A stretch of 64,000 nucleotides of DNA from an uncultured virus (IMG/VR IMGVR_UViG_3300019373_000270) (taxonomy: Duplodnaviria > Heunggongvirae > Uroviricota > Caudoviricetes): the IMG/VR virus record IMGVR_UViG_3300019373_000270; one strand, given 5' to 3'. Positions within the stretch are counted from its first letter, which is position 1. The number at the start of each line of letters is the position of its first letter. The notes under the pieces were generated by a model. It saw only the letters and a program-made list of their open reading frames with translations. It made no database searches and had not been told where the DNA came from. A program made the translations under genes and the position numbers. This document shows, in pieces, positions 1 through 64,000 of this stretch.

Positions 1-341
1 TTACAGATGATCTTAGAGTCGGTTCTGTGGTAAATATCTACACAAGTGATGCCAGCGGAACTAAACTGATTTTTGAAAACATGCGTATAATAGCCAGAAA
101 CGACGATAAAACAATATCTAAAGTGACTTTTGAAACATCTCCCGATGATACACTTGATCTGATAAATGCAACAAACAATAAAAGATTGTATTTCTCGCTG
201 GTGTCACCTGTCGTTGATGAAAATGCCCACACAGGGTATGTTGTTAGTAAAGACGATGATTCTTCGAGTAATACTTCTGACGACCCGGACTACACCGAAG
301 AAGTTGAACTGCCCGAAGATGATTTACCTCAAACAAACTGA
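1..341 (+). CDS. C-terminal part of probable Flp pilus assembly protein CpaB/RcpC (5' end outside window)
   Basis: Open frame from window start; RcpC-like C-terminus (VNIY...IFENMRIIA...VTFE...LYFSL); first position of a tad locus. Confidence 0.55.
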   Translation, partial: TDDLRVGSVVNIYTSDASGTKLIFENMRIIARNDDKTISKVTFETSPDDTLDLINATNNKRLYFSLVSPVVDENAHTGYVVSKDDDSSSNTSDDPDYTEEVELPEDDLPQTN

Positions 342-364
342 TACACAATTATGGAGGGATTAAT

Positions 365-1897
365 TTGAAAAAAGTACTGATAGTAGATAACAGACCTGCT
401 TATTACCAGAGCATTACAAGCCGAATAGAAATAAGCGATGAACTGGAAATAGATGCAGAAGTTTTTCTGTATACAAATAATTCGGAATTTCAGGAGTATA
501 TCACGAAAAATCATTATGATATTATTGCAATTGCAAGCGGTGTAGTCGCTGCTGATGATTTTCTAATGCCTAATGGACAGAATATTTACGGGTATCTCGA
601 AAGAAAAAACACGGATAACACTGTTTTTACCAACAACGGCATAACTGATCTCGGATACTACAATGATTCTTACGGATTACTCCAAAAACTTGAATCATTA
701 GAAAAAAATGTTAATGTTTCCGAGATAAAAGCGCCAGACATAAAAGGGGCTAAACAGGAACTGCCTGTCGAAATAAAGAATGATGTTCCGGCGGTAAAAA
801 AAGAAGAAATAAAAGAAACTGTAAACGATAGTGAACCATCTAAAGCGGTTTTTTGCTCAAATTGCGGAGCGAAACTTCTGCCCGAAACTAAATTTTGTCA
901 CTTATGCGGTACACCTGTATCAGCAGCGAATAGTGCAGAAACTATCAGGCTTGCCGCAGAGAAAAGAGAAAATAACACTGAAAATATAAATGAACTGGTC
1001 AATATGGATATTGCACCAAGCCGTCATAAGTGCAAGATAGTATCTACGTATGCAGCAAAAGGCGGAGTCGGTAAAACCACCATAGCTGCAAATCTTGCAG
1101 TACTTCTCGCTCTCACATCGACTGACAGGCGCAGAACAAAAGTTTGTATAGTCGATTTTAATATAGACTTCGGAGATGTACGCACTACCTTGAATTTTTC
1201 CCATAAAGGAAAAACAATGGTAGACTGGCTTGCTGACATAGATCTGAAAAGCAGCACCGGGATCGACTCCAAAGATATAAATTATACCAAAGAAGAGATC
1301 GAAAACTTTCTTCAGAAAAAAGTATTTAAAAAGTCTTTGAAAAATAATGAGGTCGAAATATACGGATTGATAGCACCTCTTATTCATAAAGACTCCATGG
1401 GAATATCGGAGAAAAGTTTTGAAATAATGCTGCGAAACCTCAAGGAAAACGGAGACTTCGATTACATTATCTGTGATACAGGTAATAATACAAGAGATTC
1501 CTCTTTTACAGCTCTTGACATGGCGGATACAATATTTCTTATTGCTACTCAGGACGTAACGACCGTTAACTGCAATGACAGCTTTCTAAAAACAATGGAT
1601 GAGATAGCCGACTTCGACAAGAGTAAAGTATATCTGGTTATCAATAATATAATTTCCGCAAAAGAAACCGGGGTATCTGTCAAAGATATCGAAGAGGCTG
1701 TACGAGATTTTATATGTATAGCGAGAATAAGAAGATATCCCGGTATCATTCTTGCAAACAACAAAGGTATTCCCGCTGTCTTTGACTCAGGCTCACAATT
1801 TACGAAGGAGCTGTCCGGTATAGTTTCGGTTATAACGGATGAAAATCTTGAAATAAAACCTAAGAAAAAGGGTATATTATCTATTTTTAAAAAGTAG
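365..1897 (+). CDS. cpaE: TadZ/CpaE-like MinD/ParA-family ATPase with N-terminal receiver-like domain and zinc ribbon
   Basis: KGGVGKTT deviant Walker A, IVDFNIDFGD, DYIICDTG; CSNC...CHLC ribbon; directly upstream of cpaF. Confidence 0.8.
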   Translation: MKKVLIVDNRPAYYQSITSRIEISDELEIDAEVFLYTNNSEFQEYITKNHYDIIAIASGVVAADDFLMPNGQNIYGYLERKNTDNTVFTNNGITDLGYYNDSYGLLQKLESLEKNVNVSEIKAPDIKGAKQELPVEIKNDVPAVKKEEIKETVNDSEPSKAVFCSNCGAKLLPETKFCHLCGTPVSAANSAETIRLAAEKRENNTENINELVNMDIAPSRHKCKIVSTYAAKGGVGKTTIAANLAVLLALTSTDRRRTKVCIVDFNIDFGDVRTTLNFSHKGKTMVDWLADIDLKSSTGIDSKDINYTKEEIENFLQKKVFKKSLKNNEVEIYGLIAPLIHKDSMGISEKSFEIMLRNLKENGDFDYIICDTGNNTRDSSFTALDMADTIFLIATQDVTTVNCNDSFLKTMDEIADFDKSKVYLVINNIISAKETGVSVKDIEEAVRDFICIARIRRYPGIILANNKGIPAVFDSGSQFTKELSGIVSVITDENLEIKPKKKGILSIFKK

Positions 1898-1905
1898 GTG
1901 ACAAA

Positions 1906-3231
1906 ATGGGACTGCTTGAAAAAAGAATAAGCAAAATCGAGCGAGAAAAACAAAACGTTGCCGATAAAGTACAATCCGAAGCGGTCACGCTTGATAAAGC
2001 TCAGCAGGACACAGCAAATGCAATAATAAAAGAAATCAGCTCCGAAAATTTCAATACTATCTCTCAAAATGGTATTGATGGTTCGGTCGAAGAGTTAAAA
2101 AATCAACTTCATAAAAAAATCGAAAAGCTCGATGTTTCGTATGAAGATAAGCTGAAAATAGAAAAAGAAATATCATCCAATATGTCGGGACTCGGACCGC
2201 TTGAAGAATTTATGCTTGATCCGGATATTACGGAAATAATGGTACTGCGATATGATCATATCGTCATTGAAAAAAACGGTGAAAAAATCAACACTGATGT
2301 AAAATTCAACTCAGAGGAACATCTTGTCAACGTTATCCAGCGTATAGTACAACCCATCGGAAGGCAAATAAATCTTTCTACTCCGATCGTTGATGCCCGT
2401 CTGTATGATGGTTCTCGTGTCAATGCAACGATCCGGCCGGTGTCTGTTGACGGAGCGACACTTACAATTCGGCGGTTTTCGAGTAAGGCACTTACAGGAG
2501 ATGATTATTTAAAGCTGGGAACACTTAGTATAGAGATGCTTGATTTTCTGAGAGAAGCAGTAAAAGGCAAAGCAAACATTATCGTATCCGGAGGTACAAA
2601 CACAGGTAAGACCACACTGCTTAACATGCTTTCCGGATTTATCCCAGAGGATGAAATGATCGTAACTATCGAGGATTCATGCGAGTTACAGCTTAAAACA
2701 CCTAACATACGCAGGCTGGAAGCGAAAGAATCAGAAACGAATGCCAGAGCGATGAAGATCGATGTAAAAGCACTGGTAAAAAATTCACTGCGAATGAACC
2801 CGGATAGGATAATCGTAGGTGAGATCAGAGACGGCACTATCGTTGATATGATATCTGCCATGTCCACAGGTCATGAAGGCTCAATGTCAACAACACATGC
2901 TAACAGTCCTGCTAACCTGGTTAATTCAAGAATACCGATATTTTACAGTATGTCAAATGCTAATTTTACAGCTGAAACGCAAGCTCTTCAAATTGCTGAG
3001 GCACTTGATCTTATCGTTCAAATCGGTTTTCGAAATAAGAAAAGAGTTATAACTCACATAACTGAGGTGTCGGGTGCTTCAGGACAGAAAGTCAATCTTC
3101 AAGATATTTTTGTGTATAATCATAACGGATTCACCGCAACAGGCTATGTACCAGGAACTTTGATCTCAAAGTTGTCGGTTAATGGTGCTAAAATAGACAA
3201 AAGTATCTTCAATAAAAAAGCTGATAAATAA
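1906..3231 (+). CDS. cpaF: Tad pilus assembly ATPase CpaF/TadA
   Basis: GLGPLE..DPDITEIMV, DARLYDGSRVNA, SGGTNTGKTT, TIEDSCEL, LRMNPDRIIVGEIR, TGHEGSMSTTHAN. Confidence 0.95.
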   Translation: MGLLEKRISKIEREKQNVADKVQSEAVTLDKAQQDTANAIIKEISSENFNTISQNGIDGSVEELKNQLHKKIEKLDVSYEDKLKIEKEISSNMSGLGPLEEFMLDPDITEIMVLRYDHIVIEKNGEKINTDVKFNSEEHLVNVIQRIVQPIGRQINLSTPIVDARLYDGSRVNATIRPVSVDGATLTIRRFSSKALTGDDYLKLGTLSIEMLDFLREAVKGKANIIVSGGTNTGKTTLLNMLSGFIPEDEMIVTIEDSCELQLKTPNIRRLEAKESETNARAMKIDVKALVKNSLRMNPDRIIVGEIRDGTIVDMISAMSTGHEGSMSTTHANSPANLVNSRIPIFYSMSNANFTAETQALQIAEALDLIVQIGFRNKKRVITHITEVSGASGQKVNLQDIFVYNHNGFTATGYVPGTLISKLSVNGAKIDKSIFNKKADK

Positions 3232-3248
3232 TACCTTATAAGGAGAAT

Positions 3249-4130
3249 ATGATGTATTACGCGATTTTTTTTGCAGGAGTTTCCGTCCTGTTGATCTTTC
3301 TCGCTGCTATCATTAACATAAGAGAAAAGAAAACGATAATCAAAAAGTCAGATAATGATTTTATCGATGATTTTATTGAACATAAAAAGAAACATCTAGC
3401 TTCTATACCAGGTGCCATGTCAGTAAAAACTTACCTGACTCTTATGATTTTATTTGCGGTTGTTGGAGCCGTAGCTGCATGGTTTATCAGTAAAACATTA
3501 TGGATCTCTATTCTTTTATTTCTTCTCGGACTTTTTGTTCCGAAATTTATTGTCAATTATTCTGAACAAAAACATAAGAAGATTTTTGAAGAAAGATATG
3601 CAAGAGCATTGAGACAGTTATCGAGTTCTCTGAGGGCAGGCATGACATTACAGCAAGCTGTCGAAGATCTGTGTAATTGTCCTTTCATACACCACGAGAT
3701 CAAGCGAGAATTCAAGCAGATAAATGCAGATATACAGTTGGGATTTTCGGTTGCAGAAGCCTTTGCTCATATGGCTGACAGAATACCAACAGAAGATGTA
3801 AAAGATGTTTCATCAGCCATTAAGATGCAAAGTCTTGTTGGTGGTTCTGAAGCTGAATCAATAGAACTTATCACTAACAATATCAATTCAAGGATAATGC
3901 TGAGAAAAGAGATCAAGACTTTGTTTGCGAGTTCAAAAATGACCATAATCGGTATGGACATCCTTCCTGTACTTATTATAGGGTTCCTCTATATTTCATC
4001 TCCGATGTACTTTAGACCGTTATTTTCCACTTTGATAGGCAAACTTATTTTTGTGCTTGCGATTACGTTAATGATCATCGGAAGCTATATCGACAGGAAA
4101 TTCCTAAACAGAGTAAAAGGAAGTGATTAA
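3249..4130 (+). CDS. tadB: TadB-like (T2SS-F family) membrane platform protein
   Basis: TM segments, ALRQLSSSLRAGMTL motif, position after cpaF. Confidence 0.85.
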   Translation: MMYYAIFFAGVSVLLIFLAAIINIREKKTIIKKSDNDFIDDFIEHKKKHLASIPGAMSVKTYLTLMILFAVVGAVAAWFISKTLWISILLFLLGLFVPKFIVNYSEQKHKKIFEERYARALRQLSSSLRAGMTLQQAVEDLCNCPFIHHEIKREFKQINADIQLGFSVAEAFAHMADRIPTEDVKDVSSAIKMQSLVGGSEAESIELITNNINSRIMLRKEIKTLFASSKMTIIGMDILPVLIIGFLYISSPMYFRPLFSTLIGKLIFVLAITLMIIGSYIDRKFLNRVKGSD

Positions 4131-4991
4131 ATGGAAATAGCTATTGCTGTTTTTACAGGTATGACTGTTTTTTCCCTTATACTTCTTATAATAACAATGC
4201 TCACATCAGAAAGTGTGAGTCTGAAGACTAAAGAAAAAATAACAGTCGGGCACATCTGTAACAGGATAATACGAACGGATCCGGAAATTCTAGCTGAAAG
4301 ATTAGGGATACAAACGGATAAGTACATGTTTAACTGTAATTTAATAGGGAAAAAACCAGATCTGGAAAAACTCATAATAACAAGAGTATTAGCCGTAATA
4401 ATAGCCATACTGGGAGTCTTAGTTGCTCTGCTGTTAAACTCTATTTTAGTGTCAGCATTTATTGGAGTTGCAACTGCAGCAATAACAGTTTTGGTGTTTG
4501 TATCATCTACCCAAACAGTCAATGACCGAGCAAAAAAGAAAAAAGTACAATTTGAATCAGAATTGCCGAGATTTCTTGATCTGTTTCAGACAGCACTTAA
4601 GATAGATCTTCCCGTAGCAACAGCTATAAAGATCACAGCTGAAAGCATTGACGGATTACTTTCCGAAGAGCTTTTAAAAGCTCTTGTGGAAACGGAATTA
4701 GGAACAAGCAATTGGCAAGATTCACTGTACGCTATCGCTCAGAAATACGAGGTAGATAGTTTTTCTGATTTCGTCCTTGATATCGTTACCGCTTTTCAGA
4801 AAGGTTCTGATATTATAGAATCGGTCGAAAGGCAAAGCAGAAGCATAAAACAGTCTATGCTGTTGAATGCCAAAGAACAGGCGGCCAGAGTTACCAGTCT
4901 GATACTGCTTCCTGTTGTAATTTTCAAGATGATACCATTAATGGTTATTTTGTTTTTACCGGTCGTTCTGCAGATACTTAATGGCATGTAA
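4131..4991 (+). CDS. tadC: TadC-like (T2SS-F family) membrane platform protein
   Basis: ELPRFLDL motif, C-terminal LLPVVIF TM segment, position after tadB. Confidence 0.85.
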   Translation: MEIAIAVFTGMTVFSLILLIITMLTSESVSLKTKEKITVGHICNRIIRTDPEILAERLGIQTDKYMFNCNLIGKKPDLEKLIITRVLAVIIAILGVLVALLLNSILVSAFIGVATAAITVLVFVSSTQTVNDRAKKKKVQFESELPRFLDLFQTALKIDLPVATAIKITAESIDGLLSEELLKALVETELGTSNWQDSLYAIAQKYEVDSFSDFVLDIVTAFQKGSDIIESVERQSRSIKQSMLLNAKEQAARVTSLILLPVVIFKMIPLMVILFLPVVLQILNGM

Positions 4992-5070
4992 TTTCTGTTC
5001 TTGATAATTTTCTGCTATAATTAAAAATAGGGAAACACCCAAATGAAAACTAAAAAAAGGAGCGAAAATA

Positions 5071-5331
5071 ATGAAAGATTATACAAGAAAATTCTTTATT
5101 GAAGATGAAGGCGAAGAAGGTGCTGATTTTCTGGAGTATGCCGTCATAGTAGGTTTGTCGGCAATTCTGATCGCCGTAATAATTGCGGTATTTATGATCG
5201 TAAGAAATAAGGTACTGCATTCCGCAAAAGAGATCGATGAAGCAGGTAATGATTCTACGTCAGTTGATTGGGATGCTGTTCTTCAAGATAAGGATAAAGA
5301 AGTTAACGAAGCTATAAATAATATAGATTGA
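5071..5331 (+). CDS. flp: Flp family type IVb pilin
   Basis: EEG|ADFLEYAVIV cleavage site with EY motif followed by a hydrophobic helix. Confidence 0.85.
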   Translation: MKDYTRKFFIEDEGEEGADFLEYAVIVGLSAILIAVIIAVFMIVRNKVLHSAKEIDEAGNDSTSVDWDAVLQDKDKEVNEAINNID

Positions 5332-5335
5332 TGCT

Positions 5336-5848
5336 ATGTTTATCGTGAGAACTGTAATAGCCGCTGTCATTTGTTTGGCGGCGGCTATATTCGATTACAA
5401 GAATTCAAAAATACCGAATAAATTTACTTTTCCAATAATTATACTGAGTTTTATCTACTCGATTATATTCTATCCGCTGAATACAACAATATTCTCAGTA
5501 TTAGTAGTTGTGCTGCTTTTCTTCTACGGTATGACTGGTTGGATAGGTTTGGGGGATCTCAAACTTATAATGGCTTTGACTTTTATAGGAACATGGAAAA
5601 TGGGACTATGTTCATTCATTTTTTCTTCTATTTATCTTATAGTTTTCGGCTTAGTAACAAACCCTTACGAAACAGGATTTTACATGAAGAAAATGCTGAA
5701 CAGATTCAAATTGAAAAAAGAACCATTATATAAAAAATCCACTAAGTATAAATTTGCGCCATTTATTTTATTTGGAACTTTGACTTATTCGATGTTTTTT
5801 GATTTGTCAAGTCCGTTATACTTTAATTTTTTCGAGGGACTATTATGA
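5336..5848 (+). CDS. Prepilin peptidase (A24, TadV/CpaA-like)
   Basis: AAIFDYKNSKIPN, GLGDLKL and FAPFI motifs. Confidence 0.9.
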   Translation: MFIVRTVIAAVICLAAAIFDYKNSKIPNKFTFPIIILSFIYSIIFYPLNTTIFSVLVVVLLFFYGMTGWIGLGDLKLIMALTFIGTWKMGLCSFIFSSIYLIVFGLVTNPYETGFYMKKMLNRFKLKKEPLYKKSTKYKFAPFILFGTLTYSMFFDLSSPLYFNFFEGLL

Positions 5849-6351
5849 ATATAAAGAAAATTAGAAAATTTTGTCGCTCAGGTAACGGAGAATTACTGGG
5901 ATTCGTTGTGTGTATGCCGATGTTTGTATGGCTGCTTATGTTTATGGTGTCAATTGCACAGTTAGCTATAACCAAAGAGCAGATAACTTATCTTACCTAC
6001 GCCGCCGGCAGAGCTGCTGTTGTGAGCGAAAATGCGACTGACGCGATCAATAATGCTCAGGCTGTTGTGGATGAATCCTCAGATCTTTCAGGATTCAGCA
6101 ATGTCACTGTTGATATTCTATTCAACGGTAATCCCATTACTGATACTAATGCCGATACTATATCGTGGCAGAAAGGTGAGTATATCGTTGTTCGCTTGAA
6201 TTATACAACAGATGCCCTTATCAGCGGTATGATACCTTTTTCGGACGATGAACTCGACATGAACGGTTCCAGAGAAATGTTCATGGTAATGATGGTCGAA
6301 AGACCGGTACCGAATGACCCGTATACAAATGAGTGGGCTAATTTGTCATGA
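5845..6351 (+). CDS. TadE-like pseudopilin
   Basis: Basic leader, GNG site, hydrophobic helix, YAAGRAAVV motif. Confidence 0.75.
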   Translation: MNIKKIRKFCRSGNGELLGFVVCMPMFVWLLMFMVSIAQLAITKEQITYLTYAAGRAAVVSENATDAINNAQAVVDESSDLSGFSNVTVDILFNGNPITDTNADTISWQKGEYIVVRLNYTTDALISGMIPFSDDELDMNGSREMFMVMMVERPVPNDPYTNEWANLS

Positions 6352-6366
6352 TGGGAGGTCTTAAAG

Positions 6367-7737
6367 CTGAATTATTCTTTCTTTAAAAAAGGTAATGGGG
6401 CATCTATGATAGGAATAGTTCTTATGCTGGGAACATTTATTTTCACTATTATTTTAATCGAACACTTCAACCGATTTAACGCTGTCATCGAAACGCAGAC
6501 AAAAACAGATGCTATTGCAGATGCTATGGCGGTAGCTGCTAATGATGGTACAGGGGTACCGAACGTATACAGAATATCTAAAGTCAGAAGACAGATAACG
6601 CAGAAGTATAAGGTTGCTGACTACATCACAGGAGAACATGGAGTGATGACTCCCGTTGTTATTCCCGGACTTACAGACCCCTTTACAAAAATTAATTATG
6701 TGAAATATAACGAAGAATGGGTGTTGGGAAAGGAAATAGATCCATCTGATGAAACAGATAAGTATCTTGAATCCCTCGGTGTAAAAAATAATGATAAGAT
6801 CTTATACATAACAGCTGAGGGACAAACTCCTTTTACGAATGCTGATTATCACAAAACTGATGAAAATGATACCTCGTGGGATTTTATCTATACTCATGCC
6901 ACGAACGTCACAAGGATGCTTACGTCAAATGAAGCGATAATGCAGCAAAAATTTCCGGCTGATGCTTATCTGAGGGCGAAACCTACGTTCGTAAACGGCG
7001 ATGATAATAAAGATACTTATGCGGAAAACCCTATTTTCCCAATTGAGACCGCTGATTATCTGAGATACGTTTCTCAGTTTGAAGTGAAACTTTCAAACAG
7101 ATACAAGCCCGCTCAGAACACATTAGGCGATCCACCGTACACAAGGGAAGCTATTTTTATGTGGGATGCTACATGCGCTCTGGGCTGTGAAATTCCATGT
7201 TATTACAATAGATTCACAGGAGAGCCGTGGCAGGCTGTATCGGAAGGAAATGAACAGAACTATGACGGAATGATCCTTCCAAATGGTGCCACTTCCGCCG
7301 AAATGAGCAAAGTATTTGAGCAGCCCGAAGGATATTATTCCTTTGTGAAAACTTATTTTTCACATATTCATAATGCGGTTTTCCCAACTGACAGTAATTA
7401 CATCGGGTGTGATAAGTACAATAACTGGAGACTTACTGCCAGGGACGGTTCCGACGCGGCTACATGCCAGCGTATACAAGAACAGGCAAACCTTGGTTAT
7501 CCTACCATAATGGTATTTACCAACGGTCAGAACTGGGTAGTACTTCCGGAGTATGGTACTATTGATGATGATAATACAGGCGTTTCTGTATCTGACGGAA
7601 CAAGAGGAGTTTATATTTCGGCAGCGTCAAATGTTACCGAAGAGGAAGGAACCGCCACTAATGTACTAAGAAAAAACGTAAACGCAGGATACAGGATCCC
7701 AAACGGAAACTATCTTGCAATAACATATAAACCATAG
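6367..7737 (+). CDS. TadG-like minor pilin with C-terminal papain/amidase-like domain (probable CTG start at 6367; first ATG at 6406)
   Basis: TM segment then TQTKTDAIADAMA (TadG-like); GGAGG at 6354 precedes an in-frame CTG that restores a KKGNG leader. Confidence 0.55.
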   Translation: MNYSFFKKGNGASMIGIVLMLGTFIFTIILIEHFNRFNAVIETQTKTDAIADAMAVAANDGTGVPNVYRISKVRRQITQKYKVADYITGEHGVMTPVVIPGLTDPFTKINYVKYNEEWVLGKEIDPSDETDKYLESLGVKNNDKILYITAEGQTPFTNADYHKTDENDTSWDFIYTHATNVTRMLTSNEAIMQQKFPADAYLRAKPTFVNGDDNKDTYAENPIFPIETADYLRYVSQFEVKLSNRYKPAQNTLGDPPYTREAIFMWDATCALGCEIPCYYNRFTGEPWQAVSEGNEQNYDGMILPNGATSAEMSKVFEQPEGYYSFVKTYFSHIHNAVFPTDSNYIGCDKYNNWRLTARDGSDAATCQRIQEQANLGYPTIMVFTNGQNWVVLPEYGTIDDDNTGVSVSDGTRGVYISAASNVTEEEGTATNVLRKNVNAGYRIPNGNYLAITYKP

Positions 7738-7754
7738 GAATAGGAGGACAAAAA

Positions 7755-9635
7755 ATGAGAAAGATAAAAAAAATCGCAGCGCTGCTTTTTTCACTGATAC
7801 TTATTGCTCAGTCTTCAGCTTCCATGATGTCCTCTGCTCAAAGTAAGACTTATCAGAAGGGAGCGAGTCTGACTTTTACCTGGGCGGGGTCATCCGGTCA
7901 AGGAGGACAGGATTACCATATGGATGCTGTTGACAGCAGCGGAAATCCGACCTACATAACTTCAAACAATGATGGTATAGTAAACTATTTCTGTGGCCGT
8001 CAGAAGTATATAGACTGGCAGGATGCAGGATATGGCATAGCGGACGATTATGCCTGTCATCCTCAGACCCCTGATTATTCCGACGAAGATTTTCTGAATG
8101 GATTAGGCAACTTCGGATATTTTCCTGAATTTTCTAATTTCAGGGTTCCGATCGGTGATATCAGGAGTACAATGGAAGAAATGTGGAATTCATTTGGTGA
8201 TTTTGGAACAGAAATATGTCCTATGATGCCTGAATTTGATGCGTATTATCTTAATGGACGGGCTATGAATATAAACAATCACGATTTTACGCTAAATCTA
8301 TCTATGGGTTATAATCATAGTAATCAGGAATGGACCGGCTCAAAAGACCGTTTTATGATAGGGGAAAAATCCTATGATTCACTTGCAGATATGTATCTCG
8401 ATGCCAACGAAGACCAGAAGATAAAAATTGAAGAGCTTATAGAAAAAGGACTTACCGAGTCTGATATAGACCCCGAAAAAATAAGAGCACTTCTTGAATG
8501 GCTAAGAGCTATCGGGGCAGGCGGGTTAAGAAATTTTACTCCCATCAATGCGACCTTATTTTTGAATGCTCCCGGTGGTATGTCAAATGATGAACTAAGG
8601 CAGAGATTTATCGATTGGTGTAATGCACATGCTTACGATTTTGAATCACTTGGTTGGGATCCTAACGACGCAAGTACATGGCCGATAAATATTGGAAATA
8701 ACGGTTTGATGACAATTAATCCGGAACTCTGGGAAAGTGTGCTTGATTCGGACGGTTCTCTCTGGCTTATCCCGTATGCTTACAATTCTGAAGCTTATGG
8801 AGATGGAGAAGGAAATTGGCAACCATTCGATAATTCAGTTATTGATTTAGCTCCGTTCGATCAAACAAGAGCCAAACATCGTAAATTCTTGATCGAAAAA
8901 TTGATGGATATATTCGAAACTGCCGGAGCTGAAACAGTGGATGTTACACGAGTACTCGATAGAAAAATAACTACCTTATGGATCGGAACATCTTCCTACG
9001 ACAAACTCTATAACATGTATACCTGGACCATAGAAAAGGCTGACGATGAAGGTGACGGAAAATATACATTTCAACCCTATGCCGGCATGATAGGCCCTAA
9101 CAGCGAGATCGTTGGAGCAAACGGTCAATCTTTTTCTTTCAGACCGACTTCTGCGGGGCATTACAGAATAACCTGTTACCGCAATTACAAACCGACTGTC
9201 TGCAACAAGGTATCTGTAAATTTCTGTGAATATACCATTTTATCCGACATAGGCGCTGTTGTATTATTCGATCATGACGGTTTTATGGCAGGTAACGTTC
9301 AAACGAACAATTATGACGGTGAGATAGATAGTGATAGGATAGTAAGTACGTCTACGAAGAGAAATCCAGGAGTGGAAACAGTGGATGGATTGAGAAGAAA
9401 TATTGATTATCAAGAAGACTATACAGAAGGAGAGTTGACTGCACATAGCGGAGTCAACCCGAATTGCGGACTTTATCCTTCAGATCCAAACGCCAATGAA
9501 CCGTATTATCTCAGCCAGTATGCTTGCACATGGAATTTCGATATATCAGAAGCCGAGGTGGGAAAAACTATCTTCGATTTTGAAGATCCTGAAAATGGAC
9601 AAAGAAAAGACTTTGATACTGAAAGACTTGGATAA
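7755..9635 (+). CDS. Secreted hypothetical protein (last gene of tad locus, possible adhesin)
   Basis: 626 aa, signal peptide MRKIKKIAALLFSLILIAQSSA, strong SD. Confidence 0.6.
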   Translation: MRKIKKIAALLFSLILIAQSSASMMSSAQSKTYQKGASLTFTWAGSSGQGGQDYHMDAVDSSGNPTYITSNNDGIVNYFCGRQKYIDWQDAGYGIADDYACHPQTPDYSDEDFLNGLGNFGYFPEFSNFRVPIGDIRSTMEEMWNSFGDFGTEICPMMPEFDAYYLNGRAMNINNHDFTLNLSMGYNHSNQEWTGSKDRFMIGEKSYDSLADMYLDANEDQKIKIEELIEKGLTESDIDPEKIRALLEWLRAIGAGGLRNFTPINATLFLNAPGGMSNDELRQRFIDWCNAHAYDFESLGWDPNDASTWPINIGNNGLMTINPELWESVLDSDGSLWLIPYAYNSEAYGDGEGNWQPFDNSVIDLAPFDQTRAKHRKFLIEKLMDIFETAGAETVDVTRVLDRKITTLWIGTSSYDKLYNMYTWTIEKADDEGDGKYTFQPYAGMIGPNSEIVGANGQSFSFRPTSAGHYRITCYRNYKPTVCNKVSVNFCEYTILSDIGAVVLFDHDGFMAGNVQTNNYDGEIDSDRIVSTSTKRNPGVETVDGLRRNIDYQEDYTEGELTAHSGVNPNCGLYPSDPNANEPYYLSQYACTWNFDISEAEVGKTIFDFEDPENGQRKDFDTERLG

Positions 9636-9636
9636 C

Positions 9637-9675
9637 AAAAAAAGGAATTACCTCACAACAAAGGTAATTCCTTTT
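9637..9675. terminator. Bidirectional intrinsic terminator
   Basis: AAAAGGAATTACCT...AGGTAATTCCTTTT between convergent genes. Confidence 0.85.
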
Positions 9676-9678
9676 CTA

Positions 9679-10641
9679 TTATGGGATGTATTCGATGTCG
9701 GAATATTCAAACGAGGCTGCGATTTCTTTCATGTAATCCATGTAGTGTTTTTCGAAATCTGAACCTTTTATTGCCATGGCAGTCATAGAAGTCCCGTTCG
9801 CCATAAACATTTCTGTCATGACAGTATCTACATTATCTACGGTTAAATAAAAATCGTAAGTAAATGCCACATAATCATCGTTTTTTTCAAACTTGGCGTT
9901 ACTCATATCCAATCCTTCTGATCTATTCTTGGTCGCATACACAAACTGGCAGTCTTCATAAACCTCCAATCCACCTGTATATTCTGTACTTTTTCTAAAC
10001 CATTCCTCATCAATATCCTCTATACTTTCAATTTTATCAAGCTTTTGTATTGCAAACGGCTCAAACTTTATTGCACCTTCCGAGATCACATTCTGGTCAG
10101 CAGCTTTATCCGGGGTGAATAATATAGGTACTTCATAAGCATCCATCGTTAATACAAGATCTTTGGGAACATCAAACTTTATGCTTACGCCTTCCCATGT
10201 AAACGGTCCCTGATAGTAATGATAGTGATTTTTGGAAAAAGGAGCAGGGTCTTTAGGAAAAACCTGATTTGTTTCCCATGAATGATATGAAGTTGTTACT
10301 CTAGTTGTAGTGGTTGTGGTTTCGGTAATGTTATCTGTTGAAAGGTTGGGGTTTATAGTATTATTAATTTTCTGTATATCATTATGATGAGGACTGGTAT
10401 ACTTATCCGGTATCTCTACAACCGGAGTTGTGGAAGTAACAGGTTCGGTATCTTCAGGTACAGCCGTTGTGGTAGTTGTCGTTTCCTCTTCCTCTTCCAG
10501 AATTTCTTCTTTACTATCATCAGATACAGTTATTTCTATATCTCTATAATCATTAGTATCTGTTTCATTTTTCTCGCTGCATGAAGCAAGAAGTGATACA
10601 CTCAACACAGCAGCTAAAGCAATACAATTTATTTTTTTCAT
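9679..10641 (-). CDS. Lipoprotein with Thr-rich linker
   Basis: MKKINC...LLASC lipobox; GAGGAGG SD. Confidence 0.75.
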   Translation of the reverse strand: MKKINCIALAAVLSVSLLASCSEKNETDTNDYRDIEITVSDDSKEEILEEEEETTTTTTAVPEDTEPVTSTTPVVEIPDKYTSPHHNDIQKINNTINPNLSTDNITETTTTTTRVTTSYHSWETNQVFPKDPAPFSKNHYHYYQGPFTWEGVSIKFDVPKDLVLTMDAYEVPILFTPDKAADQNVISEGAIKFEPFAIQKLDKIESIEDIDEEWFRKSTEYTGGLEVYEDCQFVYATKNRSEGLDMSNAKFEKNDDYVAFTYDFYLTVDNVDTVMTEMFMANGTSMTAMAIKGSDFEKHYMDYMKEIAASFEYSDIEYIP

Positions 10642-10953
10642 TTTAGTTTCCTCCTCTTGAAAAATCATTATATATTTTAACACATTCATTCGGATATGTC
10701 AATGTGTTTTTTCTCTTTATATATTATATCAGAAAATATTCTTACAAAAAAATTTATTATAATTCAAACGTCAAGAACATTTGTTCTCTGCGCTAACTAA
10801 AAGAACAAATGTTTACAATAAAATCCGTTCAAAAGTACACTTGATATGATATAATCATAATATAATTATTTTTTGGAATAATTGTTTTTATCTTCCTCAG
10901 TTTTCTTATATAATTCATTTAGAATTATTGGTCGATAACTGGAGGTGATAAAA

Positions 10954-11169
10954 ATGATCAATAGGTCACAAAGAATGATACTTATGAAGAAATTTAGTTA
11001 CTACTACCAAGTGGAAAAAGTAACGAAGACAAAGAAGAAAGAATTATCGGCTTCACTGCTCGATGATGATGATATCAGGTTACATAGGCTTATACTGGAG
11101 TTAGAGCCTGCTACTGAAATCGGGCAGAAAATATACGATGAGATACTTTACGAAGTACAAATGATGTAG
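10954..11169 (+). CDS. Hypothetical protein
   Basis: GGAGGTG SD, first gene of operon. Confidence 0.5.
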   Translation: MINRSQRMILMKKFSYYYQVEKVTKTKKKELSASLLDDDDIRLHRLILELEPATEIGQKIYDEILYEVQMM

Positions 11170-11183
11170 GGAGGAAAAACATA

Positions 11184-12467
11184 ATGAAAGAATTGACGGA
11201 GAAATATACAAAAACGGGAACAGATGTTGACGAATTCTATGGCGAAATAAACGCCATGGATGAAAGAACATCGTATCATAAGATAATGATGAGTTCAATT
11301 ACTTTGCTGCATATTTGCAACGAGAAAGAGAACGAAAATTTCAAGATCAACCCGGAAGATGTTCCGGAGAATAAGTGGGTAGTGGTGCCTCTGAACCCGA
11401 ATAATGAAAGCGGGGAAGAAAGGCCTCTGCTTCTTGATAAACATAAAACGATTCCGGCAGGAGGAGAATCAAGCGAACAGCTTCTCAGGGAAATCAACGA
11501 AATAGGTACACTTGTGGCTTTTACGTTGGAAGGTAAAACCGAAGCCTTACCTATGTCCGTATGGGCTTATAAGGATCTGGCAGACAGAGCCGGTATTCTT
11601 TGTCCAAAAATAATGGACAAGTCGCTCGACAAGAGCAAATGGCTGAGTGAAAATCTTGACAATTCAATAGTTACTCTGACAATAAGAAAGTCCGAAGATG
11701 GCAGAATAAAAAAGATCTTTGCTGTCAGAGGACGGATATTTGAAGGGCAGAAACAAGGACCTTACATCAAAAGAGCGCAGACTCTTCTTGAAACCGAAGG
11801 CGGACTTGGAAGATCTGTTTGTGACAAGTGGGAAATCACGAACGAAAACATAGCTGTAACGTTCTCCTTTCCTGAAAAGACAGCTGAAATTCAGGAAATG
11901 TATCCCGCTTTGCCTGAGGATATAACCCCTATAGTGGATATTTATACGTCCGACATAGGAAAGTCAGCATTCCATGTAACATCCGGCTTTATGGTCGGAA
12001 AAACAAGGATCGTCACAAAAGACGGCTCTATCAGCGCAGAACACAACAAGAATTTCAAGTTGTCTTCTGTCATGGAGAAAGTCGAAAAAAATATATTCAA
12101 GCAATATAATTCCATTCCAAAGGAATTAGCAAGACTGTTGGGGATTGAGATCACTGACATGGCTGCAGCCATAGAAGAGGTTCTGAATTACACAGGAATT
12201 GAAAAAGTTTCCGGAATGAAAACAATTGCGGCGAATATAAAAACACTGCTGTGTACAGAACTGTCACTCGGTTCCAACACGGCATACGATCTTGTCAACG
12301 CACTAATTACCAGTCCTACCAGACTGGTAATGACAAAAAAGACTTCCGGAGAGCTTAAGGTCATTCCGGAGTCAACAATGAAGACCTTAAATGAAATATT
12401 AAGCAGAAGTATTTTCTGTCCGTTTGAATGCGAAACGGTAGAATATGATCTGCTCCCCGAAGAGTGA
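11184..12467 (+). CDS. DUF932-like mobile-element protein
   Basis: IYTSDIGKSAF...SAEH resembles the DUF932 S-x-DGxSA...H motif; strong SD. Confidence 0.45.
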   Translation: MKELTEKYTKTGTDVDEFYGEINAMDERTSYHKIMMSSITLLHICNEKENENFKINPEDVPENKWVVVPLNPNNESGEERPLLLDKHKTIPAGGESSEQLLREINEIGTLVAFTLEGKTEALPMSVWAYKDLADRAGILCPKIMDKSLDKSKWLSENLDNSIVTLTIRKSEDGRIKKIFAVRGRIFEGQKQGPYIKRAQTLLETEGGLGRSVCDKWEITNENIAVTFSFPEKTAEIQEMYPALPEDITPIVDIYTSDIGKSAFHVTSGFMVGKTRIVTKDGSISAEHNKNFKLSSVMEKVEKNIFKQYNSIPKELARLLGIEITDMAAAIEEVLNYTGIEKVSGMKTIAANIKTLLCTELSLGSNTAYDLVNALITSPTRLVMTKKTSGELKVIPESTMKTLNEILSRSIFCPFECETVEYDLLPEE

Positions 12468-12553
12468 TCTGTTGGTCAAAAGAGCCTTGTGTTTTCAAGG
12501 CTCTTAAACTATATATAATTTTGTGGCAAACGAAAAATCTTATATAATTAATT

Positions 12554-13315
12554 ATGGAGGAAACAATAATGGAAAAAATCAAGGTCTATTCACCGATATT
12601 GGGAAAAGAAGTATCATTCGAAACTAATAGTCTTGACGGTCCGAAGCACTCATCGATCGAGGAATTCTTTTATAGCATGACAAACTGTCATATAAAAAGG
12701 AATTTCCTCAAAATGGAGCTTGATCATGCCGTTGTAGAAGCTACAGTATGGTCAGATAATCCTCCGAGAACTGTCACGGCGATTGGTGAAGCTACGGCTT
12801 TATCTCTCACAAACGACATTGCAAAAGCAAATCCGGTTATAACAGCAGATAACCGAGCATTTGACAGGGCTGTATTAAAGTATCTCGGACTTAATAACAT
12901 ATACGCCGCCTCGGAGAACGTAAAACAGGAGAATTTGAAGGCGTTGATTGAATCGGACGCTCCGATCAGCATTTCAGAACCAATACCCGAAGAACCATCT
13001 GTACCTTCTATCGGTTCATTCGAAGAATATGCTGCCGATAATATTGTAGCAGGCGTAAGCGAAGAAGAAGAGTTTTACTCTCTTTCGAAGGAGAAATGTT
13101 ATTTGAAATCCTACGTAGGAAAAAATGGTACTCCGGGTTATCCTCCTCATGGGTGGATACTGAAACACCATCCTAATGACATCATCCAGATGATCAAAAT
13201 AGCCTCTCACTTGAACCCCGAAGACATAAAATACACGGATCCCGAAAGGGCGGAGGTACTTATAAAATTTAACAGGTTCATTGAACTTGGAAAGAAGCTC
13301 GGCCACATACTATAG
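12554..13315 (+). CDS. Hypothetical protein, possible Rad52/Sak-like ssDNA annealing fold
   Basis: AVVEATVW...VTAIGEA...TADNRAFDRAVLKYLGL resembles the Rad52-like core. Confidence 0.4.
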   Translation: MEETIMEKIKVYSPILGKEVSFETNSLDGPKHSSIEEFFYSMTNCHIKRNFLKMELDHAVVEATVWSDNPPRTVTAIGEATALSLTNDIAKANPVITADNRAFDRAVLKYLGLNNIYAASENVKQENLKALIESDAPISISEPIPEEPSVPSIGSFEEYAADNIVAGVSEEEEFYSLSKEKCYLKSYVGKNGTPGYPPHGWILKHHPNDIIQMIKIASHLNPEDIKYTDPERAEVLIKFNRFIELGKKLGHIL

Positions 13316-13372
13316 TTAATGAAGGGAGGCCGTAAAAGCCTCCCTATTTTTTTAGAAAGGAAAGAACACATC

Positions 13373-14227
13373 ATGTATAGATCATATACTTATAAAGAAC
13401 ACACAAACAAATGTATGAGCATGGTAAAATCAGGGGTACCAATATGCATCATCGACCTTGAAACAACAGGAAAATCGGCAAAAAATAGCTATATTTTCCA
13501 GTTTGCCGGTATTAAATGCATCATGGACGAAAATATGATACTGAGAGTGAAAGATAATCTTTCAGTTTTTATCAAACCGGAAATACAATTGACTGAAAAA
13601 ATAGAAGAAATGACAGGATTTACAAATGATGATCTTATAGACAAACCAAAAGAACAGACAGTTTTTCCTTATATTAAACGATTTATGGACAATTGTATCA
13701 TGTGCAGTCACAATACCGCTTTTGAAGAGAGTTTTATGACAGCAATGTATGCAAGAAACGGGTGTGTTTTTCAGCCGATTGAGATCCTGGACACGCTTAA
13801 AATGAGCAGAGATCTTCATAAGGACGAAAAGGTCCACAAACTCGGAGTGATAGCAGAAAGGTACGGGATAGCTGAGGGTGTTCATTTTCATGATGCCAGA
13901 GGAGATACGATCGTATGCGGAAAGCTGCTTTCTCGATTTCTTATGGAATACAACGAAGTAAAAAATGAAGTTCAGACAGATAAAATCATACCCAAAGTTC
14001 TTTCAATCTCGTACTGGGAAGGAAAAAGGCATGACCAAAGGAGAATATACATTTTTACAAACCTTGGTACTGTGTGGTTTTCTGTAATCGATCATACGTG
14101 GGGAGAGAAAGATAGAGGAACAATAGAAAAAATTAACATGGATGATCTTATCAGACAGGTACTTGCATACACAAAAGCGGATAGTTTGATAGAATTTTCT
14201 AAGTTTAAGGGGAGTTTGAAATGTTGA
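13373..14227 (+). CDS. DEDDh 3'-5' exonuclease (DnaQ/PolC-exonuclease-like)
   Basis: IIDLETTG, SHNTAFE, LDTL, HDARGD motifs. Confidence 0.9.
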   Translation: MYRSYTYKEHTNKCMSMVKSGVPICIIDLETTGKSAKNSYIFQFAGIKCIMDENMILRVKDNLSVFIKPEIQLTEKIEEMTGFTNDDLIDKPKEQTVFPYIKRFMDNCIMCSHNTAFEESFMTAMYARNGCVFQPIEILDTLKMSRDLHKDEKVHKLGVIAERYGIAEGVHFHDARGDTIVCGKLLSRFLMEYNEVKNEVQTDKIIPKVLSISYWEGKRHDQRRIYIFTNLGTVWFSVIDHTWGEKDRGTIEKINMDDLIRQVLAYTKADSLIEFSKFKGSLKC

Positions 14228-14661
14228 TAGCTTTACTGATAGCCTCTGTAACAGACATAAAAAAGAAAGAGATCCCAATTTTTCTCTTTCCGTCATTTAC
14301 AGTGATGTTTCTCATAGTAAATCACGCAACGATCAGCATAATAAATTCTCTGTTAGGATTTTTTATCGGTCTGGTAGCTTTTTCCTTCCTTGCCTGGAAA
14401 TTTTCAGGCGGGGGAGGGGATATAATTATGATGAGTTGTTTGGGAGCTGCTTATGGAGCTAGAATATTATCATATGTTATTGTTCTCTCATCATTCATCA
14501 TGCTTTTCTATTATTTGTTAAGAAAAGACAAAGACAAAAAACTGATCGTGCCTTACGCACCATTTGTAACATTGTCTTTTATAATATTAGTTTTATTTGG
14601 AGGTATAATATATGGCTTCACTGATAACAGGTTTCTGGAAAACTGTAAATTTTTATTGTAA
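14221..14661 (+). CDS. Second prepilin peptidase (A24 family)
   Basis: SVTDIKKKEIP, GGGDI, VPYAPF motifs. Confidence 0.85.
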   Translation: MLIALLIASVTDIKKKEIPIFLFPSFTVMFLIVNHATISIINSLLGFFIGLVAFSFLAWKFSGGGGDIIMMSCLGAAYGARILSYVIVLSSFIMLFYYLLRKDKDKKLIVPYAPFVTLSFIILVLFGGIIYGFTDNRFLENCKFLL

Positions 14662-14974
14662 AAATCATCCTGAACATCCAATGGTACTGCGGCAGGGCGC
14701 TTACAGTGCTTATTACGGTTGTGAACACGAATTCGACGATAAAGAACCTTGCCACAACAGATTGAATTTGATCGACGCAGAAAAGGCACTCCAAAAGTTG
14801 ATGGATAATATCACAGGGGCGGCACTGATGGATGACATGCCTGATCTCACGAACTATAAGTTCTCAAAAAATGGCATAGACTATAAGGTGATCAATCATG
14901 ACACATACAGCGACAGTATATCGCTTTTGGTTGATAACCAAAAGATAATGATGGGAAAAGCGAAAGAAATATAG
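14612..14974 (+). CDS. Hypothetical protein with Cys/His (possible Zn) motif
   Basis: CKNH...YYGC...C; GGAGG SD. Confidence 0.55.
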   Translation: MASLITGFWKTVNFYCKNHPEHPMVLRQGAYSAYYGCEHEFDDKEPCHNRLNLIDAEKALQKLMDNITGAALMDDMPDLTNYKFSKNGIDYKVINHDTYSDSISLLVDNQKIMMGKAKEI

Positions 14975-15067
14975 AAAATAGAGGGGCTGATTTTTAGCCC
15001 TTTTATTTTTTTAAAAAAATCTGATATAATAATTATAAATGATAAAATACTAAGCAGGTGAATTGAA

Positions 15068-15457
15068 ATGAAAATAAAAAAGAATGAACCTACAGCCGCA
15101 AGTATGCTGATAACACAGTACGCAAGAGAGAGAGGAATGTCAATAGAAGATATTTCTAAACAGACAGGCATCTCTTATTCTCACGTTACTAATTTGCTTA
15201 ACGGAGTAAGAGATATAACGCCTAAAAACGCAAAAAAATTTTATACCGCACTTAAACTTTCGAAGGAAGAACAGCTCGCGTTAAAGGAAGCCATCTTCAT
15301 CTCCAACAAAAACATTACTGTATCGACAAAAAATAAAAAGGAGTATGTATTAAAACTCTTATATTGGATAGTTGTTAAAAGCAACACTCTTTCTATTACA
15401 CAAGCAGAAAAATGCATGGATATAGTCAGATACGGAAAATATCTTGAAAAAGACTAA
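15068..15457 (+). CDS. XRE-family HTH regulator
   Basis: GMSIEDISKQTGISYSHVTNLLNGVRDIT. Confidence 0.85.
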   Translation: MKIKKNEPTAASMLITQYARERGMSIEDISKQTGISYSHVTNLLNGVRDITPKNAKKFYTALKLSKEEQLALKEAIFISNKNITVSTKNKKEYVLKLLYWIVVKSNTLSITQAEKCMDIVRYGKYLEKD

Positions 15458-15485
15458 AAAAGACCGCACGATGCGGTCTTTTTTT
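15456..15485. terminator. Bidirectional intrinsic terminator
   Basis: AAAAAAGACCGCA-CGA-TGCGGTCTTTTTT. Confidence 0.85.
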
Positions 15486-16524
15486 AATAACATCTAAACG
15501 AATTGATCACATTTTGAATAGTAACTGTGAGTTCAGATGTAACAGCCACCTCTGTATCAAATGATAAATTATATTCAAATCCGTTATTGACAATTATATA
15601 CTGCTGCAGATTCAGTTTCTGACCATTCAGCATGTATTCACCTGTTATAGCTATTTTCTGTCCGTCGTTGCTGAAATTAGTCAGCATAAAATCGGGCTTG
15701 GATTGTGAAATATAGTTGATATATTCTATCTGTGATATATTTTCCAGCGAAGCAGCCGCTTCGTTGACTGTGATGGTAAAGGAAGCTGAACCTTCCTGAT
15801 TTGTCATAACTATCGTGTTCCCGGATTCACCGTAATTCCACCCTTCGGGAAAACCAAATTCAAAATTACCATAAGAAATGTATTTTGGTGTTATACCCTC
15901 CGGAATAGGATCAGATTTTTTCCACTCGAACGAATTTACTATATATTTAAGAGTTTTATTCATCTGTTCATCGTTGTAATACTTTATGTCTACACAGAAA
16001 TTTAGCTTGATGATCGCTGAGTAATCCCAGAATGAATATTCTATGTATCCATAGTCGGAAGAACAATATGAAACGAAATAACTTGAATTTGTCGGCTTTG
16101 AGTATTCTCTGACTTCCATTCCGTTTGCTGAAGCTTGCTGTATCAAAAAATTTTCGTCCACAGTATTTATCTGAGGATCATACGTCAAAACATTGACTTG
16201 CAGCTTTGTTCCTGTTTGCTTATTGATGAACGATACATCGCTGCCGGAACCGTTTACTTTACTCCACGATTCAGGGATCATAAAAGAAAAACTATAGGTA
16301 TCGTCAGAATACAGAACTGTATTTTCAGATAATTCTATATTATCATCTTTGTTTATATCTTTAACTGAAGATGATGAATTGTCGCTGCTTTGGTTCTCTA
16401 CATAACCTTTCAGGTTGTTCGATGAACCTTTTATTATTATTAGAGAGATCACTAAAATTACAGCAACGAATGGGATCACCCACTTGTATCGGCTTAGTTC
16501 GAACTGATCGTCATTAAAATCCAT
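15484..16524 (-). CDS. Membrane-anchored protein with two PsbP/DcrB-like domains
   Basis: N-terminal TM; duplicated FSFMIPESW / FEFGFPEGW ... IVNSF / VINSF. Confidence 0.6.
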   Translation of the reverse strand: MDFNDDQFELSRYKWVIPFVAVILVISLIIIKGSSNNLKGYVENQSSDNSSSSVKDINKDDNIELSENTVLYSDDTYSFSFMIPESWSKVNGSGSDVSFINKQTGTKLQVNVLTYDPQINTVDENFLIQQASANGMEVREYSKPTNSSYFVSYCSSDYGYIEYSFWDYSAIIKLNFCVDIKYYNDEQMNKTLKYIVNSFEWKKSDPIPEGITPKYISYGNFEFGFPEGWNYGESGNTIVMTNQEGSASFTITVNEAAASLENISQIEYINYISQSKPDFMLTNFSNDGQKIAITGEYMLNGQKLNLQQYIIVNNGFEYNLSFDTEVAVTSELTVTIQNVINSFRCY

Positions 16525-16643
16525 ATCGATTCCTCCTTCTTGTATTATTATATAAGAAAATTATTTTTATTTGTAATTTCTATCAGAACTAAAAATCTAC
16601 TATAATTAGAATAGTTGTAATTACCCGAAAGGAGAAAAAAGAT

Positions 16644-19600
16644 ATGGCAAAATCGTTAGCAAACAGTATGGGTCTGCAGAATGATGTTTTTTCTGATCCT
16701 AAATTTCAGAAAAACATTGATGCAAGCATGGAAAAAGCAATAGCTATAATAGACTCAGAAGGCTTCAGAAAGGATCTCAATGACTTTCTCGTTGAACATA
16801 AGGATTCTATTGTCAGATACGACGAGGAACGCAACTGTTTTACAGTAGTTAATAAGGGAGTAGATACGTCTGAGATCACTGAACATGCGACAAAAGCAGA
16901 GCTTACAGCGGCATTTATTGATCAGTTCAACGCAGTCGGTGATGTTTTAAAAAATCTTGACAAGGAATTACCGAATAATACAGAACTGAAGAAAGCATTT
17001 GAAGAAAACAATGCGGACATAAGCGACTTCCTGGATATAATACATTCAGACCGTTTTGCAGATATATGCAATAATATTCCTGAATTAAAGGGAGAAGCTA
17101 TCAATACTTTTAAAAACTCACTGGTAGAACTCTCTGACAGAGCAGACAGAATAAATGCTGCAATAGCTGTATCCAATAATTATGCACATTTGGACAGTCG
17201 TAATGTATTCAGACAATTTCAGGATCTGAAACTCAAAATAATTGCAAAAGAAAATAATCTCCCTCTTAATGGCAAGTATGTTCCTTCCGGCGATATATTT
17301 ATGTCTGCATACAGGCTTTGTAATAGTCTGACACTTGACAATGTTATTCTCAGTGCCATAGAAAAATACATCGATCACCTTGAGGGGATCGATAATGTGT
17401 ACGACCTTGAACGATACTATAAAACCGGATCAGTTGATAAAACAGAGAATAACGATATTGCCTTTAGTCTGGATAACGGAACAGTTTTGTCTGCTAATGA
17501 CACTATTGATTTTACGGAAAAGAAAATCGGCAATGTAAAAATGACCGATCTTGTTGGCGTAAAACTCGGTAATGTTGATCTGACTGATAAATACGGCAGA
17601 ACAAATGTTGTAACAGATGACAGAAACCGCATTGTCGTTGACGGAAAAGTGACTATTGCTATTAAGAGTTTTATCTCAAACGACATAAGAGACGGACTCT
17701 CTTCTGACTATCTGTCCAAAATGGCATATACAGATAAAGAAGGGAATTCAAAAGTCAGAGGTTTTGATTCCCCGGTCGTTGTCGGATATAAGATAATAGA
17801 CGTAGAATCAAAACAAACAGAGATCGTTGACGTCAAGGGAAATCATATTTGCGGTGAAACATTCAGGACTGATTTTTATGATCTTAAACTCGATGCGGAT
17901 CAAAAATATCTGTACTCCATAAAAGATAAAGATGATCTCGATAAGCTCACAGGCACTCTGGCTGATAAGCTCGAACCCGGTAGATCAGATGTTGAAAGGG
18001 AATATGACAAAATAGAAAAAAGGATAGATAACATTGATTCTATTCTCAATGACCCTAAATCATCAATAACAAGCGATGAAAAAGAGAAACTCGAAACGTT
18101 CAAAACTGAACTTGAAAATGATAAAGCTGTTTTATCGTTGGAAAAGGGAAGTACAGATAAAGAACGTATAGAACTGGCGGATAAAAAAGCTGAAGTTTGT
18201 CAAAAAGATCATTCAGAAACAGAGATAGAGAGTAAGTACAAAGAAGAAACCGCATGGAACAAGGTGGAAGCGGCTATTGAAAAGGAAGAAAAGGGAGAAG
18301 CAACAAAAGACGAAGTAAACGATGCCAGAAAAGAATATATAGAAAGTTCTGAACTATCCCAAAACGATAAAGACACTTTAGTGAAATGCTTTGATACCGA
18401 ACCTAAGGAAACAGACAGTAGGATCAAAGATGTTTCCTTTGAAGATAAGGCAGCTGTGTCGGAGATCATAGAGAAAATATACGGAAAGGATATCGAAGGT
18501 TCATCTAAAGATGATTTTGAGTCCGAAATATTCAAAAAATCTGTCGATAATGATTATGAATTCAAGTCTGATACGATAGAACGAAATAATGACAGAAACG
18601 ATATTGAAAGCTCTGAAAAAAGAAATGATACTGAAAAAACAAAAAATTATGAACTTGGCACAGTTAAGATCGATGAAAGCACAAAGGTCGTAAGAGAAGA
18701 TAATAAGTATTATCTTAAAAGCGCCAATGAAAAGATCTCCGTTTCAGATATCGGAGCAGTTACCAAAAACAGAATTGAAGTTATTTCCCAAAAAGGGTAT
18801 AATAACATTGTTTCATTTAAAGGCGGTAATGTAGTAAATGATGGGAAACTCGTTGTAGCTGTTAAGGGGTATATTGAGCAACCGGATAGATTATCTGCTG
18901 ATTTCAAGGATAAAATGACCCACAACGACAAAACAGCAGGCATTGACAGACCTATCACATTAGGATACGCAGTTTTTGATCTTGATTCCGGAAAGACGGA
19001 ATATCGTGATCTCCGTTTTGAGCACAAAGCCGGAGATGATATTGATATTGACAAAAAAACTGTATCTTTTTCGAGAGAGCAATCTTCTTTTCTTGAATAC
19101 AGACCTGAAGAAAAAGTCGGTATAAAAAACGATGACGTAAAAGAACTTACCGTTATCTTTGAATCGAAGATATCTTTATCCGACAAAGATATCGATGATA
19201 AGGTCGAAACGATAAACGAAAAGATAGCTGAGCTTGAATCGATAAAAAATTCGGATTTTATTTCTGCTGATGAAAAAGCAGAAATAGAAGAAAAAATCAG
19301 CAGCCTTGGCAGTACGATAGAAGAGTTAAAGTCGGATAATGTTGACTTTTCTGATAAGCTGAAGATCTACAATGAAGATATAACAGCAACTAAGGCGGAA
19401 ACTGACCATAAAGAAGATATTCTCAGACAGAACATGCATGACGGTTCTCATGACTATGTTGATTCAAGAATTGACTATATCGGGTCTTTGTCTTTGTCTG
19501 ACGATGACAAGCAAAAGCTCTATAATGCCGTCAGCAAGGATTTTTCTTCTTTTGATCAGGCACTTAAAGATAAAACCTTTGATGACCCTGATAAAATAAA

Positions 19601-21899
19601 AACGGCAATCAATGAAATGTATCATAAAGAGATAACTTACAGTGATCCTGATGAGTTTCGTTCGGATGTGTGCAAAGATACTTATGAGCAGGTTTTGACA
19701 GATAGTGCCGAAAAAATCGAGTATGAAAAGACCGATGACGGTGCAAAGGTCAGCTTTTTCAAAGATGATAAAGAATATAGGACAGATACGATAGATAAGT
19801 CGGGCAATATCGTCCAGCGAGATGAATATCACGTCAGAGATGACCGTACTTATTTTACAGTGACCCGTGACTCTGACGATAAAATGGTCGAAGCCAAAAA
19901 CTATGACAGCGACAGCAAGCTCATCGGAACTATCCTCTATGATGATAATGAAGAGATCATTGAGAAGAGTGAATATGATTATCGTGATGATGGTTCTTAC
20001 ATCATAGAATACTTTGATAAAGAAGATAATCTAACAAAAGCTCAGACCTTTGACAGTGAAGGAAATGTCGAAAAAAATATAATAGCAGAATACGATAATG
20101 ATAAAATTTCAGCTGTCAGCACCTATGACAAAGACTTCAGACTTATCGAAAAAGAATATTATGACGATAATGCCGCTGTCGAAAAGACCGAGATCTATAA
20201 GTACAATGATGACGGTTCTGTTGAGGTTGAATCGTATGATAAGGACAACAATCTTATCTCCGCTGACGATAAGCCGGATACAGCAGACGTTGTTGAAACT
20301 GCAGATGATACAAAGGATATCGTAGCTGACAGCAAGGAAGATAATATTAGAGCAGGCATCGAACAAGCTATCGACCGAATAAAAGACGGAGCGATAATCG
20401 ATAATGACAGTAAGATAAACAAAAACAAAATAAATGCGGTTGTCACTTCAATAGAAAGAACATCCGAAACCATCAAGGATATTATCTCATCAAAAACAGA
20501 AAAAAATGTTGACCCCGGAAAGATATCCGGGCTGATAATAGATACGATCTTGGAGTCCGGAGTGGACTTCGATAAGAAGCCTGCTCAGATATCAAACTAC
20601 CTTGAAACAGTCGAACACGGAGTATCTGATGAACCTCTGATAGCCAGAAATATAGATAAAGCGATGGACGATCCTGCTGTTATTTCTGATATTACAGTCG
20701 GAGATACAGACTATAAGACCGAATGGCTCAGTATTGAAGGTACAGAGGAAGATAAGATAGCTACGCTGATCGATGTGATCGCAGAACATGCCATAGACAA
20801 TGACAACGCAGCTGAAGTTTCCGGAATAATTTCAAAGATAAACTCTGATACTCCTGAAATAAACGCAAACGCTTTTGCCGAAGCAGTAAGCAGCTTGGAA
20901 GAAAACAACAGCGATGTTGTAAATGTAATAAAAACTGAGTTTCTGGGCATGGAATACGATGGCTTCAACGATATAGAAAAGAAAGTCGATCATACATCTA
21001 TGGTCAAAATGGAGATCGACTTTCAGGTATCGGATAATGATGACCGCATAGCTGAATCATGCAAGGATGACCAGAAGGCTATGATATCAGAGTTTGTCGA
21101 TGATAAAACTTACAGTACCTTCGAATTCCTTGACAACTTTATATCAGGTGTTAATTCGGGGGAAGCGAGTAAAGTTGTAAACGGCTCAGAAGAAGTATAC
21201 GAACGCTCTGCACTTAATGATGATAACTTTGAGTCGAGATTTGAAATAATGATGGATAGACTTGCGGAGTATGCTCAAGAAAACCCCGATAAGACAGAAG
21301 GTGTTGCGGATGCACTCTCCAGAATCGCTAAGGATACAGGGTGTATTTCTAAAGTTCAAGTTGCAGCTGAGGAAAGATTTTCCGATCTTGGTATCGACCC
21401 GAAGCCGATCAATGACATCTTCATGTCCCGTATCGACGATATGATAGATAGTATATACGGCGTAACCAGAGATGAAGACGGATACATCGACAAGATAGAG
21501 TTAGATGACGATAAGTTCGAAAAAGCAAAAGCTGACATAGGGGAGATCGTCCATGCTGTTATTGATATAATGATCAGTGATAACGATAATGATATAAAAG
21601 AAACTATTCACGACCTTGTAGACAAAGCTGCGTTTGATGATAGAGATAACGGTGGTCCTGCTCAGGAATCAAGAGGGGATAATACAGGAGTTTATCTTGA
21701 CAGACTTAAGCAAGTCATGTCTGCTGTCAATAACGCCATTGACAACGAGGATAAAAACGCTGTTCGTGAAGAACTTGAAAAGTTCGACTTCGAGCTTAAT
21801 GAGAACGATGAAATATCTGATGTTGACAGGGTAATGGAAGTGTTTTATGAAGATGGCTATCAGGACAGCATGGTAGACAGTGACAGTGAGTTTGATTGA
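16644..21899 (+). CDS. Giant acidic hypothetical protein with internal duplication and YD-like repeats
   Basis: 1751 aa ORF, AAAGGAG SD. Confidence 0.7.
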   Translation: MAKSLANSMGLQNDVFSDPKFQKNIDASMEKAIAIIDSEGFRKDLNDFLVEHKDSIVRYDEERNCFTVVNKGVDTSEITEHATKAELTAAFIDQFNAVGDVLKNLDKELPNNTELKKAFEENNADISDFLDIIHSDRFADICNNIPELKGEAINTFKNSLVELSDRADRINAAIAVSNNYAHLDSRNVFRQFQDLKLKIIAKENNLPLNGKYVPSGDIFMSAYRLCNSLTLDNVILSAIEKYIDHLEGIDNVYDLERYYKTGSVDKTENNDIAFSLDNGTVLSANDTIDFTEKKIGNVKMTDLVGVKLGNVDLTDKYGRTNVVTDDRNRIVVDGKVTIAIKSFISNDIRDGLSSDYLSKMAYTDKEGNSKVRGFDSPVVVGYKIIDVESKQTEIVDVKGNHICGETFRTDFYDLKLDADQKYLYSIKDKDDLDKLTGTLADKLEPGRSDVEREYDKIEKRIDNIDSILNDPKSSITSDEKEKLETFKTELENDKAVLSLEKGSTDKERIELADKKAEVCQKDHSETEIESKYKEETAWNKVEAAIEKEEKGEATKDEVNDARKEYIESSELSQNDKDTLVKCFDTEPKETDSRIKDVSFEDKAAVSEIIEKIYGKDIEGSSKDDFESEIFKKSVDNDYEFKSDTIERNNDRNDIESSEKRNDTEKTKNYELGTVKIDESTKVVREDNKYYLKSANEKISVSDIGAVTKNRIEVISQKGYNNIVSFKGGNVVNDGKLVVAVKGYIEQPDRLSADFKDKMTHNDKTAGIDRPITLGYAVFDLDSGKTEYRDLRFEHKAGDDIDIDKKTVSFSREQSSFLEYRPEEKVGIKNDDVKELTVIFESKISLSDKDIDDKVETINEKIAELESIKNSDFISADEKAEIEEKISSLGSTIEELKSDNVDFSDKLKIYNEDITATKAETDHKEDILRQNMHDGSHDYVDSRIDYIGSLSLSDDDKQKLYNAVSKDFSSFDQALKDKTFDDPDKIKTAINEMYHKEITYSDPDEFRSDVCKDTYEQVLTDSAEKIEYEKTDDGAKVSFFKDDKEYRTDTIDKSGNIVQRDEYHVRDDRTYFTVTRDSDDKMVEAKNYDSDSKLIGTILYDDNEEIIEKSEYDYRDDGSYIIEYFDKEDNLTKAQTFDSEGNVEKNIIAEYDNDKISAVSTYDKDFRLIEKEYYDDNAAVEKTEIYKYNDDGSVEVESYDKDNNLISADDKPDTADVVETADDTKDIVADSKEDNIRAGIEQAIDRIKDGAIIDNDSKINKNKINAVVTSIERTSETIKDIISSKTEKNVDPGKISGLIIDTILESGVDFDKKPAQISNYLETVEHGVSDEPLIARNIDKAMDDPAVISDITVGDTDYKTEWLSIEGTEEDKIATLIDVIAEHAIDNDNAAEVSGIISKINSDTPEINANAFAEAVSSLEENNSDVVNVIKTEFLGMEYDGFNDIEKKVDHTSMVKMEIDFQVSDNDDRIAESCKDDQKAMISEFVDDKTYSTFEFLDNFISGVNSGEASKVVNGSEEVYERSALNDDNFESRFEIMMDRLAEYAQENPDKTEGVADALSRIAKDTGCISKVQVAAEERFSDLGIDPKPINDIFMSRIDDMIDSIYGVTRDEDGYIDKIELDDDKFEKAKADIGEIVHAVIDIMISDNDNDIKETIHDLVDKAAFDDRDNGGPAQESRGDNTGVYLDRLKQVMSAVNNAIDNEDKNAVREELEKFDFELNENDEISDVDRVMEVFYEDGYQDSMVDSDSEFD

Positions 21900-21976
21900 A
21901 TCGGAATTATTAGCTGCTGATTTTTATCCTTTCGGCAGCTAATAATTGTATTTACAAATGAAAGGAGAACTTCCGT

Positions 21977-24013
21977 ATGAATGATCTTGAACTGAAAAAT
22001 GATCTGCCGGATAATGATACTTCCTTACATAACGAGACCGGCGCTGATACCGAACAGCAAAATCAAAGCAATAACGGTTCAAAACATATTTCAGGTTCGC
22101 TCGAACATGTTATTGCTGATAAGCTGCGAGCGAGAGCTGATAAAACCGACGACCCTGTTCTGAAAGAGGTACTTAAAGATCTGTCACTTGTGCTTGATTT
22201 AAGCAAAAGTGATTTTATCGATACCATTAAGGTTATTGATAAAGAACTCGATTACAGATTTGATGGATACAGTGAAGCAAAAGCAAATATGCTGGAAAAA
22301 ATTCCTGACAATATAAAAGAACCTATTGCTAAAATATTGTCGGGAATAGATAAGCTCAACAGCTACTCTAAAATGGATCTTATTACCATCGTAACTAAAA
22401 TATCTGATGCAGTTAAGGAACAAAAAGAAGATCTTGTTGAAATGGAAAAACAAGATACAGAGAAAAACAGCGTTGATATTAACGAAGCTGAACTTATCGA
22501 GACAGCACCCGTTGATCTCGATGAAAATAATGATGATGCAGCGAATGAAAAGTTACAGGATAAAATAAGCGAACTTGATAAAGATGATAAGACAGAACAA
22601 AAAATAATAGATGAGAATTTAACAGATAAAATAGATATCCCAACAGATAATAACATTGAAGTACAGGCTCTTGACATAAACGACGATGTATCTGCACCTG
22701 AAACTGACGAAATCGATACAAAAGAATTCTTATCGGCTGATGAAAACAAAATCGAGATCGATGATGTAGCTGAAGAAGACGTAGATGACAAGCAAGAAAC
22801 AGATGAAACTGCCGAAATAGATATCGATGAAAATGTTACAGCTGACCAAACAACTCTTTCTTCAAAATCGGATACAATTGAAGATGTTGAGAGTGATGAA
22901 TCAAAAAATAAAGACTTTTATGAGCCTGATGTTTTTGATAAATATGAAAAACCGGAGCGTCTTGATGATCCTGAAAATGAATTTGACAGAAAAAATACAG
23001 AAGAAAATGCCGATATTACAGATGAAGCGCTTGAATATGACAGAATGGATGATGCCCCTGTGGAGTTTACGCCGGAACAGATCGAGGACACTGACGCTGG
23101 CGAGGAGACAGAAACATCAAAAGATAATATTCCTGCTGAGTTAGACAGTATAGATGATATAACAGATCTTCCGGACTCTATTGAAATGACGGCTAGTGAC
23201 ATTGATGGTGATGGCACTGTCAATGATTCTGATAATAATGATGTAGTTGAAAGCGTCAGTGAAGAAATACCTGAAAGTATTATAGATACTGACAAAGAAG
23301 AGTATGCCGATGATACAGCAAATGATTCCTTGGAAGGCTTGACTGAACCACAAAATGAATCTGATGTTACAGATAATGCAGCTGTTTTTGCGGATGATGA
23401 TACGATAGATAGAGTTGAAGATAATCAAACTGAAACAGAAGAAATGATATCTTCTGATGATGATGTAAATGACCTAACGACAGATACTGCTGCTGATTCA
23501 ATAAATGAGGTCGAGAATGTCGGGAACAGTCTTGATGATCTTTCTTATGAGTGGAACGATGATTCTTCCGATAATGAATTTTATAAAGACGTTGTTGAAG
23601 CCGAACAGCCCTTTGACAGTGCTGCTGACACCTACACTTCGGCTGAAAATGAGATTGAAAATCTGAATGATACAGATAACGGCAGTATAAGTGATATGAT
23701 AGATAATGCTGCCAATAATGGAATAACAGATGATCAGATGGACTTTGAAATGCCTGAGCAAACATTTGATGAGGTTGGAATAGATGAAGTCGATATAGTT
23801 GATCCATACGATGATATTCAGAATATATCAGATATCATTGATTTTGCAAGCGAATTTTCAGATGATGCAATACTTCCTGAGGCGGATGATGTTGATATGG
23901 GCATTGAATACGAAAACAATGACTTTGAGATCTCAAATGAAGAATTCGATACAGATATAGGTGATTTTGGCGGTATCGATGAAGAAGAAATAGCGGAATT
24001 GCTTATTCTTTGA
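21977..24013 (+). CDS. Extremely acidic, probably disordered protein
   Basis: 678 aa, D/E-dominated, AAAGGAG SD. Confidence 0.7.
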   Translation: MNDLELKNDLPDNDTSLHNETGADTEQQNQSNNGSKHISGSLEHVIADKLRARADKTDDPVLKEVLKDLSLVLDLSKSDFIDTIKVIDKELDYRFDGYSEAKANMLEKIPDNIKEPIAKILSGIDKLNSYSKMDLITIVTKISDAVKEQKEDLVEMEKQDTEKNSVDINEAELIETAPVDLDENNDDAANEKLQDKISELDKDDKTEQKIIDENLTDKIDIPTDNNIEVQALDINDDVSAPETDEIDTKEFLSADENKIEIDDVAEEDVDDKQETDETAEIDIDENVTADQTTLSSKSDTIEDVESDESKNKDFYEPDVFDKYEKPERLDDPENEFDRKNTEENADITDEALEYDRMDDAPVEFTPEQIEDTDAGEETETSKDNIPAELDSIDDITDLPDSIEMTASDIDGDGTVNDSDNNDVVESVSEEIPESIIDTDKEEYADDTANDSLEGLTEPQNESDVTDNAAVFADDDTIDRVEDNQTETEEMISSDDDVNDLTTDTAADSINEVENVGNSLDDLSYEWNDDSSDNEFYKDVVEAEQPFDSAADTYTSAENEIENLNDTDNGSISDMIDNAANNGITDDQMDFEMPEQTFDEVGIDEVDIVDPYDDIQNISDIIDFASEFSDDAILPEADDVDMGIEYENNDFEISNEEFDTDIGDFGGIDEEEIAELLIL

Positions 24014-24088
24014 TTATATCCATAAAAATATTCTTGTATAATGTTCGTGAAAGCAAATTTATATCATAGTTGAAATAATAAAAGGGGA

Positions 24089-24469
24089 GTGACTTTTATG
24101 AAATTTGCTGAACTAATACTATATTCTGTATTGGGATATTGCTTTACACTGCTAGGAATAATGTTTGGGTTTTATTTTTTAGCTGCTGTACTCAAGCCCG
24201 CAAAGAAAAACATTACGTACAGTGCAGAAATAAACGTACCAAAAGAAGCTACCCCCGAAGATCTTTATTCTGAACTCGATGACCTATCAGATAATGAAGA
24301 ATCTGATAGATACGATAACTCTTTGTATCATGACGAACCAATGTGTAATGAACCTATATCGTATATGGATATAAAGAATTATCTAAGCGATGAGAATAAA
24401 ATTGAAGTATATAGAAAAAGAGAAGATAGTTCATACGATATACTCCAAAGAAAAATCTCAAATCAATAA
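24089..24469 (+). CDS. Small membrane-anchored hypothetical protein
   Basis: N-terminal TM segment. Confidence 0.55.
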   Translation: MTFMKFAELILYSVLGYCFTLLGIMFGFYFLAAVLKPAKKNITYSAEINVPKEATPEDLYSELDDLSDNEESDRYDNSLYHDEPMCNEPISYMDIKNYLSDENKIEVYRKREDSSYDILQRKISNQ

Positions 24470-24541
24470 ATTTTCTGCTATAATATTATTAGAACGGATT
24501 TTTTGGTAATCCAAACGTAATAACGAAAGGCAGGAAAAAAT

Positions 24542-25450
24542 ATGTTAAAAAATAACAAGAAAACAGCTCTCAGAGTGATAGCTGTTTGTTTAGCACTGGT
24601 TTCTGTAGGTTCTTTTGGTTATGTAGGATACAAACAGTATTATGAACCTAAGACAAAAGAAGCTCAGTATGATGAAATAAGAGAAAAACATAAAAACAAT
24701 GAGCTTGAATTTCAAAATGACTCTAAAACGGAAAACGAAGATATAAGTAACTATTCCGTTCCCGAAAGAGATGAAAGCAGCAGCGAACATGAGCCTGATG
24801 ATACAAGCAGAGCATCTGTTTCAAATGATGTAACTTCGGAAAATTCAAAAGAGGATCTTTTGTCTTCTAACATCATCAAGCCTACTATGCAGGAACAAAC
24901 TTACACGTTTGAGTATACTGATAGAACTTTCGGCTGGATATCCGTTCCGGGAACTTCTATTGACTATCCCGTACTCTATATGGAAGGGGACAATGATTAT
25001 TATCTCACACACAACTATGCAGAACAATATGATTCGTATGGCTCTATATACCTCGATGGCAATCAATACATCGGAGCTAAAAACATGACGTTATACGGAC
25101 ATAATATAAACGCATACTATAACTCTATGTTCAGACCTCTGGTCAATTATGAAAATGAGTATTTTTTTGACTCCCATCCGATCATCGAATTTGATTATGA
25201 TTCAGGTTCATCTGAATGGGAAGTAATAGGCTGTATGATAGCTGACCTCCAGAAAGATCACGTTTCTTTTACAAAATGTGATTTTCTTGACGATAACGAC
25301 TTTCTTGATTACGGGAATTCATTACTTGAAAACTGCACTATAAGAAAAGACGGAGTAGAGCTACGTGCTGATGATGAACTGCTTACTCTTGCAACATGTT
25401 CATATCATACAAATGACTGCAGAACTATTGTGATTTGCAGACGAATATAA
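24542..25450 (+). CDS. srtB: Class B sortase
   Basis: GWISVPGTSIDYPV, NDYYLTH, LYGHN, LTLATC...R catalytic motifs. Confidence 0.9.
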   Translation: MLKNNKKTALRVIAVCLALVSVGSFGYVGYKQYYEPKTKEAQYDEIREKHKNNELEFQNDSKTENEDISNYSVPERDESSSEHEPDDTSRASVSNDVTSENSKEDLLSSNIIKPTMQEQTYTFEYTDRTFGWISVPGTSIDYPVLYMEGDNDYYLTHNYAEQYDSYGSIYLDGNQYIGAKNMTLYGHNINAYYNSMFRPLVNYENEYFFDSHPIIEFDYDSGSSEWEVIGCMIADLQKDHVSFTKCDFLDDNDFLDYGNSLLENCTIRKDGVELRADDELLTLATCSYHTNDCRTIVICRRI

Positions 25451-25464
25451 GGTGGCGGCAAAAA

Positions 25465-26946
25465 ATGAATAAAATAGTAATTTTGTTTGTTTCATTATTT
25501 TGTATTTTCTGCGCTTTGTGGATCTTCAAAAGTAAGACTCCTATAAACAGAAAGCTGAATAATTCAGAAAATACAAGCAATTGGTGGGATACGGAAAATG
25601 AAATAGAACCCTTATCATACGAAGTAAGTGAAGAATGGTATCTCGATCCCAGAATCCCTGCTGATTATGTTCCGGTACTTGGTGAAGAAGGAATGTATAT
25701 GCAGGTGGATGAGTCTGGTACAATCGTTGCATACTGGAAGTGTACAGAAGAAGGTTCTGCACTCAATTGGGAAAAAGTAAATCCTGACATTCCGGATAAT
25801 TATGAGCCTGTGGAAAACGTTGATGATGTATATAAGATAACCGATGAAAACGGTCTAAGTAAATATCTTAAGTATATACGAAACAAAGACAATTCATTCA
25901 CTTTTGTTGAAGTGGATAAGTACGGAAACATCATAGACGAATACATAACCTCGTGTGCATCAGATGCGCTGGAAACAAATACTGTCCCTGTCAATTATAT
26001 GCAGATAGATGGTAATGTGTACGGCGTAAAAAATAAAGATGGAGTAGTTGTTGAGTACGTTAAAAAGAATGAAGATAAAGACGGTACGTTGATATGGAAC
26101 CCTATAAGCGAAGATAAAGTTTTTTCTGATAGGAACGGTAATGAACGAAATGAAGGAGAAGTAAGAAATACGACCAAACCTTCTGAAATGACTCTGCCTG
26201 AACAGTCATCTCAAAAGCCTGCCGAAGTAGTCGTAGATAAGCCTCAGACAACTCAGGTCACAACAGCACCTATCGTTGTAGACCCGAACATATCAGTCAA
26301 TACCGGCTCGCAAAGTGAAAAAACACATACGCAGAAAGAGTCGTATCAAAAAACAGAATATGAGGGAGATTATAAACTGACCTATGAGTATGTTGTAATA
26401 AAAACATATGATGACTATGGCAACTTAGTATCTTCCGATCAACAAGGTCCTATCCTCGTTAATAAAGAGTATGTCGGGACTCAGAGCCAAACAGTTAATC
26501 CCGGATTGATAGAAACAAATCTGGATAATGAGATCATGAGAGTTGCAGGCTCGCTGCAGCAAAGTGATGCAAGCGGAGTTATCAATTCTCTTAATGCCGA
26601 AAGAATCAATAACGGTCTTCCTATACTGGCATCAGACGGAGATGCTCAAAAAATAGCCGTTCTGTTTGCGGCTGATATGGCGACATATGACAACACTTCT
26701 AATGTATCTCCTGCTTATGGTTCGATAGATCAGCTGATGAATAGATACGGGATCATAAATCAAGGGTACGGATTAAATGTCTGGAGAACGACTTCTGATG
26801 ATGCTCAGCAAATACATCAAAGATTTCAGTCAATAGACAATTGCCGAAATGCAAGAATGAATGAAAACTTCAATCAAGTTGGTGTAGCTATATTCCAGAA
26901 TAACGGTTATTACTATGTGGCGGAAGTGTTGCTGCTTCAATTCTAA
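25465..26946 (+). CDS. Secreted protein with C-terminal CAP/SCP domain
   Basis: LNAERINNGLPIL...FNQVGVAI...YYVAEV; repeated IP.DY.PV units at the N-terminus. Confidence 0.7.
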   Translation: MNKIVILFVSLFCIFCALWIFKSKTPINRKLNNSENTSNWWDTENEIEPLSYEVSEEWYLDPRIPADYVPVLGEEGMYMQVDESGTIVAYWKCTEEGSALNWEKVNPDIPDNYEPVENVDDVYKITDENGLSKYLKYIRNKDNSFTFVEVDKYGNIIDEYITSCASDALETNTVPVNYMQIDGNVYGVKNKDGVVVEYVKKNEDKDGTLIWNPISEDKVFSDRNGNERNEGEVRNTTKPSEMTLPEQSSQKPAEVVVDKPQTTQVTTAPIVVDPNISVNTGSQSEKTHTQKESYQKTEYEGDYKLTYEYVVIKTYDDYGNLVSSDQQGPILVNKEYVGTQSQTVNPGLIETNLDNEIMRVAGSLQQSDASGVINSLNAERINNGLPILASDGDAQKIAVLFAADMATYDNTSNVSPAYGSIDQLMNRYGIINQGYGLNVWRTTSDDAQQIHQRFQSIDNCRNARMNENFNQVGVAIFQNNGYYYVAEVLLLQF

Positions 26947-27072
26947 AATCAATGATCAGATCGACTTCAGAAGAGGTCGGTCTGATTTTTTATTGATTTG
27001 AATTTTCACATATAATCATTACAGTATCAAATATTAAAGATAACCGGAGTGACCTTAAAGGAGGAAATATCA

Positions 27073-28743
27073 ATGAAATGGACAAAAAAAGATGAACTTA
27101 ATACAATCGAAGATGTAATTGTCCGTAATTCAGGAATGTCTTTGGACGAACTGAAAAGGACGACAGACTGGAATACTACAATATCTAATCTACAGAAAAC
27201 TGCTGACTATCTTAGGCGCTGTGCCAAAGAGCGAAAGAAAGTTGCGGTATTTGCCGATTATGATTGTGACGGCATATGTTCAGCTGTTATAATGCATATC
27301 ATACTGAAATCATTAGGAATAATAAGATTTAAAATATATTTTCCGAAGCGCAAAATCGGTTACGGTCTGCAGAGAAGGTATATTGAAGAGATGGAAGAAG
27401 GATTCAATGTAATTATTACGATAGATAACGGCATAGCAGCTTTCGATGGCATTGAAGCTGCAAAAGAAAAAGGAATGGAAGTCGTGGTAATTGATCATCA
27501 TCTTCGCTCACAGGAAGGCATTCCAAATGCGGACATAATAGTTGATCCGCACGTTTATAAAGAAGCCCCCGATGACTTTGAAGATTGGTGCGGAGCCGGT
27601 CTTGGCTATGAACTGTCAAAACTTCTATGTGACGAAAAAAGACAGAATGTCTGCTTGCAGTTTGCGGCAATTGCAACTGTAGCGGATGTCATGCCTCTGA
27701 CTTACAACAACAGGGCAATAATAAAGAAAGGACTTGAGCTGATAAACAACAGCTTTGTCAAGTCCATACGATATTTAGTTGATGAAATATCAGGGCTTGG
27801 AAAACCTCATGTGGATGAAAGCACAATAGGTTTCAGAATCGGACCTATCATAAATGCGATGGGACGAATCGAGGATGATGCCGAGTATGTATACAGATAC
27901 TTCATTTCAGGTGAGCCAGAAATGCTGCAGCATATGATAGAAATTAACGAAAGAAGAAAGGAACTTGTATCGCAGGCGGTTGAAAGAGCGCAGAATATAG
28001 TCATAGAGGAATGTCTGATCGCAGATGTCCCTAAAATCATTTATGATCCCAAAACACTTGAAGGTATAGTCGGCGTGGTTGCCGGCAGACTGGTCGAAAC
28101 GTATAAAACCCCGGTCATTTGTCTTACTGATAGTGAAAATGAGGGAGTCATAAAAGGTTCTGCAAGAAGTACTGATGATATAAATATGAAAGAAACATTA
28201 GACAGAGTGTCTGAACATCTTCTTCATTATGGCGGTCATGCGGGAGCAGCCGGTCTGTCACTGAATGTTGATGAACTTGACATCATCAGAAACATTTTCT
28301 TTGACATGTTTGAAGATTATGAAGTAAAAGAAGCGGATGAAATTTTCTATGACCTTGAAATAGATGCGGAAAATGTTCCTGATGTTTTAAATAAACTTAA
28401 GGAATTTGCACCTTACGGAGAAGGAAACAGACCCCCTGTATTTAAGATAAACAATTTCAAATGTATGCCCAATAATGGAAAATTATTTCAGATCATGGGC
28501 AGCGACGGAAGAACTCTAAAACTATTCGGTAATAAATGTAGTGCTGTTGGTTTTGACTCAGCAGAAAAATTCAACAGTCTTAATATGCCGAAAATTATAG
28601 ACATAATTGGAACTATAAGCGAAAACAATTATGGAAAAACAGAACCGCAAATAGAAATTTGTGATTTCGAAAAAAAAACGGTAGCAAAAGCACAGTCTGA
28701 ATTAACAAAGCTGTGCTTAGATGATATTCTTTCGGGACTATAA
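27073..28743 (+). CDS. recJ: RecJ-like DHH ssDNA exonuclease
   Basis: DYDCDG, ITIDNG, IDHH, ATVADVMPL, GSARS, GGHAGAAG, PYGEGN. Confidence 0.93.
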   Translation: MKWTKKDELNTIEDVIVRNSGMSLDELKRTTDWNTTISNLQKTADYLRRCAKERKKVAVFADYDCDGICSAVIMHIILKSLGIIRFKIYFPKRKIGYGLQRRYIEEMEEGFNVIITIDNGIAAFDGIEAAKEKGMEVVVIDHHLRSQEGIPNADIIVDPHVYKEAPDDFEDWCGAGLGYELSKLLCDEKRQNVCLQFAAIATVADVMPLTYNNRAIIKKGLELINNSFVKSIRYLVDEISGLGKPHVDESTIGFRIGPIINAMGRIEDDAEYVYRYFISGEPEMLQHMIEINERRKELVSQAVERAQNIVIEECLIADVPKIIYDPKTLEGIVGVVAGRLVETYKTPVICLTDSENEGVIKGSARSTDDINMKETLDRVSEHLLHYGGHAGAAGLSLNVDELDIIRNIFFDMFEDYEVKEADEIFYDLEIDAENVPDVLNKLKEFAPYGEGNRPPVFKINNFKCMPNNGKLFQIMGSDGRTLKLFGNKCSAVGFDSAEKFNSLNMPKIIDIIGTISENNYGKTEPQIEICDFEKKTVAKAQSELTKLCLDDILSGL

Positions 28744-28755
28744 GGAGGAAATAAT

Positions 28756-29745
28756 ATGTCAGCAAAATATCCAAAGGAGATTTTTACAAACATCAAAACC
28801 AAAAATGGAGGAAGCCAGACATTTAGCGTCACATCGAATTTGCAGTTTGATGAAGATAAACCGTTGGCGATGATGTCATCGCTGTCAAGGTACGTTCTGA
28901 CGACTATTGAAAAGTTGTCAACAGGGAAAAACACCATCCTCGTTGCTAATATTCCGACAAAACTTGTACCAGCGATTGCTGAAAAAGCGATCTCTGTTAT
29001 AAATACCGCAAATATTACAGGAATAAATAAAACTTCCGAAAACAAAACTGAAAAAGTGTGGCCTGTTATCGAGGGCAACAGGAAAATATGCGAAGCTCTT
29101 GAGCTAACCCCGACTATGGGAAATAACAAAGGAAAACCGTTCTGGAAGATTCCGACTGAGGAAATAAGACAGTACAGAGATTTTCTAAATAAGAATAAGG
29201 ATAAATACCCTAAAAATCAGGAAATCATTAATCGTCTTGACTTATTCCTGAACGCATCAAAAGATACGCAGGATAAATGTATTTCTTTCATGGAAAAGCA
29301 CCGAGACAACTGCGAAACGGATACTATCACAACATCAAATGAACTGGTAATTTACGAATCCGGTACGAAGCCCAGAGTCTCGCAGAAGAGAGAGGACGGA
29401 AAAGTTCAGGTATACACTATAAACATTAGTTATATTATCGGACAGAATTATCCGTTCGTTGTTACTACAACGAATTACTATGCATTTATAAAGAAAACCG
29501 AGACAGGGGCTTTAAATATCGTCGGCAATTCAGTCTGTGACAAACTGTCATCTACTGTAAGAATGAGCGAACTGGACGGATTGGCATTTATTAAAGCCAT
29601 GGAAAATGACGCTATGGCATATAATATTAGTTTCTATTCCGCTCAGCTCAAAAAGGCTGACGAATTAATAAAACATAATATAGCCACAAACAAGAAGAAA
29701 GAAACCGATAACAACGCTGATTTTTCTGATTTTTCCGACTTTTAA
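28756..29745 (+). CDS. Hypothetical protein
   Basis: 329 aa, AAGGAGG SD, acidic aromatic tail DFSDFSDF (SSB-like tail). Confidence 0.6.
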   Translation: MSAKYPKEIFTNIKTKNGGSQTFSVTSNLQFDEDKPLAMMSSLSRYVLTTIEKLSTGKNTILVANIPTKLVPAIAEKAISVINTANITGINKTSENKTEKVWPVIEGNRKICEALELTPTMGNNKGKPFWKIPTEEIRQYRDFLNKNKDKYPKNQEIINRLDLFLNASKDTQDKCISFMEKHRDNCETDTITTSNELVIYESGTKPRVSQKREDGKVQVYTINISYIIGQNYPFVVTTTNYYAFIKKTETGALNIVGNSVCDKLSSTVRMSELDGLAFIKAMENDAMAYNISFYSAQLKKADELIKHNIATNKKKETDNNADFSDFSDF

Positions 29746-29879
29746 AAGCAAGAAAGCCATTGTTTTATACAGTGGCTTTTTTTATTGGATAAGATTTTCA
29801 AATATAATAACCATAGGATCTGTTATTGATAATTGGAGTTATCAAATCAGATCAAGTATTTTTTTAGGAGGTCATTTTT

Positions 29880-31670
29880 ATGAACTTTAAGAATATTTGC
29901 ATCGAAAATTTTGGTGGAATCTCTCATTTGGAGACGACTCCAAAAAGAGTCAACGTAATAATTGGACCAAACGGACACGGAAAAACTACTTTTCTGAAGG
30001 CTGTTAAGTACGGACTTATCGGCAGTCAGACAAGAGGAGAGATAATAAAAGATGGAGAAGATAAAGCGGAAGTTATTATGGATATTGATTCGATATCACT
30101 GAGAAGTACTTGTACCAAAAAAGGAGGAGCTTCCGTTTATTTGAACGGGAAAAAGACTACTCGCAAAAGCATAGTAAACCTTTTGCAGGACGAATACGGC
30201 GGAACAAAAGAAGCAATGCAGTTTCTTACATCGTCAGAGGTTTTTGAAAAGGCCACTTCGTCGGAATTTACCGAGTTCCTTCTGAATAGTGGCTTTATCC
30301 CGCTAAACATAGATGTTGAAACTATGTTAAGGGTCATAAAAGAAACAGAACCGATCGATGAAACAATAGAAGAAGAACTTAGAAGTAAATTTCCGGCAAT
30401 GCCTGACAAATTCAGTCTTGATTACATTCAGGAGATAAATGATTACTTCTCAGGAAAAGTCAAAGCTGAGAAGAAAGAAATCGACAGGATCAATTCCATT
30501 TTATCATCTGTGGATGGGTTGAACATGACGAGAGATTCAGCCGATATAAAATCAGCTTACGAATCCTTAACGGCAGACGAGGCTGCACTCAAGGCATATG
30601 AAGAAGTCAGCAGAAAACGAGAATCAGCTGTTGCTCGTCTAAAAGTCATGCAGGATGAATTCAATAAAATGTCTGTGGAAAAGCCTAAGCCTGAAATAAA
30701 AAATGCAGCCGAAAACGTAATGAGGAATATGGATCAGGAGATAAGAAAACTGATCAGATTTATCTCAACTTTACAGGCCAACAATGCAATGTTCGAAAAA
30801 CAGCTTGTAAATCTTAAGAGTGATCGCTGCCCCGTTTCTGAAAAGATATCCTGCACGCAGGATAAAACTAAGATTATCGAAGAAACCGAAGATATGATTG
30901 AAGGAAATCGTATGCAGATCAGTCTTTTTGAAGAAGAGAAAGAAGCGTATGAGAACGAACTGAAAAAGGCAAAAGAAACTCTTGATTCTTACATGAAACA
31001 GGAAAGAGCTTACTTTGAAAAAATAAATAAACTGAAACAGATAGAATCGTTAAAGGAATCCATTCCTGCTTCTCTGAGAAGACCACCAATAAAAGCAGAT
31101 GAAATAGAAAGTAAGAAAAGTCAATTGATGGAAGAATTGGCCTTAGCTAACAGGATCGAAGCAGCAAACCACGAAAGACCTAATTTGCTGAAACATGAAA
31201 TGGATCTGAAAATGTTCTCTGTTCTTGAAAACATAACCTCTAAGAAAGGAAATGTAAAAGGAAAGATCTTAAAGCTGCTGTTGGGCAGACTTGTAAAATC
31301 GATCAACGATATGGCGGCAGAAGTTTGTCCTCACTTAACACTGGGACTTACCGTGAACTCAAACGGCAATGTCATTATAAGATGCAAGACCCCCAGCGGT
31401 ACTCAGGATTACGGCGATTTGTCAACAGGAGAAAAGCTGATGGTACAATTCCTGGTTATGAGTCAGATCAACCAGCTGTCAGGGTTTAAGATATTAATAA
31501 TGGATAATCTGGATAAGCTGGATGAAAATAATTTTGAAAAAATGCTTGATTTTCTTTCGCAGCCTGCGGTTGCAGAGTATTATGACCATGTTTTTGTTGC
31601 ATCGGTCAATCATGCTGAATTTAAAGATGTACTCGGAAAATTCAGTGACATAAACGTTATTAACATTTAA
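29880..31670 (+). CDS. SbcC/Rad50-like SMC-family ATPase
   Basis: IENFGG, GPNGHGKTT, coiled coil with central CPVSEKISC, LSTGEK signature, ILIMDNLDKLD. Confidence 0.85.
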   Translation: MNFKNICIENFGGISHLETTPKRVNVIIGPNGHGKTTFLKAVKYGLIGSQTRGEIIKDGEDKAEVIMDIDSISLRSTCTKKGGASVYLNGKKTTRKSIVNLLQDEYGGTKEAMQFLTSSEVFEKATSSEFTEFLLNSGFIPLNIDVETMLRVIKETEPIDETIEEELRSKFPAMPDKFSLDYIQEINDYFSGKVKAEKKEIDRINSILSSVDGLNMTRDSADIKSAYESLTADEAALKAYEEVSRKRESAVARLKVMQDEFNKMSVEKPKPEIKNAAENVMRNMDQEIRKLIRFISTLQANNAMFEKQLVNLKSDRCPVSEKISCTQDKTKIIEETEDMIEGNRMQISLFEEEKEAYENELKKAKETLDSYMKQERAYFEKINKLKQIESLKESIPASLRRPPIKADEIESKKSQLMEELALANRIEAANHERPNLLKHEMDLKMFSVLENITSKKGNVKGKILKLLLGRLVKSINDMAAEVCPHLTLGLTVNSNGNVIIRCKTPSGTQDYGDLSTGEKLMVQFLVMSQINQLSGFKILIMDNLDKLDENNFEKMLDFLSQPAVAEYYDHVFVASVNHAEFKDVLGKFSDINVINI

Positions 31671-31758
31671 GAACCATTAGACGGATCGATAATCGGTCCG
31701 TCTTTTTTTGCATAAAAAAACTCCCCTTAAGAGGGGAGAAAAGACGGATGGTTCAATA

Positions 31759-32226
31759 TCACTGAGACTTCGCCTTAAGTGTTCTGAACCTCCTTATTTC
31801 TACAATTGCGCAGCCCGAAAAAAATCCTATCAGGAAAAGAACTGCAAAGAGCAGGAGTAGTCTATACCCTCCAAGTGTGCGCATAGACACTCTGCTATGC
31901 GCAATCAGGATGATTTTTGAAATAGTCATCAGGACTGCAACAGAGTAAGAGAGCAGTGACGCTGCAGCGCAGCGCCATGACTTCTTTGTTTTTGTTTTTA
32001 CGGCAAATACTACCGTTAAGAATATGGTCAGATACTGTACTCCCGTAGTGATGTACAGAAATAGTTCGGGGAAATACCTGGCCATCCTTTTAAAGATCCA
32101 GATGCTGATACACAACGATACAACACCTTTTATCACAAAATATATTGAATAAAAATTCGTTTTTGGAGAAACGGTCTCGTCCCCCTTTTTCTGTGAAAAA
32201 TATGCGGAAATTAACATTTTAAACAT
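31759..32226 (-). CDS. Membrane hypothetical protein
   Basis: About four hydrophobic segments; AAGGAG SD. Confidence 0.55.
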   Translation of the reverse strand: MFKMLISAYFSQKKGDETVSPKTNFYSIYFVIKGVVSLCISIWIFKRMARYFPELFLYITTGVQYLTIFLTVVFAVKTKTKKSWRCAAASLLSYSVAVLMTISKIILIAHSRVSMRTLGGYRLLLLFAVLFLIGFFSGCAIVEIRRFRTLKAKSQ

Positions 32227-32533
32227 TTAATTTTACTCCTTTATGTATATCATATTTATGTATGTAAAGACCGTCGGTGCGAACGACAGTCAGTTTGCTT
32301 TGAAATGTAACTTAATAATTTTGATGAAAATTGATAATATGTATATGATCACGAAAAAAGTCGCACTCTTTTGTTCATGCAGAAAAGAAAATTATCCATC
32401 TTTTATTTAAGAAACTCCAAGTTATCATTAAATAAAAGCTATAATAATTATATATAAAAATTCGGTTTGATAAAAGCAAATATTATTGTTTGTAAAATTC
32501 TGATATAATTATATTAGTGACGAACAAACATAA

Positions 32534-32818
32534 ATGAAACTATTTTTGAAGGGAATGAACTATGTGATAATTAAGATCAGTACTGATTTAATTGTAAATT
32601 CTAGCGAGGTTCTTATTATTCTTTCGTTTAAATCGAATTCGGCAAAAGATATATACTCAAATGCAAAGAAAGCTGAAAAATTAATAAACTCGACAAAAGG
32701 GAAGGGAACCAAAAGCATTATTGTTTTAAAAAACGATACAGTGATAGCTTCTGACTATAATGCAGATACTTTATACAATAAGTTCGCCGTTACCGGTAAT
32801 GATATGGCTAAGGAGTAA
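32534..32818 (+). CDS. RemA/DUF370-like protein
   Basis: Aligns by eye with RemA (LINSTKGKGTKSIIV..D.VIAS..NADTL vs LIDATYGRRTRAVII..D.VILS..QPETV). Confidence 0.6.
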   Translation: MKLFLKGMNYVIIKISTDLIVNSSEVLIILSFKSNSAKDIYSNAKKAEKLINSTKGKGTKSIIVLKNDTVIASDYNADTLYNKFAVTGNDMAKE

Positions 32819-32920
32819 TAGAGATGAAGTGTTGTCTGTTTGAACCTGCGACAGAACTTACCTCATAGCGAACAGAAAACTTTTTCTTATAAAAAAGCTG
32901 CCACTTTCGTGACAGCCTTT

Positions 32921-33190
32921 TTACCATTCTTTTTTTACCAGTCCTACCGCTTCATTGTCTTCTACGATCGTCAAATTTCTTTTGAGAAAATCCCTTATCA
33001 TATTGATAGCTTTCATTTCTTCCGGGGCAGGATCATTCGGACAGAAATGATCCTGCCAAATAGCCCAACCGATGTATAGAGCAAAGTTTTCATTGAGCTT
33101 TTTCTCAAATGATAACGAAGGTAGTGATACAGGTTTGATTTTAAAAGAAGAGATTATCTTATTGTAGTCGGTTCTTGTCAGATAGTACAT
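32921..33190 (-). CDS. Hypothetical protein
   Basis: GAGGTG SD; followed by a terminator. Confidence 0.5.
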   Translation of the reverse strand: MYYLTRTDYNKIISSFKIKPVSLPSLSFEKKLNENFALYIGWAIWQDHFCPNDPAPEEMKAINMIRDFLKRNLTIVEDNEAVGLVKKEW

Positions 33191-33320
33191 TTGATCACCT
33201 CGAAAATTTATATGTTATTTATATTATATGTGATTTTTTTCTGCAGTAAAAATTTTATATAGTTTTTGTTTATACGAATTTTCCTATATAATTATAATTA
33301 AAAGGAAGGAGACGAGTGGT

Positions 33321-33548
33321 ATGACTTACTATGATGTTTTACACACCTGTGTGTTATTTTTTATTCTCGGCTTTATAGTTTCAATAGGATATTTACTCTT
33401 GTGCAGAATACGAACCATCAAGAAAAAACGACAAAAGAGCTTTAAACAGCCTGCAAAATTCGTTCCGGAACTCGACCTTGAACTAGATCAGGTTCAACCC
33501 TCCGTTGATGATTCTTCTGCCCTAAATAAAGACTTTAAGATCATGTGA
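33321..33548 (+). CDS. Small membrane protein
   Basis: TM segment followed by a basic stretch. Confidence 0.5.
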   Translation: MTYYDVLHTCVLFFILGFIVSIGYLLLCRIRTIKKKRQKSFKQPAKFVPELDLELDQVQPSVDDSSALNKDFKIM

Positions 33549-33565
33549 TAGAAAGGATAGAGCTT

Positions 33566-34759
33566 ATGAAAAATAAAGTGTTAGCAGCAGCTTCTGCAGC
33601 AATAATGTTGACATCACAAGTAACCGTTTTTGCATTGGATAATACAAATGGTGTTATGACTGCCGATGACGGAAATAATGTTGATTTTTCTGAAGTAATG
33701 CAGAGTGGTTCGGAACAGTCGCAAACAAATCGACCTGCAGCGCAGCCTGATACAGGCGTTACAGCAGACTTTGAAGGATTTCATCAGCAGATGGATGCTT
33801 TCTTAGAATCTGCCGGATTCAATTATTCCGATTTTACGTCGCAAAAATTCTCTTTGCCTGACATGTCCACAATTTCTTCTGAGGCAGATATGAAGGAACA
33901 ATACGCAGAGATGGTATCGGGACTTTCTAAATACGGTTTTGGGCAGCAAGCCGTTTTGCCTGATAATTCCGGATATACACTGAATGCAATAGGTTCTTTT
34001 AAAGAAGCATTCGGTGACGGATTGAAGTCAGGATTTACTCCGTATACAGAGTTCACTTTTGACAATCAGGCTGTATTTGCAGATTTTAACGCAAACCGGG
34101 ATGCGCTTTTCAGTTCTGCAAAAATGTCCACCGGATATAACGAGATAAGCCAGATGATGAATATAAGCGGTGCGTGGAGCAGTTTCAGTGATTGCAAAAA
34201 TAAGATCGACCCGGATAGTATAGATCCGGGATTGCTTGGTTTTAATACCTTAAAAAGTACAGTCGATTCCTATGCTATCAGTGGGATCGATGAACTTAAG
34301 AACGGATTTACAGGCAGTGAAACCCTCACTGTGAGCAATTTTGAGACAAGAAAACAGGAAGTTGAAGATATGAAGACTGAAATGAAGAAAACAGCAGATG
34401 ATGAATTTCAGATCGTATATACCGAGAAAGAGTTTATCCCTCCCAGTTATGATAATGGTTATATGGGAAAAAATGTTACTCTTCAGAAAACATACGACAT
34501 AAGAACCGACGGTATCCATGATTCTAAGGTGGATGAAAAACTAAAAAACGATCTCGGCCTTGATAATAGTGTCTCAGATATCGACTCATTGGCACAGGCT
34601 TTAAAAGACAATAAGGGGTCTGAAAATTATAAAGAGATGGAATCTGATGTCAATAAGGAAGATCATATAAAAGAAACTGTAAAAAATGCTGCCGATAAAA
34701 TAATAAAAGGCGAGTATATGATCGACCCTGTATCCGGTACTGCATTTCCGGTAGACTAA
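33566..34759 (+). CDS. Secreted hypothetical protein
   Basis: Signal peptide MKNKVLAAASAAIMLTSQVTVFA. Confidence 0.65.
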   Translation: MKNKVLAAASAAIMLTSQVTVFALDNTNGVMTADDGNNVDFSEVMQSGSEQSQTNRPAAQPDTGVTADFEGFHQQMDAFLESAGFNYSDFTSQKFSLPDMSTISSEADMKEQYAEMVSGLSKYGFGQQAVLPDNSGYTLNAIGSFKEAFGDGLKSGFTPYTEFTFDNQAVFADFNANRDALFSSAKMSTGYNEISQMMNISGAWSSFSDCKNKIDPDSIDPGLLGFNTLKSTVDSYAISGIDELKNGFTGSETLTVSNFETRKQEVEDMKTEMKKTADDEFQIVYTEKEFIPPSYDNGYMGKNVTLQKTYDIRTDGIHDSKVDEKLKNDLGLDNSVSDIDSLAQALKDNKGSENYKEMESDVNKEDHIKETVKNAADKIIKGEYMIDPVSGTAFPVD

Positions 34760-34818
34760 AATAACACACAAACCAAAAAAGACGGAAGGTCAAGATCTTG
34801 TTCCTTCCGTCTTTTTAA

Positions 34819-35181
34819 TTACAAAATAATTATTTTTTCATCATTATTATTTACTTTTTCTTCGATATCCGAATAATATTTACGTGCATTTTTTAATGCG
34901 TTTTTATCATCTGTGATCATTTCATAATACACTCCCTCAAACTCAGCAAACTGCGCACCATCTATCTTTTTTTCTTTAAAATAATCCATTAAAAATATTT
35001 TTAGCCGAATATCTTTTATTCCATTAAAATAATATCGTTTTTCATTATTTTTTATCTCAGTTTCAGCAGTAATAATTATCATTTCTGAAATTCTTTTTAT
35101 TGCAACGCATTTTGAATTTCTCAAATTTGTAAAACCCGCAATAAATAAATGATCGTAGTTACATAAAACAAAGTTTATCAT
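34819..35181 (-). CDS. Hypothetical protein
   Basis: AAGGAG SD, low GC. Confidence 0.5.
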   Translation of the reverse strand: MINFVLCNYDHLFIAGFTNLRNSKCVAIKRISEMIIITAETEIKNNEKRYYFNGIKDIRLKIFLMDYFKEKKIDGAQFAEFEGVYYEMITDDKNALKNARKYYSDIEEKVNNNDEKIIIL

Positions 35182-35401
35182 TTTTTACTCCTTTTATCAT
35201 TGTAGTTATCAATAGTATGACATAATTATATCATTCTTACATTGTATCTTATTTTATTAAAAAAGTCAATATGTATTGTTTTTGAGGTGTAAGATCTATA
35301 TTTTTTATTGAATATAATTTTCATATATAATTACTTTAGATCGCAGATTGATAATTGGAGTGTCTCGATCAAATATTATAAAATTTTAGGAGGACTAAAA
35401 A

Positions 35402-37057
35402 ATGATAGAAATTTCAAGACCCCTTTATGTAGCTAATAAAACAGAGAATTATCCTGAGGACTATATTTCCTCAGCACCGACCGTGACCAAAATCAAATGT
35501 GGAACAACCGGTGCTCCAGGAGTGGGAAACTCAATTAAGAATCCGGGCGTACATAAGTCCAAATTCTCAAATATTTTCCCGGCAATTATTAAAATACTTA
35601 AGAAAGAAATAAAGATTTCCGTTGCTGCGTTGGAAAACGACAATTTTTATGTTGAGATAAATGATATTTCTGTTATTATTAGTGAGCAAGAATTAAGTTC
35701 ATCAGAACAGTTATCTCGAATGGAGGTATTAGTTGCAGCCTTTATTGCTGCATATTGTACTACCAATAAGGAATTCGAAGAATTTAGAGATGTTACAAAG
35801 AGAATAATCGATAATATTAGATCTTCCGGCAAAGCGAAGTATGAGGATGTATTACTGATGTGTGATTCGTTCTACTACACACTCAGGAACAACGTTCCCA
35901 AGGATGCTGCTACCGGCGGATTCGGTTTTCACGAAGGTGAAAGCCTTACAGAAGAAAGTTTAAGAGAACTTGAAAGATTTTCTTCACCAAAAATCATAGA
36001 AGGTTTTTGGGAAAATGTATCTTTCTCTCATATCAATTTTACAGAGAAAAGATCAAAAAAGACTGTTGCAACATCAAATGACATAATTTCAAGATGTAAA
36101 AGTGGAGAATTCATTCTTCCTTACGAATGGGAGGATGATGATAAAAAACTTATACATCCGTTAAGTGAACTTGATCTATATATTCCGAGCGTAGATTTCG
36201 AAGATGCATTGCTTACGATGTTTAGATCAGCTTCTAAAATTATCCAGAATATGGATATGGGGAAAACGGGAGAAGATGCTATTGGCAATTACGGAAAATG
36301 TTTTGCTTTTATCGGAAAACCCGGAACCGGCAAAACGTCTATGTGCAAAGCTCTATGCACAGCTTTAGGTATTCCTTATTATCCTTGTACGACAACAAGA
36401 TACTCAGAAGAAGATGAGTATCAGGGAAAACTTAAGATATCCTCATCCGGAGAGAATACAGCAGCATATTCAAGCACGACCAGCAACTTCAGGTTCTGCG
36501 AAACACCATTTCTTAATGGTTTTGAACGTGGAGGAATGGTCATCCTAGAAGAATTCAACCTTGCCGACCCCGGTATGCTTATGGGCGCAATAGGGCAGGC
36601 AATTGAAAAACCTTTTATAATTGAGAAGGATGGGTATCTTCCAACTAAAAGACACCCTCTTTGCATTATATGTGTTACCTGTAACATAGGAACGCAAGGC
36701 TCTCAGATGCCATCCGAGGCGCTTTTTTCCAGAACACCTCATGTATTTGAAATAGATGACCCTGCGGATGACCAGTTTGTAAAAATACTGGCAAAACAGA
36801 CCGAAGACGTTACTGAAGGTCAGATCAAGTCTGTATATCAGACTTACCGCAAGGTACTTGACTGGCTTAAGAATGAAAACTTGTCGGACCTCATTAAGGT
36901 TCTGACTTTGAGGCATTGTCTTGCTGCACTGGATCAGATAGCAGCCGGAGTTCCAACAAAAAAGGCCTTGATAAGAACTATGGTAAATCCTCTCAAGGTC
37001 TACGCGCCGGAAGTTGCCGAAGATGTAAAAGTCGGAATTATTGACATAATAAAATAA
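35402..37057 (+). CDS. MoxR/CbbQ/CobS-like AAA+ ATPase
   Basis: GKPGTGKT, ILEEFNLA, CVTCN, EALFSR. Confidence 0.85.
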   Translation: MIEISRPLYVANKTENYPEDYISSAPTVTKIKCGTTGAPGVGNSIKNPGVHKSKFSNIFPAIIKILKKEIKISVAALENDNFYVEINDISVIISEQELSSSEQLSRMEVLVAAFIAAYCTTNKEFEEFRDVTKRIIDNIRSSGKAKYEDVLLMCDSFYYTLRNNVPKDAATGGFGFHEGESLTEESLRELERFSSPKIIEGFWENVSFSHINFTEKRSKKTVATSNDIISRCKSGEFILPYEWEDDDKKLIHPLSELDLYIPSVDFEDALLTMFRSASKIIQNMDMGKTGEDAIGNYGKCFAFIGKPGTGKTSMCKALCTALGIPYYPCTTTRYSEEDEYQGKLKISSSGENTAAYSSTTSNFRFCETPFLNGFERGGMVILEEFNLADPGMLMGAIGQAIEKPFIIEKDGYLPTKRHPLCIICVTCNIGTQGSQMPSEALFSRTPHVFEIDDPADDQFVKILAKQTEDVTEGQIKSVYQTYRKVLDWLKNENLSDLIKVLTLRHCLAALDQIAAGVPTKKALIRTMVNPLKVYAPEVAEDVKVGIIDIIK

Positions 37058-37119
37058 ACGTAAGATATGGTTGGCCGCAGTCAGATGACTGTGGCTGATC
37101 ATCTGATTGAGGAGGAAAT

Positions 37120-39510
37120 ATGAAAACAAAATCTAACGCAGATATCTCCCGTTTTTGGAATGGATATTTCAGAAGACTATCTAAGATCGATTCTATGATA
37201 GTCGGAAGTAAGATAAATGTAAGAAAGTGCGATGATGCTCTTGCTTATACGCATTCTATATATAATCAAAGGAATATTTACATCAACCCATTTCACGAAG
37301 AAGTTCCCAAAGATCTTGTGGATGCTAAAAGATTTGTTAACGGGCTAAATGCTCATGAAGTAGGACATCAGAGATTTTCAGACTTTGATGCACACAAAAA
37401 CTTCCTGAAAATACTTGAAACCGGTTCAAATATAAACCTTTTGAGCTGGCAGAAAAAATTCGGGGTTCCGATCAAGGAACTGACTAAGCCATTAAATAAA
37501 AGGGAATTATCTGTTTTTCACAATGTATGGAATATAATAGAAGATACATCGATTGAATATTGGACTTACGAAACTACCGGTGGTGATTTCCCTAAGGATT
37601 TGCGATTTACCGTCGCAACAACTTATAAGAATGGTCCAAAAATAAACGAATGTCAAACGCCATACGAACAGGTCACTACAGCAATGATCCAGTACGGCGA
37701 CCTGGGAATACTTAAAGGACGTTTCACATTCGACGAAGCCAGAAAGTATTTTCTTGAAATTCAGCCCTTATATGATAAGGCAGTTGAGGAAGAAGAAGCC
37801 AAAAAACGCATACTTATTTCTTATACTATTTTCGAAAAACTTCGCCCGCTATGGGAGCCGGTGCTTGAACTGGAGGAATTGATCGAAAAAATGCTCAAAA
37901 CTCTTGCTGCTGATATTGCAGACAATAAAGGAAGAGGATCTTTCTCCGGCTGTGCTTCGCTGGCATCTATGGACGATAAAGACGAAGACGAGATAAGGAA
38001 AAAAGAAAAGAAAGAAAAAAGAAAGATAAAAACGATAGAAATGACTCAAAGGGAATTTTCGGAGCTATTAAAAGACACAAACGAAAATGATGAAGACGAT
38101 CACAAAGAAGTACTCATTTCCGAATCGTCAAAGAACGGTGAAGAAGATAGCGCTTCTGAAGAAAATGATACTTCTAAATACAATAGTGTTTCAGAAGACG
38201 ATGACACTTCCAATGATAATGACACCTCAGAAGACGATGACGCTTCCAATGATGATGACACCGCCGAAGATGATGACACTTCCAATGATGATGACACTTC
38301 CGATGAAGATGACACCGCCGAAGACGATGACACTTCTGATGATGATGACACCGCCGAAGACGATGACACTTCTGATGATGATGACACCGCCGAAGACGAT
38401 GACACTTCCGATGACGATGACACTTCCGATGAAGATGACACTTCAGAAGATGATGATTTTGATGATGTTAATATCAACAGTGAAAATGACAGACTTGTGC
38501 TCGCTGAGATCGATATAGACTCGATAGATACCGATCTTGAAGATGAAGATATTTACGAAGATTCCTATATATCTCCGGAGGACATCGAAAGAATACGACA
38601 GGAAATCGATGATATTATCGATAATGAGATAATCTTCGAAAAGCGAGAATCGAGTAACTCGGAATGTATTGACTTCCCTGATATTCGAGGAAGAGGCTTC
38701 ACAAAAGCGCGTTGTAAAAATCTAATGGTTGAAGGAGAGGCATCTCTTAGTGATGCTTACGATAGAGAAGTGTCATACATCCTTTCTGACATAAACAGAC
38801 TTGCTGAGAAGTTTAAAAGGGCATCCGCAAAACCCAATACTATCAAAACTCGCAAGAGTTCAGGCCGCTTGTCTGTAGATAGATATGCCAGACTTGAAGC
38901 TCACCCTACAACAAAGCTTTTTGAAAAAAGAAGAGTTGCAGGAAAGAGCGATCTTGCAGTTTACATTTCTGTCGATGAAAGCGCATCGATGTCCGGAAAT
39001 AGATGCAACTCCGCAAGGAGAGCGACAATAGGTATAGCAGAGGCATGTGCAAAAGCTAATATACCGATATATATTATGGGATTCACCGCTGATATCGGTG
39101 GTTATCAAGCGTACCACTTGCATTATGTCAAGTGGAAAAACACGGTGAACGAAAGATATTCACTAATGAACATTTCGGCAAGAAGCAATAATTTCGATGG
39201 CTACAGCATACGTTATGCAGCTAAACTGCTTCAGAAAAGACCAGAAAAAAACAAGCTGCTGATAGTAATATCAGATGGACAGCCCGCAGCTAATGCATAT
39301 AGTAGCTACTCCAACATCGGCGTTGCCGATACAAAGGATGCAGTACGTCAGGCAACTGCCGATGGCATTATCGTTCACGGTATAGCTATAGGTGGAAATG
39401 ATGACAACGTATTAAGAGAGATCTACGGTGTTAATTACACCGAGAATAACAATCTCTCCGACCTTCTGAAAGAGTTTGGCTCGGCTATACTAAAACAGCT
39501 GACAAAATAA
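37120..39510 (+). CDS. CobT/NorD-like VWA protein with N-terminal HExxH domain and acidic repeat
   Basis: AHEVGH, WNIIED, VDESASM MIDAS, LIVISDGQP. Confidence 0.85.
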   Translation: MKTKSNADISRFWNGYFRRLSKIDSMIVGSKINVRKCDDALAYTHSIYNQRNIYINPFHEEVPKDLVDAKRFVNGLNAHEVGHQRFSDFDAHKNFLKILETGSNINLLSWQKKFGVPIKELTKPLNKRELSVFHNVWNIIEDTSIEYWTYETTGGDFPKDLRFTVATTYKNGPKINECQTPYEQVTTAMIQYGDLGILKGRFTFDEARKYFLEIQPLYDKAVEEEEAKKRILISYTIFEKLRPLWEPVLELEELIEKMLKTLAADIADNKGRGSFSGCASLASMDDKDEDEIRKKEKKEKRKIKTIEMTQREFSELLKDTNENDEDDHKEVLISESSKNGEEDSASEENDTSKYNSVSEDDDTSNDNDTSEDDDASNDDDTAEDDDTSNDDDTSDEDDTAEDDDTSDDDDTAEDDDTSDDDDTAEDDDTSDDDDTSDEDDTSEDDDFDDVNINSENDRLVLAEIDIDSIDTDLEDEDIYEDSYISPEDIERIRQEIDDIIDNEIIFEKRESSNSECIDFPDIRGRGFTKARCKNLMVEGEASLSDAYDREVSYILSDINRLAEKFKRASAKPNTIKTRKSSGRLSVDRYARLEAHPTTKLFEKRRVAGKSDLAVYISVDESASMSGNRCNSARRATIGIAEACAKANIPIYIMGFTADIGGYQAYHLHYVKWKNTVNERYSLMNISARSNNFDGYSIRYAAKLLQKRPEKNKLLIVISDGQPAANAYSSYSNIGVADTKDAVRQATADGIIVHGIAIGGNDDNVLREIYGVNYTENNNLSDLLKEFGSAILKQLTK
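38191..38460 (+). repeat. 18-bp coding tandem repeat, about 15 units (SEDDDT/SDDDDT/AEDDDT)
   Basis: GAAGACGATGACACTTCC-type units in tandem. Confidence 0.9.
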
Positions 39511-39526
39511 AGAAAAGAGGTATATA

Positions 39527-40003
39527 ATGCTTATCGAAGACGGAAAAAGCATGTATCTTGTATCTGATGATCCAAAAATGATACAGTATATGAAAGCACT
39601 TGAAGAAAAATATGGCGGCAATACAGCAGAGATACAGGAGCTACCACTTGCTCCGCTGGAACATGATAGATCTGCAGAGAATGAACGAGAATCAAAAAGT
39701 TCCAACACAGATCTGACCGATAAATACAAGGCTCTTGAGATGAAAGAAAAAGAACTTATATCTATCATCGCTTTGTATATTAAGGCGGTCAAAGAAGATA
39801 GCGGGCTTTCTTACGAAGAAAAAATAGTCAAGTTCACAAAAGATATCCCTGATTTTGTTAGACCAATTTACAGAGAAATCGTTAGAGGAAAAGGATATAA
39901 TAAATTAAAAGATCTTCTCAACGATAGCAATCAGGATATGTCGCAAGTATTTGATGAAATACTTGAGCGTTTAAGAGATAAAGTAAAGTCCTATAGAATT
40001 TGA
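39527..40003 (+). CDS. Hypothetical protein
   Basis: GAGG SD, same operon as the VWA gene. Confidence 0.55.
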   Translation: MLIEDGKSMYLVSDDPKMIQYMKALEEKYGGNTAEIQELPLAPLEHDRSAENERESKSSNTDLTDKYKALEMKEKELISIIALYIKAVKEDSGLSYEEKIVKFTKDIPDFVRPIYREIVRGKGYNKLKDLLNDSNQDMSQVFDEILERLRDKVKSYRI

Positions 40004-40099
40004 TCGACGAAAAAGGCTCTTGCTTTCGCAAGGGCTTTTCTTTTTACATAAATTTTCTGCTATAATATATTTAAATAGTTGAAAGGAAGATGAAATATT

Positions 40100-40372
40100 A
40101 TGATCATGAAATTTAATGACAAGGAATTGTATATACAATCAAAAATGTATCATGCTGCATCGAAAATAGCTGAATTCATTTTGACTACCATTCGAACTAA
40201 CACCAGAAAAAATAAACAGACAGCTTTTTACTATGCTATAATTATTGCACTGCATACTTTAACAGGAGAGATGTTATCCGCTATCGATGAAACGGAACTG
40301 GATATTCTGTTACGTGCTTGGGATGAAAACAACTCAAAACCGGAAAATAACGAAAAAAACTCTGACAGCTAA
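40100..40372 (+). CDS. Hypothetical protein
   Basis: Own promoter AATTTTCTGCTATAAT and SD. Confidence 0.5.
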   Translation: MIMKFNDKELYIQSKMYHAASKIAEFILTTIRTNTRKNKQTAFYYAIIIALHTLTGEMLSAIDETELDILLRAWDENNSKPENNEKNSDS

Positions 40373-40394
40373 ATGTCAGAGTTTTTTACTTACT

Positions 40395-42374
40395 TTATAT
40401 AAATTTTTCTATTTTAAATCCTACAAACTTATGACCTTTATATTCCTGAGCTGCAAGTTTACCTATGACTCCATATATTTCTCCATACTGATTTACTAAA
40501 CCTTCTATTTTGATCGAATTTCCTGAGAAAAGATCTTCTAACTCGTTTTCACTGAAAGTATGACCACCCCATTCAGAATTGATTTGAACGGTTTTCCCAT
40601 TCCAGTTTCCTGTAATCTTATCCTTAACTTTAACAGGCGTTATAGCCATTACCGTTCTCATTTCAGTGCCATTCTTTTTCATGGTTTCAATATCTTGTAT
40701 GATCAATTCTTGCATTTTGTTGAGTAGTATTTCAGGATCACTTTTTCCTGCTGCGATATCTTTCATGTCTGCCATAACCTGTTCCGTTATCTTTATATCC
40801 CCGATATTTGTACCGGGAAGTATACGATAACTCATTTCACCGTATTGAGTCATTGTTATTTTACCGCTTTTATCTATTAAAAGCGGATATTTGGACGAAT
40901 CATCAGTAACATCCGAATAAGTGCTGACCCTGGTTGCACCTGTCCCAACATCATATTTTTCAAGTTGTTTCATGAGCCATTTCTGGGTAGGCGCAGCAGG
41001 CTTCTTCGGAAATCCTTCATGTATGAATGGTTTAGCTGTTTTCCCCAGTTCTTTTCCGATGCTTTTTTCATCATCATCCGAATAATTAAATACAGCTTTG
41101 TAACCTATCTTTTTTGGTACTGAAACCTTTCCGATAAAATCAGGATAGCTTTCTATATGACCTTTTTGAAATTCATACTCATAGTCTTCGGCAAGCATAG
41201 CCAGATAGTTTTTCGCTAATGTAGAATATATTTCCTCTGCGCCTTTGCCGTATTTTTTCAGAGAACTTAAAGTTTTAGGAACTACAGGCCCCGGGCGATT
41301 AGCTCCATGCGCACATCCGGCAGAAATATGAGTTGAACGGGCTGTTCTGTGAGTCAGCAGGGAAGTCTTAACACCGACTACATTAGCTATTTCATCTATT
41401 TTGGGAAGAAGCTCGTTAAACTGATCAATCGTGATCTTCTTATCTTCTGTTCGGGGATAACTCACTATCTGATCTTCATACATCTTTTGATAAGTAGCCA
41501 GCAGCTCTTTTGCTTTTATTCCTTTTGATGAAAGAATTGAAGATAAAGCAGCCAGATCCAGCAGCTTCCCCGGCGGTTGAGATCGCATTTCCTTAGACTC
41601 GACTACAACATTAGATGGCTTGTATACGTTCGGAACATCAGCTTTATTTGGATAGTTTTTTTCTGATTTATTTGTATATACATTTCCGTTCTCATCTTTG
41701 AATCTTGTCTGATAAAATGGTGTTTTCTTGTATTCTTTGACTGCTCTAAGCTGTTCTCCGACAAGCCATACCATCGCAGACTTTAATCTGCCTTGTCTCA
41801 AAAGTGATCTTCCGTCACCTAGAACAGTAGCAACTCTTGTAAACTGTATGGAAAGATAGTCCCATTTTGTCCGATAAAGGGCTTTGATGTAGTCCATATC
41901 ACTGTCCATTGAAGGAATCGTTTTTCTATTGATAAATGCTTTCTGTATATTGACCGCAGCTTCATCCGGGAAATACATTCTGGAGTATTTCTTAGGTTTA
42001 AGATCCAGTTCGCTTAATATTTCCCATGCAAGCAGTTCTCCTTCGCCGGAAGGATCATCGTCCGTTGCAATAACTATCTCGTCACATTTAGATAATGTAT
42101 CGTAGATCTGCTTGAGTAAAGCCTCTGCACCGGGTTTCTTAACTCTCTTCCATTTGAGGTCTTTTTCGTTCCATGGCAGATTAGATATGTTCCATGACTT
42201 GTATTTATCAGATAATGATGCGATTACCTGCTTGTAAGGTTCTGCATACTCGTACAGATGTCCTTTAGCGTGTGTTAAAATATAAGATTCGCCATTATAG
42301 ACTCCACTTGTACCTCCCAGTGCTTTTTTGAAATTTTCAAAAGCACTGTTTTTTTCTGTCAGTATTCCTATCAC
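40395..42374 (-). CDS. Type IA DNA topoisomerase (TopB/TraE-like)
   Basis: LTEK, AKGHLYE, IATDDDPSGEGE, GRLKS, VSYPRTE catalytic Tyr, VGTGATR. Confidence 0.9.
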   Translation of the reverse strand: MIGILTEKNSAFENFKKALGGTSGVYNGESYILTHAKGHLYEYAEPYKQVIASLSDKYKSWNISNLPWNEKDLKWKRVKKPGAEALLKQIYDTLSKCDEIVIATDDDPSGEGELLAWEILSELDLKPKKYSRMYFPDEAAVNIQKAFINRKTIPSMDSDMDYIKALYRTKWDYLSIQFTRVATVLGDGRSLLRQGRLKSAMVWLVGEQLRAVKEYKKTPFYQTRFKDENGNVYTNKSEKNYPNKADVPNVYKPSNVVVESKEMRSQPPGKLLDLAALSSILSSKGIKAKELLATYQKMYEDQIVSYPRTEDKKITIDQFNELLPKIDEIANVVGVKTSLLTHRTARSTHISAGCAHGANRPGPVVPKTLSSLKKYGKGAEEIYSTLAKNYLAMLAEDYEYEFQKGHIESYPDFIGKVSVPKKIGYKAVFNYSDDDEKSIGKELGKTAKPFIHEGFPKKPAAPTQKWLMKQLEKYDVGTGATRVSTYSDVTDDSSKYPLLIDKSGKITMTQYGEMSYRILPGTNIGDIKITEQVMADMKDIAAGKSDPEILLNKMQELIIQDIETMKKNGTEMRTVMAITPVKVKDKITGNWNGKTVQINSEWGGHTFSENELEDLFSGNSIKIEGLVNQYGEIYGVIGKLAAQEYKGHKFVGFKIEKFI

Positions 42375-42380
42375 GAACGC

Positions 42381-43157
42381 CTACCTCTTTTCGTTTTCAT
42401 TCTCATTGAATATTATCATAGCAGACATATTATCTTCGTATTTCCTTATTTTCGCTGCATCTATCAGTGCTTTTACCGCCGACTTTGTATTGTTGGCCGC
42501 TAATACAAGCTCCATAATGATATGCTGCCAGAGAGCACAGTGAACGCCATCCGTCGTTATCACTACGATCCCACTCTTAAAATCAAATGTTCCTGTCTGT
42601 ATCTGAGGTTCAGCAAATGAACCAATGTTGCTGATTAGCTGATGCCTTGCTACACTTTCCATGTATCCTCGTTCATCTATCTTGTTTTGAAGAAGATCAT
42701 TATAATTAGCCGTATGATCAACAGTCATCTGTATGATCTTAGGCTCTTTGTTTTTGTTGGTGGTGATATAATGCAGCCTTGTGTTTCCACAGTGACCGAA
42801 ATAAGCCTTATCTTTATGAATAATGCAGCAAGTCATACTGCACCCAAAATTCGGAAATCTTTCGTCATTTACTACATGGAACACTCCAAGCACCCTATTT
42901 GCCAAATAAAAAGCCTCGTCTAAAAGGCTGTCCGAATCCTCGAAAATATATGCACCTTCTCGATCATATCGTCTTTTAATGAGACTAACGACCTCTGAAC
43001 AGGCGATACCGGCAGGATTATACATATCTTCAAGTCCGCCTGTACCATCAGCAACTATAAAAAGAAAAGTGTCGGGATCAAGTGCTGTCTGATATATTAT
43101 ATCCTCCTGCCGCTCTCTCCCGATACCTATATCACTCAATCCATCAAAAACAATCAT
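42381..43157 (-). CDS. PP2C-family Ser/Thr phosphatase
   Basis: GRERQED, VADGTGG, HCGNTR, TVDHT, TTDGV, EDNMS. Confidence 0.9.
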   Translation of the reverse strand: MIVFDGLSDIGIGRERQEDIIYQTALDPDTFLFIVADGTGGLEDMYNPAGIACSEVVSLIKRRYDREGAYIFEDSDSLLDEAFYLANRVLGVFHVVNDERFPNFGCSMTCCIIHKDKAYFGHCGNTRLHYITTNKNKEPKIIQMTVDHTANYNDLLQNKIDERGYMESVARHQLISNIGSFAEPQIQTGTFDFKSGIVVITTDGVHCALWQHIIMELVLAANNTKSAVKALIDAAKIRKYEDNMSAMIIFNENENEKR

Positions 43158-43703
43158 TTATTCGGCTGAATTATCAGCCTCCACCTCCTTTAAATTATCA
43201 TCATTGGTAAGGATCACTGCTGCATTGTACACTGCATAGTCGTCGATTATCTTGTCTTTGTAATTAAGATATATGTAAGATACCTCAACCGCAGAATAGG
43301 GGGACCCTGTCTGATCAACGGATGCTGTATACAGACCGTTGATATCGTCAAACAACATTTCGAAGGCCGCCAACCCTTTTTTAGCATCACTGTCGCTTTT
43401 AGGGTCAATAGTCACCTTACTTTTTTGCTCTGTATAATTCTGCTGAACATAAAAGAGCATATCTTGATCTACTTCTAGTTCGATCAGAAAATCATCAGAA
43501 GACATTTTACCCATTACGTACAATGTATATATGTCTTCCGTTGACTTGATCAGTTCATTGAGTTTTTCGTCTGTTTCATCAAGCGAAATTATCCACTCTT
43601 CTGCTTTGACTTCTTTTATTTGTTCCTCAACTTCTTTTTCACATCCGGATAAAAAAGTTAACGATAGAGACATCAACAAAGCAATTATTTTTTTCAATTT
43701 CAA
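43158..43703 (-). CDS. Lipoprotein
   Basis: LSGC lipobox. Confidence 0.7.
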   Translation of the reverse strand: MKLKKIIALLMSLSLTFLSGCEKEVEEQIKEVKAEEWIISLDETDEKLNELIKSTEDIYTLYVMGKMSSDDFLIELEVDQDMLFYVQQNYTEQKSKVTIDPKSDSDAKKGLAAFEMLFDDINGLYTASVDQTGSPYSAVEVSYIYLNYKDKIIDDYAVYNAAVILTNDDNLKEVEADNSAE

Positions 43704-43709
43704 ACACTC

Positions 43710-44462
43710 CTAATATTTTCTTCCGGATTCTTCTATAAACTCCTGATACTGCTTTTTGTAATAATCATAAAAAATATCGTCTTTCTCAGATTCCGGCAAA
43801 GCGTCATGCAGAAAATCGATAGGGGATTCGTAGAACTGCTCAGCTATATCACGAAGTTTCCATTTGTCTAGCCACTTCAAGATATTTCTGTCGCCAAACA
43901 ATCTATAAACATCCTCAATGCTTTCAAAGTCGTTCTGCAAACTTATAGCATGCTGAAGACAGATCGCTACCTTGAGTTTGCCATCGTTTACGACATCGAA
44001 AAAATGCTTAGGAAACTTTTTCAAATCACCATTGAGCAGTTCCATATAAGTTTCGATAATTATAGACCTTTCATTCACTTTGTAGCGATCACCAAAAACA
44101 TACTTAAGAAGTATCTGAATATCAGATCTGACCATCCTCTTATGAACTTCGCCATCATTCTTAGTGGTATAAAATCTTACCTTGCCGTTAGGCTCATTGG
44201 TAAAATTGATATAGGATAGATATTTGTCGAGTTTATATTGTTTTAGAAGTTCGAAATCCACCTTTTGTTCGGCAGTTTCAGGATCCCAACCTAAAATATT
44301 GACTATGAGATAACGGAAGATCTCAACAGCCACAGCATTATTTCTATCCTTGTTCTCTCCAAAGTAATAAGTTGAGAACTGCCTTCTTTTCCCGCATAAT
44401 ATCTCTTCATATTCGAGTATCAGAGCCATTTTCTGTTTATCTGTTATGATCATTATAAACAC
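43710..44462 (-). CDS. DUF4046-like hypothetical protein
   Basis: Duplicated YEEILCGKRRQF / YMELLNGDLKKFP units. Confidence 0.5.
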   Translation of the reverse strand: MFIMIITDKQKMALILEYEEILCGKRRQFSTYYFGENKDRNNAVAVEIFRYLIVNILGWDPETAEQKVDFELLKQYKLDKYLSYINFTNEPNGKVRFYTTKNDGEVHKRMVRSDIQILLKYVFGDRYKVNERSIIIETYMELLNGDLKKFPKHFFDVVNDGKLKVAICLQHAISLQNDFESIEDVYRLFGDRNILKWLDKWKLRDIAEQFYESPIDFLHDALPESEKDDIFYDYYKKQYQEFIEESGRKY

Positions 44463-44625
44463 TCCTTACAAAAAAACTTTCTTATTTATATTATACTAGA
44501 TTATCTGTCGTTTCAAAAATTTTATATAGATTATTTTATCAGTTTTGATTTCCTTATATAATATAAATGTATAAATTTCATTGATAACAGGAGTTAATAA
44601 GTAGTCTGTAAAAGGAGGATTTACA

Positions 44626-45738
44626 ATGAATAAAATGACAATAGCTATTGATTACGATGATGTACTTGCAAAATGCGTCGAATACGCAGTAGAGCTTGAA
44701 GCACAAAAAGGAAATATTCTCGATTATAGAACGATTGACAGCTGGGGAAAGACAGGAAGAGCAACCGATGCGATCTTTAAGTACTTTGCCAGTGAGGAAT
44801 TCTTCCGTATGCAGCCTTTGTATGAAGGTGCAAATGAATTCATAAAGGAATTAGATAAGAGAGGCCATGAGATCGTTATTCTTACGGCGATAGACCCGAA
44901 GTTTGCTTCACTCAGAGCTGCAAGAATAATGAATGAATTCCCACAAATAAAGAAAGAAAATATTATTTTATCTTCAAGGAAAGATCTGGTCCATGTAGAC
45001 GTGCTGATTGATGATGCGCCCCATAACTTAAATGATACACCAGCAAAATTCCCGATCTGTTTTAGAAGACCGTGGAATGAACATCTTACAGGGCTGATAT
45101 CTGTATTCAGTTATGAAGAGATACTCAGCTTTATAGATAGGGTTTCTCGTTTATACAATGGGGGAACGGATTATAAGAACAAAGTATACTGTCTGGTAGC
45201 ACCTAGCTGCTCGGGCAAGACCGAAATAGCTAAAAAACTGAGCATGGATCCAAGATTCAGTATCCCCAGATCTACCACAACAAGAAAAATCAGAAACGGC
45301 GAATCAAAAGAAGCGTATAATTTTGTATCAAGAGAAGAATTTGAACAGATGTATAAAAACGGAAAGTTCATTGAAACGACAGTGTATGCCGGAAACAGAT
45401 ATGGTACAACTAAAAACGAGATCGACAACATCCTTTCTTCCGGAAAGAATGCTGTACTTCCCATAGATTTTTCGGGAGCAAATGCTTTGAAGATGAGATA
45501 CGGTGAACAGTGCGAGATGATTTACGTCAAACGCCCTAAAGCTGACATAATTCGTTCACTTCTTGATCGTATGCTTGCTCAGAATTCAGAAAAAATAAAT
45601 ACAGCAGATGTCGTTAATGATATCCAAAACAGGATATTATCTATTGATGACGAAAAAAAGAACGAATACCTTTGTGATAAAGTTTTGATAAATAACGCTC
45701 CTATCGATGATGTTATACAGAATTTTTGGAATTTATAG
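44626..45738 (+). CDS. Fusion of 5'(3')-deoxyribonucleotidase (HAD) and guanylate kinase
   Basis: IDYDDVL...LIDDAPHN...RPWN, then APSCSGKT, STTTRKIRNGE, YNFVSREEF, YGT. Confidence 0.88.
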   Translation: MNKMTIAIDYDDVLAKCVEYAVELEAQKGNILDYRTIDSWGKTGRATDAIFKYFASEEFFRMQPLYEGANEFIKELDKRGHEIVILTAIDPKFASLRAARIMNEFPQIKKENIILSSRKDLVHVDVLIDDAPHNLNDTPAKFPICFRRPWNEHLTGLISVFSYEEILSFIDRVSRLYNGGTDYKNKVYCLVAPSCSGKTEIAKKLSMDPRFSIPRSTTTRKIRNGESKEAYNFVSREEFEQMYKNGKFIETTVYAGNRYGTTKNEIDNILSSGKNAVLPIDFSGANALKMRYGEQCEMIYVKRPKADIIRSLLDRMLAQNSEKINTADVVNDIQNRILSIDDEKKNEYLCDKVLINNAPIDDVIQNFWNL

Positions 45739-45882
45739 ACTATTTTTAGAGTCCCCGTTGAGGGACTCTTTTTTTATCTTAAAGGGATAAAAAAAGACTC
45801 TCTTACGAGAGTCTAAAAGAAAATACGTTATACAACTGCAGTCTCAACCAAAGCTTACCCTGTTTATGTATAACGAAAATTT

Positions 45883-46338
45883 TTATAGTCTGATATTGCC
45901 GGCTAGATTTTCATTTATCTTGATTTTTTGAGAAATAACCTGATCACGAGGAGTATCCTCATTCTCATTTAAAAACCGTTCAGTCCTTGAAAAATTAGGA
46001 CAATCATACACCATATATGATGTCCGGTTCATACATATTTCAGGAGAAGCTATCCAGCCGGGGACCGGATGAAACCCCCGAAACCATCCGCACTTCAGAT
46101 CAGACGAATGCTGACAGTTCCAGCATAAGGTCCCACACTTATACAGTTCATCTATTTGAGTCTGAGACAATCTCGAAAGGTCAAGTAAATTCCTTTCAGA
46201 TGCCTTCCGGGATATTATCATATCGTGGATCTTCTTGCCGCTTATCCCTTCTTCATAGAAATCCATATAGCTTAGTTCTTCCTTTATATTTATATTCAAA
46301 ATTAATTCTCGGAGAGTTGTGTTCATTGTAATAAACAC
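45883..46338 (-). CDS. Hypothetical Cys-rich protein
   Basis: LCWNC...CGW..GFHPVPGW...YDCPNF. Confidence 0.55.
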   Translation of the reverse strand: MFITMNTTLRELILNINIKEELSYMDFYEEGISGKKIHDMIISRKASERNLLDLSRLSQTQIDELYKCGTLCWNCQHSSDLKCGWFRGFHPVPGWIASPEICMNRTSYMVYDCPNFSRTERFLNENEDTPRDQVISQKIKINENLAGNIRL

Positions 46339-46464
46339 CTGCTTTCTAACGTATTTGCTTTTAGTATCTCCAATTATCTTAAAAGCATCTGTTATTATTA
46401 TATATGAAAATTACACTCAATAAAAAAGCCCTGTTCAAATAAAATGAACAGGGAAGGTGAAGTT

Positions 46465-46653
46465 CTATGCAACTGCAAACATTTTGTAAAGATGTTCTTC
46501 AGAAAAACTGGATTGTCCGCCGTTGAGCCAGGACACTGTGACCTGATCAAAATCATCGATGTAAATAATCGTCGCAACAGACCCCTTTTGAATATCCATA
46601 TAATCTTCCAACAGTTTGATTTTCTCTCCGACCGTAATTTTTGACATACTCAA
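46465..46653 (-). CDS. DUF4314-like small protein
   Basis: GEKIKL...GSVATI.YIDD..QV.VSW.NG. Confidence 0.5.
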   Translation of the reverse strand: MSMSKITVGEKIKLLEDYMDIQKGSVATIIYIDDFDQVTVSWLNGGQSSFSEEHLYKMFAVA

Positions 46654-46930
46654 CGTTCCTTTCTTTTTTATAAATTATATCAGATATGTGAATTTTTATC
46701 AAGCTGTCTTTTCTGAATTCTTTTAGAACATTTTTTGCTGAACATAATAGTAAACATAAAAACGAGGTCTTAGTTTGAGTTTTCTTTCTGAATCAACGCA
46801 TTATCTTCATTTCCTAAATTTTATATCAGACCATTTTTTACGAGCTGGGAATTTAACTGTACATAGTATACAGAATTACATCGATTTTTGTTAACCGGAA
46901 GAACAATTAATAATGGATATTTTTTTGTGA

Positions 46931-46960
46931 TTGACAAAATGAGCATATGTATGTTATAAT
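46931..46960 (+). promoter_or_regulatory. SigmaA promoter
   Basis: TTGACA-18 bp-(TG)TATAAT. Confidence 0.7.
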
Positions 46961-47186
46961 AAAAACATAAAGTTAAGGATAAAAAATGGGTGACATTTGA
47001 CATCCTTAGACCGGCAACATTGCGTCGGTTAATATTGTTCGAGAAGTTCTTTTTGAACCTTTGATACGCATGAAAAAAGCAATGTATAAAACCAAGAGAA
47101 TAAATAACCGCGATCTTCGGGGATTGCCTATACGGAAAAGATCTTTTCAGGTTATGCATGCAGCCTGAATATTATTTATCATAATT

Positions 47187-47216
47187 GCCTCGCCAATTTT
47201 CCGGCGGGGCTTTTTT
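47187..47216 (+). terminator. Intrinsic terminator
   Basis: GCCTCGCC...GGCGGGGC followed by T6. Confidence 0.8.
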
Positions 47217-47255
47217 GTTTATGATCAGAATAGTCGAATTATACAGCATGTAATA

Positions 47256-47696
47256 GTCTAAAATTAAGACAGAAGATGGTCTGAAAATTCACCTGAAAAT
47301 TTCCTCAATACCGTATTAGACTATATTTAAGACAGTATTTAGTCTAAAAAGTTGTCAGGATAGTGTTAAAATATCAGACAGAAATAAGCATAATGCTGTT
47401 TTCGTCTAATTTTTAGACAGTATTTAGACTAAAAATCAGATAGAAAAGCGCCTGAAAATATGTCAGACCAAAATTCAGACAGTTTTAAGTCTGATTTTTA
47501 GACAGAAAATAGTCTAAAAAAACGACAGATATGCTCTTAAAACTATATTAGTCTAAGTTTTAGACAGTATTTAGTCTAAAAACTTGTCAAGAAAGTGACT
47601 AAAATTTAGATTTAAGAACATACGATACCATAATAGTCTGACTTTTAGACAGTTATTAGGCTTAATTTTAGACAATCCTTAGTCTAAAACTTTGTC
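47256..47696. repeat. Array of about 17 imperfect 15-bp palindromes GTCTRA-N3-TYAGAC with 23-bp period
   Basis: Copies start at 47256, 47279, 47319, 47342, 47365, 47404, 47427, 47450, 47466, 47489, 47512, 47551, 47574, 47597, 47636, 47659, 47682. Confidence 0.85.
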
Positions 47697-47833
47697 ACTT
47701 ATTTAGTTCCCGGTTAAGATCTCGAAGCTATATACATTAATTATATAAAAATATTAAGATTTTACGTTTTTTAGAAGAATATCCGAGTGCTTCATGCTGC
47801 GGGTGATAAAATTTACCGGTATTTGTAAATTTC

Positions 47834-48161
47834 ATTCAAAATCCGAATAAAATTATTCAAAATCTGAATAATACTCTTCAAATTTTGAATAAAATGCTTT
47901 AGCGTATTAAAACTAACTTTAGTACGCTAAAACTAATTGGTTTCATATTTCTAAAACTAATTTCATATTTCTAAAACTAATTTTAGTTTTAGCGTAATGA
48001 AGGAAAAATATGGAATAATTATTCAAAATCTGAATTAAAAAACGCTGAAATGAAGCAAAAATCTCCGAAAATCTAAAACTAAATCGAAAAGTTAGTTTTA
48101 GAACTCTTAAAGGAAAATAAAAACGAAAACATACCCAAAATATACCCAAAACATACCCAAA
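47834..48161. repeat. Iteron-like repeat families (ATTCAAAATCYGAAT; CTAAAACTAA; ATACCCAAA)
   Basis: 21-bp, ~20-bp and 11-bp periodic repeats read directly from the sequence. Confidence 0.75.
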
Positions 48162-49519
48162 TTGGAGCAAATCGTGGGTTCAAAACGTCACTCAGAGTCA
48201 TTTCTACACAATAACTACCTAAAAACTACACCAGAACTGTCGTTTCATATTCGTTTTTTCACTCCTTTCATCCATATAATAATTCAAATTTTGAATAAAC
48301 ATAAAAAATTACAGGGGGGCAGTATAAAAACAAGAAAATCGAGAAGAAGAATAAAAGAATATAAAACTACGAAATCACTTCCCGAGGGAGGGAAATATCA
48401 AACACCGGCGAAAATCATCTTACAAGTAAGGTGTCTAAAATTTAGACAGTTTAATAAATCATCGTTCGGTGGTTTATTTCATTATCTTTTCAATCTATGC
48501 TCCATTATAACAATTCCGTATGAACTTTTTTCAAGCCTGCTCGTACATTTTTATATACAGAAGGAAGAAAAAGAATTCAAAAGGAAGAATCAAACAAGAA
48601 GAAAATATAAAGAAAAAATCCTTACACAAAAAGGAATAATCAAAATGATAAACTGATCGTTCTCTTTTACGAAAAGTGTCTAAAAATCAGACAAAAAATA
48701 AAATACATTCACACGTCTCTCTTCTCAAAAATTTTCCATAATGTTTTCTTTCAAAAAAATAGAACAGTAATTCTTTGGTTTATAAAAAAGATAATCGAAA
48801 GGAAAGTGTAGTAACATACACACGAACAAAAACGTCCCTGTGTAGTTCTGTTTCATACATCTATTCAACTCTCTGTCAAAAAAAAATCTCACATACTTAT
48901 TTTTACATACGGGAAAATATACAAACATTCCCTTATCATTCTTTTTCTTCACTCTTCCTTTGTACATCCATTCGTGTACAACTACGTGCATTATCTTTAT
49001 TTCCCTGAGTAAAACTTTCTATTCGGTAAATCTTCATTCTTTTTATCATTTTATCACTTCGTATCTGTCAGAGATCCTTTTATATCTTTTGTATCATCAG
49101 TATGAAATAGACCGTCCGATCATCATTCCTTTTCTCATTCTTTTCCATTATCATCTTGTAAAATGACCGATAAAAAATCATACAGAAACATCATTTAAAT
49201 TTCTGTATGATAAAAAATAATCACTTTCAAAAATATTTTTCTGAAAATATTTTCAGAGAATAATTATTCGGTATAATAATCATAAGCACGTTTTCTCTAA
49301 TGGTATCTTCATTTCAACCATCTAACATAATTTTTCCTATATATTTCATCTATGATTTCCGTCATATTGTTTTTCACCATAATAAAAATAATCTCTCTAA
49401 TGTTCCGATATCTCAGAACATTTCTCATAATGTTTTCTCACCGTTCTTCATTCCTATTATCATTTTTCTGTATAATAAAAAAAGACCCCGCGTAATGCGA
49501 GGTCAAAAAATAGCGGATC

Positions 49520-49903
49520 TCAATATGCAGGAGTAAAAGTACAGCCGGCTGATTCACATGCAGCCTTCATTTCTTCAACTTCATTTTCTCTTCTTTTCTT
49601 TCTCCAGTATTCTTCGTACTCTTTTGTCCCCGGAGTAAATATCTTACCGGTATTATAAAAAGAATTCTCAGGAGGAAGAATGGTCGTCGGAAGATTTTCG
49701 TAAAGTTCCATTTCTCTTACACTTATTTCGTTGCTAAAGAGATCCTCATATGAGGATTCGTATATGCATGGGTCGTTATATTTTCTGCAGTACTCTTCTG
49801 CGTCTTCTTTGTTGGAAGTAGCGAAAAGAATTTCTTCTTTGCTAACGGCATCACCGAATCCGCCGTCAACGTCGTATGAATGGATAATAAGATAGATTTT
49901 CAT
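49520..49903 (-). CDS. Hypothetical protein
   Basis: AAAGGAG SD; MKIYLIIHSYDVDGGFGDA start. Confidence 0.6.
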   Translation of the reverse strand: MKIYLIIHSYDVDGGFGDAVSKEEILFATSNKEDAEEYCRKYNDPCIYESSYEDLFSNEISVREMELYENLPTTILPPENSFYNTGKIFTPGTKEYEEYWRKKRRENEVEEMKAACESAGCTFTPAY

Positions 49904-50035
49904 ATGTAAAAACTCCTTTATAATAATAAGATCCAACTCGACTCCAAGTTATCAAGTAATAGATCTGATGTAATTATAAAAGAAAATACATAGCGATAAA
50001 ATAAACCATGAGAAAAAAATATACCTGCGGTCTAC

Positions 50036-50064
50036 TTGATTTTTTCTGAAAGATATGTTATAAT
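50036..50064 (+). promoter_or_regulatory. SigmaA promoter of tRNA operon 1
   Basis: TTGATT-17 bp-(TG)TATAAT. Confidence 0.8.
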
Positions 50065-50096
50065 GACCACAACATCAAAGAAAGGAGAAAACCGAA

Positions 50097-50225
50097 ATGA
50101 AAAAGTTCACTGTTTCATATCTGTATAGCGAATCATTACAGAGCCTCGTCCTCGAATCGGAAGAGACTTCTTTTGTGCTGCATACAGATAAAGCGGATGA
50201 ACATTTCGGGATCTCTTATTTCTGA
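50097..50225 (+). CDS. Leader peptide 1 (42 aa, Leu/Glu/Ser-rich): MKKFTVSYLYSESLQSLVLESEETSFVLHTDKADEHFGISYF
   Basis: AAAGGAG SD; lies between promoter and attenuator terminator. Confidence 0.8.
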   Translation: MKKFTVSYLYSESLQSLVLESEETSFVLHTDKADEHFGISYF

Positions 50226-50246
50226 GTATATTGATCCTTGTAAGTG

Positions 50247-50279
50247 AAACACCGTCTGTTTGCAGCAGGCGGTGTTTTT
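50247..50279 (+). terminator. Attenuator terminator 1
   Basis: AAACACCGTCTGT-TTGCA-GCAGGCGGTGTTT-TT, 5 nt before the first tRNA. Confidence 0.85.
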
Positions 50280-50284
50280 GTTAT

Positions 50285-50359
50285 GCCCGAATGATGGAAA
50301 TTGGCATACATTCCTGTCTTAGAAACAGGCTTCTGAGAGTTCGAATCTCTCTTCGGGTA
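50285..50359 (+). tRNA. tRNA-Leu(TAG), short variable loop
   Basis: CCTGT-CT TAG AA-ACAGG; GAGAG-TTCGAAT-CTCTC. Confidence 0.9.
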
Positions 50360-50364
50360 CTTAT

Positions 50365-50438
50365 GCGGGATTGGCGGAACAGGCATACGCAGCGGTCTCA
50401 AATACCGTTTTTTCAGGGTTCGACTCCCTGATCCCGCA
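50365..50438 (+). tRNA. tRNA-Leu(CAA), short variable loop
   Basis: GCGGT-CT CAA AT-ACCGT; CAGGG-TTCGACT-CCCTG. Confidence 0.9.
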
Positions 50439-50446
50439 TTTGATAT

Positions 50447-50519
50447 GCTCCCGTAGACCAACGGCAGAGTCAGCGGCTTTAAACACCGTTAAGTGTGAGT
50501 TCAAATCTCATCGGGAGTA
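50447..50519 (+). tRNA. tRNA-Leu(TAA), short variable loop
   Basis: GCGGC-TT TAA AC-ACCGT (31-39 mismatch); GTGAG-TTCAAAT-CTCAT. Confidence 0.8.
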
Positions 50520-50554
50520 TCAGGATCAATATATTCGGAAAGGAGATGTTTTCA

Positions 50555-50779
50555 ATGCCCGTTATAGATGTCAAGGCGACAGGTGCGAACATCAAAGCTA
50601 TAATGAAGATGAAAGGCTTTAAGATAGCCGATGTTCAGGAGAGGTGCGGCTTCAATACCCCGCAGGCTATTTTCAAATGGATGCGTGGAGATGCTGTGCC
50701 TACCATCGACAATATGATTATCATTGCCGATATGTTCGACGTGACAATAGACCAGATAGTTATAATCAAAAGGATATGA
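50555..50779 (+). CDS. XRE-family HTH protein (copy 1, inside tRNA operon 1)
   Basis: GFNTPQAIFKWMRGDAVPTIDN; AAGGAG SD. Confidence 0.9.
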   Translation: MPVIDVKATGANIKAIMKMKGFKIADVQERCGFNTPQAIFKWMRGDAVPTIDNMIIIADMFDVTIDQIVIIKRI

Positions 50780-50854
50780 CTTGTCAGGAAATATTGATAC
50801 ATAATAAAACAATGCACAGTTGCGGGATATGCTAACTTACCTGTAACTTGCTTC

Positions 50855-50926
50855 GGCCGCATCGTCTAATGGTCAGGACACAAGGTTTTCAACCTTGAAA
50901 TGTGGGTTCAACTCCCACTGCGGTCA
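50855..50926 (+). tRNA. tRNA-Glu(TTC)
   Basis: CAAGG-TT TTC AA-CCTTG; complete cloverleaf. Confidence 0.9.
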
Positions 50927-51011
50927 TTATAGCGCCCCATTTGAAATTCAGACAAGTTCCATGCTTTTGCGGCAGTGTTTTGTGGATTTCAATAGTCGGA
51001 ATGCTAAAAAT

Positions 51012-51106
51012 GTCCGTGTGTATGAACGTCATCAACATAGTTGATGACCGGAATACATACTCGGTTCAGAACCGAGGTTTTGTGAGTTCGAGTCTCCCCA
51101 CGGATA
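51012..51106 (+). tRNA. tRNA-Leu(CAG)-like with a 21-nt hairpin inserted in the D-loop
   Basis: Acceptor GTCCGTG/CACGGAT; CTCGG-TT CAG AA-CCGAG; T-loop TTCGAGT. Confidence 0.75.
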
Positions 51107-51109
51107 TAC

Positions 51110-51182
51110 GGCGGATTCGTCTAATTGGACAGGACAGGAGACTTTCAATTTCCAAATATGGGTTCGAGCCCCGTATCCGTCA
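51110..51182 (+). tRNA. tRNA-Glu(TTC)
   Basis: GGAGA-CT TTC AA-TTTCC. Confidence 0.88.
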
Positions 51183-51202
51183 TAAGTAGCTTACAAAGCT
51201 AC

Positions 51203-51231
51203 TTGACAATTCTCTGTATGAGTGATATAAT
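51203..51231 (+). promoter_or_regulatory. SigmaA promoter of tRNA operon 2
   Basis: Perfect TTGACA-17 bp-(TG)TATAAT. Confidence 0.9.
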
Positions 51232-51287
51232 CAGTTACAACAACAGGGGAGCAACAAACTCCCGAATTACTTTACGAAAGGATGAGA

Positions 51288-51425
51288 ATGATGAACTCTG
51301 CTAAGAACATTTCTGTTATCAGATGGTTTGAGTATCAGTATAGCTTTAGCTTTAGTTTTGACCAGTGTGGTCAAGGCTTTGTTGTACTGCATACTAAACC
51401 CGATGATCTTTCAGGTTCAAGATAG
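51288..51425 (+). CDS. Leader peptide 2 (45 aa, Phe/Gln/Cys/Trp): MMNSAKNISVIRWFEYQYSFSFSFDQCGQGFVVLHTKPDDLSGSR
   Basis: GAAAGGA SD; lies between promoter and terminator. Confidence 0.8.
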   Translation: MMNSAKNISVIRWFEYQYSFSFSFDQCGQGFVVLHTKPDDLSGSR

Positions 51426-51456
51426 AGTTTATCTGCCATCTTCTGATAGAACATAT

Positions 51457-51493
51457 CGTCTGTATGTAGTGCGAACTCATACGGACGTTTTTT
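51457..51493 (+). terminator. Attenuator terminator 2
   Basis: CGTCTGTATG...(GCGA loop)...CATACGGACG followed by T6. Confidence 0.85.
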
Positions 51494-51518
51494 ATTTCTA
51501 TCGGAAGGTGGTATTATT

Positions 51519-51749
51519 ATGACTTCGGAAATGCCGGTCATTGATATGACAGCGACAGGCTCTAACATAAAAACTCTTATAAAAGAAAAAGGTCTGAAAG
51601 TGGCTGAAATTCAGAACATTCTGGGGTTCAACACACCTCAGTCCATATTCAAGTGGATGAGAGGGGAGTCCATGCCCTCTATCGACAATCTGGTGATACT
51701 GGCACATATCCTGAATGTCACCATTGATGAGATAATAATCCTGAACTGA
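51519..51749 (+). CDS. XRE-family HTH protein (copy 2, first gene of tRNA operon 2)
   Basis: GFNTPQSIFKWMRGESMPSIDN; paralogue of 50555-50779. Confidence 0.9.
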   Translation: MTSEMPVIDMTATGSNIKTLIKEKGLKVAEIQNILGFNTPQSIFKWMRGESMPSIDNLVILAHILNVTIDEIIILN

Positions 51750-51773
51750 ATGTCCCGAAATCTCGGGACACAT

Positions 51774-51846
51774 GCCCTTGTAGCTCAGTTGGTAGAGCGC
51801 AGGTCTGAAGAACCTGGCGCCGCAAGTTCGATCCTTGCCGAGGGCA
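51774..51846 (+). tRNA. tRNA-Phe(GAA)
   Basis: CAGGT-CT GAA GA-ACCTG. Confidence 0.92.
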
Positions 51847-51852
51847 TTATGA

Positions 51853-51923
51853 TTCCGTTTCGTCTAGTGGTAGGACATCGGTTTCTGACACCGAAAACGG
51901 GAGTTCAAATCTCTCAGCGGAAA
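51853..51923 (+). tRNA. tRNA-Gln(CTG)
   Basis: TCGGT-TT CTG AC-ACCGA; U1-A72. Confidence 0.9.
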
Positions 51924-51926
51924 TAT

Positions 51927-51997
51927 GACTGTGTAGCCAAGCGGAAAGGCAGTCGGCTGCAACCCGACGAGCGTAGGTTCGACCCCTATCACAGTCT
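51927..51997 (+). tRNA. tRNA-Cys(GCA)
   Basis: GTCGG-CT GCA AC-CCGAC; U73. Confidence 0.92.
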
Positions 51998-52007
51998 TTT
52001 GCTAAAT

Positions 52008-52080
52008 GCCTTTGTAGCTCAGTTGGTAGAGCGTATGCCTGAAGAGCATAGCGTCGCAAGTTCGATTCTTGCCGGAGGCA
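52008..52080 (+). tRNA. tRNA-Phe(GAA)
   Basis: TATGC-CT GAA GA-GCATA. Confidence 0.92.
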
Positions 52081-52086
52081 CTATGA

Positions 52087-52158
52087 TTCCGTTTCGTCTA
52101 ACAGGCAGGACAACAGACTTTGACTCTGTAAGTGGGAGTTCGACCCTCTCAGCGGAAG
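52087..52158 (+). tRNA. tRNA-Gln(TTG)
   Basis: ACAGA-CT TTG AC-TCTGT. Confidence 0.92.
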
Positions 52159-52162
52159 CTAT

Positions 52163-52234
52163 AGGAGAATAGTTCAATGGCTAGAATGACGGTCTCCAAA
52201 ACCGTAGATCTCAGTTCGACTCTGAGTTTTCCTG
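52163..52234 (+). tRNA. tRNA-Trp(CCA)
   Basis: ACGGT-CT CCA AA-ACCGT; G73. Confidence 0.92.
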
Positions 52235-52251
52235 TCTATACTACAGGTTTA

Positions 52252-52280
52252 TTGAAATCTGTTCTAAGTTATGTTATAAT
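52252..52280 (+). promoter_or_regulatory. SigmaA promoter of tRNA operon 3
   Basis: TTGAAA-17 bp-(TG)TATAAT. Confidence 0.85.
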
Positions 52281-52312
52281 GTCATTAAAGAAATCAAGAA
52301 AGGACGATCATC

Positions 52313-52405
52313 ATGAAAAACACAGTATTTGTATTCTCATATTCGTATAGTTATTCAAGCGTTGTTCAGAAGAATAGGGCTCGATTGGCTATGCGCGAAT
52401 GTTGA
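52313..52405 (+). CDS. Leader peptide 3 (30 aa, Ser/Tyr run): MKNTVFVFSYSYSYSSVVQKNRARLAMREC
   Basis: GAAAGGA SD; lies between promoter and terminator. Confidence 0.85.
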   Translation: MKNTVFVFSYSYSYSSVVQKNRARLAMREC

Positions 52406-52431
52406 TACTGTTTGATGATAAGTTTCAGCAT

Positions 52432-52465
52432 ATACCGTTTGGCTTTCGGGTCAGGCGGTATTTTT
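52432..52465 (+). terminator. Attenuator terminator 3
   Basis: ATACCGTTTGGCT-TTCG-GGTCAGGCGGTAT followed by a T run. Confidence 0.85.
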
Positions 52466-52476
52466 ATTTGTTATTC

Positions 52477-52562
52477 GGGAGAGTCACCCAGCGGCGAGGG
52501 AAGCGGTCCGTAAAACCGTGACATCTGAAACACCGAAGGTTCGAGTCCTTCCTCTCCCACCA
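52477..52562 (+). tRNA. tRNA-Tyr(GTA), C33, encoded CCA
   Basis: GCGGT-CC GTA AA-ACCGT; long variable region. Confidence 0.85.
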
Positions 52563-52566
52563 ACAC

Positions 52567-52652
52567 GGGCAGGTACAGAGAATCGGCAAACTCGGCGGTC
52601 TGTAAAACCGTTGCTTTATGCACAGTGGGGTCGGCACCCACCCTGCCCACCA
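52567..52652 (+). tRNA. tRNA-Tyr(GTA), atypical T-loop GTCGGCA, encoded CCA
   Basis: GCGGT-CT GTA AA-ACCGT. Confidence 0.85.
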
Positions 52653-52655
52653 TAT

Positions 52656-52748
52656 ACCGACATAATCCTAATAGGTAAGGGATCATCTTGGAAAGGTGAC
52701 AGTAATCAGGCTATCCCTGATGTTTCGGTTCGAGTCCGAATGTCGGTG
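52656..52748 (+). tRNA. tRNA-Ser(GGA)
   Basis: TCATC-TT GGA AA-GGTGA; long variable arm; G73. Confidence 0.85.
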
Positions 52749-52754
52749 TCATAC

Positions 52755-52840
52755 GCTGTGTTAGTGTAATAGGTAACACACTGCTCCCGAAAAGCAGCGT
52801 CCTTACGGGCATACAGGTTCGAGTCCTGTACACAGCGCCA
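52755..52840 (+). tRNA. tRNA-Ser(CGA), C33, encoded CCA
   Basis: CTGCT-CC CGA AA-AGCAG; variable arm; G73. Confidence 0.85.
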
Positions 52841-52843
52841 TAC

Positions 52844-52938
52844 GGTCACATAAGCCTAATTGGTAAGGCAGCGGTTTGCTAAACCGTGAGTAATCGGGTT
52901 ATTCTGATGTCCGAGTTCAAGTCTCGGTGTGGCCGCCA
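52844..52938 (+). tRNA. tRNA-Ser(GCT), encoded CCA
   Basis: GCGGT-TT GCT AA-ACCGT; long variable arm; G73. Confidence 0.9.
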
Positions 52939-52941
52939 TCT

Positions 52942-53026
52942 GCCGTGTATGCAGGTTGGCTCTGCAAACTGTCCTGAAAACAGCATACCGTAAAGCGGTA
53001 CGAGGGTTCGATCCCCTCACACGGCG
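52942..53026 (+). tRNA. tRNA-Ser(TGA), C33, A8
   Basis: ACTGT-CC TGA AA-ACAGC; variable arm TACCG/CGGTA; G73. Confidence 0.8.
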
Positions 53027-53035
53027 CTGAAGCTA

Positions 53036-53068
53036 AAAGAACTTGCTATTATTGTAAGTTCTTTTTTT
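53036..53068 (+). terminator. Terminator closing the tRNA array
   Basis: AAAAGAACTTGC...GTAAGTTCTTTTTTT. Confidence 0.75.
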
Positions 53069-53133
53069 ATTGTTTCAAGTTTTCTTCTATCATAACATCA
53101 AGAATTCGTTTTCAATCAAAGGAGGAACTTTAT

Positions 53134-53250
53134 ATGTTTGAAAAAATAAAGTATGAGCCAACAGAACAGGATAAATCATTTCCTCTGTACAATGATGGGA
53201 TAGAAGAAAACGACGATGATTATGAATTTGAAGAATATAACTGTGACTAA
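53134..53250 (+). CDS. Small acidic protein (38 aa) MFEKIKYEPTEQDKSFPLYNDGIEENDDDYEFEEYNCD
   Basis: AAAGGAGG SD; too short for the ORF track. Confidence 0.5.
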   Translation: MFEKIKYEPTEQDKSFPLYNDGIEENDDDYEFEEYNCD

Positions 53251-53370
53251 ACAAACCATATATGATTTTTTATCCGTCATAATTTTCTGCTAATATATAA
53301 TCAGTATTTGAGAATTGATGGCCGGAGTATTTTTCTCAAATAACTTTTATAAACCAAAAGGAGAAAAAAC

Positions 53371-53670
53371 ATGTTTGATGAATTAACTTTAGAAAAAAAC
53401 GATCTTGATATCGAAGAACCCAAAGATTATAAACTGATGTTATGGAATGACGATACTACACTTATAGATACAGTTGTAAAAGTACTAACTGACATCATTG
53501 GTTTTGATACCCAAAAAGCTGTAAATGTAACGATAAAGGCTCATAACTTCGGGAACTGCTGCGTAGGTATGTATCCCTACGAAATAGCAGAAACGCTAAT
53601 GGTAGAATCAATGAAGTATGTCCATTCAAGAGGTTATCATGATTTTAAAATGACAGTGGAGGAAGCATAG
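53371..53670 (+). CDS. clpS: ClpS N-degron adaptor
   Basis: YKLMLWNDDTT..DTVVKVL...AH.FG...VGMYPYEIAET. Confidence 0.9.
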   Translation: MFDELTLEKNDLDIEEPKDYKLMLWNDDTTLIDTVVKVLTDIIGFDTQKAVNVTIKAHNFGNCCVGMYPYEIAETLMVESMKYVHSRGYHDFKMTVEEA

Positions 53671-55941
53671 ATGAATATAAATCAATTAATAAAAGAAACG
53701 GCAGATTATGTAGACTCGAAGAACAGAACACTTATTACTACCGAGGATCTGTTGATAGTAATGATGTCAAAACTCAATGAATATAATATTCTTGACTTCG
53801 ATGAAGCTATCGAATTTCTGGAGGAATATCAGCGGGAAAATTTTGAGAGGACCCCATTAAAAAACATCAAGAAAATGATAATAAGCCAGAGAATATACGA
53901 ATTACAGGAAATGATAGAATCATCGCCTGTTGCAGTACAGAACACACATGATGTCCCTCTTACAGTCGTAATGACCTTCATCGCCTCATCCGAAATAGAT
54001 TCAATGGCTTCCATATTATCTAAAAGACTTATTGGCAGCGATACTGCCAAATTTGAAAAGCTTATATCAGCCGAGACTGAGAAAATTCCGGATTTTAAAT
54101 TTAATATAAATTCATTCAGAGATTATAAAGAAGATAAACGACAAACAACAAACGAAAGAAAGACAGGCACAAAAGAAAAAAGATCTGCTCTTGAATGTTT
54201 CGGCATAGATCTTTCTGAACGAGAAAGGAGAAATCCTCTTGTAGGCAGAGAAAAAGAAATGCAGCGTGTGATAGAAGTCCTTCTCAAAAAGGACAAGCCT
54301 AATCCTATCCTGACCGGATCTCAGGGAGTTGGCAAAACCGCTGTGGTACAGGAACTTGCCATAAGAATAAAAGAAGGAAATGTTCCAAAGGCAATAAAAG
54401 ATACTGTAAGATCTATATACAGTATAGAAATTGCCGATCTTCTTGCTGGTTCTAAGTACAGAGGAGAATTTGAAGAAAAACTGAAAGCTGTTCTGGAAGA
54501 AGTAAATAACTCCGACCGTTCTGTAATTCTCTATATCGATGAAATACACACTATCATGGGTGCAGGTGCTAATCCGGACAATCCTGTTGATGCAGCAAAT
54601 ATCCTTAAACCGTATCTTACAAACGGAACTATAAGGATAATAGGCTCTACTACTACCGATGAGTACAGGAAGTTCATCGAAAGAGATAAAGCGCTCGCAA
54701 GAAGATTTATGCCTGTGGATATTCCAGAGCCTTCAGTAGAAGATACTATAAAAATCCTGAATGGTATAAAAGAAGGTTACGAAAAGTTTCATGGCGTGAC
54801 CTATTCAGCAAATGCAATAGAAGCTGCTGTAAAAATGTCAGCTCAATATATTCACGATAGATGTCTGCCGGATAAAGCTATTGATCTTATTGATGAAGCC
54901 GGGGCTAAATACGCAGCCGGTGTATACAAGAACAATACGATCAGTGTAGACGATATTGAAAATGTCCTTTTTGAAACATATAAGATACCCGGGTCACAGA
55001 TGACCCGTGATGAATCAGAGGACGTAAAATGCCTTTCCGATAACCTGAATAAAAAAATATTCGGACAGGAGGAAGCAGCCAACGCTTTGATGAAGCGCAT
55101 CAAACTTGCAAAGGCAGGAATAAGAGATCTGTCAAAGCCCATAGCTAACATACTGTTTGTAGGTCCGACAGGGACAGGAAAGACAGAGATCAGTAAAGTC
55201 CTTGCTGAATCCTTAAAGATGAAACTGCTCAGATTTGATATGTCTGAGTACCAGGAAGAACATACAGTCGCAAAACTGTTCGGCTCGCCTGCAGGCTATG
55301 TCGGATATGAGGATGGCGGCTTGCTTACAAATGCGGTGAGGTCAGACCCTAACTGTGTTCTGCTGCTTGATGAGATAGAAAAAGCACATCCAAAGGTCTA
55401 TAACGCCCTTCTTCAGGCTATGGATTACGGTATGATGACCGATTCAAAGGGAGTGAAAGTTGATTTTACGAACACTGTAATAATTATGACTTCCAATGCG
55501 GGAGCTGATTCAATAGTAAAGAAAAATGTCGGTTTCGGGAAATCATCCGAAACATTAGATATTTCAGCTATGGATAAAGCACTTGAAGAAAAATTTCCTC
55601 CTGAATTCAGAGGAAGGCTTACAGATGTTGTGAAATTCAATGATCTTACTCCTGAAATATCTGAAATGATAGTAAAGAAAGAGATCGCTGCTCTGGCAGA
55701 TAACCTCACTAAGAAAAATGTCAAGCTCACAGTTACCGACAGCTGCATCGAACATCTGGCTGAGATCGGATACACTCCCATGACGGGAGCAAGAAATATA
55801 AAAAATCTTGTATCAAAAGAAATCTCCGAACTTATAGTCGATGATATGCTCTTCGGAAAACTCAAAAACGGAGGAAGTATAAAGATAGACCGGTTGGAAA
55901 AGAAATACAGAAAAACTATACGAACAAAGAAAACTATTTGA
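53671..55941 (+). CDS. clpA: ClpA-like double AAA+ unfoldase
   Basis: LVGREKE, GSQGVGKT, GSKYRGEFEE, GPTGTGKT, RFDMSEYQE, VGF loop; no long middle domain; adjacent clpS. Confidence 0.9.
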   Translation: MNINQLIKETADYVDSKNRTLITTEDLLIVMMSKLNEYNILDFDEAIEFLEEYQRENFERTPLKNIKKMIISQRIYELQEMIESSPVAVQNTHDVPLTVVMTFIASSEIDSMASILSKRLIGSDTAKFEKLISAETEKIPDFKFNINSFRDYKEDKRQTTNERKTGTKEKRSALECFGIDLSERERRNPLVGREKEMQRVIEVLLKKDKPNPILTGSQGVGKTAVVQELAIRIKEGNVPKAIKDTVRSIYSIEIADLLAGSKYRGEFEEKLKAVLEEVNNSDRSVILYIDEIHTIMGAGANPDNPVDAANILKPYLTNGTIRIIGSTTTDEYRKFIERDKALARRFMPVDIPEPSVEDTIKILNGIKEGYEKFHGVTYSANAIEAAVKMSAQYIHDRCLPDKAIDLIDEAGAKYAAGVYKNNTISVDDIENVLFETYKIPGSQMTRDESEDVKCLSDNLNKKIFGQEEAANALMKRIKLAKAGIRDLSKPIANILFVGPTGTGKTEISKVLAESLKMKLLRFDMSEYQEEHTVAKLFGSPAGYVGYEDGGLLTNAVRSDPNCVLLLDEIEKAHPKVYNALLQAMDYGMMTDSKGVKVDFTNTVIIMTSNAGADSIVKKNVGFGKSSETLDISAMDKALEEKFPPEFRGRLTDVVKFNDLTPEISEMIVKKEIAALADNLTKKNVKLTVTDSCIEHLAEIGYTPMTGARNIKNLVSKEISELIVDDMLFGKLKNGGSIKIDRLEKKYRKTIRTKKTI

Positions 55942-56039
55942 GAAACATACCCCGGAGAATAAGTTCTTCGGGGCTTTTTTTTAGTTTTGGGAATTTTCAT
56001 GTATAATTAATTCAGAAAACACAGCGGGGAAGTGCTTAG

Positions 56040-56708
56040 ATGACTAAATATGAAAAAAGAATAATGAGAATGATATGTGAAAAACATTCGCAAATGTATA
56101 ATATTCCTCTGGCTGCAAATTTTGATGATTTTGAAAGAAAATACGAAAGAGGAAATTTCTCTAATACTTTTGAAACTGTATGCAAGAAATATCTGACAGA
56201 AAAAAGAGTGAAAATAATGAGGATGCTTTACGATGAATGTGACAGCATTCAGTATGTAGCTAACGTATACGACAAAAATACTGACACCATTTACAGTGTA
56301 CTTCTGGACAGCATTACCAAACTTGCATCTTATATTCCATTTAAAGAACTGCTTGTAGGATCTTTGAAATACAATAACATAATGGAAAATAATCTCAGTA
56401 TCATATCTGAGATCACCGAACCGCCCCCGCATATAGTTCCTCAAGAAAAAAACAGTTCTGTTGTATATGTATCCGACCTGAAGCTGAACACCAGAGCAAA
56501 AAACAGTATACACAGAACATTTCAAAAGCCATTAACGGCCATAACCATTCAGGAATTTTTAAGAATGAAACCATCTGATCTTATCTTCTGCGGTATAGAA
56601 ACTAAAAAACATATCTGCAAGATTTTAAAGTCCGAAAACTTGCTGACTCCCGAATGGAAGACCGCTGTAACCGAAATAAACATGAAAAAGAAAAGAAAAC
56701 ACGAGTAA
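56040..56708 (+). CDS. Sigma70 region-4-like HTH fused to RNA polymerase alphaCTD-like domain
   Basis: LTEKRVKIMRMLY...SIQYVA...TI...SITKL, then VSDLKLNTRAKNSIHR...ITIQEFL...CGIETKKHI. Confidence 0.6.
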   Translation: MTKYEKRIMRMICEKHSQMYNIPLAANFDDFERKYERGNFSNTFETVCKKYLTEKRVKIMRMLYDECDSIQYVANVYDKNTDTIYSVLLDSITKLASYIPFKELLVGSLKYNNIMENNLSIISEITEPPPHIVPQEKNSSVVYVSDLKLNTRAKNSIHRTFQKPLTAITIQEFLRMKPSDLIFCGIETKKHICKILKSENLLTPEWKTAVTEINMKKKRKHE

Positions 56709-56974
56709 CACAATTTCATTCTATTCAACAGCTTTCATTTGAAGAGGCATGTGTATTATATCAATTAAGTGAAAATAATATTTTTTTATCAGAGCGTATT
56801 TTGGAAATCTATGCACAGTACTATTTGTAGCTCTGTGTCACACGTGACACTCACATTCCAAATTTCCTTGAAAATACTGCCGAACAATGAATTTTTTTAT
56901 TTTAAAACGGATTGACAGACACAAATAATTATTGTATAATGAAATCACAAAATTTTATATTGGAGGTAACAGCA

Positions 56975-57430
56975 ATGGCAGAAAAAAAGAAAACCGAAAA
57001 CATAATAGCAGCTGAAGTAAAAGCAGAAGTTGCGACTGAAGTTAAGAAAGAAGCGGTGAATGAAACTAAGACAGAAGCTGTAATTGAAGCTGTCAAGGAA
57101 ACTGCAAAGGAAGCTACAGCTGAAAAGCCTGTAAAGAAAACTGCTACCAAAAAATCTCCCACAAAGAAAACAGCTACAAAGACTAAAACAACCGGAACCA
57201 CTACTAAGTCAACAAGAATCAAGAAGACCGCAGCTGCTCCCGTAGAGACCTTTAAGGTTCAGTTTGGCGGAGATGAATATGATGTTTCAGAGATCAAGAA
57301 AGCAGTAGAAAACGATTATAAGAGAAAATTCAATGGTGAAGTTAAGTCTGTAGATTTTTACATCAAGCCGGAAGATAAGGCAGTTTACTATGTTATCAAC
57401 GGCGATTTCTCCGATAAGATCGAGCTTTGA
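56975..57430 (+). CDS. DUF6465-like protein with Lys/Thr/Ala-rich histone H1-like region
   Basis: KKTATKK repeats; VQFGG...FYIKPEDKAVYYVING. Confidence 0.75.
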   Translation: MAEKKKTENIIAAEVKAEVATEVKKEAVNETKTEAVIEAVKETAKEATAEKPVKKTATKKSPTKKTATKTKTTGTTTKSTRIKKTAAAPVETFKVQFGGDEYDVSEIKKAVENDYKRKFNGEVKSVDFYIKPEDKAVYYVINGDFSDKIEL

Positions 57431-57623
57431 TTTGACGGTATTGTAAACGGGTGCGACTCGCTCAGGGTTGCTCCCGTTTTTTCGTATTGATGGATTGAAA
57501 AGCAGGACTGATTATGGTATAATTGGAATTAACGTAGCGTTTCATACCTTTCCAAATCGCATTCGCATTTCAATGTTTAGATAATTACAGTATCCCTCAA
57601 ACGAGGAGATTAAGGAGAAATAA

Positions 57624-58172
57624 ATGATACTATTGGTTGTAGATACTCAAAAAGGGTGTTTTGATGAACGGTTATATTCGTTTGAAATGGTAAGAAAAAA
57701 CATAAAGCAGTTAATTACAGTAGCAAGAGAGAATAATATTGAGGTTGTATATGTCCAGCACGATGATGGTCCAGGTACTGATCTTGACAAGTCTGCTGAC
57801 AACTATGAAATATATGAGGAATTTGCACCGAGATGCGGTGAAAGACGTTTTGAAAAGAATGTAAACAGTGCTTTTCATCCCATGACAGGATTGACAGAGT
57901 ATCTATACTCTAAAGGTGAAAAAAATATTATAGCGATTGGTGTATCAACAGACTATTGTATGGATGCAACAATTAAAAGCGGATTTGAAAAAGGGTTCAA
58001 TATATTCGTCCCTTCATACACTAATTCAACCTATGATAATCCATATTTTGATAAGGAAACTGCATACAAGTATTACAATGAATTTATGTGGGGAACTCGT
58101 TACGCAAAGATAATTACTGTTGAACAAGCGATTCAGCTCTTACGTTCTGAAATAACAACAACAGATTTATAA
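57624..58172 (+). CDS. Isochorismatase-family cysteine hydrolase
   Basis: LLVVDTQ, VYVQH, EKNVNSAF, GVSTDYCMDAT. Confidence 0.9.
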   Translation: MILLVVDTQKGCFDERLYSFEMVRKNIKQLITVARENNIEVVYVQHDDGPGTDLDKSADNYEIYEEFAPRCGERRFEKNVNSAFHPMTGLTEYLYSKGEKNIIAIGVSTDYCMDATIKSGFEKGFNIFVPSYTNSTYDNPYFDKETAYKYYNEFMWGTRYAKIITVEQAIQLLRSEITTTDL

Positions 58173-58189
58173 AAAAAGAGGCGTTAATA

Positions 58190-58702
58190 TTGTCAAATAT
58201 GATATGCTTTGACTATAAATCCGACAAGGACGATCTGAATATGTCAAACGGCGGTACTTCCGTGTTTATTAATGTTCTGTGTCTCAGCAGTGGCAGGCTT
58301 GCCGAAACGGAGAACCAGAAACGCTTTATGGTATTCCTCGCTGAGAAGAATCAGAATGTCTGCGGAATCGGTACGGTTGGCTTTGATATAGTCGATATGC
58401 CGTGGGATAAGAATAGTTTTGACGAAAATAAAACCTTTATCCTCAGAGTTATTGACGGTGCAAAACAGAAACTCGGTTGGGAAACACTAGGCTATGAACC
58501 GAATGAAGAATTTGTGGCGGAGTACCTTGATACGTTCCAAAAGCTGATACAGCGTATGAGTGCTGAGAACATTATCGAAGAATCGCTGACCGAATGGTTA
58601 TCCGAAGCTGATGAGAACGATCCTATCAGGTGCGGTTTCCCAAAATGCAAGATGCACGATGCCTATATCATTGTTCATGGATGTCAGGTGTGTATGGACT
58701 AA
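58190..58702 (+). CDS. Hypothetical protein with C-terminal C-x2-H...C-x2-C
   Basis: 170 aa ORF with SD. Confidence 0.6.
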   Translation: MSNMICFDYKSDKDDLNMSNGGTSVFINVLCLSSGRLAETENQKRFMVFLAEKNQNVCGIGTVGFDIVDMPWDKNSFDENKTFILRVIDGAKQKLGWETLGYEPNEEFVAEYLDTFQKLIQRMSAENIIEESLTEWLSEADENDPIRCGFPKCKMHDAYIIVHGCQVCMD

Positions 58703-58711
58703 TCTTTTACT

Positions 58712-58891
58712 AATTTGATTATCAAGACATTCTTTGATGTTCTGTATTTCGCTGTTTCAGCGGTAATATGCCTGATTTATATTGGAAAGCTCGAAGGTGT
58801 GCGTGACGGCAGTACCATCGATACCGTTTTGATGGGCAGTATCATCAAGTTGTATAACAATATTTTCGATAAGATAATTGATAAGAAATGA
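58712..58891 (+). pseudogene. C-terminal remnant of a YczE/YyaS-like membrane protein
   Basis: Startless frame ...IKTFFDVLYFAVSAVICLIYIGKLEGVRDGSTIDTVLMGSIIK... Confidence 0.55.
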
Positions 58892-58903
58892 GGTAAATAT
58901 AAA

Positions 58904-59932
58904 ATGACTACGATGACAGATAAAGAAAAAGAGTTCTACCTGAATATTCAAGCATATTTTCATTCAAGATTAACTGAATTGAATTGGATATATAGTCCAT
59001 TTGCTTTTATTGATTCAAGAGTTACTTTTAATAATCTGATAAAAATACAGAATTTTAATAAGTATCCGTTTCTTGTGTTAGATAGAAACATTTTTTCAAG
59101 ATTAATTCGTATGATTAAAGAAGGGAAAACCGTAGAAGGAAGTTCAAGAGACATAGCTATACTAATTACATGGGCAATTTATCACAATTTCGACTTACTT
59201 CCATATTTCGCTTTAAATGAATATGCAGAAAGTGTAAATAGTGAAGCAGAGGCACAAAAGGAATTCAACGTTTTTAACCGAATATTCATGGATATTCCGC
59301 TCTTTGATTGGACGTGTGTGGCTTTAGGGAAAGAAAATGAATTAAAACATACTATAAAATTAGAAACCAGTTCGTTTTCAGAGTTTACATTTTCGAATGA
59401 ATCTACAGATTATTTGAATAATTATGCTGCCATGCTGCATTTAACAACTGTTTTACGAACTGAGAAAGACTCGATTTTGCGTTTTAAAAAATACTTTGAA
59501 TGGCTTTATAATTCAATTAAAGTATCCCGTTTCACTGTGTTATATGCTGTAAAAATATTTTTAGGCGATAGTAATTATAGAATGCCCAAAAAGGCACTTT
59601 CAACTTCATTAACCAACACCGTGGAAGGATGCAAGAATCAAGCTCGTGATCTCTCGTATCTAACTTGCTTGTCGATTGACAGAATACCAGAAGAATACGA
59701 ACCAATTCTTGTCACCGATGACAATATGTTAGGAAATCTTTACATAAACGGTTATTATAATACAAACCCAATAAGATTATTTGAGAATAGTATTAAAACT
59801 CATCAATCGCAAGTTAAGGCGTGGGTTGATGAATTGTTACAGAATCATACTGAGGTTGAATCAGAAGATTATCATTCATACTGTAAAAAAATAGTAGATT
59901 GCGAAGAAAAGCTTCTTGCGAGTACCTTTTGA
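58904..59932 (+). CDS. Hypothetical low-GC protein, possibly PIN-like
   Basis: LVLDRNIFS...ALNE...RDLSY...LVTDD acidic pattern. Confidence 0.5.
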   Translation: MTTMTDKEKEFYLNIQAYFHSRLTELNWIYSPFAFIDSRVTFNNLIKIQNFNKYPFLVLDRNIFSRLIRMIKEGKTVEGSSRDIAILITWAIYHNFDLLPYFALNEYAESVNSEAEAQKEFNVFNRIFMDIPLFDWTCVALGKENELKHTIKLETSSFSEFTFSNESTDYLNNYAAMLHLTTVLRTEKDSILRFKKYFEWLYNSIKVSRFTVLYAVKIFLGDSNYRMPKKALSTSLTNTVEGCKNQARDLSYLTCLSIDRIPEEYEPILVTDDNMLGNLYINGYYNTNPIRLFENSIKTHQSQVKAWVDELLQNHTEVESEDYHSYCKKIVDCEEKLLASTF

Positions 59933-60199
59933 TTGTACTTCAGTTCTTTGAATGAAGTCTCGATGTTAAGGACGATGTTGAGTGGGGCTTTACCTATTTT
60001 CTGCCTGAATTTAAAAAAACGTCTGTAAGATATGGGGCTTCATTCTGCCTAAAGTCTCCGACATAGAGGGTGAAATCGACCTGTGGACTGCGGAAATCGA
60101 AAAGAATTTCAGGGTTATCAGGGCAGAATCCTATGAAGCGATACTGGAAGAAATACAGCAATAATATAGAATACTTATCTATCAGAGGTGGTGAACTTC

Positions 60200-60886
60200 A
60201 TGTGTACTTGGTTCTATGCCGATTATAAGCCTTTATCGGCTATTATTGATAAGGCACAACAACTGTCGCTTACCGACAGCATAATGAACGCTATGTCAAA
60301 ACCTAAAACTATGTCTGGCAATATCCGTCCTACTGATATGGCAGCGGTGTTTGCTCCGAATAAGCAAGGCAATATGGCTGTGTTCCCGATGATATGGGGC
60401 TTCACGGTCGAACAATCATCAAAACCGCTTATCAACTGTCGTATTGAAACAGCCGATCAAAAGCCTTTATGGAAGGACTCTTGGTTCAGGCGGAGATGTG
60501 TTATTCCGGCATCATGGTACTACGAATGGGGCATACCGCCCTCCGAGGTCGGCTATCATAACGCCAATGAGCAGCACAAGATAAAAAAAGAAAAGTATGC
60601 GATTCAACCTGAAGGAGCTGAGATCACATACCTCGCCGGATTGTACCGTTTTGAGGAACATCGTGGAGTACAGATACCAATGTTTGCCGTCATAACAAGG
60701 GAATCGGTCGAACCCGTAAGCTCTATCCATGACCGAATGCCACTTATCCTCGGCAAAGACAGCTTGCGTGAATGGGTGCGCCCTGACGGTGATCCCAGCA
60801 GAATAGCGAAAAAGGCTTTGACGAATATGGTCATGGAGAAAGCGGTTGACTATCCTGAGCCGAAGCCGGAGTTTATGCAGATATAA
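60200..60886 (+). CDS. SOS response-associated peptidase (SRAP/YedK/HMCES family)
   Basis: N-terminal MC, NIRPT, MIWGF, LINCRIET, RRCVIPASWYYEW, IHDRMPLIL. Confidence 0.92.
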   Translation: MCTWFYADYKPLSAIIDKAQQLSLTDSIMNAMSKPKTMSGNIRPTDMAAVFAPNKQGNMAVFPMIWGFTVEQSSKPLINCRIETADQKPLWKDSWFRRRCVIPASWYYEWGIPPSEVGYHNANEQHKIKKEKYAIQPEGAEITYLAGLYRFEEHRGVQIPMFAVITRESVEPVSSIHDRMPLILGKDSLREWVRPDGDPSRIAKKALTNMVMEKAVDYPEPKPEFMQI

Positions 60887-60914
60887 AATGGTGATAATGG
60901 AAGGAGCTTGAGAT

Positions 60915-61376
60915 ATGTTTTTCAAAAAAGCTAAAAAGGAAAAACAAGAAAACGAAACAATAAATAATGCAGTTTTCGGAGAGCTTGAATACGTTGACTG
61001 TGCGTGGGAAGGATATTCGGTAAGCTCGCTGTTTGGTGAAGAAAAGACTATTGATCTGTATGTATATGCTGATGAAGACGAAAAGACCATTGGAGAGCAT
61101 CAGGAAAAGGTATATCAGAATTATCTCAGGTATCGTATAGAAATCGAAGACGCTGTCAGAAAAGTCATTTTCAGAGAATTTAAGCTCCCGTATGATTTTG
61201 ACCTTACATCAAGATTCAGAGTAAGTTCGATAATAGTGACCTGTGACGGTAATTGCGGCTTGGCAATAGTTGACAACACCTATGAAATGGGACATAACCG
61301 TTTCAAATTTGTGGTCGAAACCGAACCTGATTATGAATTCACAGATTCAGAAGAATATTATATAGAAACTAAATGA
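60915..61376 (+). CDS. Hypothetical protein, immunity-protein-like
   Basis: NAVFGELEY..AW start typical of small acidic immunity-like proteins. Confidence 0.4.
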   Translation: MFFKKAKKEKQENETINNAVFGELEYVDCAWEGYSVSSLFGEEKTIDLYVYADEDEKTIGEHQEKVYQNYLRYRIEIEDAVRKVIFREFKLPYDFDLTSRFRVSSIIVTCDGNCGLAIVDNTYEMGHNRFKFVVETEPDYEFTDSEEYYIETK

Positions 61377-61419
61377 TAACAGGTAAATAAGATCACTTTC
61401 AAAAAAAGGGCGGTGAAAC

Positions 61420-62913
61420 ATGAACAAGGTATATGTAGCGATAGACCTCAAATCCTTCTATGCATCATGCGAGTGCGTAGAGCTTGGGCTTGATCCGCTG
61501 AACACAAATCTTGTGGTAGCAGATCAGAGCCGCACCGAAAAGACGATATGCCTTGCCGTTTCGCCGTCACTGAAAAGCTACGGAATTTCGGGCAGAGCAA
61601 GGCTGTTTGAGGTCGTGCAGCGTGTGAAAGAAGTCAATGAACAGCGGCAACGGAAAGCTCCCAACAGACAGCTCACGGACAAGAGCTTCATCTACTCGGA
61701 GCTTATTTCAAATCCGTCCCTCGCCGTTGACTATGTGGTAGCGACTCCGCAGATGGCGCACTATATGAAAGTGAGCGCCGATATTTACGGCATTTATCTG
61801 AAATACGTTGCTCCAGAAGATATTTTCGCATACTCGGTGGACGAGGTTTTCATTGATGCAACTGGCTATCTCAGCACCTACCATACGGACGGTCACGGTT
61901 TTGCTCGTATGCTGATACAAGATGTGCTTGACACAACGGGTATCACGGCTACGGCAGGAGTCGGCACGAATATGTTTCTGTGCAAGGTCGCTATGGATAT
62001 TGTGGCGAAACATATTCCGGCGGATAAGGACGGTGTGCGTATCGCAGAGCTTGACGAGCAGACTTTCAAGGATAAATGGTGGTCGCACACGCCGATCACG
62101 GACTTCTGGAGAGTAGGTGCAGGAACGGCAAAGCGCCTTGAAACGCTCCATATCTATACTATGGGCGATATTGCGAGATATTCCCTTGACCGCTATCATA
62201 TCGGCAAACTGTATAAGCTCCTAGGTAAAAATGCAGAGCTGCTAATAGATCATGCGTGGGGCATTGAACCGACTACCATAGCCGATGTGAAAGCCTACAA
62301 GCCGTCAAACAACAGTATTACATCGGGACAAGTCCTGCAAGAGCCTTGCGACTATGACCGAACACGACTGATCGTGTGGGAAATGGCGGATATGCTCTCC
62401 CTTGACTTGGTGGATAAAGGGCTTGTGACAAATCAGATCGTACTGACTATTGGCTATGACCGTGAGAGCCTTGCGGACGGTCACTATCGGGGCGAAGTGG
62501 TTTCCGACCGCTACGGCAGACAAGTTCCGAAACACGCCCACGGTACACAGAACCTCGATAAGCACACATCGTCCACAAGGAAAATGGTCGAAGCGACAAT
62601 GACGCTTTTTGACCGTATATTCGATAAAACTCTGCTTGCAAGGCGAATAAACCTTGTTGCCTGCAATGTCATCAAGGAAAGCGATGTGCCTGAGAGCGAG
62701 AGCTACGAACAGCTTTCCCTGTTCGATACGGAAGAAACAATACAAGACCGTGTGGACGATGAGAAGGCGCTTGAAAAAGAAAGAGCATTGCAGGAAGCGA
62801 TTCTCACGATCAAGCATAAATTCGGAAAGAATGCCGTTCTGAAAGGTACGAATTTTACGGAAGGTGCTACGGCGAAGGAGCGTAACCGGCAAATTGGCGG
62901 GCATAAGGCTTGA
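61420..62913 (+). CDS. Y-family DNA polymerase (ImpB/MucB/UmuC type)
   Basis: IDLKSFYASCEC, YSVDEVFID, TGITATAGVG, DFWRVG, KFGKNAV...ERNRQIGGH. Confidence 0.93.
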   Translation: MNKVYVAIDLKSFYASCECVELGLDPLNTNLVVADQSRTEKTICLAVSPSLKSYGISGRARLFEVVQRVKEVNEQRQRKAPNRQLTDKSFIYSELISNPSLAVDYVVATPQMAHYMKVSADIYGIYLKYVAPEDIFAYSVDEVFIDATGYLSTYHTDGHGFARMLIQDVLDTTGITATAGVGTNMFLCKVAMDIVAKHIPADKDGVRIAELDEQTFKDKWWSHTPITDFWRVGAGTAKRLETLHIYTMGDIARYSLDRYHIGKLYKLLGKNAELLIDHAWGIEPTTIADVKAYKPSNNSITSGQVLQEPCDYDRTRLIVWEMADMLSLDLVDKGLVTNQIVLTIGYDRESLADGHYRGEVVSDRYGRQVPKHAHGTQNLDKHTSSTRKMVEATMTLFDRIFDKTLLARRINLVACNVIKESDVPESESYEQLSLFDTEETIQDRVDDEKALEKERALQEAILTIKHKFGKNAVLKGTNFTEGATAKERNRQIGGHKA

Positions 62914-62921
62914 GGTGGTAT

Positions 62922-63323
62922 ATGAAAAGAATAATTGGAAATGTTGGATGTTTTCGCCTTCCTGATGGAAGATACGGCTTTGGAAGAATATACACTGATG
63001 CGTGTGTAGCATTTTATAAGCATATAGGCACTTCTGAAACAGATTTACCCCAAAATGAGGATTATGCTTTCATAGTTGGTTTATACAATAGCGGTATAAC
63101 CCAAATGAAACTTGTAGAAAAACGACCATTCCATTCACTTGAAGAATCTATACCGCCTTCTACTAAGGTACATGATCCGATTTCCGGCAAGTATAGTATC
63201 TATAAAAACGGTGAATTATTTCCGTCATCTTATGAAGAATGTAAAGAGCTTGAAACTTGTGCAGTATGGGAATTGAACCATGTAATCGACAGACTTATGG
63301 GTGATGATAAATGGAATATTTGA
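62922..63323 (+). CDS. Imm26-like immunity protein
   Basis: GNVGCFRLPDGRYGFGRI...LETCAVW..NHVIDRL. Confidence 0.55.
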   Translation: MKRIIGNVGCFRLPDGRYGFGRIYTDACVAFYKHIGTSETDLPQNEDYAFIVGLYNSGITQMKLVEKRPFHSLEESIPPSTKVHDPISGKYSIYKNGELFPSSYEECKELETCAVWELNHVIDRLMGDDKWNI

Positions 63324-63338
63324 AAAAATAAGGAATGA

Positions 63339-63758
63339 TTGGATATGCCCAATAATTACGATGATATAAAACACCTCACTCGTCCGCAGTATGACGATCT
63401 GCACCCTATGTCAATGCACGACAGGGCGGCACAGTTCTCACCCTTTGCGGCACTTGTGGGCTATGACGATGCCGTTGCCGAGACTGCAAGGCTGACCGAC
63501 AGCAAGGTAGAGCTGACAGAGGACGAAATGTCTGAGCTAAACGCTAATCTGAATCGCCTGCTTGACAGCTTGGACGAACAACCGCAGATCAGCGTAACTT
63601 ACTTCGTTCCCGATGAAAAGAAGTCGGGCGGTAAGTATGTGGAAAAGCAAGGTGTGGTGCGGATATTTGATAGCTATTCACAGGAGCTTATCTTCAAAGA
63701 CAGGTTCAGGATAAACATTCAGGATATAATCAAGATAGAGTTCAAAGGGGAGTGCTGA
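63339..63758 (+). CDS. YolD-like protein
   Basis: YDDIKHL.RP...MSMHDRAAQFSPFAALVGY. Confidence 0.85.
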   Translation: MDMPNNYDDIKHLTRPQYDDLHPMSMHDRAAQFSPFAALVGYDDAVAETARLTDSKVELTEDEMSELNANLNRLLDSLDEQPQISVTYFVPDEKKSGGKYVEKQGVVRIFDSYSQELIFKDRFRINIQDIIKIEFKGEC

Positions 63759-63760
63759 CC

Positions 63761-64000
63761 GAGTCTATCCAAAAATTTGTGTAAACCTCCAAAGTAGTGT
63801 GTAATAGAAGAGCCACTACTTTGGAGGTTTTAATAACGACCGAATTCGGAAAACAGCTCAGAATGAACCGAAGCATACAGGCTGAAGGCGTATTCGGAGT
63901 GCTGAAACAGGACTATGGCTTCAGAAGATTCCTGTGCAGGGGCAAAAATAACATCATAACTGAGTTCCTTTTGCTGGGACTTGCATACAACATAAAGAAG
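63761..64000 (+). mobile_element. IS remnant: IS terminal sequence followed directly by a C-terminal fragment of an IS1182-family transposase
   Basis: 63833-64000 reads ITTEFGKQLRMNRSIQAEGVFGVLKQDYGFRRFLCRG...LAYNIKK; 17-bp inverted repeat 63783-63830. Confidence 0.75.

Follow-up and report, generated by a model that had tools for sequence, protein, structure and literature searches.

The window, that is, the whole 64,000-nucleotide stretch analysed here, listed as an uncultured Caudoviricetes virus (IMG/VR record IMGVR_UViG_3300019373_000270) and read as a Ruminococcus plasmid, carries at 50020-53072 an array of three units, all features of which lie on the plus strand. In each unit a strong promoter is followed by a Shine-Dalgarno (SD) site, an ORF of 30-44 aa and an intrinsic terminator, with tRNA genes or a small HTH gene immediately beyond it. 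A sequence-only reading had described this succession of promoter, SD, short ORF, terminator and operon as occurring three times, and promoter, ORF and terminator scans confirmed it; the region holds 17 promoter-like and 13 terminator-like sites, versus 8.9 +/- 2.7 and 2.8 +/- 1.7, respectively, in shuffled sequences. Promoters 1 (TTGATT-17-TATAAT, 50036-50064), 2 (TTGACA-17-TATAAT, 51203-51231) and 3 (TTGAAA-17-TATAAT, 52252-52280) score 10/12, 12/12 and 11/12 matches, all with a TG-extended -10 element. An operator-like palindrome, TATACC-N4-GGTCTAC (50020-50035), abuts the -35 element of promoter 1; the palindrome GTAGCTTACAAAGCTAC (51186-51202) stands before promoter 2, the two together spanning 51186-51231, and a degenerate operator-like element, TATACTACAGGTTTA, forms with promoter 3 the feature at 52237-52280.

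ARAGORN at its default setting finds 15 tRNAs at 50285-52938, and Rfam places the same 15 above its gathering score. Operon 1 encodes Leu-TAG, Leu-CAA and Leu-TAA (50285-50521, 76 nt each, without a long variable arm), then Glu-TTC (50855-50926), an aberrant 97-nt tRNA-like element (51011-51107) and a second Glu-TTC (51110-51182). Operon 2 encodes Phe-GAA, Gln-CTG, Cys-GCA, Phe-GAA, Gln-TTG and Trp-CCA (51773-52236), and operon 3 two Tyr-GTA followed by Ser-GGA, Ser-CGA, Ser-GCT and Ser-TGA (52477-53027). The second Tyr-GTA (52567-52652), which has a degenerate T loop, and Ser-TGA (52942-53027) are called only by relaxed ARAGORN (-ps90), and Rfam gives a sub-threshold tRNA-Sec-like match at 52941-53026. 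The third relaxed call is the 97-nt element, which is ambiguous: ARAGORN gives it a long extra arm and the label 'Arg-CCG', whereas it had previously been read as Leu-CAG. The earlier count of 18 tRNAs in three sets of six therefore stands as to the sets, with 17 members supported by the tools and one ambiguous. Two HTH_3 genes had been overlooked in that reading: an XRE-type gene of 74 aa within operon 1 (50555-50779; PF01381, E 2.3e-9) and one of 76 aa (51519-51749; PF01381, E 1e-10), the first gene past terminator 2. The class-3 unit is devoid of any HTH gene.

Terminator 1 (50250-50281, stem 50250-50274) comprises segments 3 and 4 and a T run; terminator 2 has its stem at 51457-51487 with a T run to 51493, terminator 3 (52433-52470) a stem at 52433-52460 followed by a T run, and a further terminator closes the array at 53035-53072. 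In operons 1 and 3 only 3-6 nt separate the T run from the first tRNA, and in operon 2 the HTH start follows about 25 nt behind it, so that the cargo needs readthrough. In the window there is no room for a separate promoter between a terminator and the first tRNA or HTH gene, while weak promoter-like sites inside operons 1 and 2 (50576-50604, 50776-50805 and 51541-51568) could feed distal tRNAs.

Leader ORF 1 (class 1; 50097-50225, SD GGAG at 50084-50087) encodes 42 aa with 5 Leu and 5 Glu; leader ORF 2 (class 2; 51291-51425, its start codon picked by alignment with homologues) 44 aa with 5 Phe, 3 Gln, 1 Cys and 1 Trp; and leader ORF 3 (class 3; 52313-52405) 30 aa containing SYSYSYSS, whose control codons TCA TAT TCG TAT AGT TAT TCA AGC occupy 52337-52360. 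The residue counts reported earlier for all three leaders proved correct on recount. It should be noted, however, that Ser and Tyr are enriched in all three: leader 1 contains 10 Ser+Tyr (4.4 expected) and 10 Leu+Glu (6.6 expected), and because these counts are equal, the proposed match of leader codons to cargo is clear in the window only for leaders 2 and 3. On its own, the window offers a suggestive codon match and no more; the case for attenuation rests on 79 related loci.

Of these loci, 78, all in Ruminococcus/Oscillospiraceae genomes, were found through the HTH gene and one lies on the Ruminococcus albus 7 plasmid pRUMAL01, which is also the nearest DNA match of the window. The description of the array as part of a mobile element suits the window in this respect, whereas in R. 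flavefaciens genomes the module also occurs on contigs of 0.5-0.7 Mb. In the 1.4 Mb of loci there are 78 occurrences of the operator motif, every one of them on the plus strand at an array promoter. The motif is present at 68/72 class 1/2 units; its regular expression matches none of the three class-3 units, the degenerate element TATACTACAGGTTTA included. An SD and ATG-initiated ORF of 25-60 aa follows 77 of 78 operator-plus-promoter matches, compared with 1/48 chance matches of this pattern in metagenomes, 0/48 of which have an HTH gene.

Together with the window, the loci provide 76 leader-terminator-cargo units, 62 of them non-redundant and used for composition tests. Mean leader counts in units with and without the matching tRNA are 7.04 and 2.68 for Leu, 5.46 and 2.08 for Glu, 3.22 and 2.15 for Tyr, 4.0 and 0.58 for Gln, 2.77 and 1.40 for His, 4.64 and 2.41 for Phe, 1.82 and 0.33 for Cys, 1.0 and 0.04 for Trp, and 5.67 and 1.10 for Asp; the Ser count shows no association with cargo in these units (4.55 versus 4.74). 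When cargo was shuffled among leaders, the observed match was reached in 0/20000 trials overall, 0/20000 within class 1 and 16/20000 within class 2. Individual replacements point the same way: operon 2 of R. albus 7 starts with Asp-GTC in place of Phe-GAA, and its leader has 4 Asp before the VLHT motif versus 1 in the window; a locus without a Cys tRNA (L060) has no Cys codon, and one without a Tyr tRNA (L027) has 1 Tyr codon versus 4 in relatives. At the codon level, 788/902 cargo-type codons are readable by cargo anticodons, and Ser codons are AGY in 122/143 cases when Ser-GCT is in the cargo versus 87/154 without a Ser tRNA; only 104/175 Leu codons are readable by the Leu isoacceptors present, i.e., there is no isoacceptor match. 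On an HTH-gene tree of 57 rows, independent pairs pooled over ten amino acids, a pooling that is not fully independent (the per-amino-acid tests are underpowered), gave 12.4 pairs in the same direction, 0.7 in the opposite one and 17.9 without difference, the last meaning that in 17.9 of 31 pairs cargo changed without the leader. Cargo lists are incomplete, since ARAGORN misses atypical tRNAs. Taken together, these comparisons support the view that leader composition follows cargo isotype, including within a leader class and, directionally, on phylogenetically independent pairs. Leaders that sense general translation stress or ribosome-targeting antibiotics, as erm, cat and ABC-F leaders do, rather than particular codons are highly improbable on this evidence: ribosome-mediated transcription attenuation in Firmicutes is best known from antibiotic-sensing leaders, but here composition covaries with cargo, the cargo consists of tRNAs and not of resistance genes, and the leaders have no conserved peptide motif beyond one explained by RNA pairing.

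That motif belongs to a set of mutually exclusive helices. In leader 1, segment 1 lies at 50118-50126 (TAT CTG TAT), the variable control codons are codons 11-25, and segment 2 at 50178-50190 (CTG CAT ACA GAT A, the 'LHTD' codons) can pair alternatively with the 5' arm and loop of terminator 1 (50255-50265); in leader 2, segment 1 is at 51331-51341 (E-Y-Q-Y codons) and segment 2 at 51384-51395 (V-L-H-T codons), with 51462-51470 of terminator 2 as the alternative partner. Across the alignments, pairing amounts to 95-99% in helices 1:2, 2:3 and 3:4, and each of them has compensatory changes except the nearly invariant class-1 terminator (99.7% paired). The 37 class-1 sequences show 95.9% pairing and 2 compensatory pairs in helix 1:2, and 95.3% pairing and 3 compensatory pairs in helix 2:3, the latter result being reached in 0/500 shuffles; in class 2 (17 sequences) helix 2:3 is 98.7% and the terminator 98.2% paired, with 2 compensatory pairs each, and the diversity of class 3 is too low for covariation. 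One alignment column in segment 2 covaries with its partners in segments 1 and 3 alike. The earlier claim that a late leader segment pairs either with the control-codon region or with the terminator 5' arm is thereby supported for classes 1 and 2. The codons of the conserved VLHT peptide motif are those of segment 2, and since they covary with segments 1 and 3, RNA pairing accounts for the motif.

This bears on the possibility that the short ORFs are functional small peptides with their own terminators, the tRNAs being expressed by leaky readthrough or internal promoters without codon-specific control. The alternating hydrophobic and polar patterns of the leaders, the VLHT motif and the weak internal promoter-like sites are compatible with it, but given the pairing role of VLHT, the change of the variable peptide part with cargo and the lack of promoter space before the first tRNA, it appears very unlikely. 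Even less can be said for an RNA-only, T-box-like switch that binds tRNA directly and makes the ORF incidental. T-boxes are common in Firmicutes, which is the setting here, but Rfam detected no T-box or other leader family in 49500-53600 at E <= 1, the alignments show little or no variation in SD and ATG, ORF indels in the class-1 alignment come in multiples of three (judged by eye), and the cargo is reflected in many codons rather than in one specifier; we regard this explanation as extremely improbable.

Each of the three units is, in our judgement, likely to be a transcription attenuator of the ribosome-mediated, leader-peptide type, which gates a block of accessory tRNAs and resupplies them upon tRNA shortage, with tRNA-cleaving toxins as the likeliest cause. 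The same central proposal had been made from the window sequence, and it is now supported by leaders that follow cargo, by helix covariation and by the missing promoter room. Transcription would begin at the strong sigma-70-type promoter, and a ribosome would load on the leader ORF. A ribosome that moves quickly through the leader would cover segment 2 while polymerase makes segments 3 and 4, so that the terminator hairpin would form within a few bases of the first tRNA and halt transcription; if no ribosome loads, segment 1 would pair with segment 2 and termination would likewise follow. A ribosome stalled at segment 1 or immediately past it, among the variable control codons, would leave segment 2 free to pair with the terminator 5' arm, so that no terminator could form and polymerase would read on into the tRNA and HTH genes and, where a relative carries it, the RNA ligase gene. 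Because the control codons are those of the downstream tRNAs, each block would be made when decoding of exactly those codons is slow, and probably only when ribosomes are short of those tRNAs. The small HTH protein probably binds the palindrome by the -35 element and feeds back on the promoter. In the window the competing duplexes have comparable energies (-13.4 to -20.4 kcal/mol for 1:2, -14.1 to -18.0 for 2:3 and -16.7 to -18.0 for 3:4). At equilibrium folding the terminator always wins, so the model needs kinetic ribosome-polymerase coupling, which is reported to be weak in Bacillus subtilis; a stall scan with the RNA cut before the 3' arm gave a clear stall interval for leaders 2 and 3, not for leader 1. 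Sequences from RNA runs are assembled contigs spanning the terminators, and such contigs cannot show transcripts.

What the attenuators would serve is suggested by the cargo and its neighbours. Outside the array, R. flavefaciens ATCC 19208 carries 45 tRNAs, among which every array anticodon is represented, and an array tRNA shares only 45/77 to 56/76 positions with its housekeeping counterpart of the same anticodon; by this comparison the array tRNAs are redundant, divergent duplicates of a complete housekeeping set. An RNA ligase gene (PF21189 and PF09414 domains) starts 19-36 nt past the last tRNA of class-2 arrays in 6 loci and follows the HTH gene, without tRNAs, in 2, and a fragment occurs in 1, i.e., 3' of the module in nine relatives in total. 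The redundant tRNAs and the appended ligase lend indirect support to the idea of back-up tRNAs, and this supply on demand is probably directed against tRNA damage. It may alternatively be proposed that, as in trp or his, the leaders respond to uncharged housekeeping tRNAs and so to amino-acid starvation, and that the output is the HTH regulator, the tRNAs being passengers or serving another purpose. Stalling is the same for an absent and an uncharged tRNA, no protein except that of the HTH gene is conserved with the module (76 loci), and three loci (L065, L072, L074) retain leader, terminator and HTH gene with no tRNA cargo; a further locus (L012) has lost the promoter and the 5' half of the leader. 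Nevertheless, passenger tRNAs would leave unexplained why leaders follow cargo even within a class, class 3 has no HTH gene, extra tRNA gives no relief from amino-acid starvation, and the ligase points to RNA damage, which makes this reading unlikely.

Among known systems, accessory tRNA arrays occur in Firmicutes, mycobacteria and phages, and phage tRNAs and the T4 RNA ligase/Pnkp counter anticodon nucleases. The arrays described here resemble them in the dense packing of additional, divergent tRNA genes, which duplicate those of the host, and in the linkage to RNA ligase in relatives, but differ in their probable gating by codon-matched leader peptides, a combination not found described in the literature searched. 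Like the T-box riboswitches of Firmicutes, the units would sense a specific tRNA state and choose between terminator and antiterminator before translation-related genes; T-boxes, however, bind tRNA directly without translation, whereas here there is no T-box match and the apparently translated ORF is conserved. In E. coli, the pheST attenuator (pheM leader) controls an aminoacyl-tRNA synthetase, and it shares with the units the leader-peptide attenuation of a component of the decoding machinery and not of amino-acid synthesis, although its product is a synthetase, one amino acid is sensed and the host is a proteobacterium. The multivalent leader-peptide attenuators of enterobacteria regulate the trp, his, leu, thr, ilvGMEDA and pheA amino-acid operons; common to them and the present units are the promoter, the SD, a short ORF with regulatory codons, the exclusive 1:2/2:3/3:4 helices and an intrinsic terminator before the genes, and, as in thr and ilv, one leader would sense several amino acids. 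The units differ in their host, a Firmicute of the class Clostridia, in the placement of control codons at and after segment 1 of a 30-44 codon leader, and in the genes controlled, where tRNAs, an HTH regulator and, in part of the relatives, an RNA ligase take the place of biosynthetic enzymes, so that the output would restore the sensed molecule itself.

The tRNA array of the window comprises 15 tRNA genes under ARAGORN default settings (50285-52938, all on the plus strand), and Rfam returned the same 15 together with a sub-threshold match at 52941-53026. Relaxing the ARAGORN threshold added three plus-strand features: a Tyr-GTA tRNA (52567-52652), a Ser-TGA tRNA (52942-53027) and an aberrant 97-nt tRNA-like element with an extra hairpin and an ambiguous anticodon (51011-51107). 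The relaxed fold of the latter is an Arg-CCG tRNA with a long arm, an alternative fold yields a Leu-type anticodon loop, and a counterpart lies in the related locus L001 (3364-3450); the element could be either a pseudogene or a tRNA of unusual form. By these calls, the three sets of six tRNAs described in the sequence-only reading are real, with this one member in doubt. Each set stands behind the same arrangement: a strong plus-strand promoter with a TG-extended -10 element found by consensus scan (50036-50064, 51203-51231 and 52252-52280), a Shine-Dalgarno (SD) sequence with an ORF of 42, 44 and 30 aa in operons 1, 2 and 3, respectively, and a strong terminator. The threefold recurrence of promoter, SD-ORF and terminator, together with the tRNA calls, confirms the earlier observation of three tRNA operons, each preceded by a leader and a terminator.

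In operons 1 and 3 the T runs stop 3-6 nt short of the first tRNA, and in operon 2 about 25 nt separate the T run from the start of a small gene. Terminators ending so near the cargo imply that it is reachable solely by readthrough; weak promoter-like sites found within operons 1 and 2 by consensus scan count against the attenuator reading. Two genes that had gone unremarked encode paralogous small HTH_3 proteins, one inside operon 1 (50555-50779, plus strand) and one as the first gene of operon 2 (51519-51749, plus strand).

The closest DNA match of the window is the Ruminococcus albus 7 plasmid pRUMAL01 (80.7% identity over 65% of the query), and the remaining gene content (Tad-pilus, sortase, topoisomerase, ClpS/ClpA and UmuC-like genes) fits a megaplasmid. 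The Tad/type IV pilus set (ParA-like ATPase, T2SSE, two T2SSF, prepilin peptidase) and a damage-tolerance cluster (SRAP, UmuC/ImpB-family polymerase, YolD-like), located at 365-5848 and 60188-63758, would be expected on a conjugative or mobilisable plasmid of large size. Directly 3' of the array on this plasmid-like element lies a gene pair (53371-55941) for ClpS (99 aa) and a ClpA-type AAA+ protein (756 aa). R. albus 7 shares the array layout of the window, but the first tRNA of its operon 2 is Asp-GTC rather than Phe-GAA, and its operon 2 leader carries four Asp codons upstream of the conserved peptide motif VLHT, compared with one in the window. This natural Asp/Phe swap was the first sign of leader and cargo changing together. 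Where the window has its aberrant tRNA-like element and second Glu tRNA, R. albus 7 has a hypothetical ORF of 148 aa that is equipped with a promoter-like sequence of its own (L001:4117-4563; 100648-101094 in the R. albus 7 record).

An alignment of four HTH proteins, used as search query, retrieved 78 loci from genomes of Ruminococcus and other Oscillospiraceae. Across all sources ARAGORN called 336 tRNAs, 330 of them on the HTH strand and almost entirely of the Glu, Leu, Tyr, Ser, Gln, His, Phe, Cys, Trp and Asp types; cargo lists rest on these calls, and ARAGORN overlooks atypical tRNAs. A custom terminator and SD-ORF finder delineated 77 units of leader and terminator, of which 76 carry cargo (53 of class 1, 20 of class 2 and 3 of class 3, the classes being those of the leaders of operons 1, 2 and 3), and at least one unit was present in 64 of 80 sources. 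Four of the 16 sources lacking a unit are truncated immediately before the HTH gene, ten have a promoter and leader with cargo failing the finder's criteria, locus L012 lacks the promoter and the leader 5' half, and L043 lacks a recognised promoter motif. Behind 77 of 78 homologous promoters lies an ORF of 25-60 aa with an SD sequence and an ATG start. At L012 (4560-5010), unrelated sequence replaces the promoter and the 5' half of a class-1 leader; the leader 3' half, segment 2 (the leader stretch encoding VLHT) and the terminator are retained, followed by HTH-Glu-His-Tyr-Glu-Ser.

Searches beyond these genomes returned no relatives. A phage collection gave only scattered tRNA-sized blastn matches and no leader homologue, and viral contigs searched with the HTH protein gave 83 pattern matches, none a relative. 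Metagenomes scanned for the operator and -35 pattern yielded 48 loci, none with an HTH gene and one with an ORF; all are chance matches and serve as a negative control.

Taken by itself, the window is only suggestive of a match between leader codons and cargo. Against expectations from the composition of 14 long window proteins, leader 2 contains 10 Phe, Gln, Cys or Trp residues (3.3 expected) and leader 3 contains 8 Tyr or Ser residues (3.2 expected); leader 1 contains 10 Leu or Glu residues (6.6 expected) and also 10 Tyr or Ser residues (4.4 expected). Enrichment of Ser and Tyr is common to the three leaders. The survey carries the argument further. Among the 62 units kept after removal of duplicates and of units at contig ends, the regulatory codons are cognate to the supplied product at the residue level for nine of ten amino acids, the mean residue count in the leader being greater in units whose cargo includes the matching tRNA. 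The contrast is strongest for Trp (1.0 with the tRNA vs 0.04 without), Gln (4.0 vs 0.58), Cys (1.82 vs 0.33) and Asp (5.67 vs 1.10). Ser, whose residue count in these units does not differ between cargo with and without a Ser tRNA, fits its cargo at the codon level only: 122 of 143 Ser codons are AGY where Ser-GCT is cargo, vs 87 of 154 otherwise. For Leu, codons and cargo isoacceptors show no correspondence at the isoacceptor level. The homologue survey proposed in the sequence-only reading thus found the co-variation of leader codons and tRNAs: when cargo and leaders were shuffled, with kinship ignored, the observed fit was matched in 0 of 20000 shuffles overall, 0 of 20000 within class 1 and 16 of 20000 within class 2.

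Kinship was controlled for with an HTH-gene tree of 57 rows, from which independent pairs on supported branches were drawn. Pooled over the ten amino acids, 12.4 pairs changed in the same direction, 0.7 in the opposite direction and 17.9 showed no difference, the pooling being not fully independent; single amino acids provide 1-5 pairs each, too few for significance. Many cargo differences between independent pairs have no leader counterpart, which counts against the attenuator reading, as do three loci that have a leader, a terminator and an HTH gene and are devoid of tRNAs (L065:4700-4870, L072:4713-4870 and L074:254-410). The leaders of these loci contain many Asn, Ile, Lys or Ser residues, and no matching tRNA lies nearby; such loci may be in decay or may respond to housekeeping tRNAs.

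Covariation in the leader RNA provides the second line of evidence. In the class-1 alignment (37 leaders), helix 1:2, joining the Y-L-Y codons to the L-H-T-D codons, is 95.9% paired with two compensatory pairs; helix 2:3, joining segment 2 to the terminator 5' arm and loop, is 95.3% paired with three compensatory pairs, a result reached by none of 500 shuffles; and the terminator (3:4) is 99.7% paired and almost invariant. One segment-2 column covaries with its segment-1 and segment-3 partners alike. This pairing and covariation of segment 2 argue that the VLHT motif of class 1 and 2 leaders is a feature of the RNA rather than of the peptide. In class 2 (17 leaders), helix 2:3 is 98.7% and the terminator 98.2% paired, with two compensatory pairs each; segment 1 sits here in the variable control region and is not reliably alignable. 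Class 3 is limited to a few R. albus-like genomes, and its full-length copies are 87-95% identical; as the copies are few and near-identical, its support comes from folding. A search with the class-3 leader covered 401 sampled genomes in the family of genome G001, where 10 gave only weak matches of 24-46 nt, and 39 genomes in the genus of genome G402, where five gave matches, four with full-length copies (five in total) and one with a partial 92-nt match at 78%.

In the window leaders the rival duplexes are comparably stable, with energies of -13 to -20 kcal/mol (helix 1:2), -14 to -18 kcal/mol (helix 2:3) and roughly -17 to -18 kcal/mol (helix 3:4). When a stalled ribosome was scanned along the full-length leader at equilibrium, the terminator formed at every ribosome position, a dominance common to the window leaders and classical attenuators; a switch would therefore have to be kinetic. 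A second scan, on RNA truncated ahead of the terminator 3' arm, is noisy (baseline 0.45-0.62); in it, sequestration of the 5' arm peaked with the ribosome at W12-F22 in leader 2 and at S9-V18 in leader 3, and leader 1 gave no clear stall window. A short ORF with an SD sequence, an intrinsic terminator and, in classes 1 and 2, mutually exclusive helices with covariation are thus present together, and on comparative grounds the unit has the structure of a leader-peptide attenuator. The proposal of codon-matched, ribosome-mediated attenuators accordingly gains support from the covariation seen, over dozens of genomes, in codons as well as helices. Rapid passage of the ribosome through the leader would let the terminator form, whereas a ribosome stalled at the control codons would free segment 2 to capture the terminator 5' arm; with the terminator blocked, polymerase would continue into the tRNAs and the HTH gene, and also into a ligase gene in loci that have one.

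RNA data of 'organism B' contain a homologous region in assembled form: Logan contigs, 3.6-8.4 kb long and drawn from three RNA studies, span it and its terminators, and as assemblies they are blind to transcript ends and levels. Among assembled contigs, metatranscriptome run X15 yielded short pieces only. The terminator-1 hairpin (window 50245-50279) was also found in another context in 'organism B' contigs of runs X16 and X20, which indicates its reuse as a terminator elsewhere in that genome.

The HTH protein is the only protein conserved beside the arrays; no other family reaches more than 16 loci. A palindrome, TATACC-N4-GGTTTAC, adjoins the -35 element of array promoters, taking the form GTAGCTTACAAAGCTAC at R. 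albus-type class-2 promoters. It lies at 50020-50035, 51186-51202 and 52237-52251 in the window and at the array promoters of the 79 related loci; its 78 occurrences in 1.4 Mb fall solely at array promoters, and 68 of 72 class 1 and 2 units have it. The palindrome probably serves the co-transcribed HTH protein as its operator. In class-2 modules of R. flavefaciens-type genomes, an RNA ligase gene (PF21189 OB fold and PF09414 RNA_ligase) begins 19-36 nt past the last tRNA (L061, L063, L076, L077, L078 and L079) or follows the HTH gene with no tRNAs between (L065:5418-6473 and L074:781-1836); a fragment is present at L071:5727-5888. The window has no RNA ligase homologue.

The array tRNAs appear as spare copies. 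R. flavefaciens ATCC 19208 has 56 tRNA matches in Rfam, nine of them within one class-1 and one class-2 array, and the 45 other tRNAs typed by ARAGORN include every array anticodon. The traits of an accessory tRNA array are both seen, namely dense clustering in the window (17-18 genes in 2.7 kb) and duplication of the housekeeping set in R. flavefaciens ATCC 19208. In that strain, array and housekeeping tRNAs with the same anticodon share only 45/77 to 56/76 identical positions. The array tRNAs that have Leu anticodons measure 74-77 nt and are devoid of a long variable arm (window 50285-50521; L002-L070), whereas the housekeeping Leu tRNAs of R. flavefaciens (L085, L087, L088, L093, L100 and L101) are 85-87 nt long and possess one.

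Two triggers of ribosome stalling may be considered. Amino-acid starvation would slow decoding of the same codons, but extra tRNA would not relieve it. The most coherent trigger would be depletion of specific tRNAs, as tRNA-cleaving toxins might cause, since the codons sensed are those read by the cargo, the cargo duplicates the normal set and a ligase is linked to the arrays in relatives. Extending the tRNA-loss reading, we tentatively, and with some doubt, propose that the module is a tRNA-damage response, in which the leaders would sense decoding failure at the isoacceptor level, caused by tRNA-cutting toxins, whether made by competitors, by phages or by systems of the cell itself, and release matched, divergent and possibly nuclease-resistant replacement tRNAs; the ligase of R. 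flavefaciens would reseal cut tRNAs and the HTH protein would close the loop at the palindromic operator by the -35 element, so that sensing and repair of the tRNA pool would be joined in one self-contained circuit. More generally, the tRNA genes themselves are apparently gated by attenuation logic, through which the cell would gauge decoding speed codon by codon and resupply scarce tRNAs. If true, this would explain the silence of accessory tRNA arrays until they are needed and offer a naturally occurring, modular readout of how abundant each tRNA is; the RNA ligase would tie tRNA arrays to tRNA repair and hence to conflicts involving tRNA-cleaving toxins, and Clostridia would gain a further case of ribosome-coupled transcription attenuation.

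Comparison with known systems places the module apart from T-box riboswitches and from the classical amino-acid operon attenuators. T-box riboswitches are recognised by a covariance model comprising stem I, a specifier loop and the T-box sequence, whereas 49500-53600 of the window matched neither this nor any other Rfam leader family at E <= 1. The full-text literature accessible to us, to which subscription journals contribute little, yielded no description of leader-peptide attenuation of tRNA genes. Leader-peptide attenuation is itself a textbook mechanism, and its textbook cases gate amino-acid operons or synthetase genes. The classical amino-acid operon attenuators (trp, his, leu, thr, ilv and pheA) control biosynthesis enzymes, whereas the units described here would control tRNAs and an HTH gene, joined in relatives by an RNA ligase; with tRNAs as cargo they fall outside the amino-acid-operon set, and the comparative sequence evidence supports a new use of a known mechanism.

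Follow-up and report, generated by a model that had tools for sequence, protein, structure and literature searches.

Introduction

The E. coli pheM-pheST genes are controlled through a leader peptide, and T-box riboswitches bind uncharged tRNA directly and read one specifier codon. Attenuators of amino-acid operons can be multivalent: according to the accessible part of PMC1183508, they combine a leader ORF holding cognate codons with four RNA regions (1-4), mutually exclusive 2:3 and 3:4 hairpins and an intrinsic terminator. The Bacillus hisS*/hisZ genes have His leader peptides (accessible part of PMC2965389), and the Anabaena trn operon is induced by translational stress through direct repeats at its promoter (accessible part of PMC8421152). 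In 2021, the same portion of the Anabaena study called the regulation of individual bacterial tRNA genes largely unknown (PMC8421152). Here we analyse a stretch of 64,000 nucleotides (henceforth the window; uncultured virus record IMGVR_UViG_3300019373_000270) in which an earlier note, made from the sequence alone, had proposed an attenuator at 51288-51493 with Phe, Gln, Cys and Trp control codons ahead of tRNA genes.

Results

A leader ORF, an antiterminator strand and a terminator precede HTH and tRNA genes

Positions 51288-51493 consist of a leader ORF, an antiterminator strand and an intrinsic terminator, placed between a promoter and genes for an HTH protein and tRNAs (Table 1). They belong to cassette 2, the middle one of three cassettes in the window that are each built from promoter, leader, terminator and tRNA genes. 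Three features of an attenuator are present, namely a short leader ORF with a ribosome-binding site (RBS) between promoter and terminator, control codons that correspond to what the genes behind them encode, here the tRNA cargo, and a 2:3 antiterminator and 3:4 terminator that exclude each other. The target is not a biosynthetic enzyme or a synthetase; downstream are the HTH gene and six tRNA genes. This anatomy, established by computation, agrees with that of the earlier note, which nevertheless overlooked that the first cistron is an HTH gene, that a helix covers the RBS of this gene and that a dyad lies beside the -35 box. The partner of the antiterminator does lie inside the terminator, the start of whose stem we correct to 51457.

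Table 1. Features of cassette 2 and of its two sister cassettes, in window positions.
Feature	Position	Strand	Basis
Candidate XRE-HTH operator (inferred), a 6-3-6 dyad abutting the -35 box	51187..51201	+	
Promoter, sigma-70, 12/12 with extended -10 TG	51203..51231	+	Promoter scoring; conserved in relatives
Shine-Dalgarno of leader	51277..51282	+	Sequence
Leader ORF, 45 codons; conserved start 51291	51288..51425	+	
Control window, codons 13-29, with W, 4 F, 3 Q and C among 17	51324..51374	+	
Region 1, protector strand; partner ~51380-51400	51325..51344	+	
Inner hairpin, with U-rich run to 51383; candidate RNA polymerase pause (inferred)	51354..51378	+	
Region 2, antiterminator strand; encodes VLH	51384..51394	+	
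Anti-RBS arm; partner 51496-51513 over the HTH ribosome-binding site	51434..51451	+	
Intrinsic terminator, regions 3:4 and U-tract; stem 51457-51487 plus U6	51457..51493	+	
XRE-family HTH gene, first cistron behind the attenuator	51519..51749	+	Pfam HTH_3, E 1e-10
tRNA cargo: Phe(GAA), Gln(CTG), Cys(GCA), Phe(GAA), Gln(TTG), Trp(CCA)	51773..52236	+	ARAGORN
Sister cassette 1: dyad, promoter, Leu/Glu-rich leader 50097-50225, terminator, Leu x3, HTH, Glu x2	50020..51182	+	
Sister cassette 3: dyad, promoter, Ser/Tyr leader 52313-52405, terminator, Tyr x2, Ser x4, final terminator	52237..53065	+	

The leader RNA is predicted to switch kinetically

The RNA of leader 2 folds with z = -7.57, and 0 of 200 shuffles were as good. 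Region 1 pairs with the strand that the earlier note had assigned to it, as a 19-bp helix 1:2 interrupted by a single bulge on each side (-19.2 kcal/mol) rather than as an ungapped 20-mer, in which 15/20 positions pair. The alternative partner proposed for 51384-51394, namely 51462-51472, is likewise borne out: helix 2:3 pairs at 11/11 positions, including two G-U pairs, and can be lengthened to 13 bp (-18.1 kcal/mol), while the terminator helix 3:4 reaches -16.0 kcal/mol. Among relatives, helix 1:2 ranges from -7 to -22 kcal/mol and dominates without a ribosome in 12/21 (transcripts cut at the ATG). The inner hairpin and its U-run keep the same position in relatives L001-L010. Transcription-translation coupling is loose in Firmicutes, so that a pause site would be necessary, and the hairpin with its U-run is a candidate for it. 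In a 21-row alignment, 96.1% of cells pair in the antiterminator and 97.1% in the terminator. The compensatory changes that the earlier note had suggested looking for were found at column 233, which covaries with both of its partners, 132 and 251, in 5/21 rows, possibly as one event; covariation is otherwise limited, with double changes in 2:3 at this one pair only.

At equilibrium with a complete terminator there was no switch, the terminator having a probability of 0.98-0.99 at every ribosome position; since the full terminator always wins in this way, the switch must be kinetic. We therefore report folds of the transcript before the 3' arm of the terminator emerges. In this folding model, the probability of the antiterminator is ~0.78 with one ribosome at codons 13-23, and ~0 with the ribosome at codons 24-46 or with none. 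A second, trailing ribosome would make codons 9-28 permissive, with a dip at 21-22; Gln26 and Cys27 are predicted to be permissive only with such a queued ribosome, and Gln29 is marginal. In leader 1, the modelled window with a second ribosome closes after Glu23, the last cargo codon of its control stretch. Modelled across 21 relatives, the antiterminator forms while the ribosome sits between 23 and 5 codons ahead of the VLH anchor (-23 to -5) and no longer forms once it has reached -2; cargo codons are enriched from -20 to -4 (codons 13-29 here), dropping at -3. Thus, in the model the 3' edge of the enrichment coincides with the last ribosome positions permitting the antiterminator, an edge that is partly plain geometry.

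Leader codons match the tRNA cargo

Codons 13-31, counted from the ATG at 51288, read WFEYQYSFSFSFDQCGQGF. As the earlier note had stated, they include all four amino acids of the downstream tRNAs and both Gln codons, on which codon reading and ARAGORN agree: TGG at 13, TGT at 27, CAG at 17 and 26, CAA at 29 and TTT at 14, 20, 22, 24 and 31. The control stretch itself is better drawn as codons 13-29, Phe31 lying outside both the enriched and the fold-permissive window. W, F, Q and C make up 9/17 of codons 13-29 against 1/27 in the rest of the leader, and 0/9221 windows of 17 residues from 14 window proteins were as rich in them, 35 containing all four. The other eight control codons specify E, Y, Y, S, S, S, D and G; Asp, Tyr and Ser are cassette 2 cargo in some relatives. 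Because 8/17 control codons are not cargo, the earlier description of a "four-amino-acid sensor" is too tidy, although the enrichment in W, F, Q and C stands.

We gathered relatives with the HTH protein as query, one search keeping the best 80 of 564 confirmed matches. From 138 records, 33 were set aside as duplicates or as having no HTH/tRNA block, and 105 were kept. Leaders were picked blind to their codons, by a terminator ≤75 nt from the block and an RBS-bearing ORF of 18-70 codons ending nearby. This rule assigned a leader to 103 cassettes, 93 of which have tRNAs; an antisense artefact (L002-) was excluded. Matches were scored in codons from 6 to 70% of leader length, with the C-terminal part as control. 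Residues matching the cargo numbered 376/877 against 213.0±18.4 after shuffling (35 clusters, 0/20000 permutations), where permutation does not remove shared descent and the relatives represent few clades. With 22 clusters, the count was 236/531 against 131.3±14.1 (0/20000 permutations). The C-terminal control was at chance (70/454 versus 75.0). Poorly matching leaders were kept in the count (L011 3/19, L126 2/36, L047 4/31). At the other extreme stands a 41-codon leader before a 14-amino-acid tRNA array (L114 5732-5857; also L110, L111 and L116), a census-type leader in which 24/24 control codons match the cargo.

A held-out set comprised 29 new loci from 401 genomes of the family of G004 (Lachnospiraceae), 126 of which have the HTH. 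Under unchanged rules, 16/29 loci had tRNAs beside the HTH gene and 10 leaders were found; 95/275 residues matched against 45.0±9.6 (0/20000 permutations), with the control at 23/138 versus 23.7. This set includes leaders rich in Met codons ahead of Met tRNAs and others rich in Arg codons ahead of Arg tRNAs. The remaining 13/29 top loci (within L139-L167) have no same-strand tRNA within 1.5 kb of the HTH gene, and the HTH family thus also occurs in other contexts.

One could argue that leader composition is set by RNA structure and shared descent, so that the tRNA match is a by-product and the terminator is fixed or switched by a protein. The Ser/Phe codons of leader 2 indeed form the foot of the inner hairpin, and the small number of clades would fit such an account. 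We nevertheless consider it highly improbable, since the held-out test largely refutes it and the C-terminal control behaves as chance predicts. In other sequence families the leaders agree with different cargo (Arg, Met, Lys, His, Ser/Arg/Ile), and on the leader-3 scaffold the codons swap with the cargo, Glu/His codons preceding Glu/His tRNAs and Ser/Tyr codons preceding Ser/Tyr tRNAs (L079 3719-3805 and L078 2150-2242). The reading frame, too, is kept through indels: the ATG at 51291 is the one retained in 21/21 aligned relatives, and its distance to the antiterminator is a whole number of codons in 21/21, over eight different lengths.

Leader codons change with the cargo

The earlier note had supposed that control codons were re-tuned to new cargo. 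We examined 51 distinct VLH-type leaders with complete cargo, of 67, leaving out the other families. A Trp codon is in the control window of 9/9 leaders with tRNA-Trp and 1/42 without, a Cys codon in 17/18 with tRNA-Cys and 2/33 without, and a Gln codon in 21/21 with tRNA-Gln and 4/30 without; Asp codons average 4.25 with tRNA-Asp and 0.4 without (n = 51 in each case). Tyr and Ser codons are present regardless of cargo, occurring in 33/33 and 34/36 leaders that do not carry the tRNA. Single cassettes illustrate the change. In Ruminococcus albus 7, cassette 2 begins with tRNA-Asp and its leader has four Asp codons; the window has a second tRNA-Phe in place of tRNA-Asp, and one Asp codon. Where tRNA-Asp is the sole cargo (L004), the Trp and Cys codons are both lost.

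Independent pairs were counted on an HTH tree of 54 rows. Over ten amino acids together, 18.0 changed the same way, 0.5 the opposite way and 20.4 not at all, compared with 2.9, 3.8 and 32.3 for mismatched traits; no single amino acid was significant in these pairs, as the by-product account would allow, and branches are reused across traits. A test by codon box was mixed across Ser, Arg and Leu. Ser codons are AGY in 56/61 cases with tRNA-Ser(GCU) as sole Ser cargo, in 80/148 without Ser cargo and in 19/45 with both boxes as cargo, and AGC may be structural; Arg and Leu codons do not follow the box (4/9 CGN with AGR-only cargo; 10/13 CTN with TTR-only cargo). We conclude that, as read from sequence, leader codons correspond to the tRNA cargo and have altered along with it, a link that held across the relatives, the held-out set, the 51-leader counts and the tree pairs and that upholds the earlier claim of re-tuning.

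These counts also bear on whether a true attenuator might serve as a general sensor of slow translation, answering to antibiotic, stress or any stall in the window, with the codon match only adding weight and single Trp and Cys codons doing little. The eight non-cargo control codons and the Tyr and Ser codons present with or without cargo would suit such a sensor, as would two precedents: sensitivity falls when non-regulatory codons dilute a control region (PMC1183508, accessible part), and the tRNA array of Anabaena responds to translational stress in general (PMC8421152, accessible part). Against this, the single Trp and Cys codons follow their tRNAs closely. They do so at other positions in the window than in R. 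albus 7, and this difference between lineages points to selection on their presence. We regard a general sensor as unlikely and favour a codon-specific one.

The HTH gene and the promoter dyads

The HTH protein of cassette 2 is 58% identical to its paralogue in cassette 1 (50555-50779). An 18-bp helix (51434-51451/51496-51513) covers the RBS of the HTH gene, and an equivalent helix is found in 21/21 relatives (duplex -13 to -27 kcal/mol). The antiterminator crosses this helix, and the HTH gene is therefore probably translated only while a stall lasts. A related dyad precedes the -35 box in the locatable promoters of leaders 1, 2 and 3, with window copies also at 50020-50034 and 52237-52251, and in Ruminococcus-type loci both arms of the cassette 2 dyad are changed. 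The dyad is a candidate XRE operator, at a place that would suit an activator; taken by itself, the operator-like pattern did not reach significance (4 matches in the window, with as many in 6/100 shuffles). In three relatives (L075 3409-3909, L124 and L051), leader, terminator and HTH gene are followed by no tRNA that we found; Phe and most Gln/Cys codons are lost in L075 and L124 and kept in L051.

Such leaders, the first place of the HTH gene, the conserved helix over its RBS and the dyad adjoining the -35 box could mean that the attenuator mainly controls the HTH gene, in transcription and translation, and that the tRNAs are induced via the HTH protein at the promoter dyads. We find this very unlikely: cassette 3 has no HTH gene, the tRNAs come first in cassette 1, and no promoter scoring >9/12 lies between HTH and tRNA genes. 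The terminator, moreover, sits between promoter and tRNAs whatever the HTH protein does.

Sister cassettes and plasmid setting

Leaders 1 and 2 have the antiterminator strand, the terminator and a promoter element in common, and their HTH genes are paralogues. The earlier note had taken the VLHT common to both for the antiterminator strand and the two leaders for homologues, and both readings hold. The window resembles the 420-kb plasmid pRUMAL01 of R. albus 7 (topoisomerase 80%, CpaF ATPase 82%), whose tRNA array has the same order and matches at 81%, with 64% of the query covered; on pRUMAL01, no tRNA was present in the checked 40 kb flanking the array (L037, L038). A scan of viral contigs with the HTH protein confirmed 0/83 candidates, and five 26-nt matches to Yersinia plasmids were dismissed as chance (E 0.5). 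Assembled RNA contigs from four RNA runs cover related arrays end to end and show neither ends nor levels.

Several neighbouring features deserve record. A damaged tRNA-Leu(AAG) at 51011-51107, intact in L002, has an inverted-repeat insertion that alters its D-arm and anticodon region. Bacterial tRNA-Leu usually has a long variable arm; the three putative tRNA-Leu genes at 50285-50521 are only ~76 nt and have none. The second tRNA-Tyr and tRNA-Ser(TGA) (52567-52652 and 52942-53027) were missed by default ARAGORN and found at a lower threshold. A ClpS-ClpA-like pair follows directly after the tRNA array (53371-55941), an SOS cassette with SRAP, UmuC-like and YolD-like genes lies at 60188-63758, and a fused 5'-nucleotidase and guanylate kinase is encoded at 44626-45738.

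Discussion

It is likely, judging from the sequence and its relatives, that ribosome-mediated transcription attenuation is here applied to tRNA genes as a feedback on charged-tRNA supply; production of the cassette 2 tRNAs would then probably be confined to times of slow decoding at Phe, Gln, Cys and Trp codons. If these codons were read fast, the ribosome would pass codon 30 and cover region 2; region 2 would then be released to region 1, the terminator would form and transcription would stop at ~51493. If any of them were slow, for want of tRNA or with tRNA cleaved or uncharged, ribosomes would dwell at codons 13-29, perhaps with a polymerase pause and a queued second ribosome assisting, and region 2 would pair with the 5' arm of the terminator so that the HTH and tRNA genes are transcribed, the former probably being translated for the length of the stall. 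New tRNA would speed the reading of the leader and close the switch, a negative feedback. Because a leader of this kind senses decoding speed, tRNA shortage and amino-acid shortage would both be inputs. It could not tell missing tRNA from missing amino acid, and more tRNA would help mainly in the first case.

More tentatively, the cassettes may form a modular tRNA homeostat on mobile elements of gut Clostridia, a possibility to which we give less than even weight. Each block would gauge the supply of the tRNA species that it encodes, partly at the level of single isoacceptors, and would replace them once those of the host had been cleaved or outcompeted; anticodon nucleases from defence or toxin-antitoxin systems are one possible cause. 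The co-induced XRE protein would tie the blocks together through the dyad at -35. If so, leader codons would be a readable record of the tRNAs under pressure.

Known RNA families were sought by database search. A T-box riboswitch was rejected: the window gave no Rfam match to it up to E 5 at 46000-56000, and in 15 related loci tRNA was the sole Rfam match at gathering score. No leader or riboswitch family of Rfam was seen in that interval or those loci, and NCBIfam held no family for 6/6 leader peptides. The "HTH-XRE RNA motif", which we considered as a candidate identity, returned no Rfam match and no paper. Our literature search found no paper on leader-peptide attenuation of tRNA genes, although supplementary motif tables could hold such leaders; the accessible part of PMC8297930 does not describe it, "tRNA gene" is absent from the accessible main text of PMC2965389, and "attenuat" and "leader" are absent from the accessible text of PMC8421152.

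Set beside described systems, cassette 2 would share with the T-box antitermination that depends on tRNA charging in Firmicutes. Bacillus hisS*/hisZ (in Firmicutes) and E. coli pheM-pheST likewise place the supply chain of translation under leader peptides; unlike the tRNA cassettes here, those leaders control proteins and answer to one amino acid. The Anabaena trn operon, too, is a tRNA array that is mobile, usually silent and switched on by impaired translation, but has one switch for the whole array, as far as the accessible text of PMC8421152 goes, where the present cassettes are codon-matched blocks. In leader ORF, cognate codons, regions 1-4 and terminator, cassette 2 resembles the thr, ilvGMEDA, ilvBN, pheA, his, trp and leu attenuators. 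In contrast to these, the output is tRNA genes and an XRE regulator instead of biosynthetic enzymes, single Trp and Cys codons lie in a mixed window of 17 codons, an extra helix covers the next RBS, and the system is plasmid-borne in three copies with different codon sets. In the literature searched we found no prior description of this combination, a known principle, leader-peptide attenuation, with a new output, tRNA genes. It bears on the open question why mobile elements carry tRNA arrays, as the inducing signal would be written in the DNA, each tRNA block listing the codons to which it answers. Leader-peptide attenuation would thereby have been re-tuned, one codon at a time, in Clostridia, where T-boxes are the more familiar device.

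Follow-up and report, generated by a model that had tools for sequence, protein, structure and literature searches.

Introduction

Why does a short reading frame with eight consecutive serine and tyrosine codons, followed by an intrinsic terminator, lie just upstream of a cluster of tRNA-Tyr and tRNA-Ser genes? The locus is found in a stretch of DNA of 64,000 nucleotides that was deposited as an uncultured virus (IMG/VR record IMGVR_UViG_3300019373_000270; this whole stretch is referred to here as the window), where it is the third of three paralogous modules (module 3). To our knowledge, little is understood of how the supply of individual tRNAs is adjusted to demand in bacteria, and the controls that we know of are promoter-level and global. 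An earlier note, made from the sequence of the window alone, proposed that the locus is a leader-peptide attenuator whose codons match the tRNAs encoded behind it, and this core proposal now receives strong comparative support from two sister modules and 60 related leaders. We conclude that module 3 probably attenuates transcription by way of a translated leader peptide (ribosome-mediated attenuation) and thereby gates an accessory operon with two genes for tRNA-Tyr and four for tRNA-Ser.

Origin of the window

Judging from its gene content and its closest relatives, the window is not phage-like and resembles a Ruminococcus megaplasmid. The closest named relative is plasmid pRUMAL01 of Ruminococcus albus 7 (75.6% identity across 27% of an 18-kb query), the sole plasmid record matched, and this megaplasmid has all three modules in the same order as the window, at about 99.6-103.1 kb. 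Pfam matches in the window include ParA-like, type II/IV secretion ATPase, RecJ, SMC-like, topoisomerase, ClpS, ClpA-like, and ImpB-type proteins. The phage-and-host framing implied by the earlier note is not supported for this megaplasmid-like window, in which none of 20 proteins matched a phage structural family and three of the 20 matched any PHROG. In a search of a GenBank phage collection with the 3.1-kb tRNA region as query, 67 records were matched, none of them at 80% query coverage, and the GenBank phage records among the matches listed covered at most 5% of the query, mostly with single tRNA genes. A search of viral contigs with the ClpA-like neighbor as bait returned 35 pattern matches and no relatives.

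Anatomy of module 3

Direct reading of positions 51700-53500 together with the listing of open reading frames (ORFs) gave the order promoter, Shine-Dalgarno (SD) site, leader ORF, intrinsic terminator, and tRNA genes (Table 1). Six module-3 loci are available for comparison, namely the window, R. albus 7 (L002), one further genome (G002, locus L081), and three metagenome contigs; the promoter is kept in all six, and the ORF is open, with the SD site and the eight-codon run likewise intact, in all six. The eight consecutive Ser/Tyr codons described in the earlier note were confirmed, in frame with both the ATG at 52313 and the stop codon TGA at 52403-52405. No other Ser/Tyr run of at least eight codons occurs in any of the six frames of the 64-kb window, and runs of at least six codons number two, against a mean of 0.71 in 200 shuffles. 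Of the 13 sensing-window codons of module 3, eight are Ser or Tyr codons. The terminator stem has 13 pairs (-16.2 kcal/mol) with a T run behind it, and ends 15 nt upstream of the first tRNA-Tyr.

Table 1. Positions in the window of module 3, its tRNA genes, and the two sister modules
Feature	Position	Strand	Basis
Module 1: promoter, 42-codon leader, and terminator, before three Leu tRNA genes, an HTH gene, and two Glu tRNA genes	50036..50278	+	
Module 2: promoter, leader, and terminator, before an HTH gene and Phe, Gln, Cys, Phe, Gln, and Trp tRNA genes	51203..51487	+	
Module 3 promoter, TTGAAA, 17-nt spacer, TATAAT with TG extension	52252..52280	+	11/12 matches, TG preceding the second hexamer
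Shine-Dalgarno-like AAGGA, 8 nt upstream of ATG	52300..52304	+	Direct reading
Leader ORF, 30 codons and TGA, product MKNTVFVFSYSYSYSSVVQKNRARLAMREC	52313..52405	+	ORF listing
Regulatory run of eight Ser/Tyr codons, TCA TAT TCG TAT AGT TAT TCA AGC	52337..52360	+	
Region 1 core within the Ser/Tyr run, partner of region 2	52344..52353	+	Minimum-energy fold
Region 2, alternative partners region 1 and terminator 5' arm (antiterminator)	52382..52395	+	Folding
Small hairpin AUGUUGA/UCAGCAU inside the antiterminator, containing the stop codon	52399..52431	+	Folding
Intrinsic terminator (regions 3 and 4), stem 52432-52461, then TTTTTATTT	52432..52469	+	Folding
tRNA-Tyr (GTA), anticodon loop CCGTAAA (C at position 33)	52477..52562	+	Default ARAGORN, Rfam tRNA model
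Second tRNA-Tyr (GTA), unusual T loop	52567..52652	+	ARAGORN at relaxed threshold only
tRNA-Ser (GGA)	52655..52750	+	Default ARAGORN, Rfam
tRNA-Ser (CGA), anticodon loop CCCGAAA (C at position 33)	52755..52840	+	Default ARAGORN, Rfam
tRNA-Ser (GCT)	52844..52938	+	Default ARAGORN, Rfam
tRNA-Ser (TGA)-like, loop CCTGAAA	52942..53027	+	ARAGORN at relaxed threshold only
Terminator closing the Tyr/Ser tRNA operon	53035..53065	+	

As to the tRNA genes, it had been noted earlier that two tRNA-Tyr come first and that Ser tRNAs with TGA, CGA, and GCT anticodons follow; these are indeed there, but the Ser(gga) gene had been omitted, and the second tRNA-Tyr and the Ser(tga) gene are called at relaxed threshold only. 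Neither of these two was reported by the Rfam tRNA model, and the Ser(tga)-like gene matched only the tRNA-Sec model, at 35.9 bits (under the cut-off of 47). The homologue of the latter in R. albus 7 was called at default ARAGORN settings.

Folding and predicted switching of the module 3 RNA

The leader RNA (52287-52476) folds at -56.5 kcal/mol (z = -4.88), and none of 200 shuffled sequences folds as well. Its minimum-energy fold is a long hairpin followed by the terminator, and the core of this hairpin is the pairing of CGTATAGTTA (52344-52353) with TGGCTATGCG (52386-52395) that had been recognized earlier by eye. The alternative helices proposed at the same time are complementary as written; the folded antiterminator differs somewhat from them, and what the two have in common is the outer three pairs and the inner hairpin. 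In the predicted antiterminator, CGA (52382-84) pairs with UCG (52446-48), GGCUA (52387-91) with UGGCU (52440-44), and GCG (52393-95) with CGU (52436-38), enclosing the inner hairpin (52399-405/52425-31).

All three pairings of a classical attenuator, 1:2, 2:3, and 3:4, are predicted in module 3. The 1:2 duplex (-17.9 kcal/mol) is equalled by one of 2991 random 23-mers of the window. The 2:3 helix is weak and G-U rich (-10.4 kcal/mol, compared with -14 to -24 kcal/mol for the antiterminator in sister types), and 163 of the 2991 random 23-mers pair as well with the terminator arm, which places it in the best 5.4% of random segments; none of the 2991 matched region 2 on both of its partners (regions 1 and 3). 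We regard the antiterminator as the weakest link of the attenuator reading.

A purely thermodynamic switch was rejected: with the ribosome footprint blocked, the terminator has an equilibrium probability of 0.90-0.98 in all three modules, and of 0.95-0.96 at every ribosome position in module 3. Because the terminator dominates at equilibrium, any switch in module 3 must be kinetic. The trp attenuator of Escherichia coli is likewise a kinetic rather than an equilibrium switch. When only the RNA from the 3' edge of the ribosome to the terminator loop was folded, i.e., at the moment when the loop has just been transcribed, the terminator 5' arm was mostly free (0.22-0.26 paired) with the A site at 52313-52331, was 0.49-0.65 paired with the A site at 52334-52373, a span covering all eight Ser/Tyr codons, and went back to 0.20-0.48 as the ribosome neared the stop codon.

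From this anatomy and from the comparisons described below, we infer the following mechanism. Transcription would start at the promoter (Table 1), and a ribosome would load on the 30-codon leader. With rapid decoding of the Ser and Tyr codons, the ribosome would reach the stop codon at 52403 and cover region 2 (52382-52395), so that the terminator forms and the tRNA genes stay off; if no ribosome is loaded, region 1 would pair with region 2, and the terminator (52432-52461) would again form. A ribosome stalled in the Ser/Tyr run (52337-52360) would cover region 1 and leave region 2 free for the emerging 5' arm of the terminator, and this pairing, presumably sufficient despite its weakness, would block the terminator and let the polymerase enter the tRNA genes. 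Because the products of the operon are tRNAs that read the stall codons, such a loop would feed decoding speed back onto tRNA supply.

A 913-nt contig from an RNA library (run X1), carrying the sequence of a relative, spans 52161-52936 across the terminator. We do not draw a conclusion on transcription from it, because an RNA library may contain DNA and transcript ends are not visible in contigs. Two other RNA runs (X2 and X6) gave no match.

Sister modules in the window and in R. albus 7

Module 1 comprises a promoter (50036-50064), a leader (50097-50225), and a terminator (about 50246-50278), and its Leu/Glu leader encodes the peptide MKKFTVSYLYSESLQSLVLESEE..., which includes ..SYLYSESLQSLVLESEE... 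Module 2 has the same parts (promoter 51203-51231, leader 51282-51425, terminator about 51457-51487); its Trp/Phe/Gln/Cys leader includes ...RWFEYQYSFSFSFDQCGQGF... and its tRNA genes are Phe, Gln(ctg), Cys, Phe, Gln(ttg), and Trp, in this order. In both modules, which share the plan of module 3, the leader is made up of the amino acids of its own tRNAs.

In module 2 of R. albus 7, tRNA-Asp replaces the first tRNA-Phe of the window, and the sensing part of its leader, ...RSYDDYQCFFSFSFDWQDEGLF..., has four Asp codons vs. one in the window. The comparison of the two sequences indicates a joint change of a tRNA gene and of the codons in its leader, which amounts to a natural swap.

HTH_3 genes sit within modules 1 and 2. 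Palindromes adjoining the promoters were also seen by direct reading.

A family of Ruminococcus leaders that track their tRNAs

To find relatives, species-representative genomes were searched with an alignment of four HTH paralogues as bait, two of which came from the window and the others from R. albus 7 (L002). This search yielded 163 pattern matches and 120 relatives, of which 78 loci were kept; according to the record titles, all are from rumen Ruminococcus or Oscillospiraceae. Loci were annotated with ARAGORN, a finder of hairpins followed by a T run, and an ORF finder that demands an SD site. The HTH-baited loci share a conserved terminator, CACCGTCTGTATGCA...CAGGCGGTG, with a leader ORF upstream. 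Exclusion of one locus that overlaps that of R. albus 7 (L001), of modules without a downstream tRNA, and of modules whose ORF misfits the frame motif left 67 modules, among which there are 60 different leader peptides.

On reading of the leader list, about a dozen classes of leader can be told apart by eye. For example, MKQFTMVYLYSEHYEESFYHESEEALFVLHT... precedes tRNAs for Tyr, Glu, His, Glu, and Ser; MTRFAMNNLYSHSEYYLLSLYLEETLIVLHT... precedes four Leu tRNAs and those for Glu and Tyr; MTTIKNALRQYVFFAQQFQFRFFRQWQEKRFIVLH... precedes Trp, Phe, and Gln tRNAs; and MNTIRHSFNGYQWCFTFGFCFVQQNESLFVLH... precedes Gln, Cys, Phe, Gln, and Trp tRNAs. Over the whole set, 649 of the 1312 codons in the sensing windows have a cognate tRNA downstream vs. 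397±23 when the tRNA sets were shuffled among leaders (none of 10,000 shuffles reached 649), a statistic that ignores relatedness among the loci, and the 78 loci were all chosen via the HTH gene. Each of the ten amino acids tabulated is commoner in leaders preceding its own tRNA than in the others (His, 0.101 vs. 0.011; Gln, 0.134 vs. 0.005; Asp, 0.176 vs. 0.009). Codon by codon, the Gln anticodons found downstream can read 50 of 53 Gln codons. For Leu, the match (81 of 150 codons readable with the listed anticodons) says little, as arrays often end at contig ends and wobble rules are uncertain.

This family-wide rule bears on the view that the terminator is governed by a trans-acting factor, be it the small HTH protein, an RNA, or direct tRNA binding in the manner of a T-box, with the ORF being incidental. 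HTH_3 genes are present inside modules 1 and 2 and in all baited loci, and palindromes next to the promoters could be taken in the same sense; however, module 3 has no HTH gene of its own, the HTH_3 proteins are DNA binders according to their family annotation, and neither a T-box nor any other non-tRNA Rfam model was matched in 49000-54000 at E up to 1. Since it would also leave 60 distinct, open, tRNA-tracking leaders unexplained, we consider control in trans very unlikely.

Conserved helices and a covariance model of the family

The peptide motifs YLYS and VLHT, which are conserved across the family, coincide with RNA pairing segments: the former corresponds to RNA CUGUAUAGC, which is region 1, and the latter to GUGCUGCAUACAG, which is region 2, while region 3 is the 5' arm of the terminator, CUGUAUGCAG. 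The rest of the peptide varies with the tRNA set. It is in this light that the 30-residue product of module 3 may be considered as a functional small protein, the terminator ending its own transcript and the tRNAs being made by read-through or from another promoter. The peptide is kept in all six module-3 loci, and alternating Ser and Tyr residues could give a beta strand. This possibility is very unlikely in our opinion, because what is conserved family-wide in the peptide is its RNA pairing segments and because no promoter-like site was found in the 15 nt between the terminator and the first tRNA.

In the kinetic analysis of the family, at least six pairs between regions 2 and 3 were demanded, and by this measure the antiterminator forms only with the ribosome in the N-terminal or middle part of the leader in all 60 distinct modules. 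A looser measure, in which the terminator arm could pair with anything upstream, was discarded as too permissive, since it flagged local hairpins. Cognate codons make up 627 of 1471 codons within the ribosome span that forms the antiterminator vs. 128 of 989 outside it.

An alignment of 64 sequences was used for covariation. Helix 2:3 is 93.8% paired, with double changes in four of its eight pairs (21 cells) and a covariation score reached by none of 500 shuffles, whereas control partners slid along the sequence gave 14-64% pairing. Helix 1:2 is 87.7% paired, with double changes in five of eight pairs (23 cells). Three-way changes were observed in three loci (L047, L053, and L070), in which region 2 has GUGCAG for AUACAG, region 1 CUGCAU, and region 3 CUGCAC.

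A covariance model spanning region 2 through the terminator (R1) was then run on whole genomes without the HTH bait. In the genus of genome G001, it gave 30 matches in 18 of 39 genomes, 26 of which are followed by tRNA genes. The four exceptions are one locus with another ORF behind (L121), two decayed loci (L134 and L141), and one with an HTH gene and no tRNA in the fetched stretch (L135). Among 151 genomes sampled from the wider family, three matched, two of them weakly (E about 1e-3). One R1 match without a tRNA (L118) is probably false.

Module 3 as a probable divergent member

Module 3 scores 14.3 bits with R1 (E = 0.6), which is not significant and does not place it in the family by score; modules 1 and 2, both in the training set, score 99.6 and 61 bits. 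By position, module 3 is homologous with the family at the promoter, leader start, region 1, and terminator. It shares with module 1 the promoter, the SD site, the N-terminal codons, GTATAG, and the terminator ACCGT..CAGGCGGT, being about 50 nt shorter through a deletion in the alignment, and when three module-3 copies were aligned with four members of the family (A4), shared blocks extended from promoter to terminator, at a mean column identity of 61%. Taken with these alignments, module 3 most likely belongs to the well-supported Ruminococcus family as a short and divergent representative.

A metagenome scan with a 26-nt core of module 3 found three loci, one of which does not differ from the window in the 230 bases that were compared, and a further variant is present in one contig of the RNA library. 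In genome G407, a tRNA chain running through Tyr, Ser(gga), and Ser(cga) suggests another copy. BLAST with module 3 over 401 genomes of the family revealed no further copy: four genomes had short partial matches, and the five loci inspected (one coming from another search) all lacked tRNA genes and were discarded. In total, module 3 is represented by five distinct, near-identical variants plus the RNA-library contig, among which no compensatory changes were found. A change of A to G at 52391, seen in three variants, keeps the pairing with both partners, and a change of TTT to TCC (L148) weakens the terminator and the antiterminator alike.

Is module 3, then, still a switch? It might be a decayed or simplified copy, in which the promoter, a relic ORF, and a leaky terminator set a constant low transcription of the Tyr and Ser tRNA genes with no codon-dependent switching. 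The antiterminator is indeed equalled by 163 of the 2991 random segments, the terminator dominates at equilibrium, R1 fails to recognize the module, some 50 nt have been lost relative to module 1, and clearly decayed modules do occur elsewhere (L134 and L141). We nevertheless think decay unlikely, since none of the six loci has lost its ORF, its SD site, or its eight-codon run; this run, which has no equal in the window, specifies Ser and Tyr alone, precisely the amino acids served by the six downstream tRNAs; the pairing of region 2 with region 1 beats 2990 of 2991 controls; and the change at 52391 in three variants retains both pairings. As far as a mechanism may be deduced from anatomy and comparison, module 3 most likely works, or worked until recently, as an attenuator.

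Sensing of isoacceptors and the possible use of the gated tRNAs

It was suggested earlier that the diversity of Ser codons allows individual Ser isoacceptors to be sensed. The codon boxes do match: leaders before Ser(gct) alone contain 74 AGY and 11 TCN codons, those without a downstream Ser tRNA contain 80 and 45, respectively, and the module-3-type leaders, which precede TCN-reading Ser tRNAs, contain six AGY and 10 TCN codons (module-3-type vs. gct-only leaders, Fisher p = 7e-5, not corrected for relatedness). TCG is found in three of the six module-3 loci, all three with Ser(cga), and two of the three loci with TCA instead also have Ser(cga), so that within module 3 the choice of TCG or TCA does not track this tRNA; nor does a TCC codon track Ser(gga), and the run of the window has neither TCC nor TCT for its Ser(gga) tRNA. 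Isoacceptor-level sensing, as judged from codon usage, is supported only at the codon-box level.

What would be the use of such a switch? Induction of tRNA genes in amino-acid starvation would be of little use, which we count against the attenuator reading. A different demand may come from damage. In genome G003, where 52 tRNA matches were fetched and 51 were typed by ARAGORN, a single further gene, only 56-64% identical, exists elsewhere for each of the gated Glu(ttc), His(gtg), Glu(ctc), and Ser(gct), and for this reason we regard the gated tRNAs of this genome as a divergent second set. We raise, tentatively and with more doubt than belief, the idea that the gated arrays are a damage-response reserve, spare tRNAs that would be transcribed only on cleavage or depletion of the matching housekeeping tRNAs, each leader codon probing one isoacceptor. 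The spare tRNAs are divergent in sequence, and in some the anticodon loop has a residue other than U at position 33. One example of a trigger that might deplete tRNAs in nature is an anticodon-nuclease toxin produced by a competitor or a phage. A mixed TCA/TCG/AGT/AGC run would report on several Ser tRNAs at once.

Relation to known systems

Leader-peptide attenuators of amino-acid operons are well known in Proteobacteria (trpL, hisL, leuL, thrL, and pheL, and the multivalent ilv and thr leaders). Module 3 resembles them in its short translated leader with regulatory codons, in the predicted 1:2, 2:3, and 3:4 alternatives formed from four regions, in the intrinsic terminator just upstream of the regulated genes, and in the position of the stop codon, at which a ribosome completing the leader would mask region 2; as in the ilv and thr leaders, several amino acids would be sensed by one leader. 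It differs from them in that the genes regulated are tRNA genes, not biosynthetic enzymes, so that the product would itself be the sensed molecule, and in that its host is a Clostridia-class Firmicute. None of the Rfam leader families (Thr, His, Leu, and Trp) matched in 49000-54000 at E up to 1. In the pheST (pheM) attenuator of E. coli, a leader peptide controls an aminoacyl-tRNA synthetase operon, which is similarly a gene of the translation apparatus rather than of biosynthesis; unlike module 3, with its tRNA genes and mixed codon set, pheST controls a protein enzyme via Phe codons only.

T-boxes are the usual solution in Clostridia-class Firmicutes. Like the predicted switch of module 3, T-box riboswitches (RF00230) sense the state of tRNA and choose between terminator and antiterminator, in Firmicutes; unlike it, they bind uncharged tRNA directly and do not need translation, whereas module 3 has a conserved SD site and ORF. 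No T-box was matched, and only tRNA-type Rfam models were found near the module, in 49000-54000 at E up to 1.

An inducible long tRNA gene array of cyanobacteria was described as an accessory tRNA operon important under translational stress (Nucleic Acids Res 2021; PMC8421152). Both this array and module 3 concern accessory tRNA operons, the cyanobacterial one being in another phylum and much longer. The words attenuat-, leader, and terminator occur zero times each in the main text of that paper, and on account of their absence we take this main text to describe no such switch. In a genome-wide attenuator survey (PMC2965389), "tRNA gene" and "tRNA operon" likewise occur zero times. No published case of leader-peptide attenuation of tRNA genes was found in full-text literature outside subscription journals, and within the literature searched this control has probably not yet been published.

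Significance

If the attenuator reading is true, decoding speed would be linked to the transcription of tRNA genes by a direct, codon-specific feedback, in which the logic of the trp and his attenuators is used with a product that is itself the sensed molecule. The family would be a natural experiment, in which dozens of leaders have been rewritten as their tRNA sets changed, and its occurrence in cultivable rumen bacteria makes the idea directly testable. It would also explain how accessory tRNA arrays carried by megaplasmids, and perhaps by phages, remain silent until they are needed, and leader-peptide attenuation would be added to the regulatory repertoire of the Clostridia.

Unusual tRNA Genes of the Arrays

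Several tRNA genes of the arrays depart from the usual form (Table). The tRNA-like gene of 97 nt, which was returned by ARAGORN at a relaxed threshold only, carries a stable hairpin of ~25 nt inserted in its D region. Its loop TTCAGAA would read CAG, despite the Arg(ccg) label assigned by ARAGORN. A similar insert is present in R. albus 7 (~893-985 of L002, the pRUMAL01 plasmid locus with all three modules), in the gene at the Leu(tag) position. At anticodon-loop position 33, where U is nearly universal, C is found in three tRNAs encoded by the Tyr/Ser operon. A non-T residue was found at this position in 17 of the 288 distinct array tRNAs of the baited loci, compared with none of the 51 tRNAs of the whole G003 genome. 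The T loop of the second tRNA-Tyr is GTCGGCA, while the usual type is TTCGAAT; this gene was called neither by default ARAGORN nor by the Rfam tRNA model, and it is kept in the other five module-3 loci.

Features of the window near the three modules
Feature	Window position	Remark
Group II intron domain match	49000-49062	minus strand
HTH_3 (XRE-type) gene, module 1	50555-50779	3' of attenuator
tRNA-like gene, labeled Arg(ccg) by ARAGORN	51011-51107	
HTH_3 (XRE-type) gene, module 2	51519-51749	3' of attenuator
tRNAs with C at position 33	52477-52562, 52755-52840, 52942-53027	Tyr/Ser operon
Second tRNA-Tyr	52567-52652	
ClpS adaptor gene, then directly ClpA/ClpB-type double AAA+ ATPase gene	53371-55941	

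Neighboring Genes

Just downstream of the tRNA arrays lies a gene pair for a ClpS adaptor (99 aa; Pfam E-value 8e-20) and a ClpA/ClpB-type double AAA+ ATPase (756 aa). A group II intron domain model gave a weak match, truncated at the boundary of the stretch searched; it scored 24.9 bits, short of the model's gathering score of 34.5.

Duplicated, Decayed, and Rearranged Modules

In two genomes with large contigs (G406 and G407), modules are found on a multi-megabase contig and also on a smaller one, and G407 has the same module pair twice, on contigs C1 and C5. Among the covariance-model loci, L134 and L141 (both ~1430-1640) are decayed copies lacking downstream tRNAs, with a frameshift in the leader, an intact terminator, and an HTH gene reduced to its last codons. 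Because ~130 nt bearing its own hairpins is inserted between the intact Leu-type leader and its terminator in L136 (minus strand, ~1420-1760), the antiterminator-pairing region 2 is far from region 3, the 5' arm of the terminator. Downstream of the Glu/His/Tyr/Ser-type leader and terminator of L121 (~1400-1760) comes an unrelated ORF, and no tRNA lies within 1.5 kb; either this locus has been rearranged or its switch controls a protein gene.

HTH Proteins and Promoter Palindromes

The HTH_3 proteins of modules 1 and 2 are paralogues of 74-76 residues, whose homologues occur in all 78 baited loci, which were themselves chosen by means of the HTH bait. Palindromes are located 5' of the -35 element in both modules (TATACC..GGTCTA in module 1 and GTAGCTTACAAAGCTAC in module 2). 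The HTH_3 proteins may be autorepressors, forming a second layer of control.
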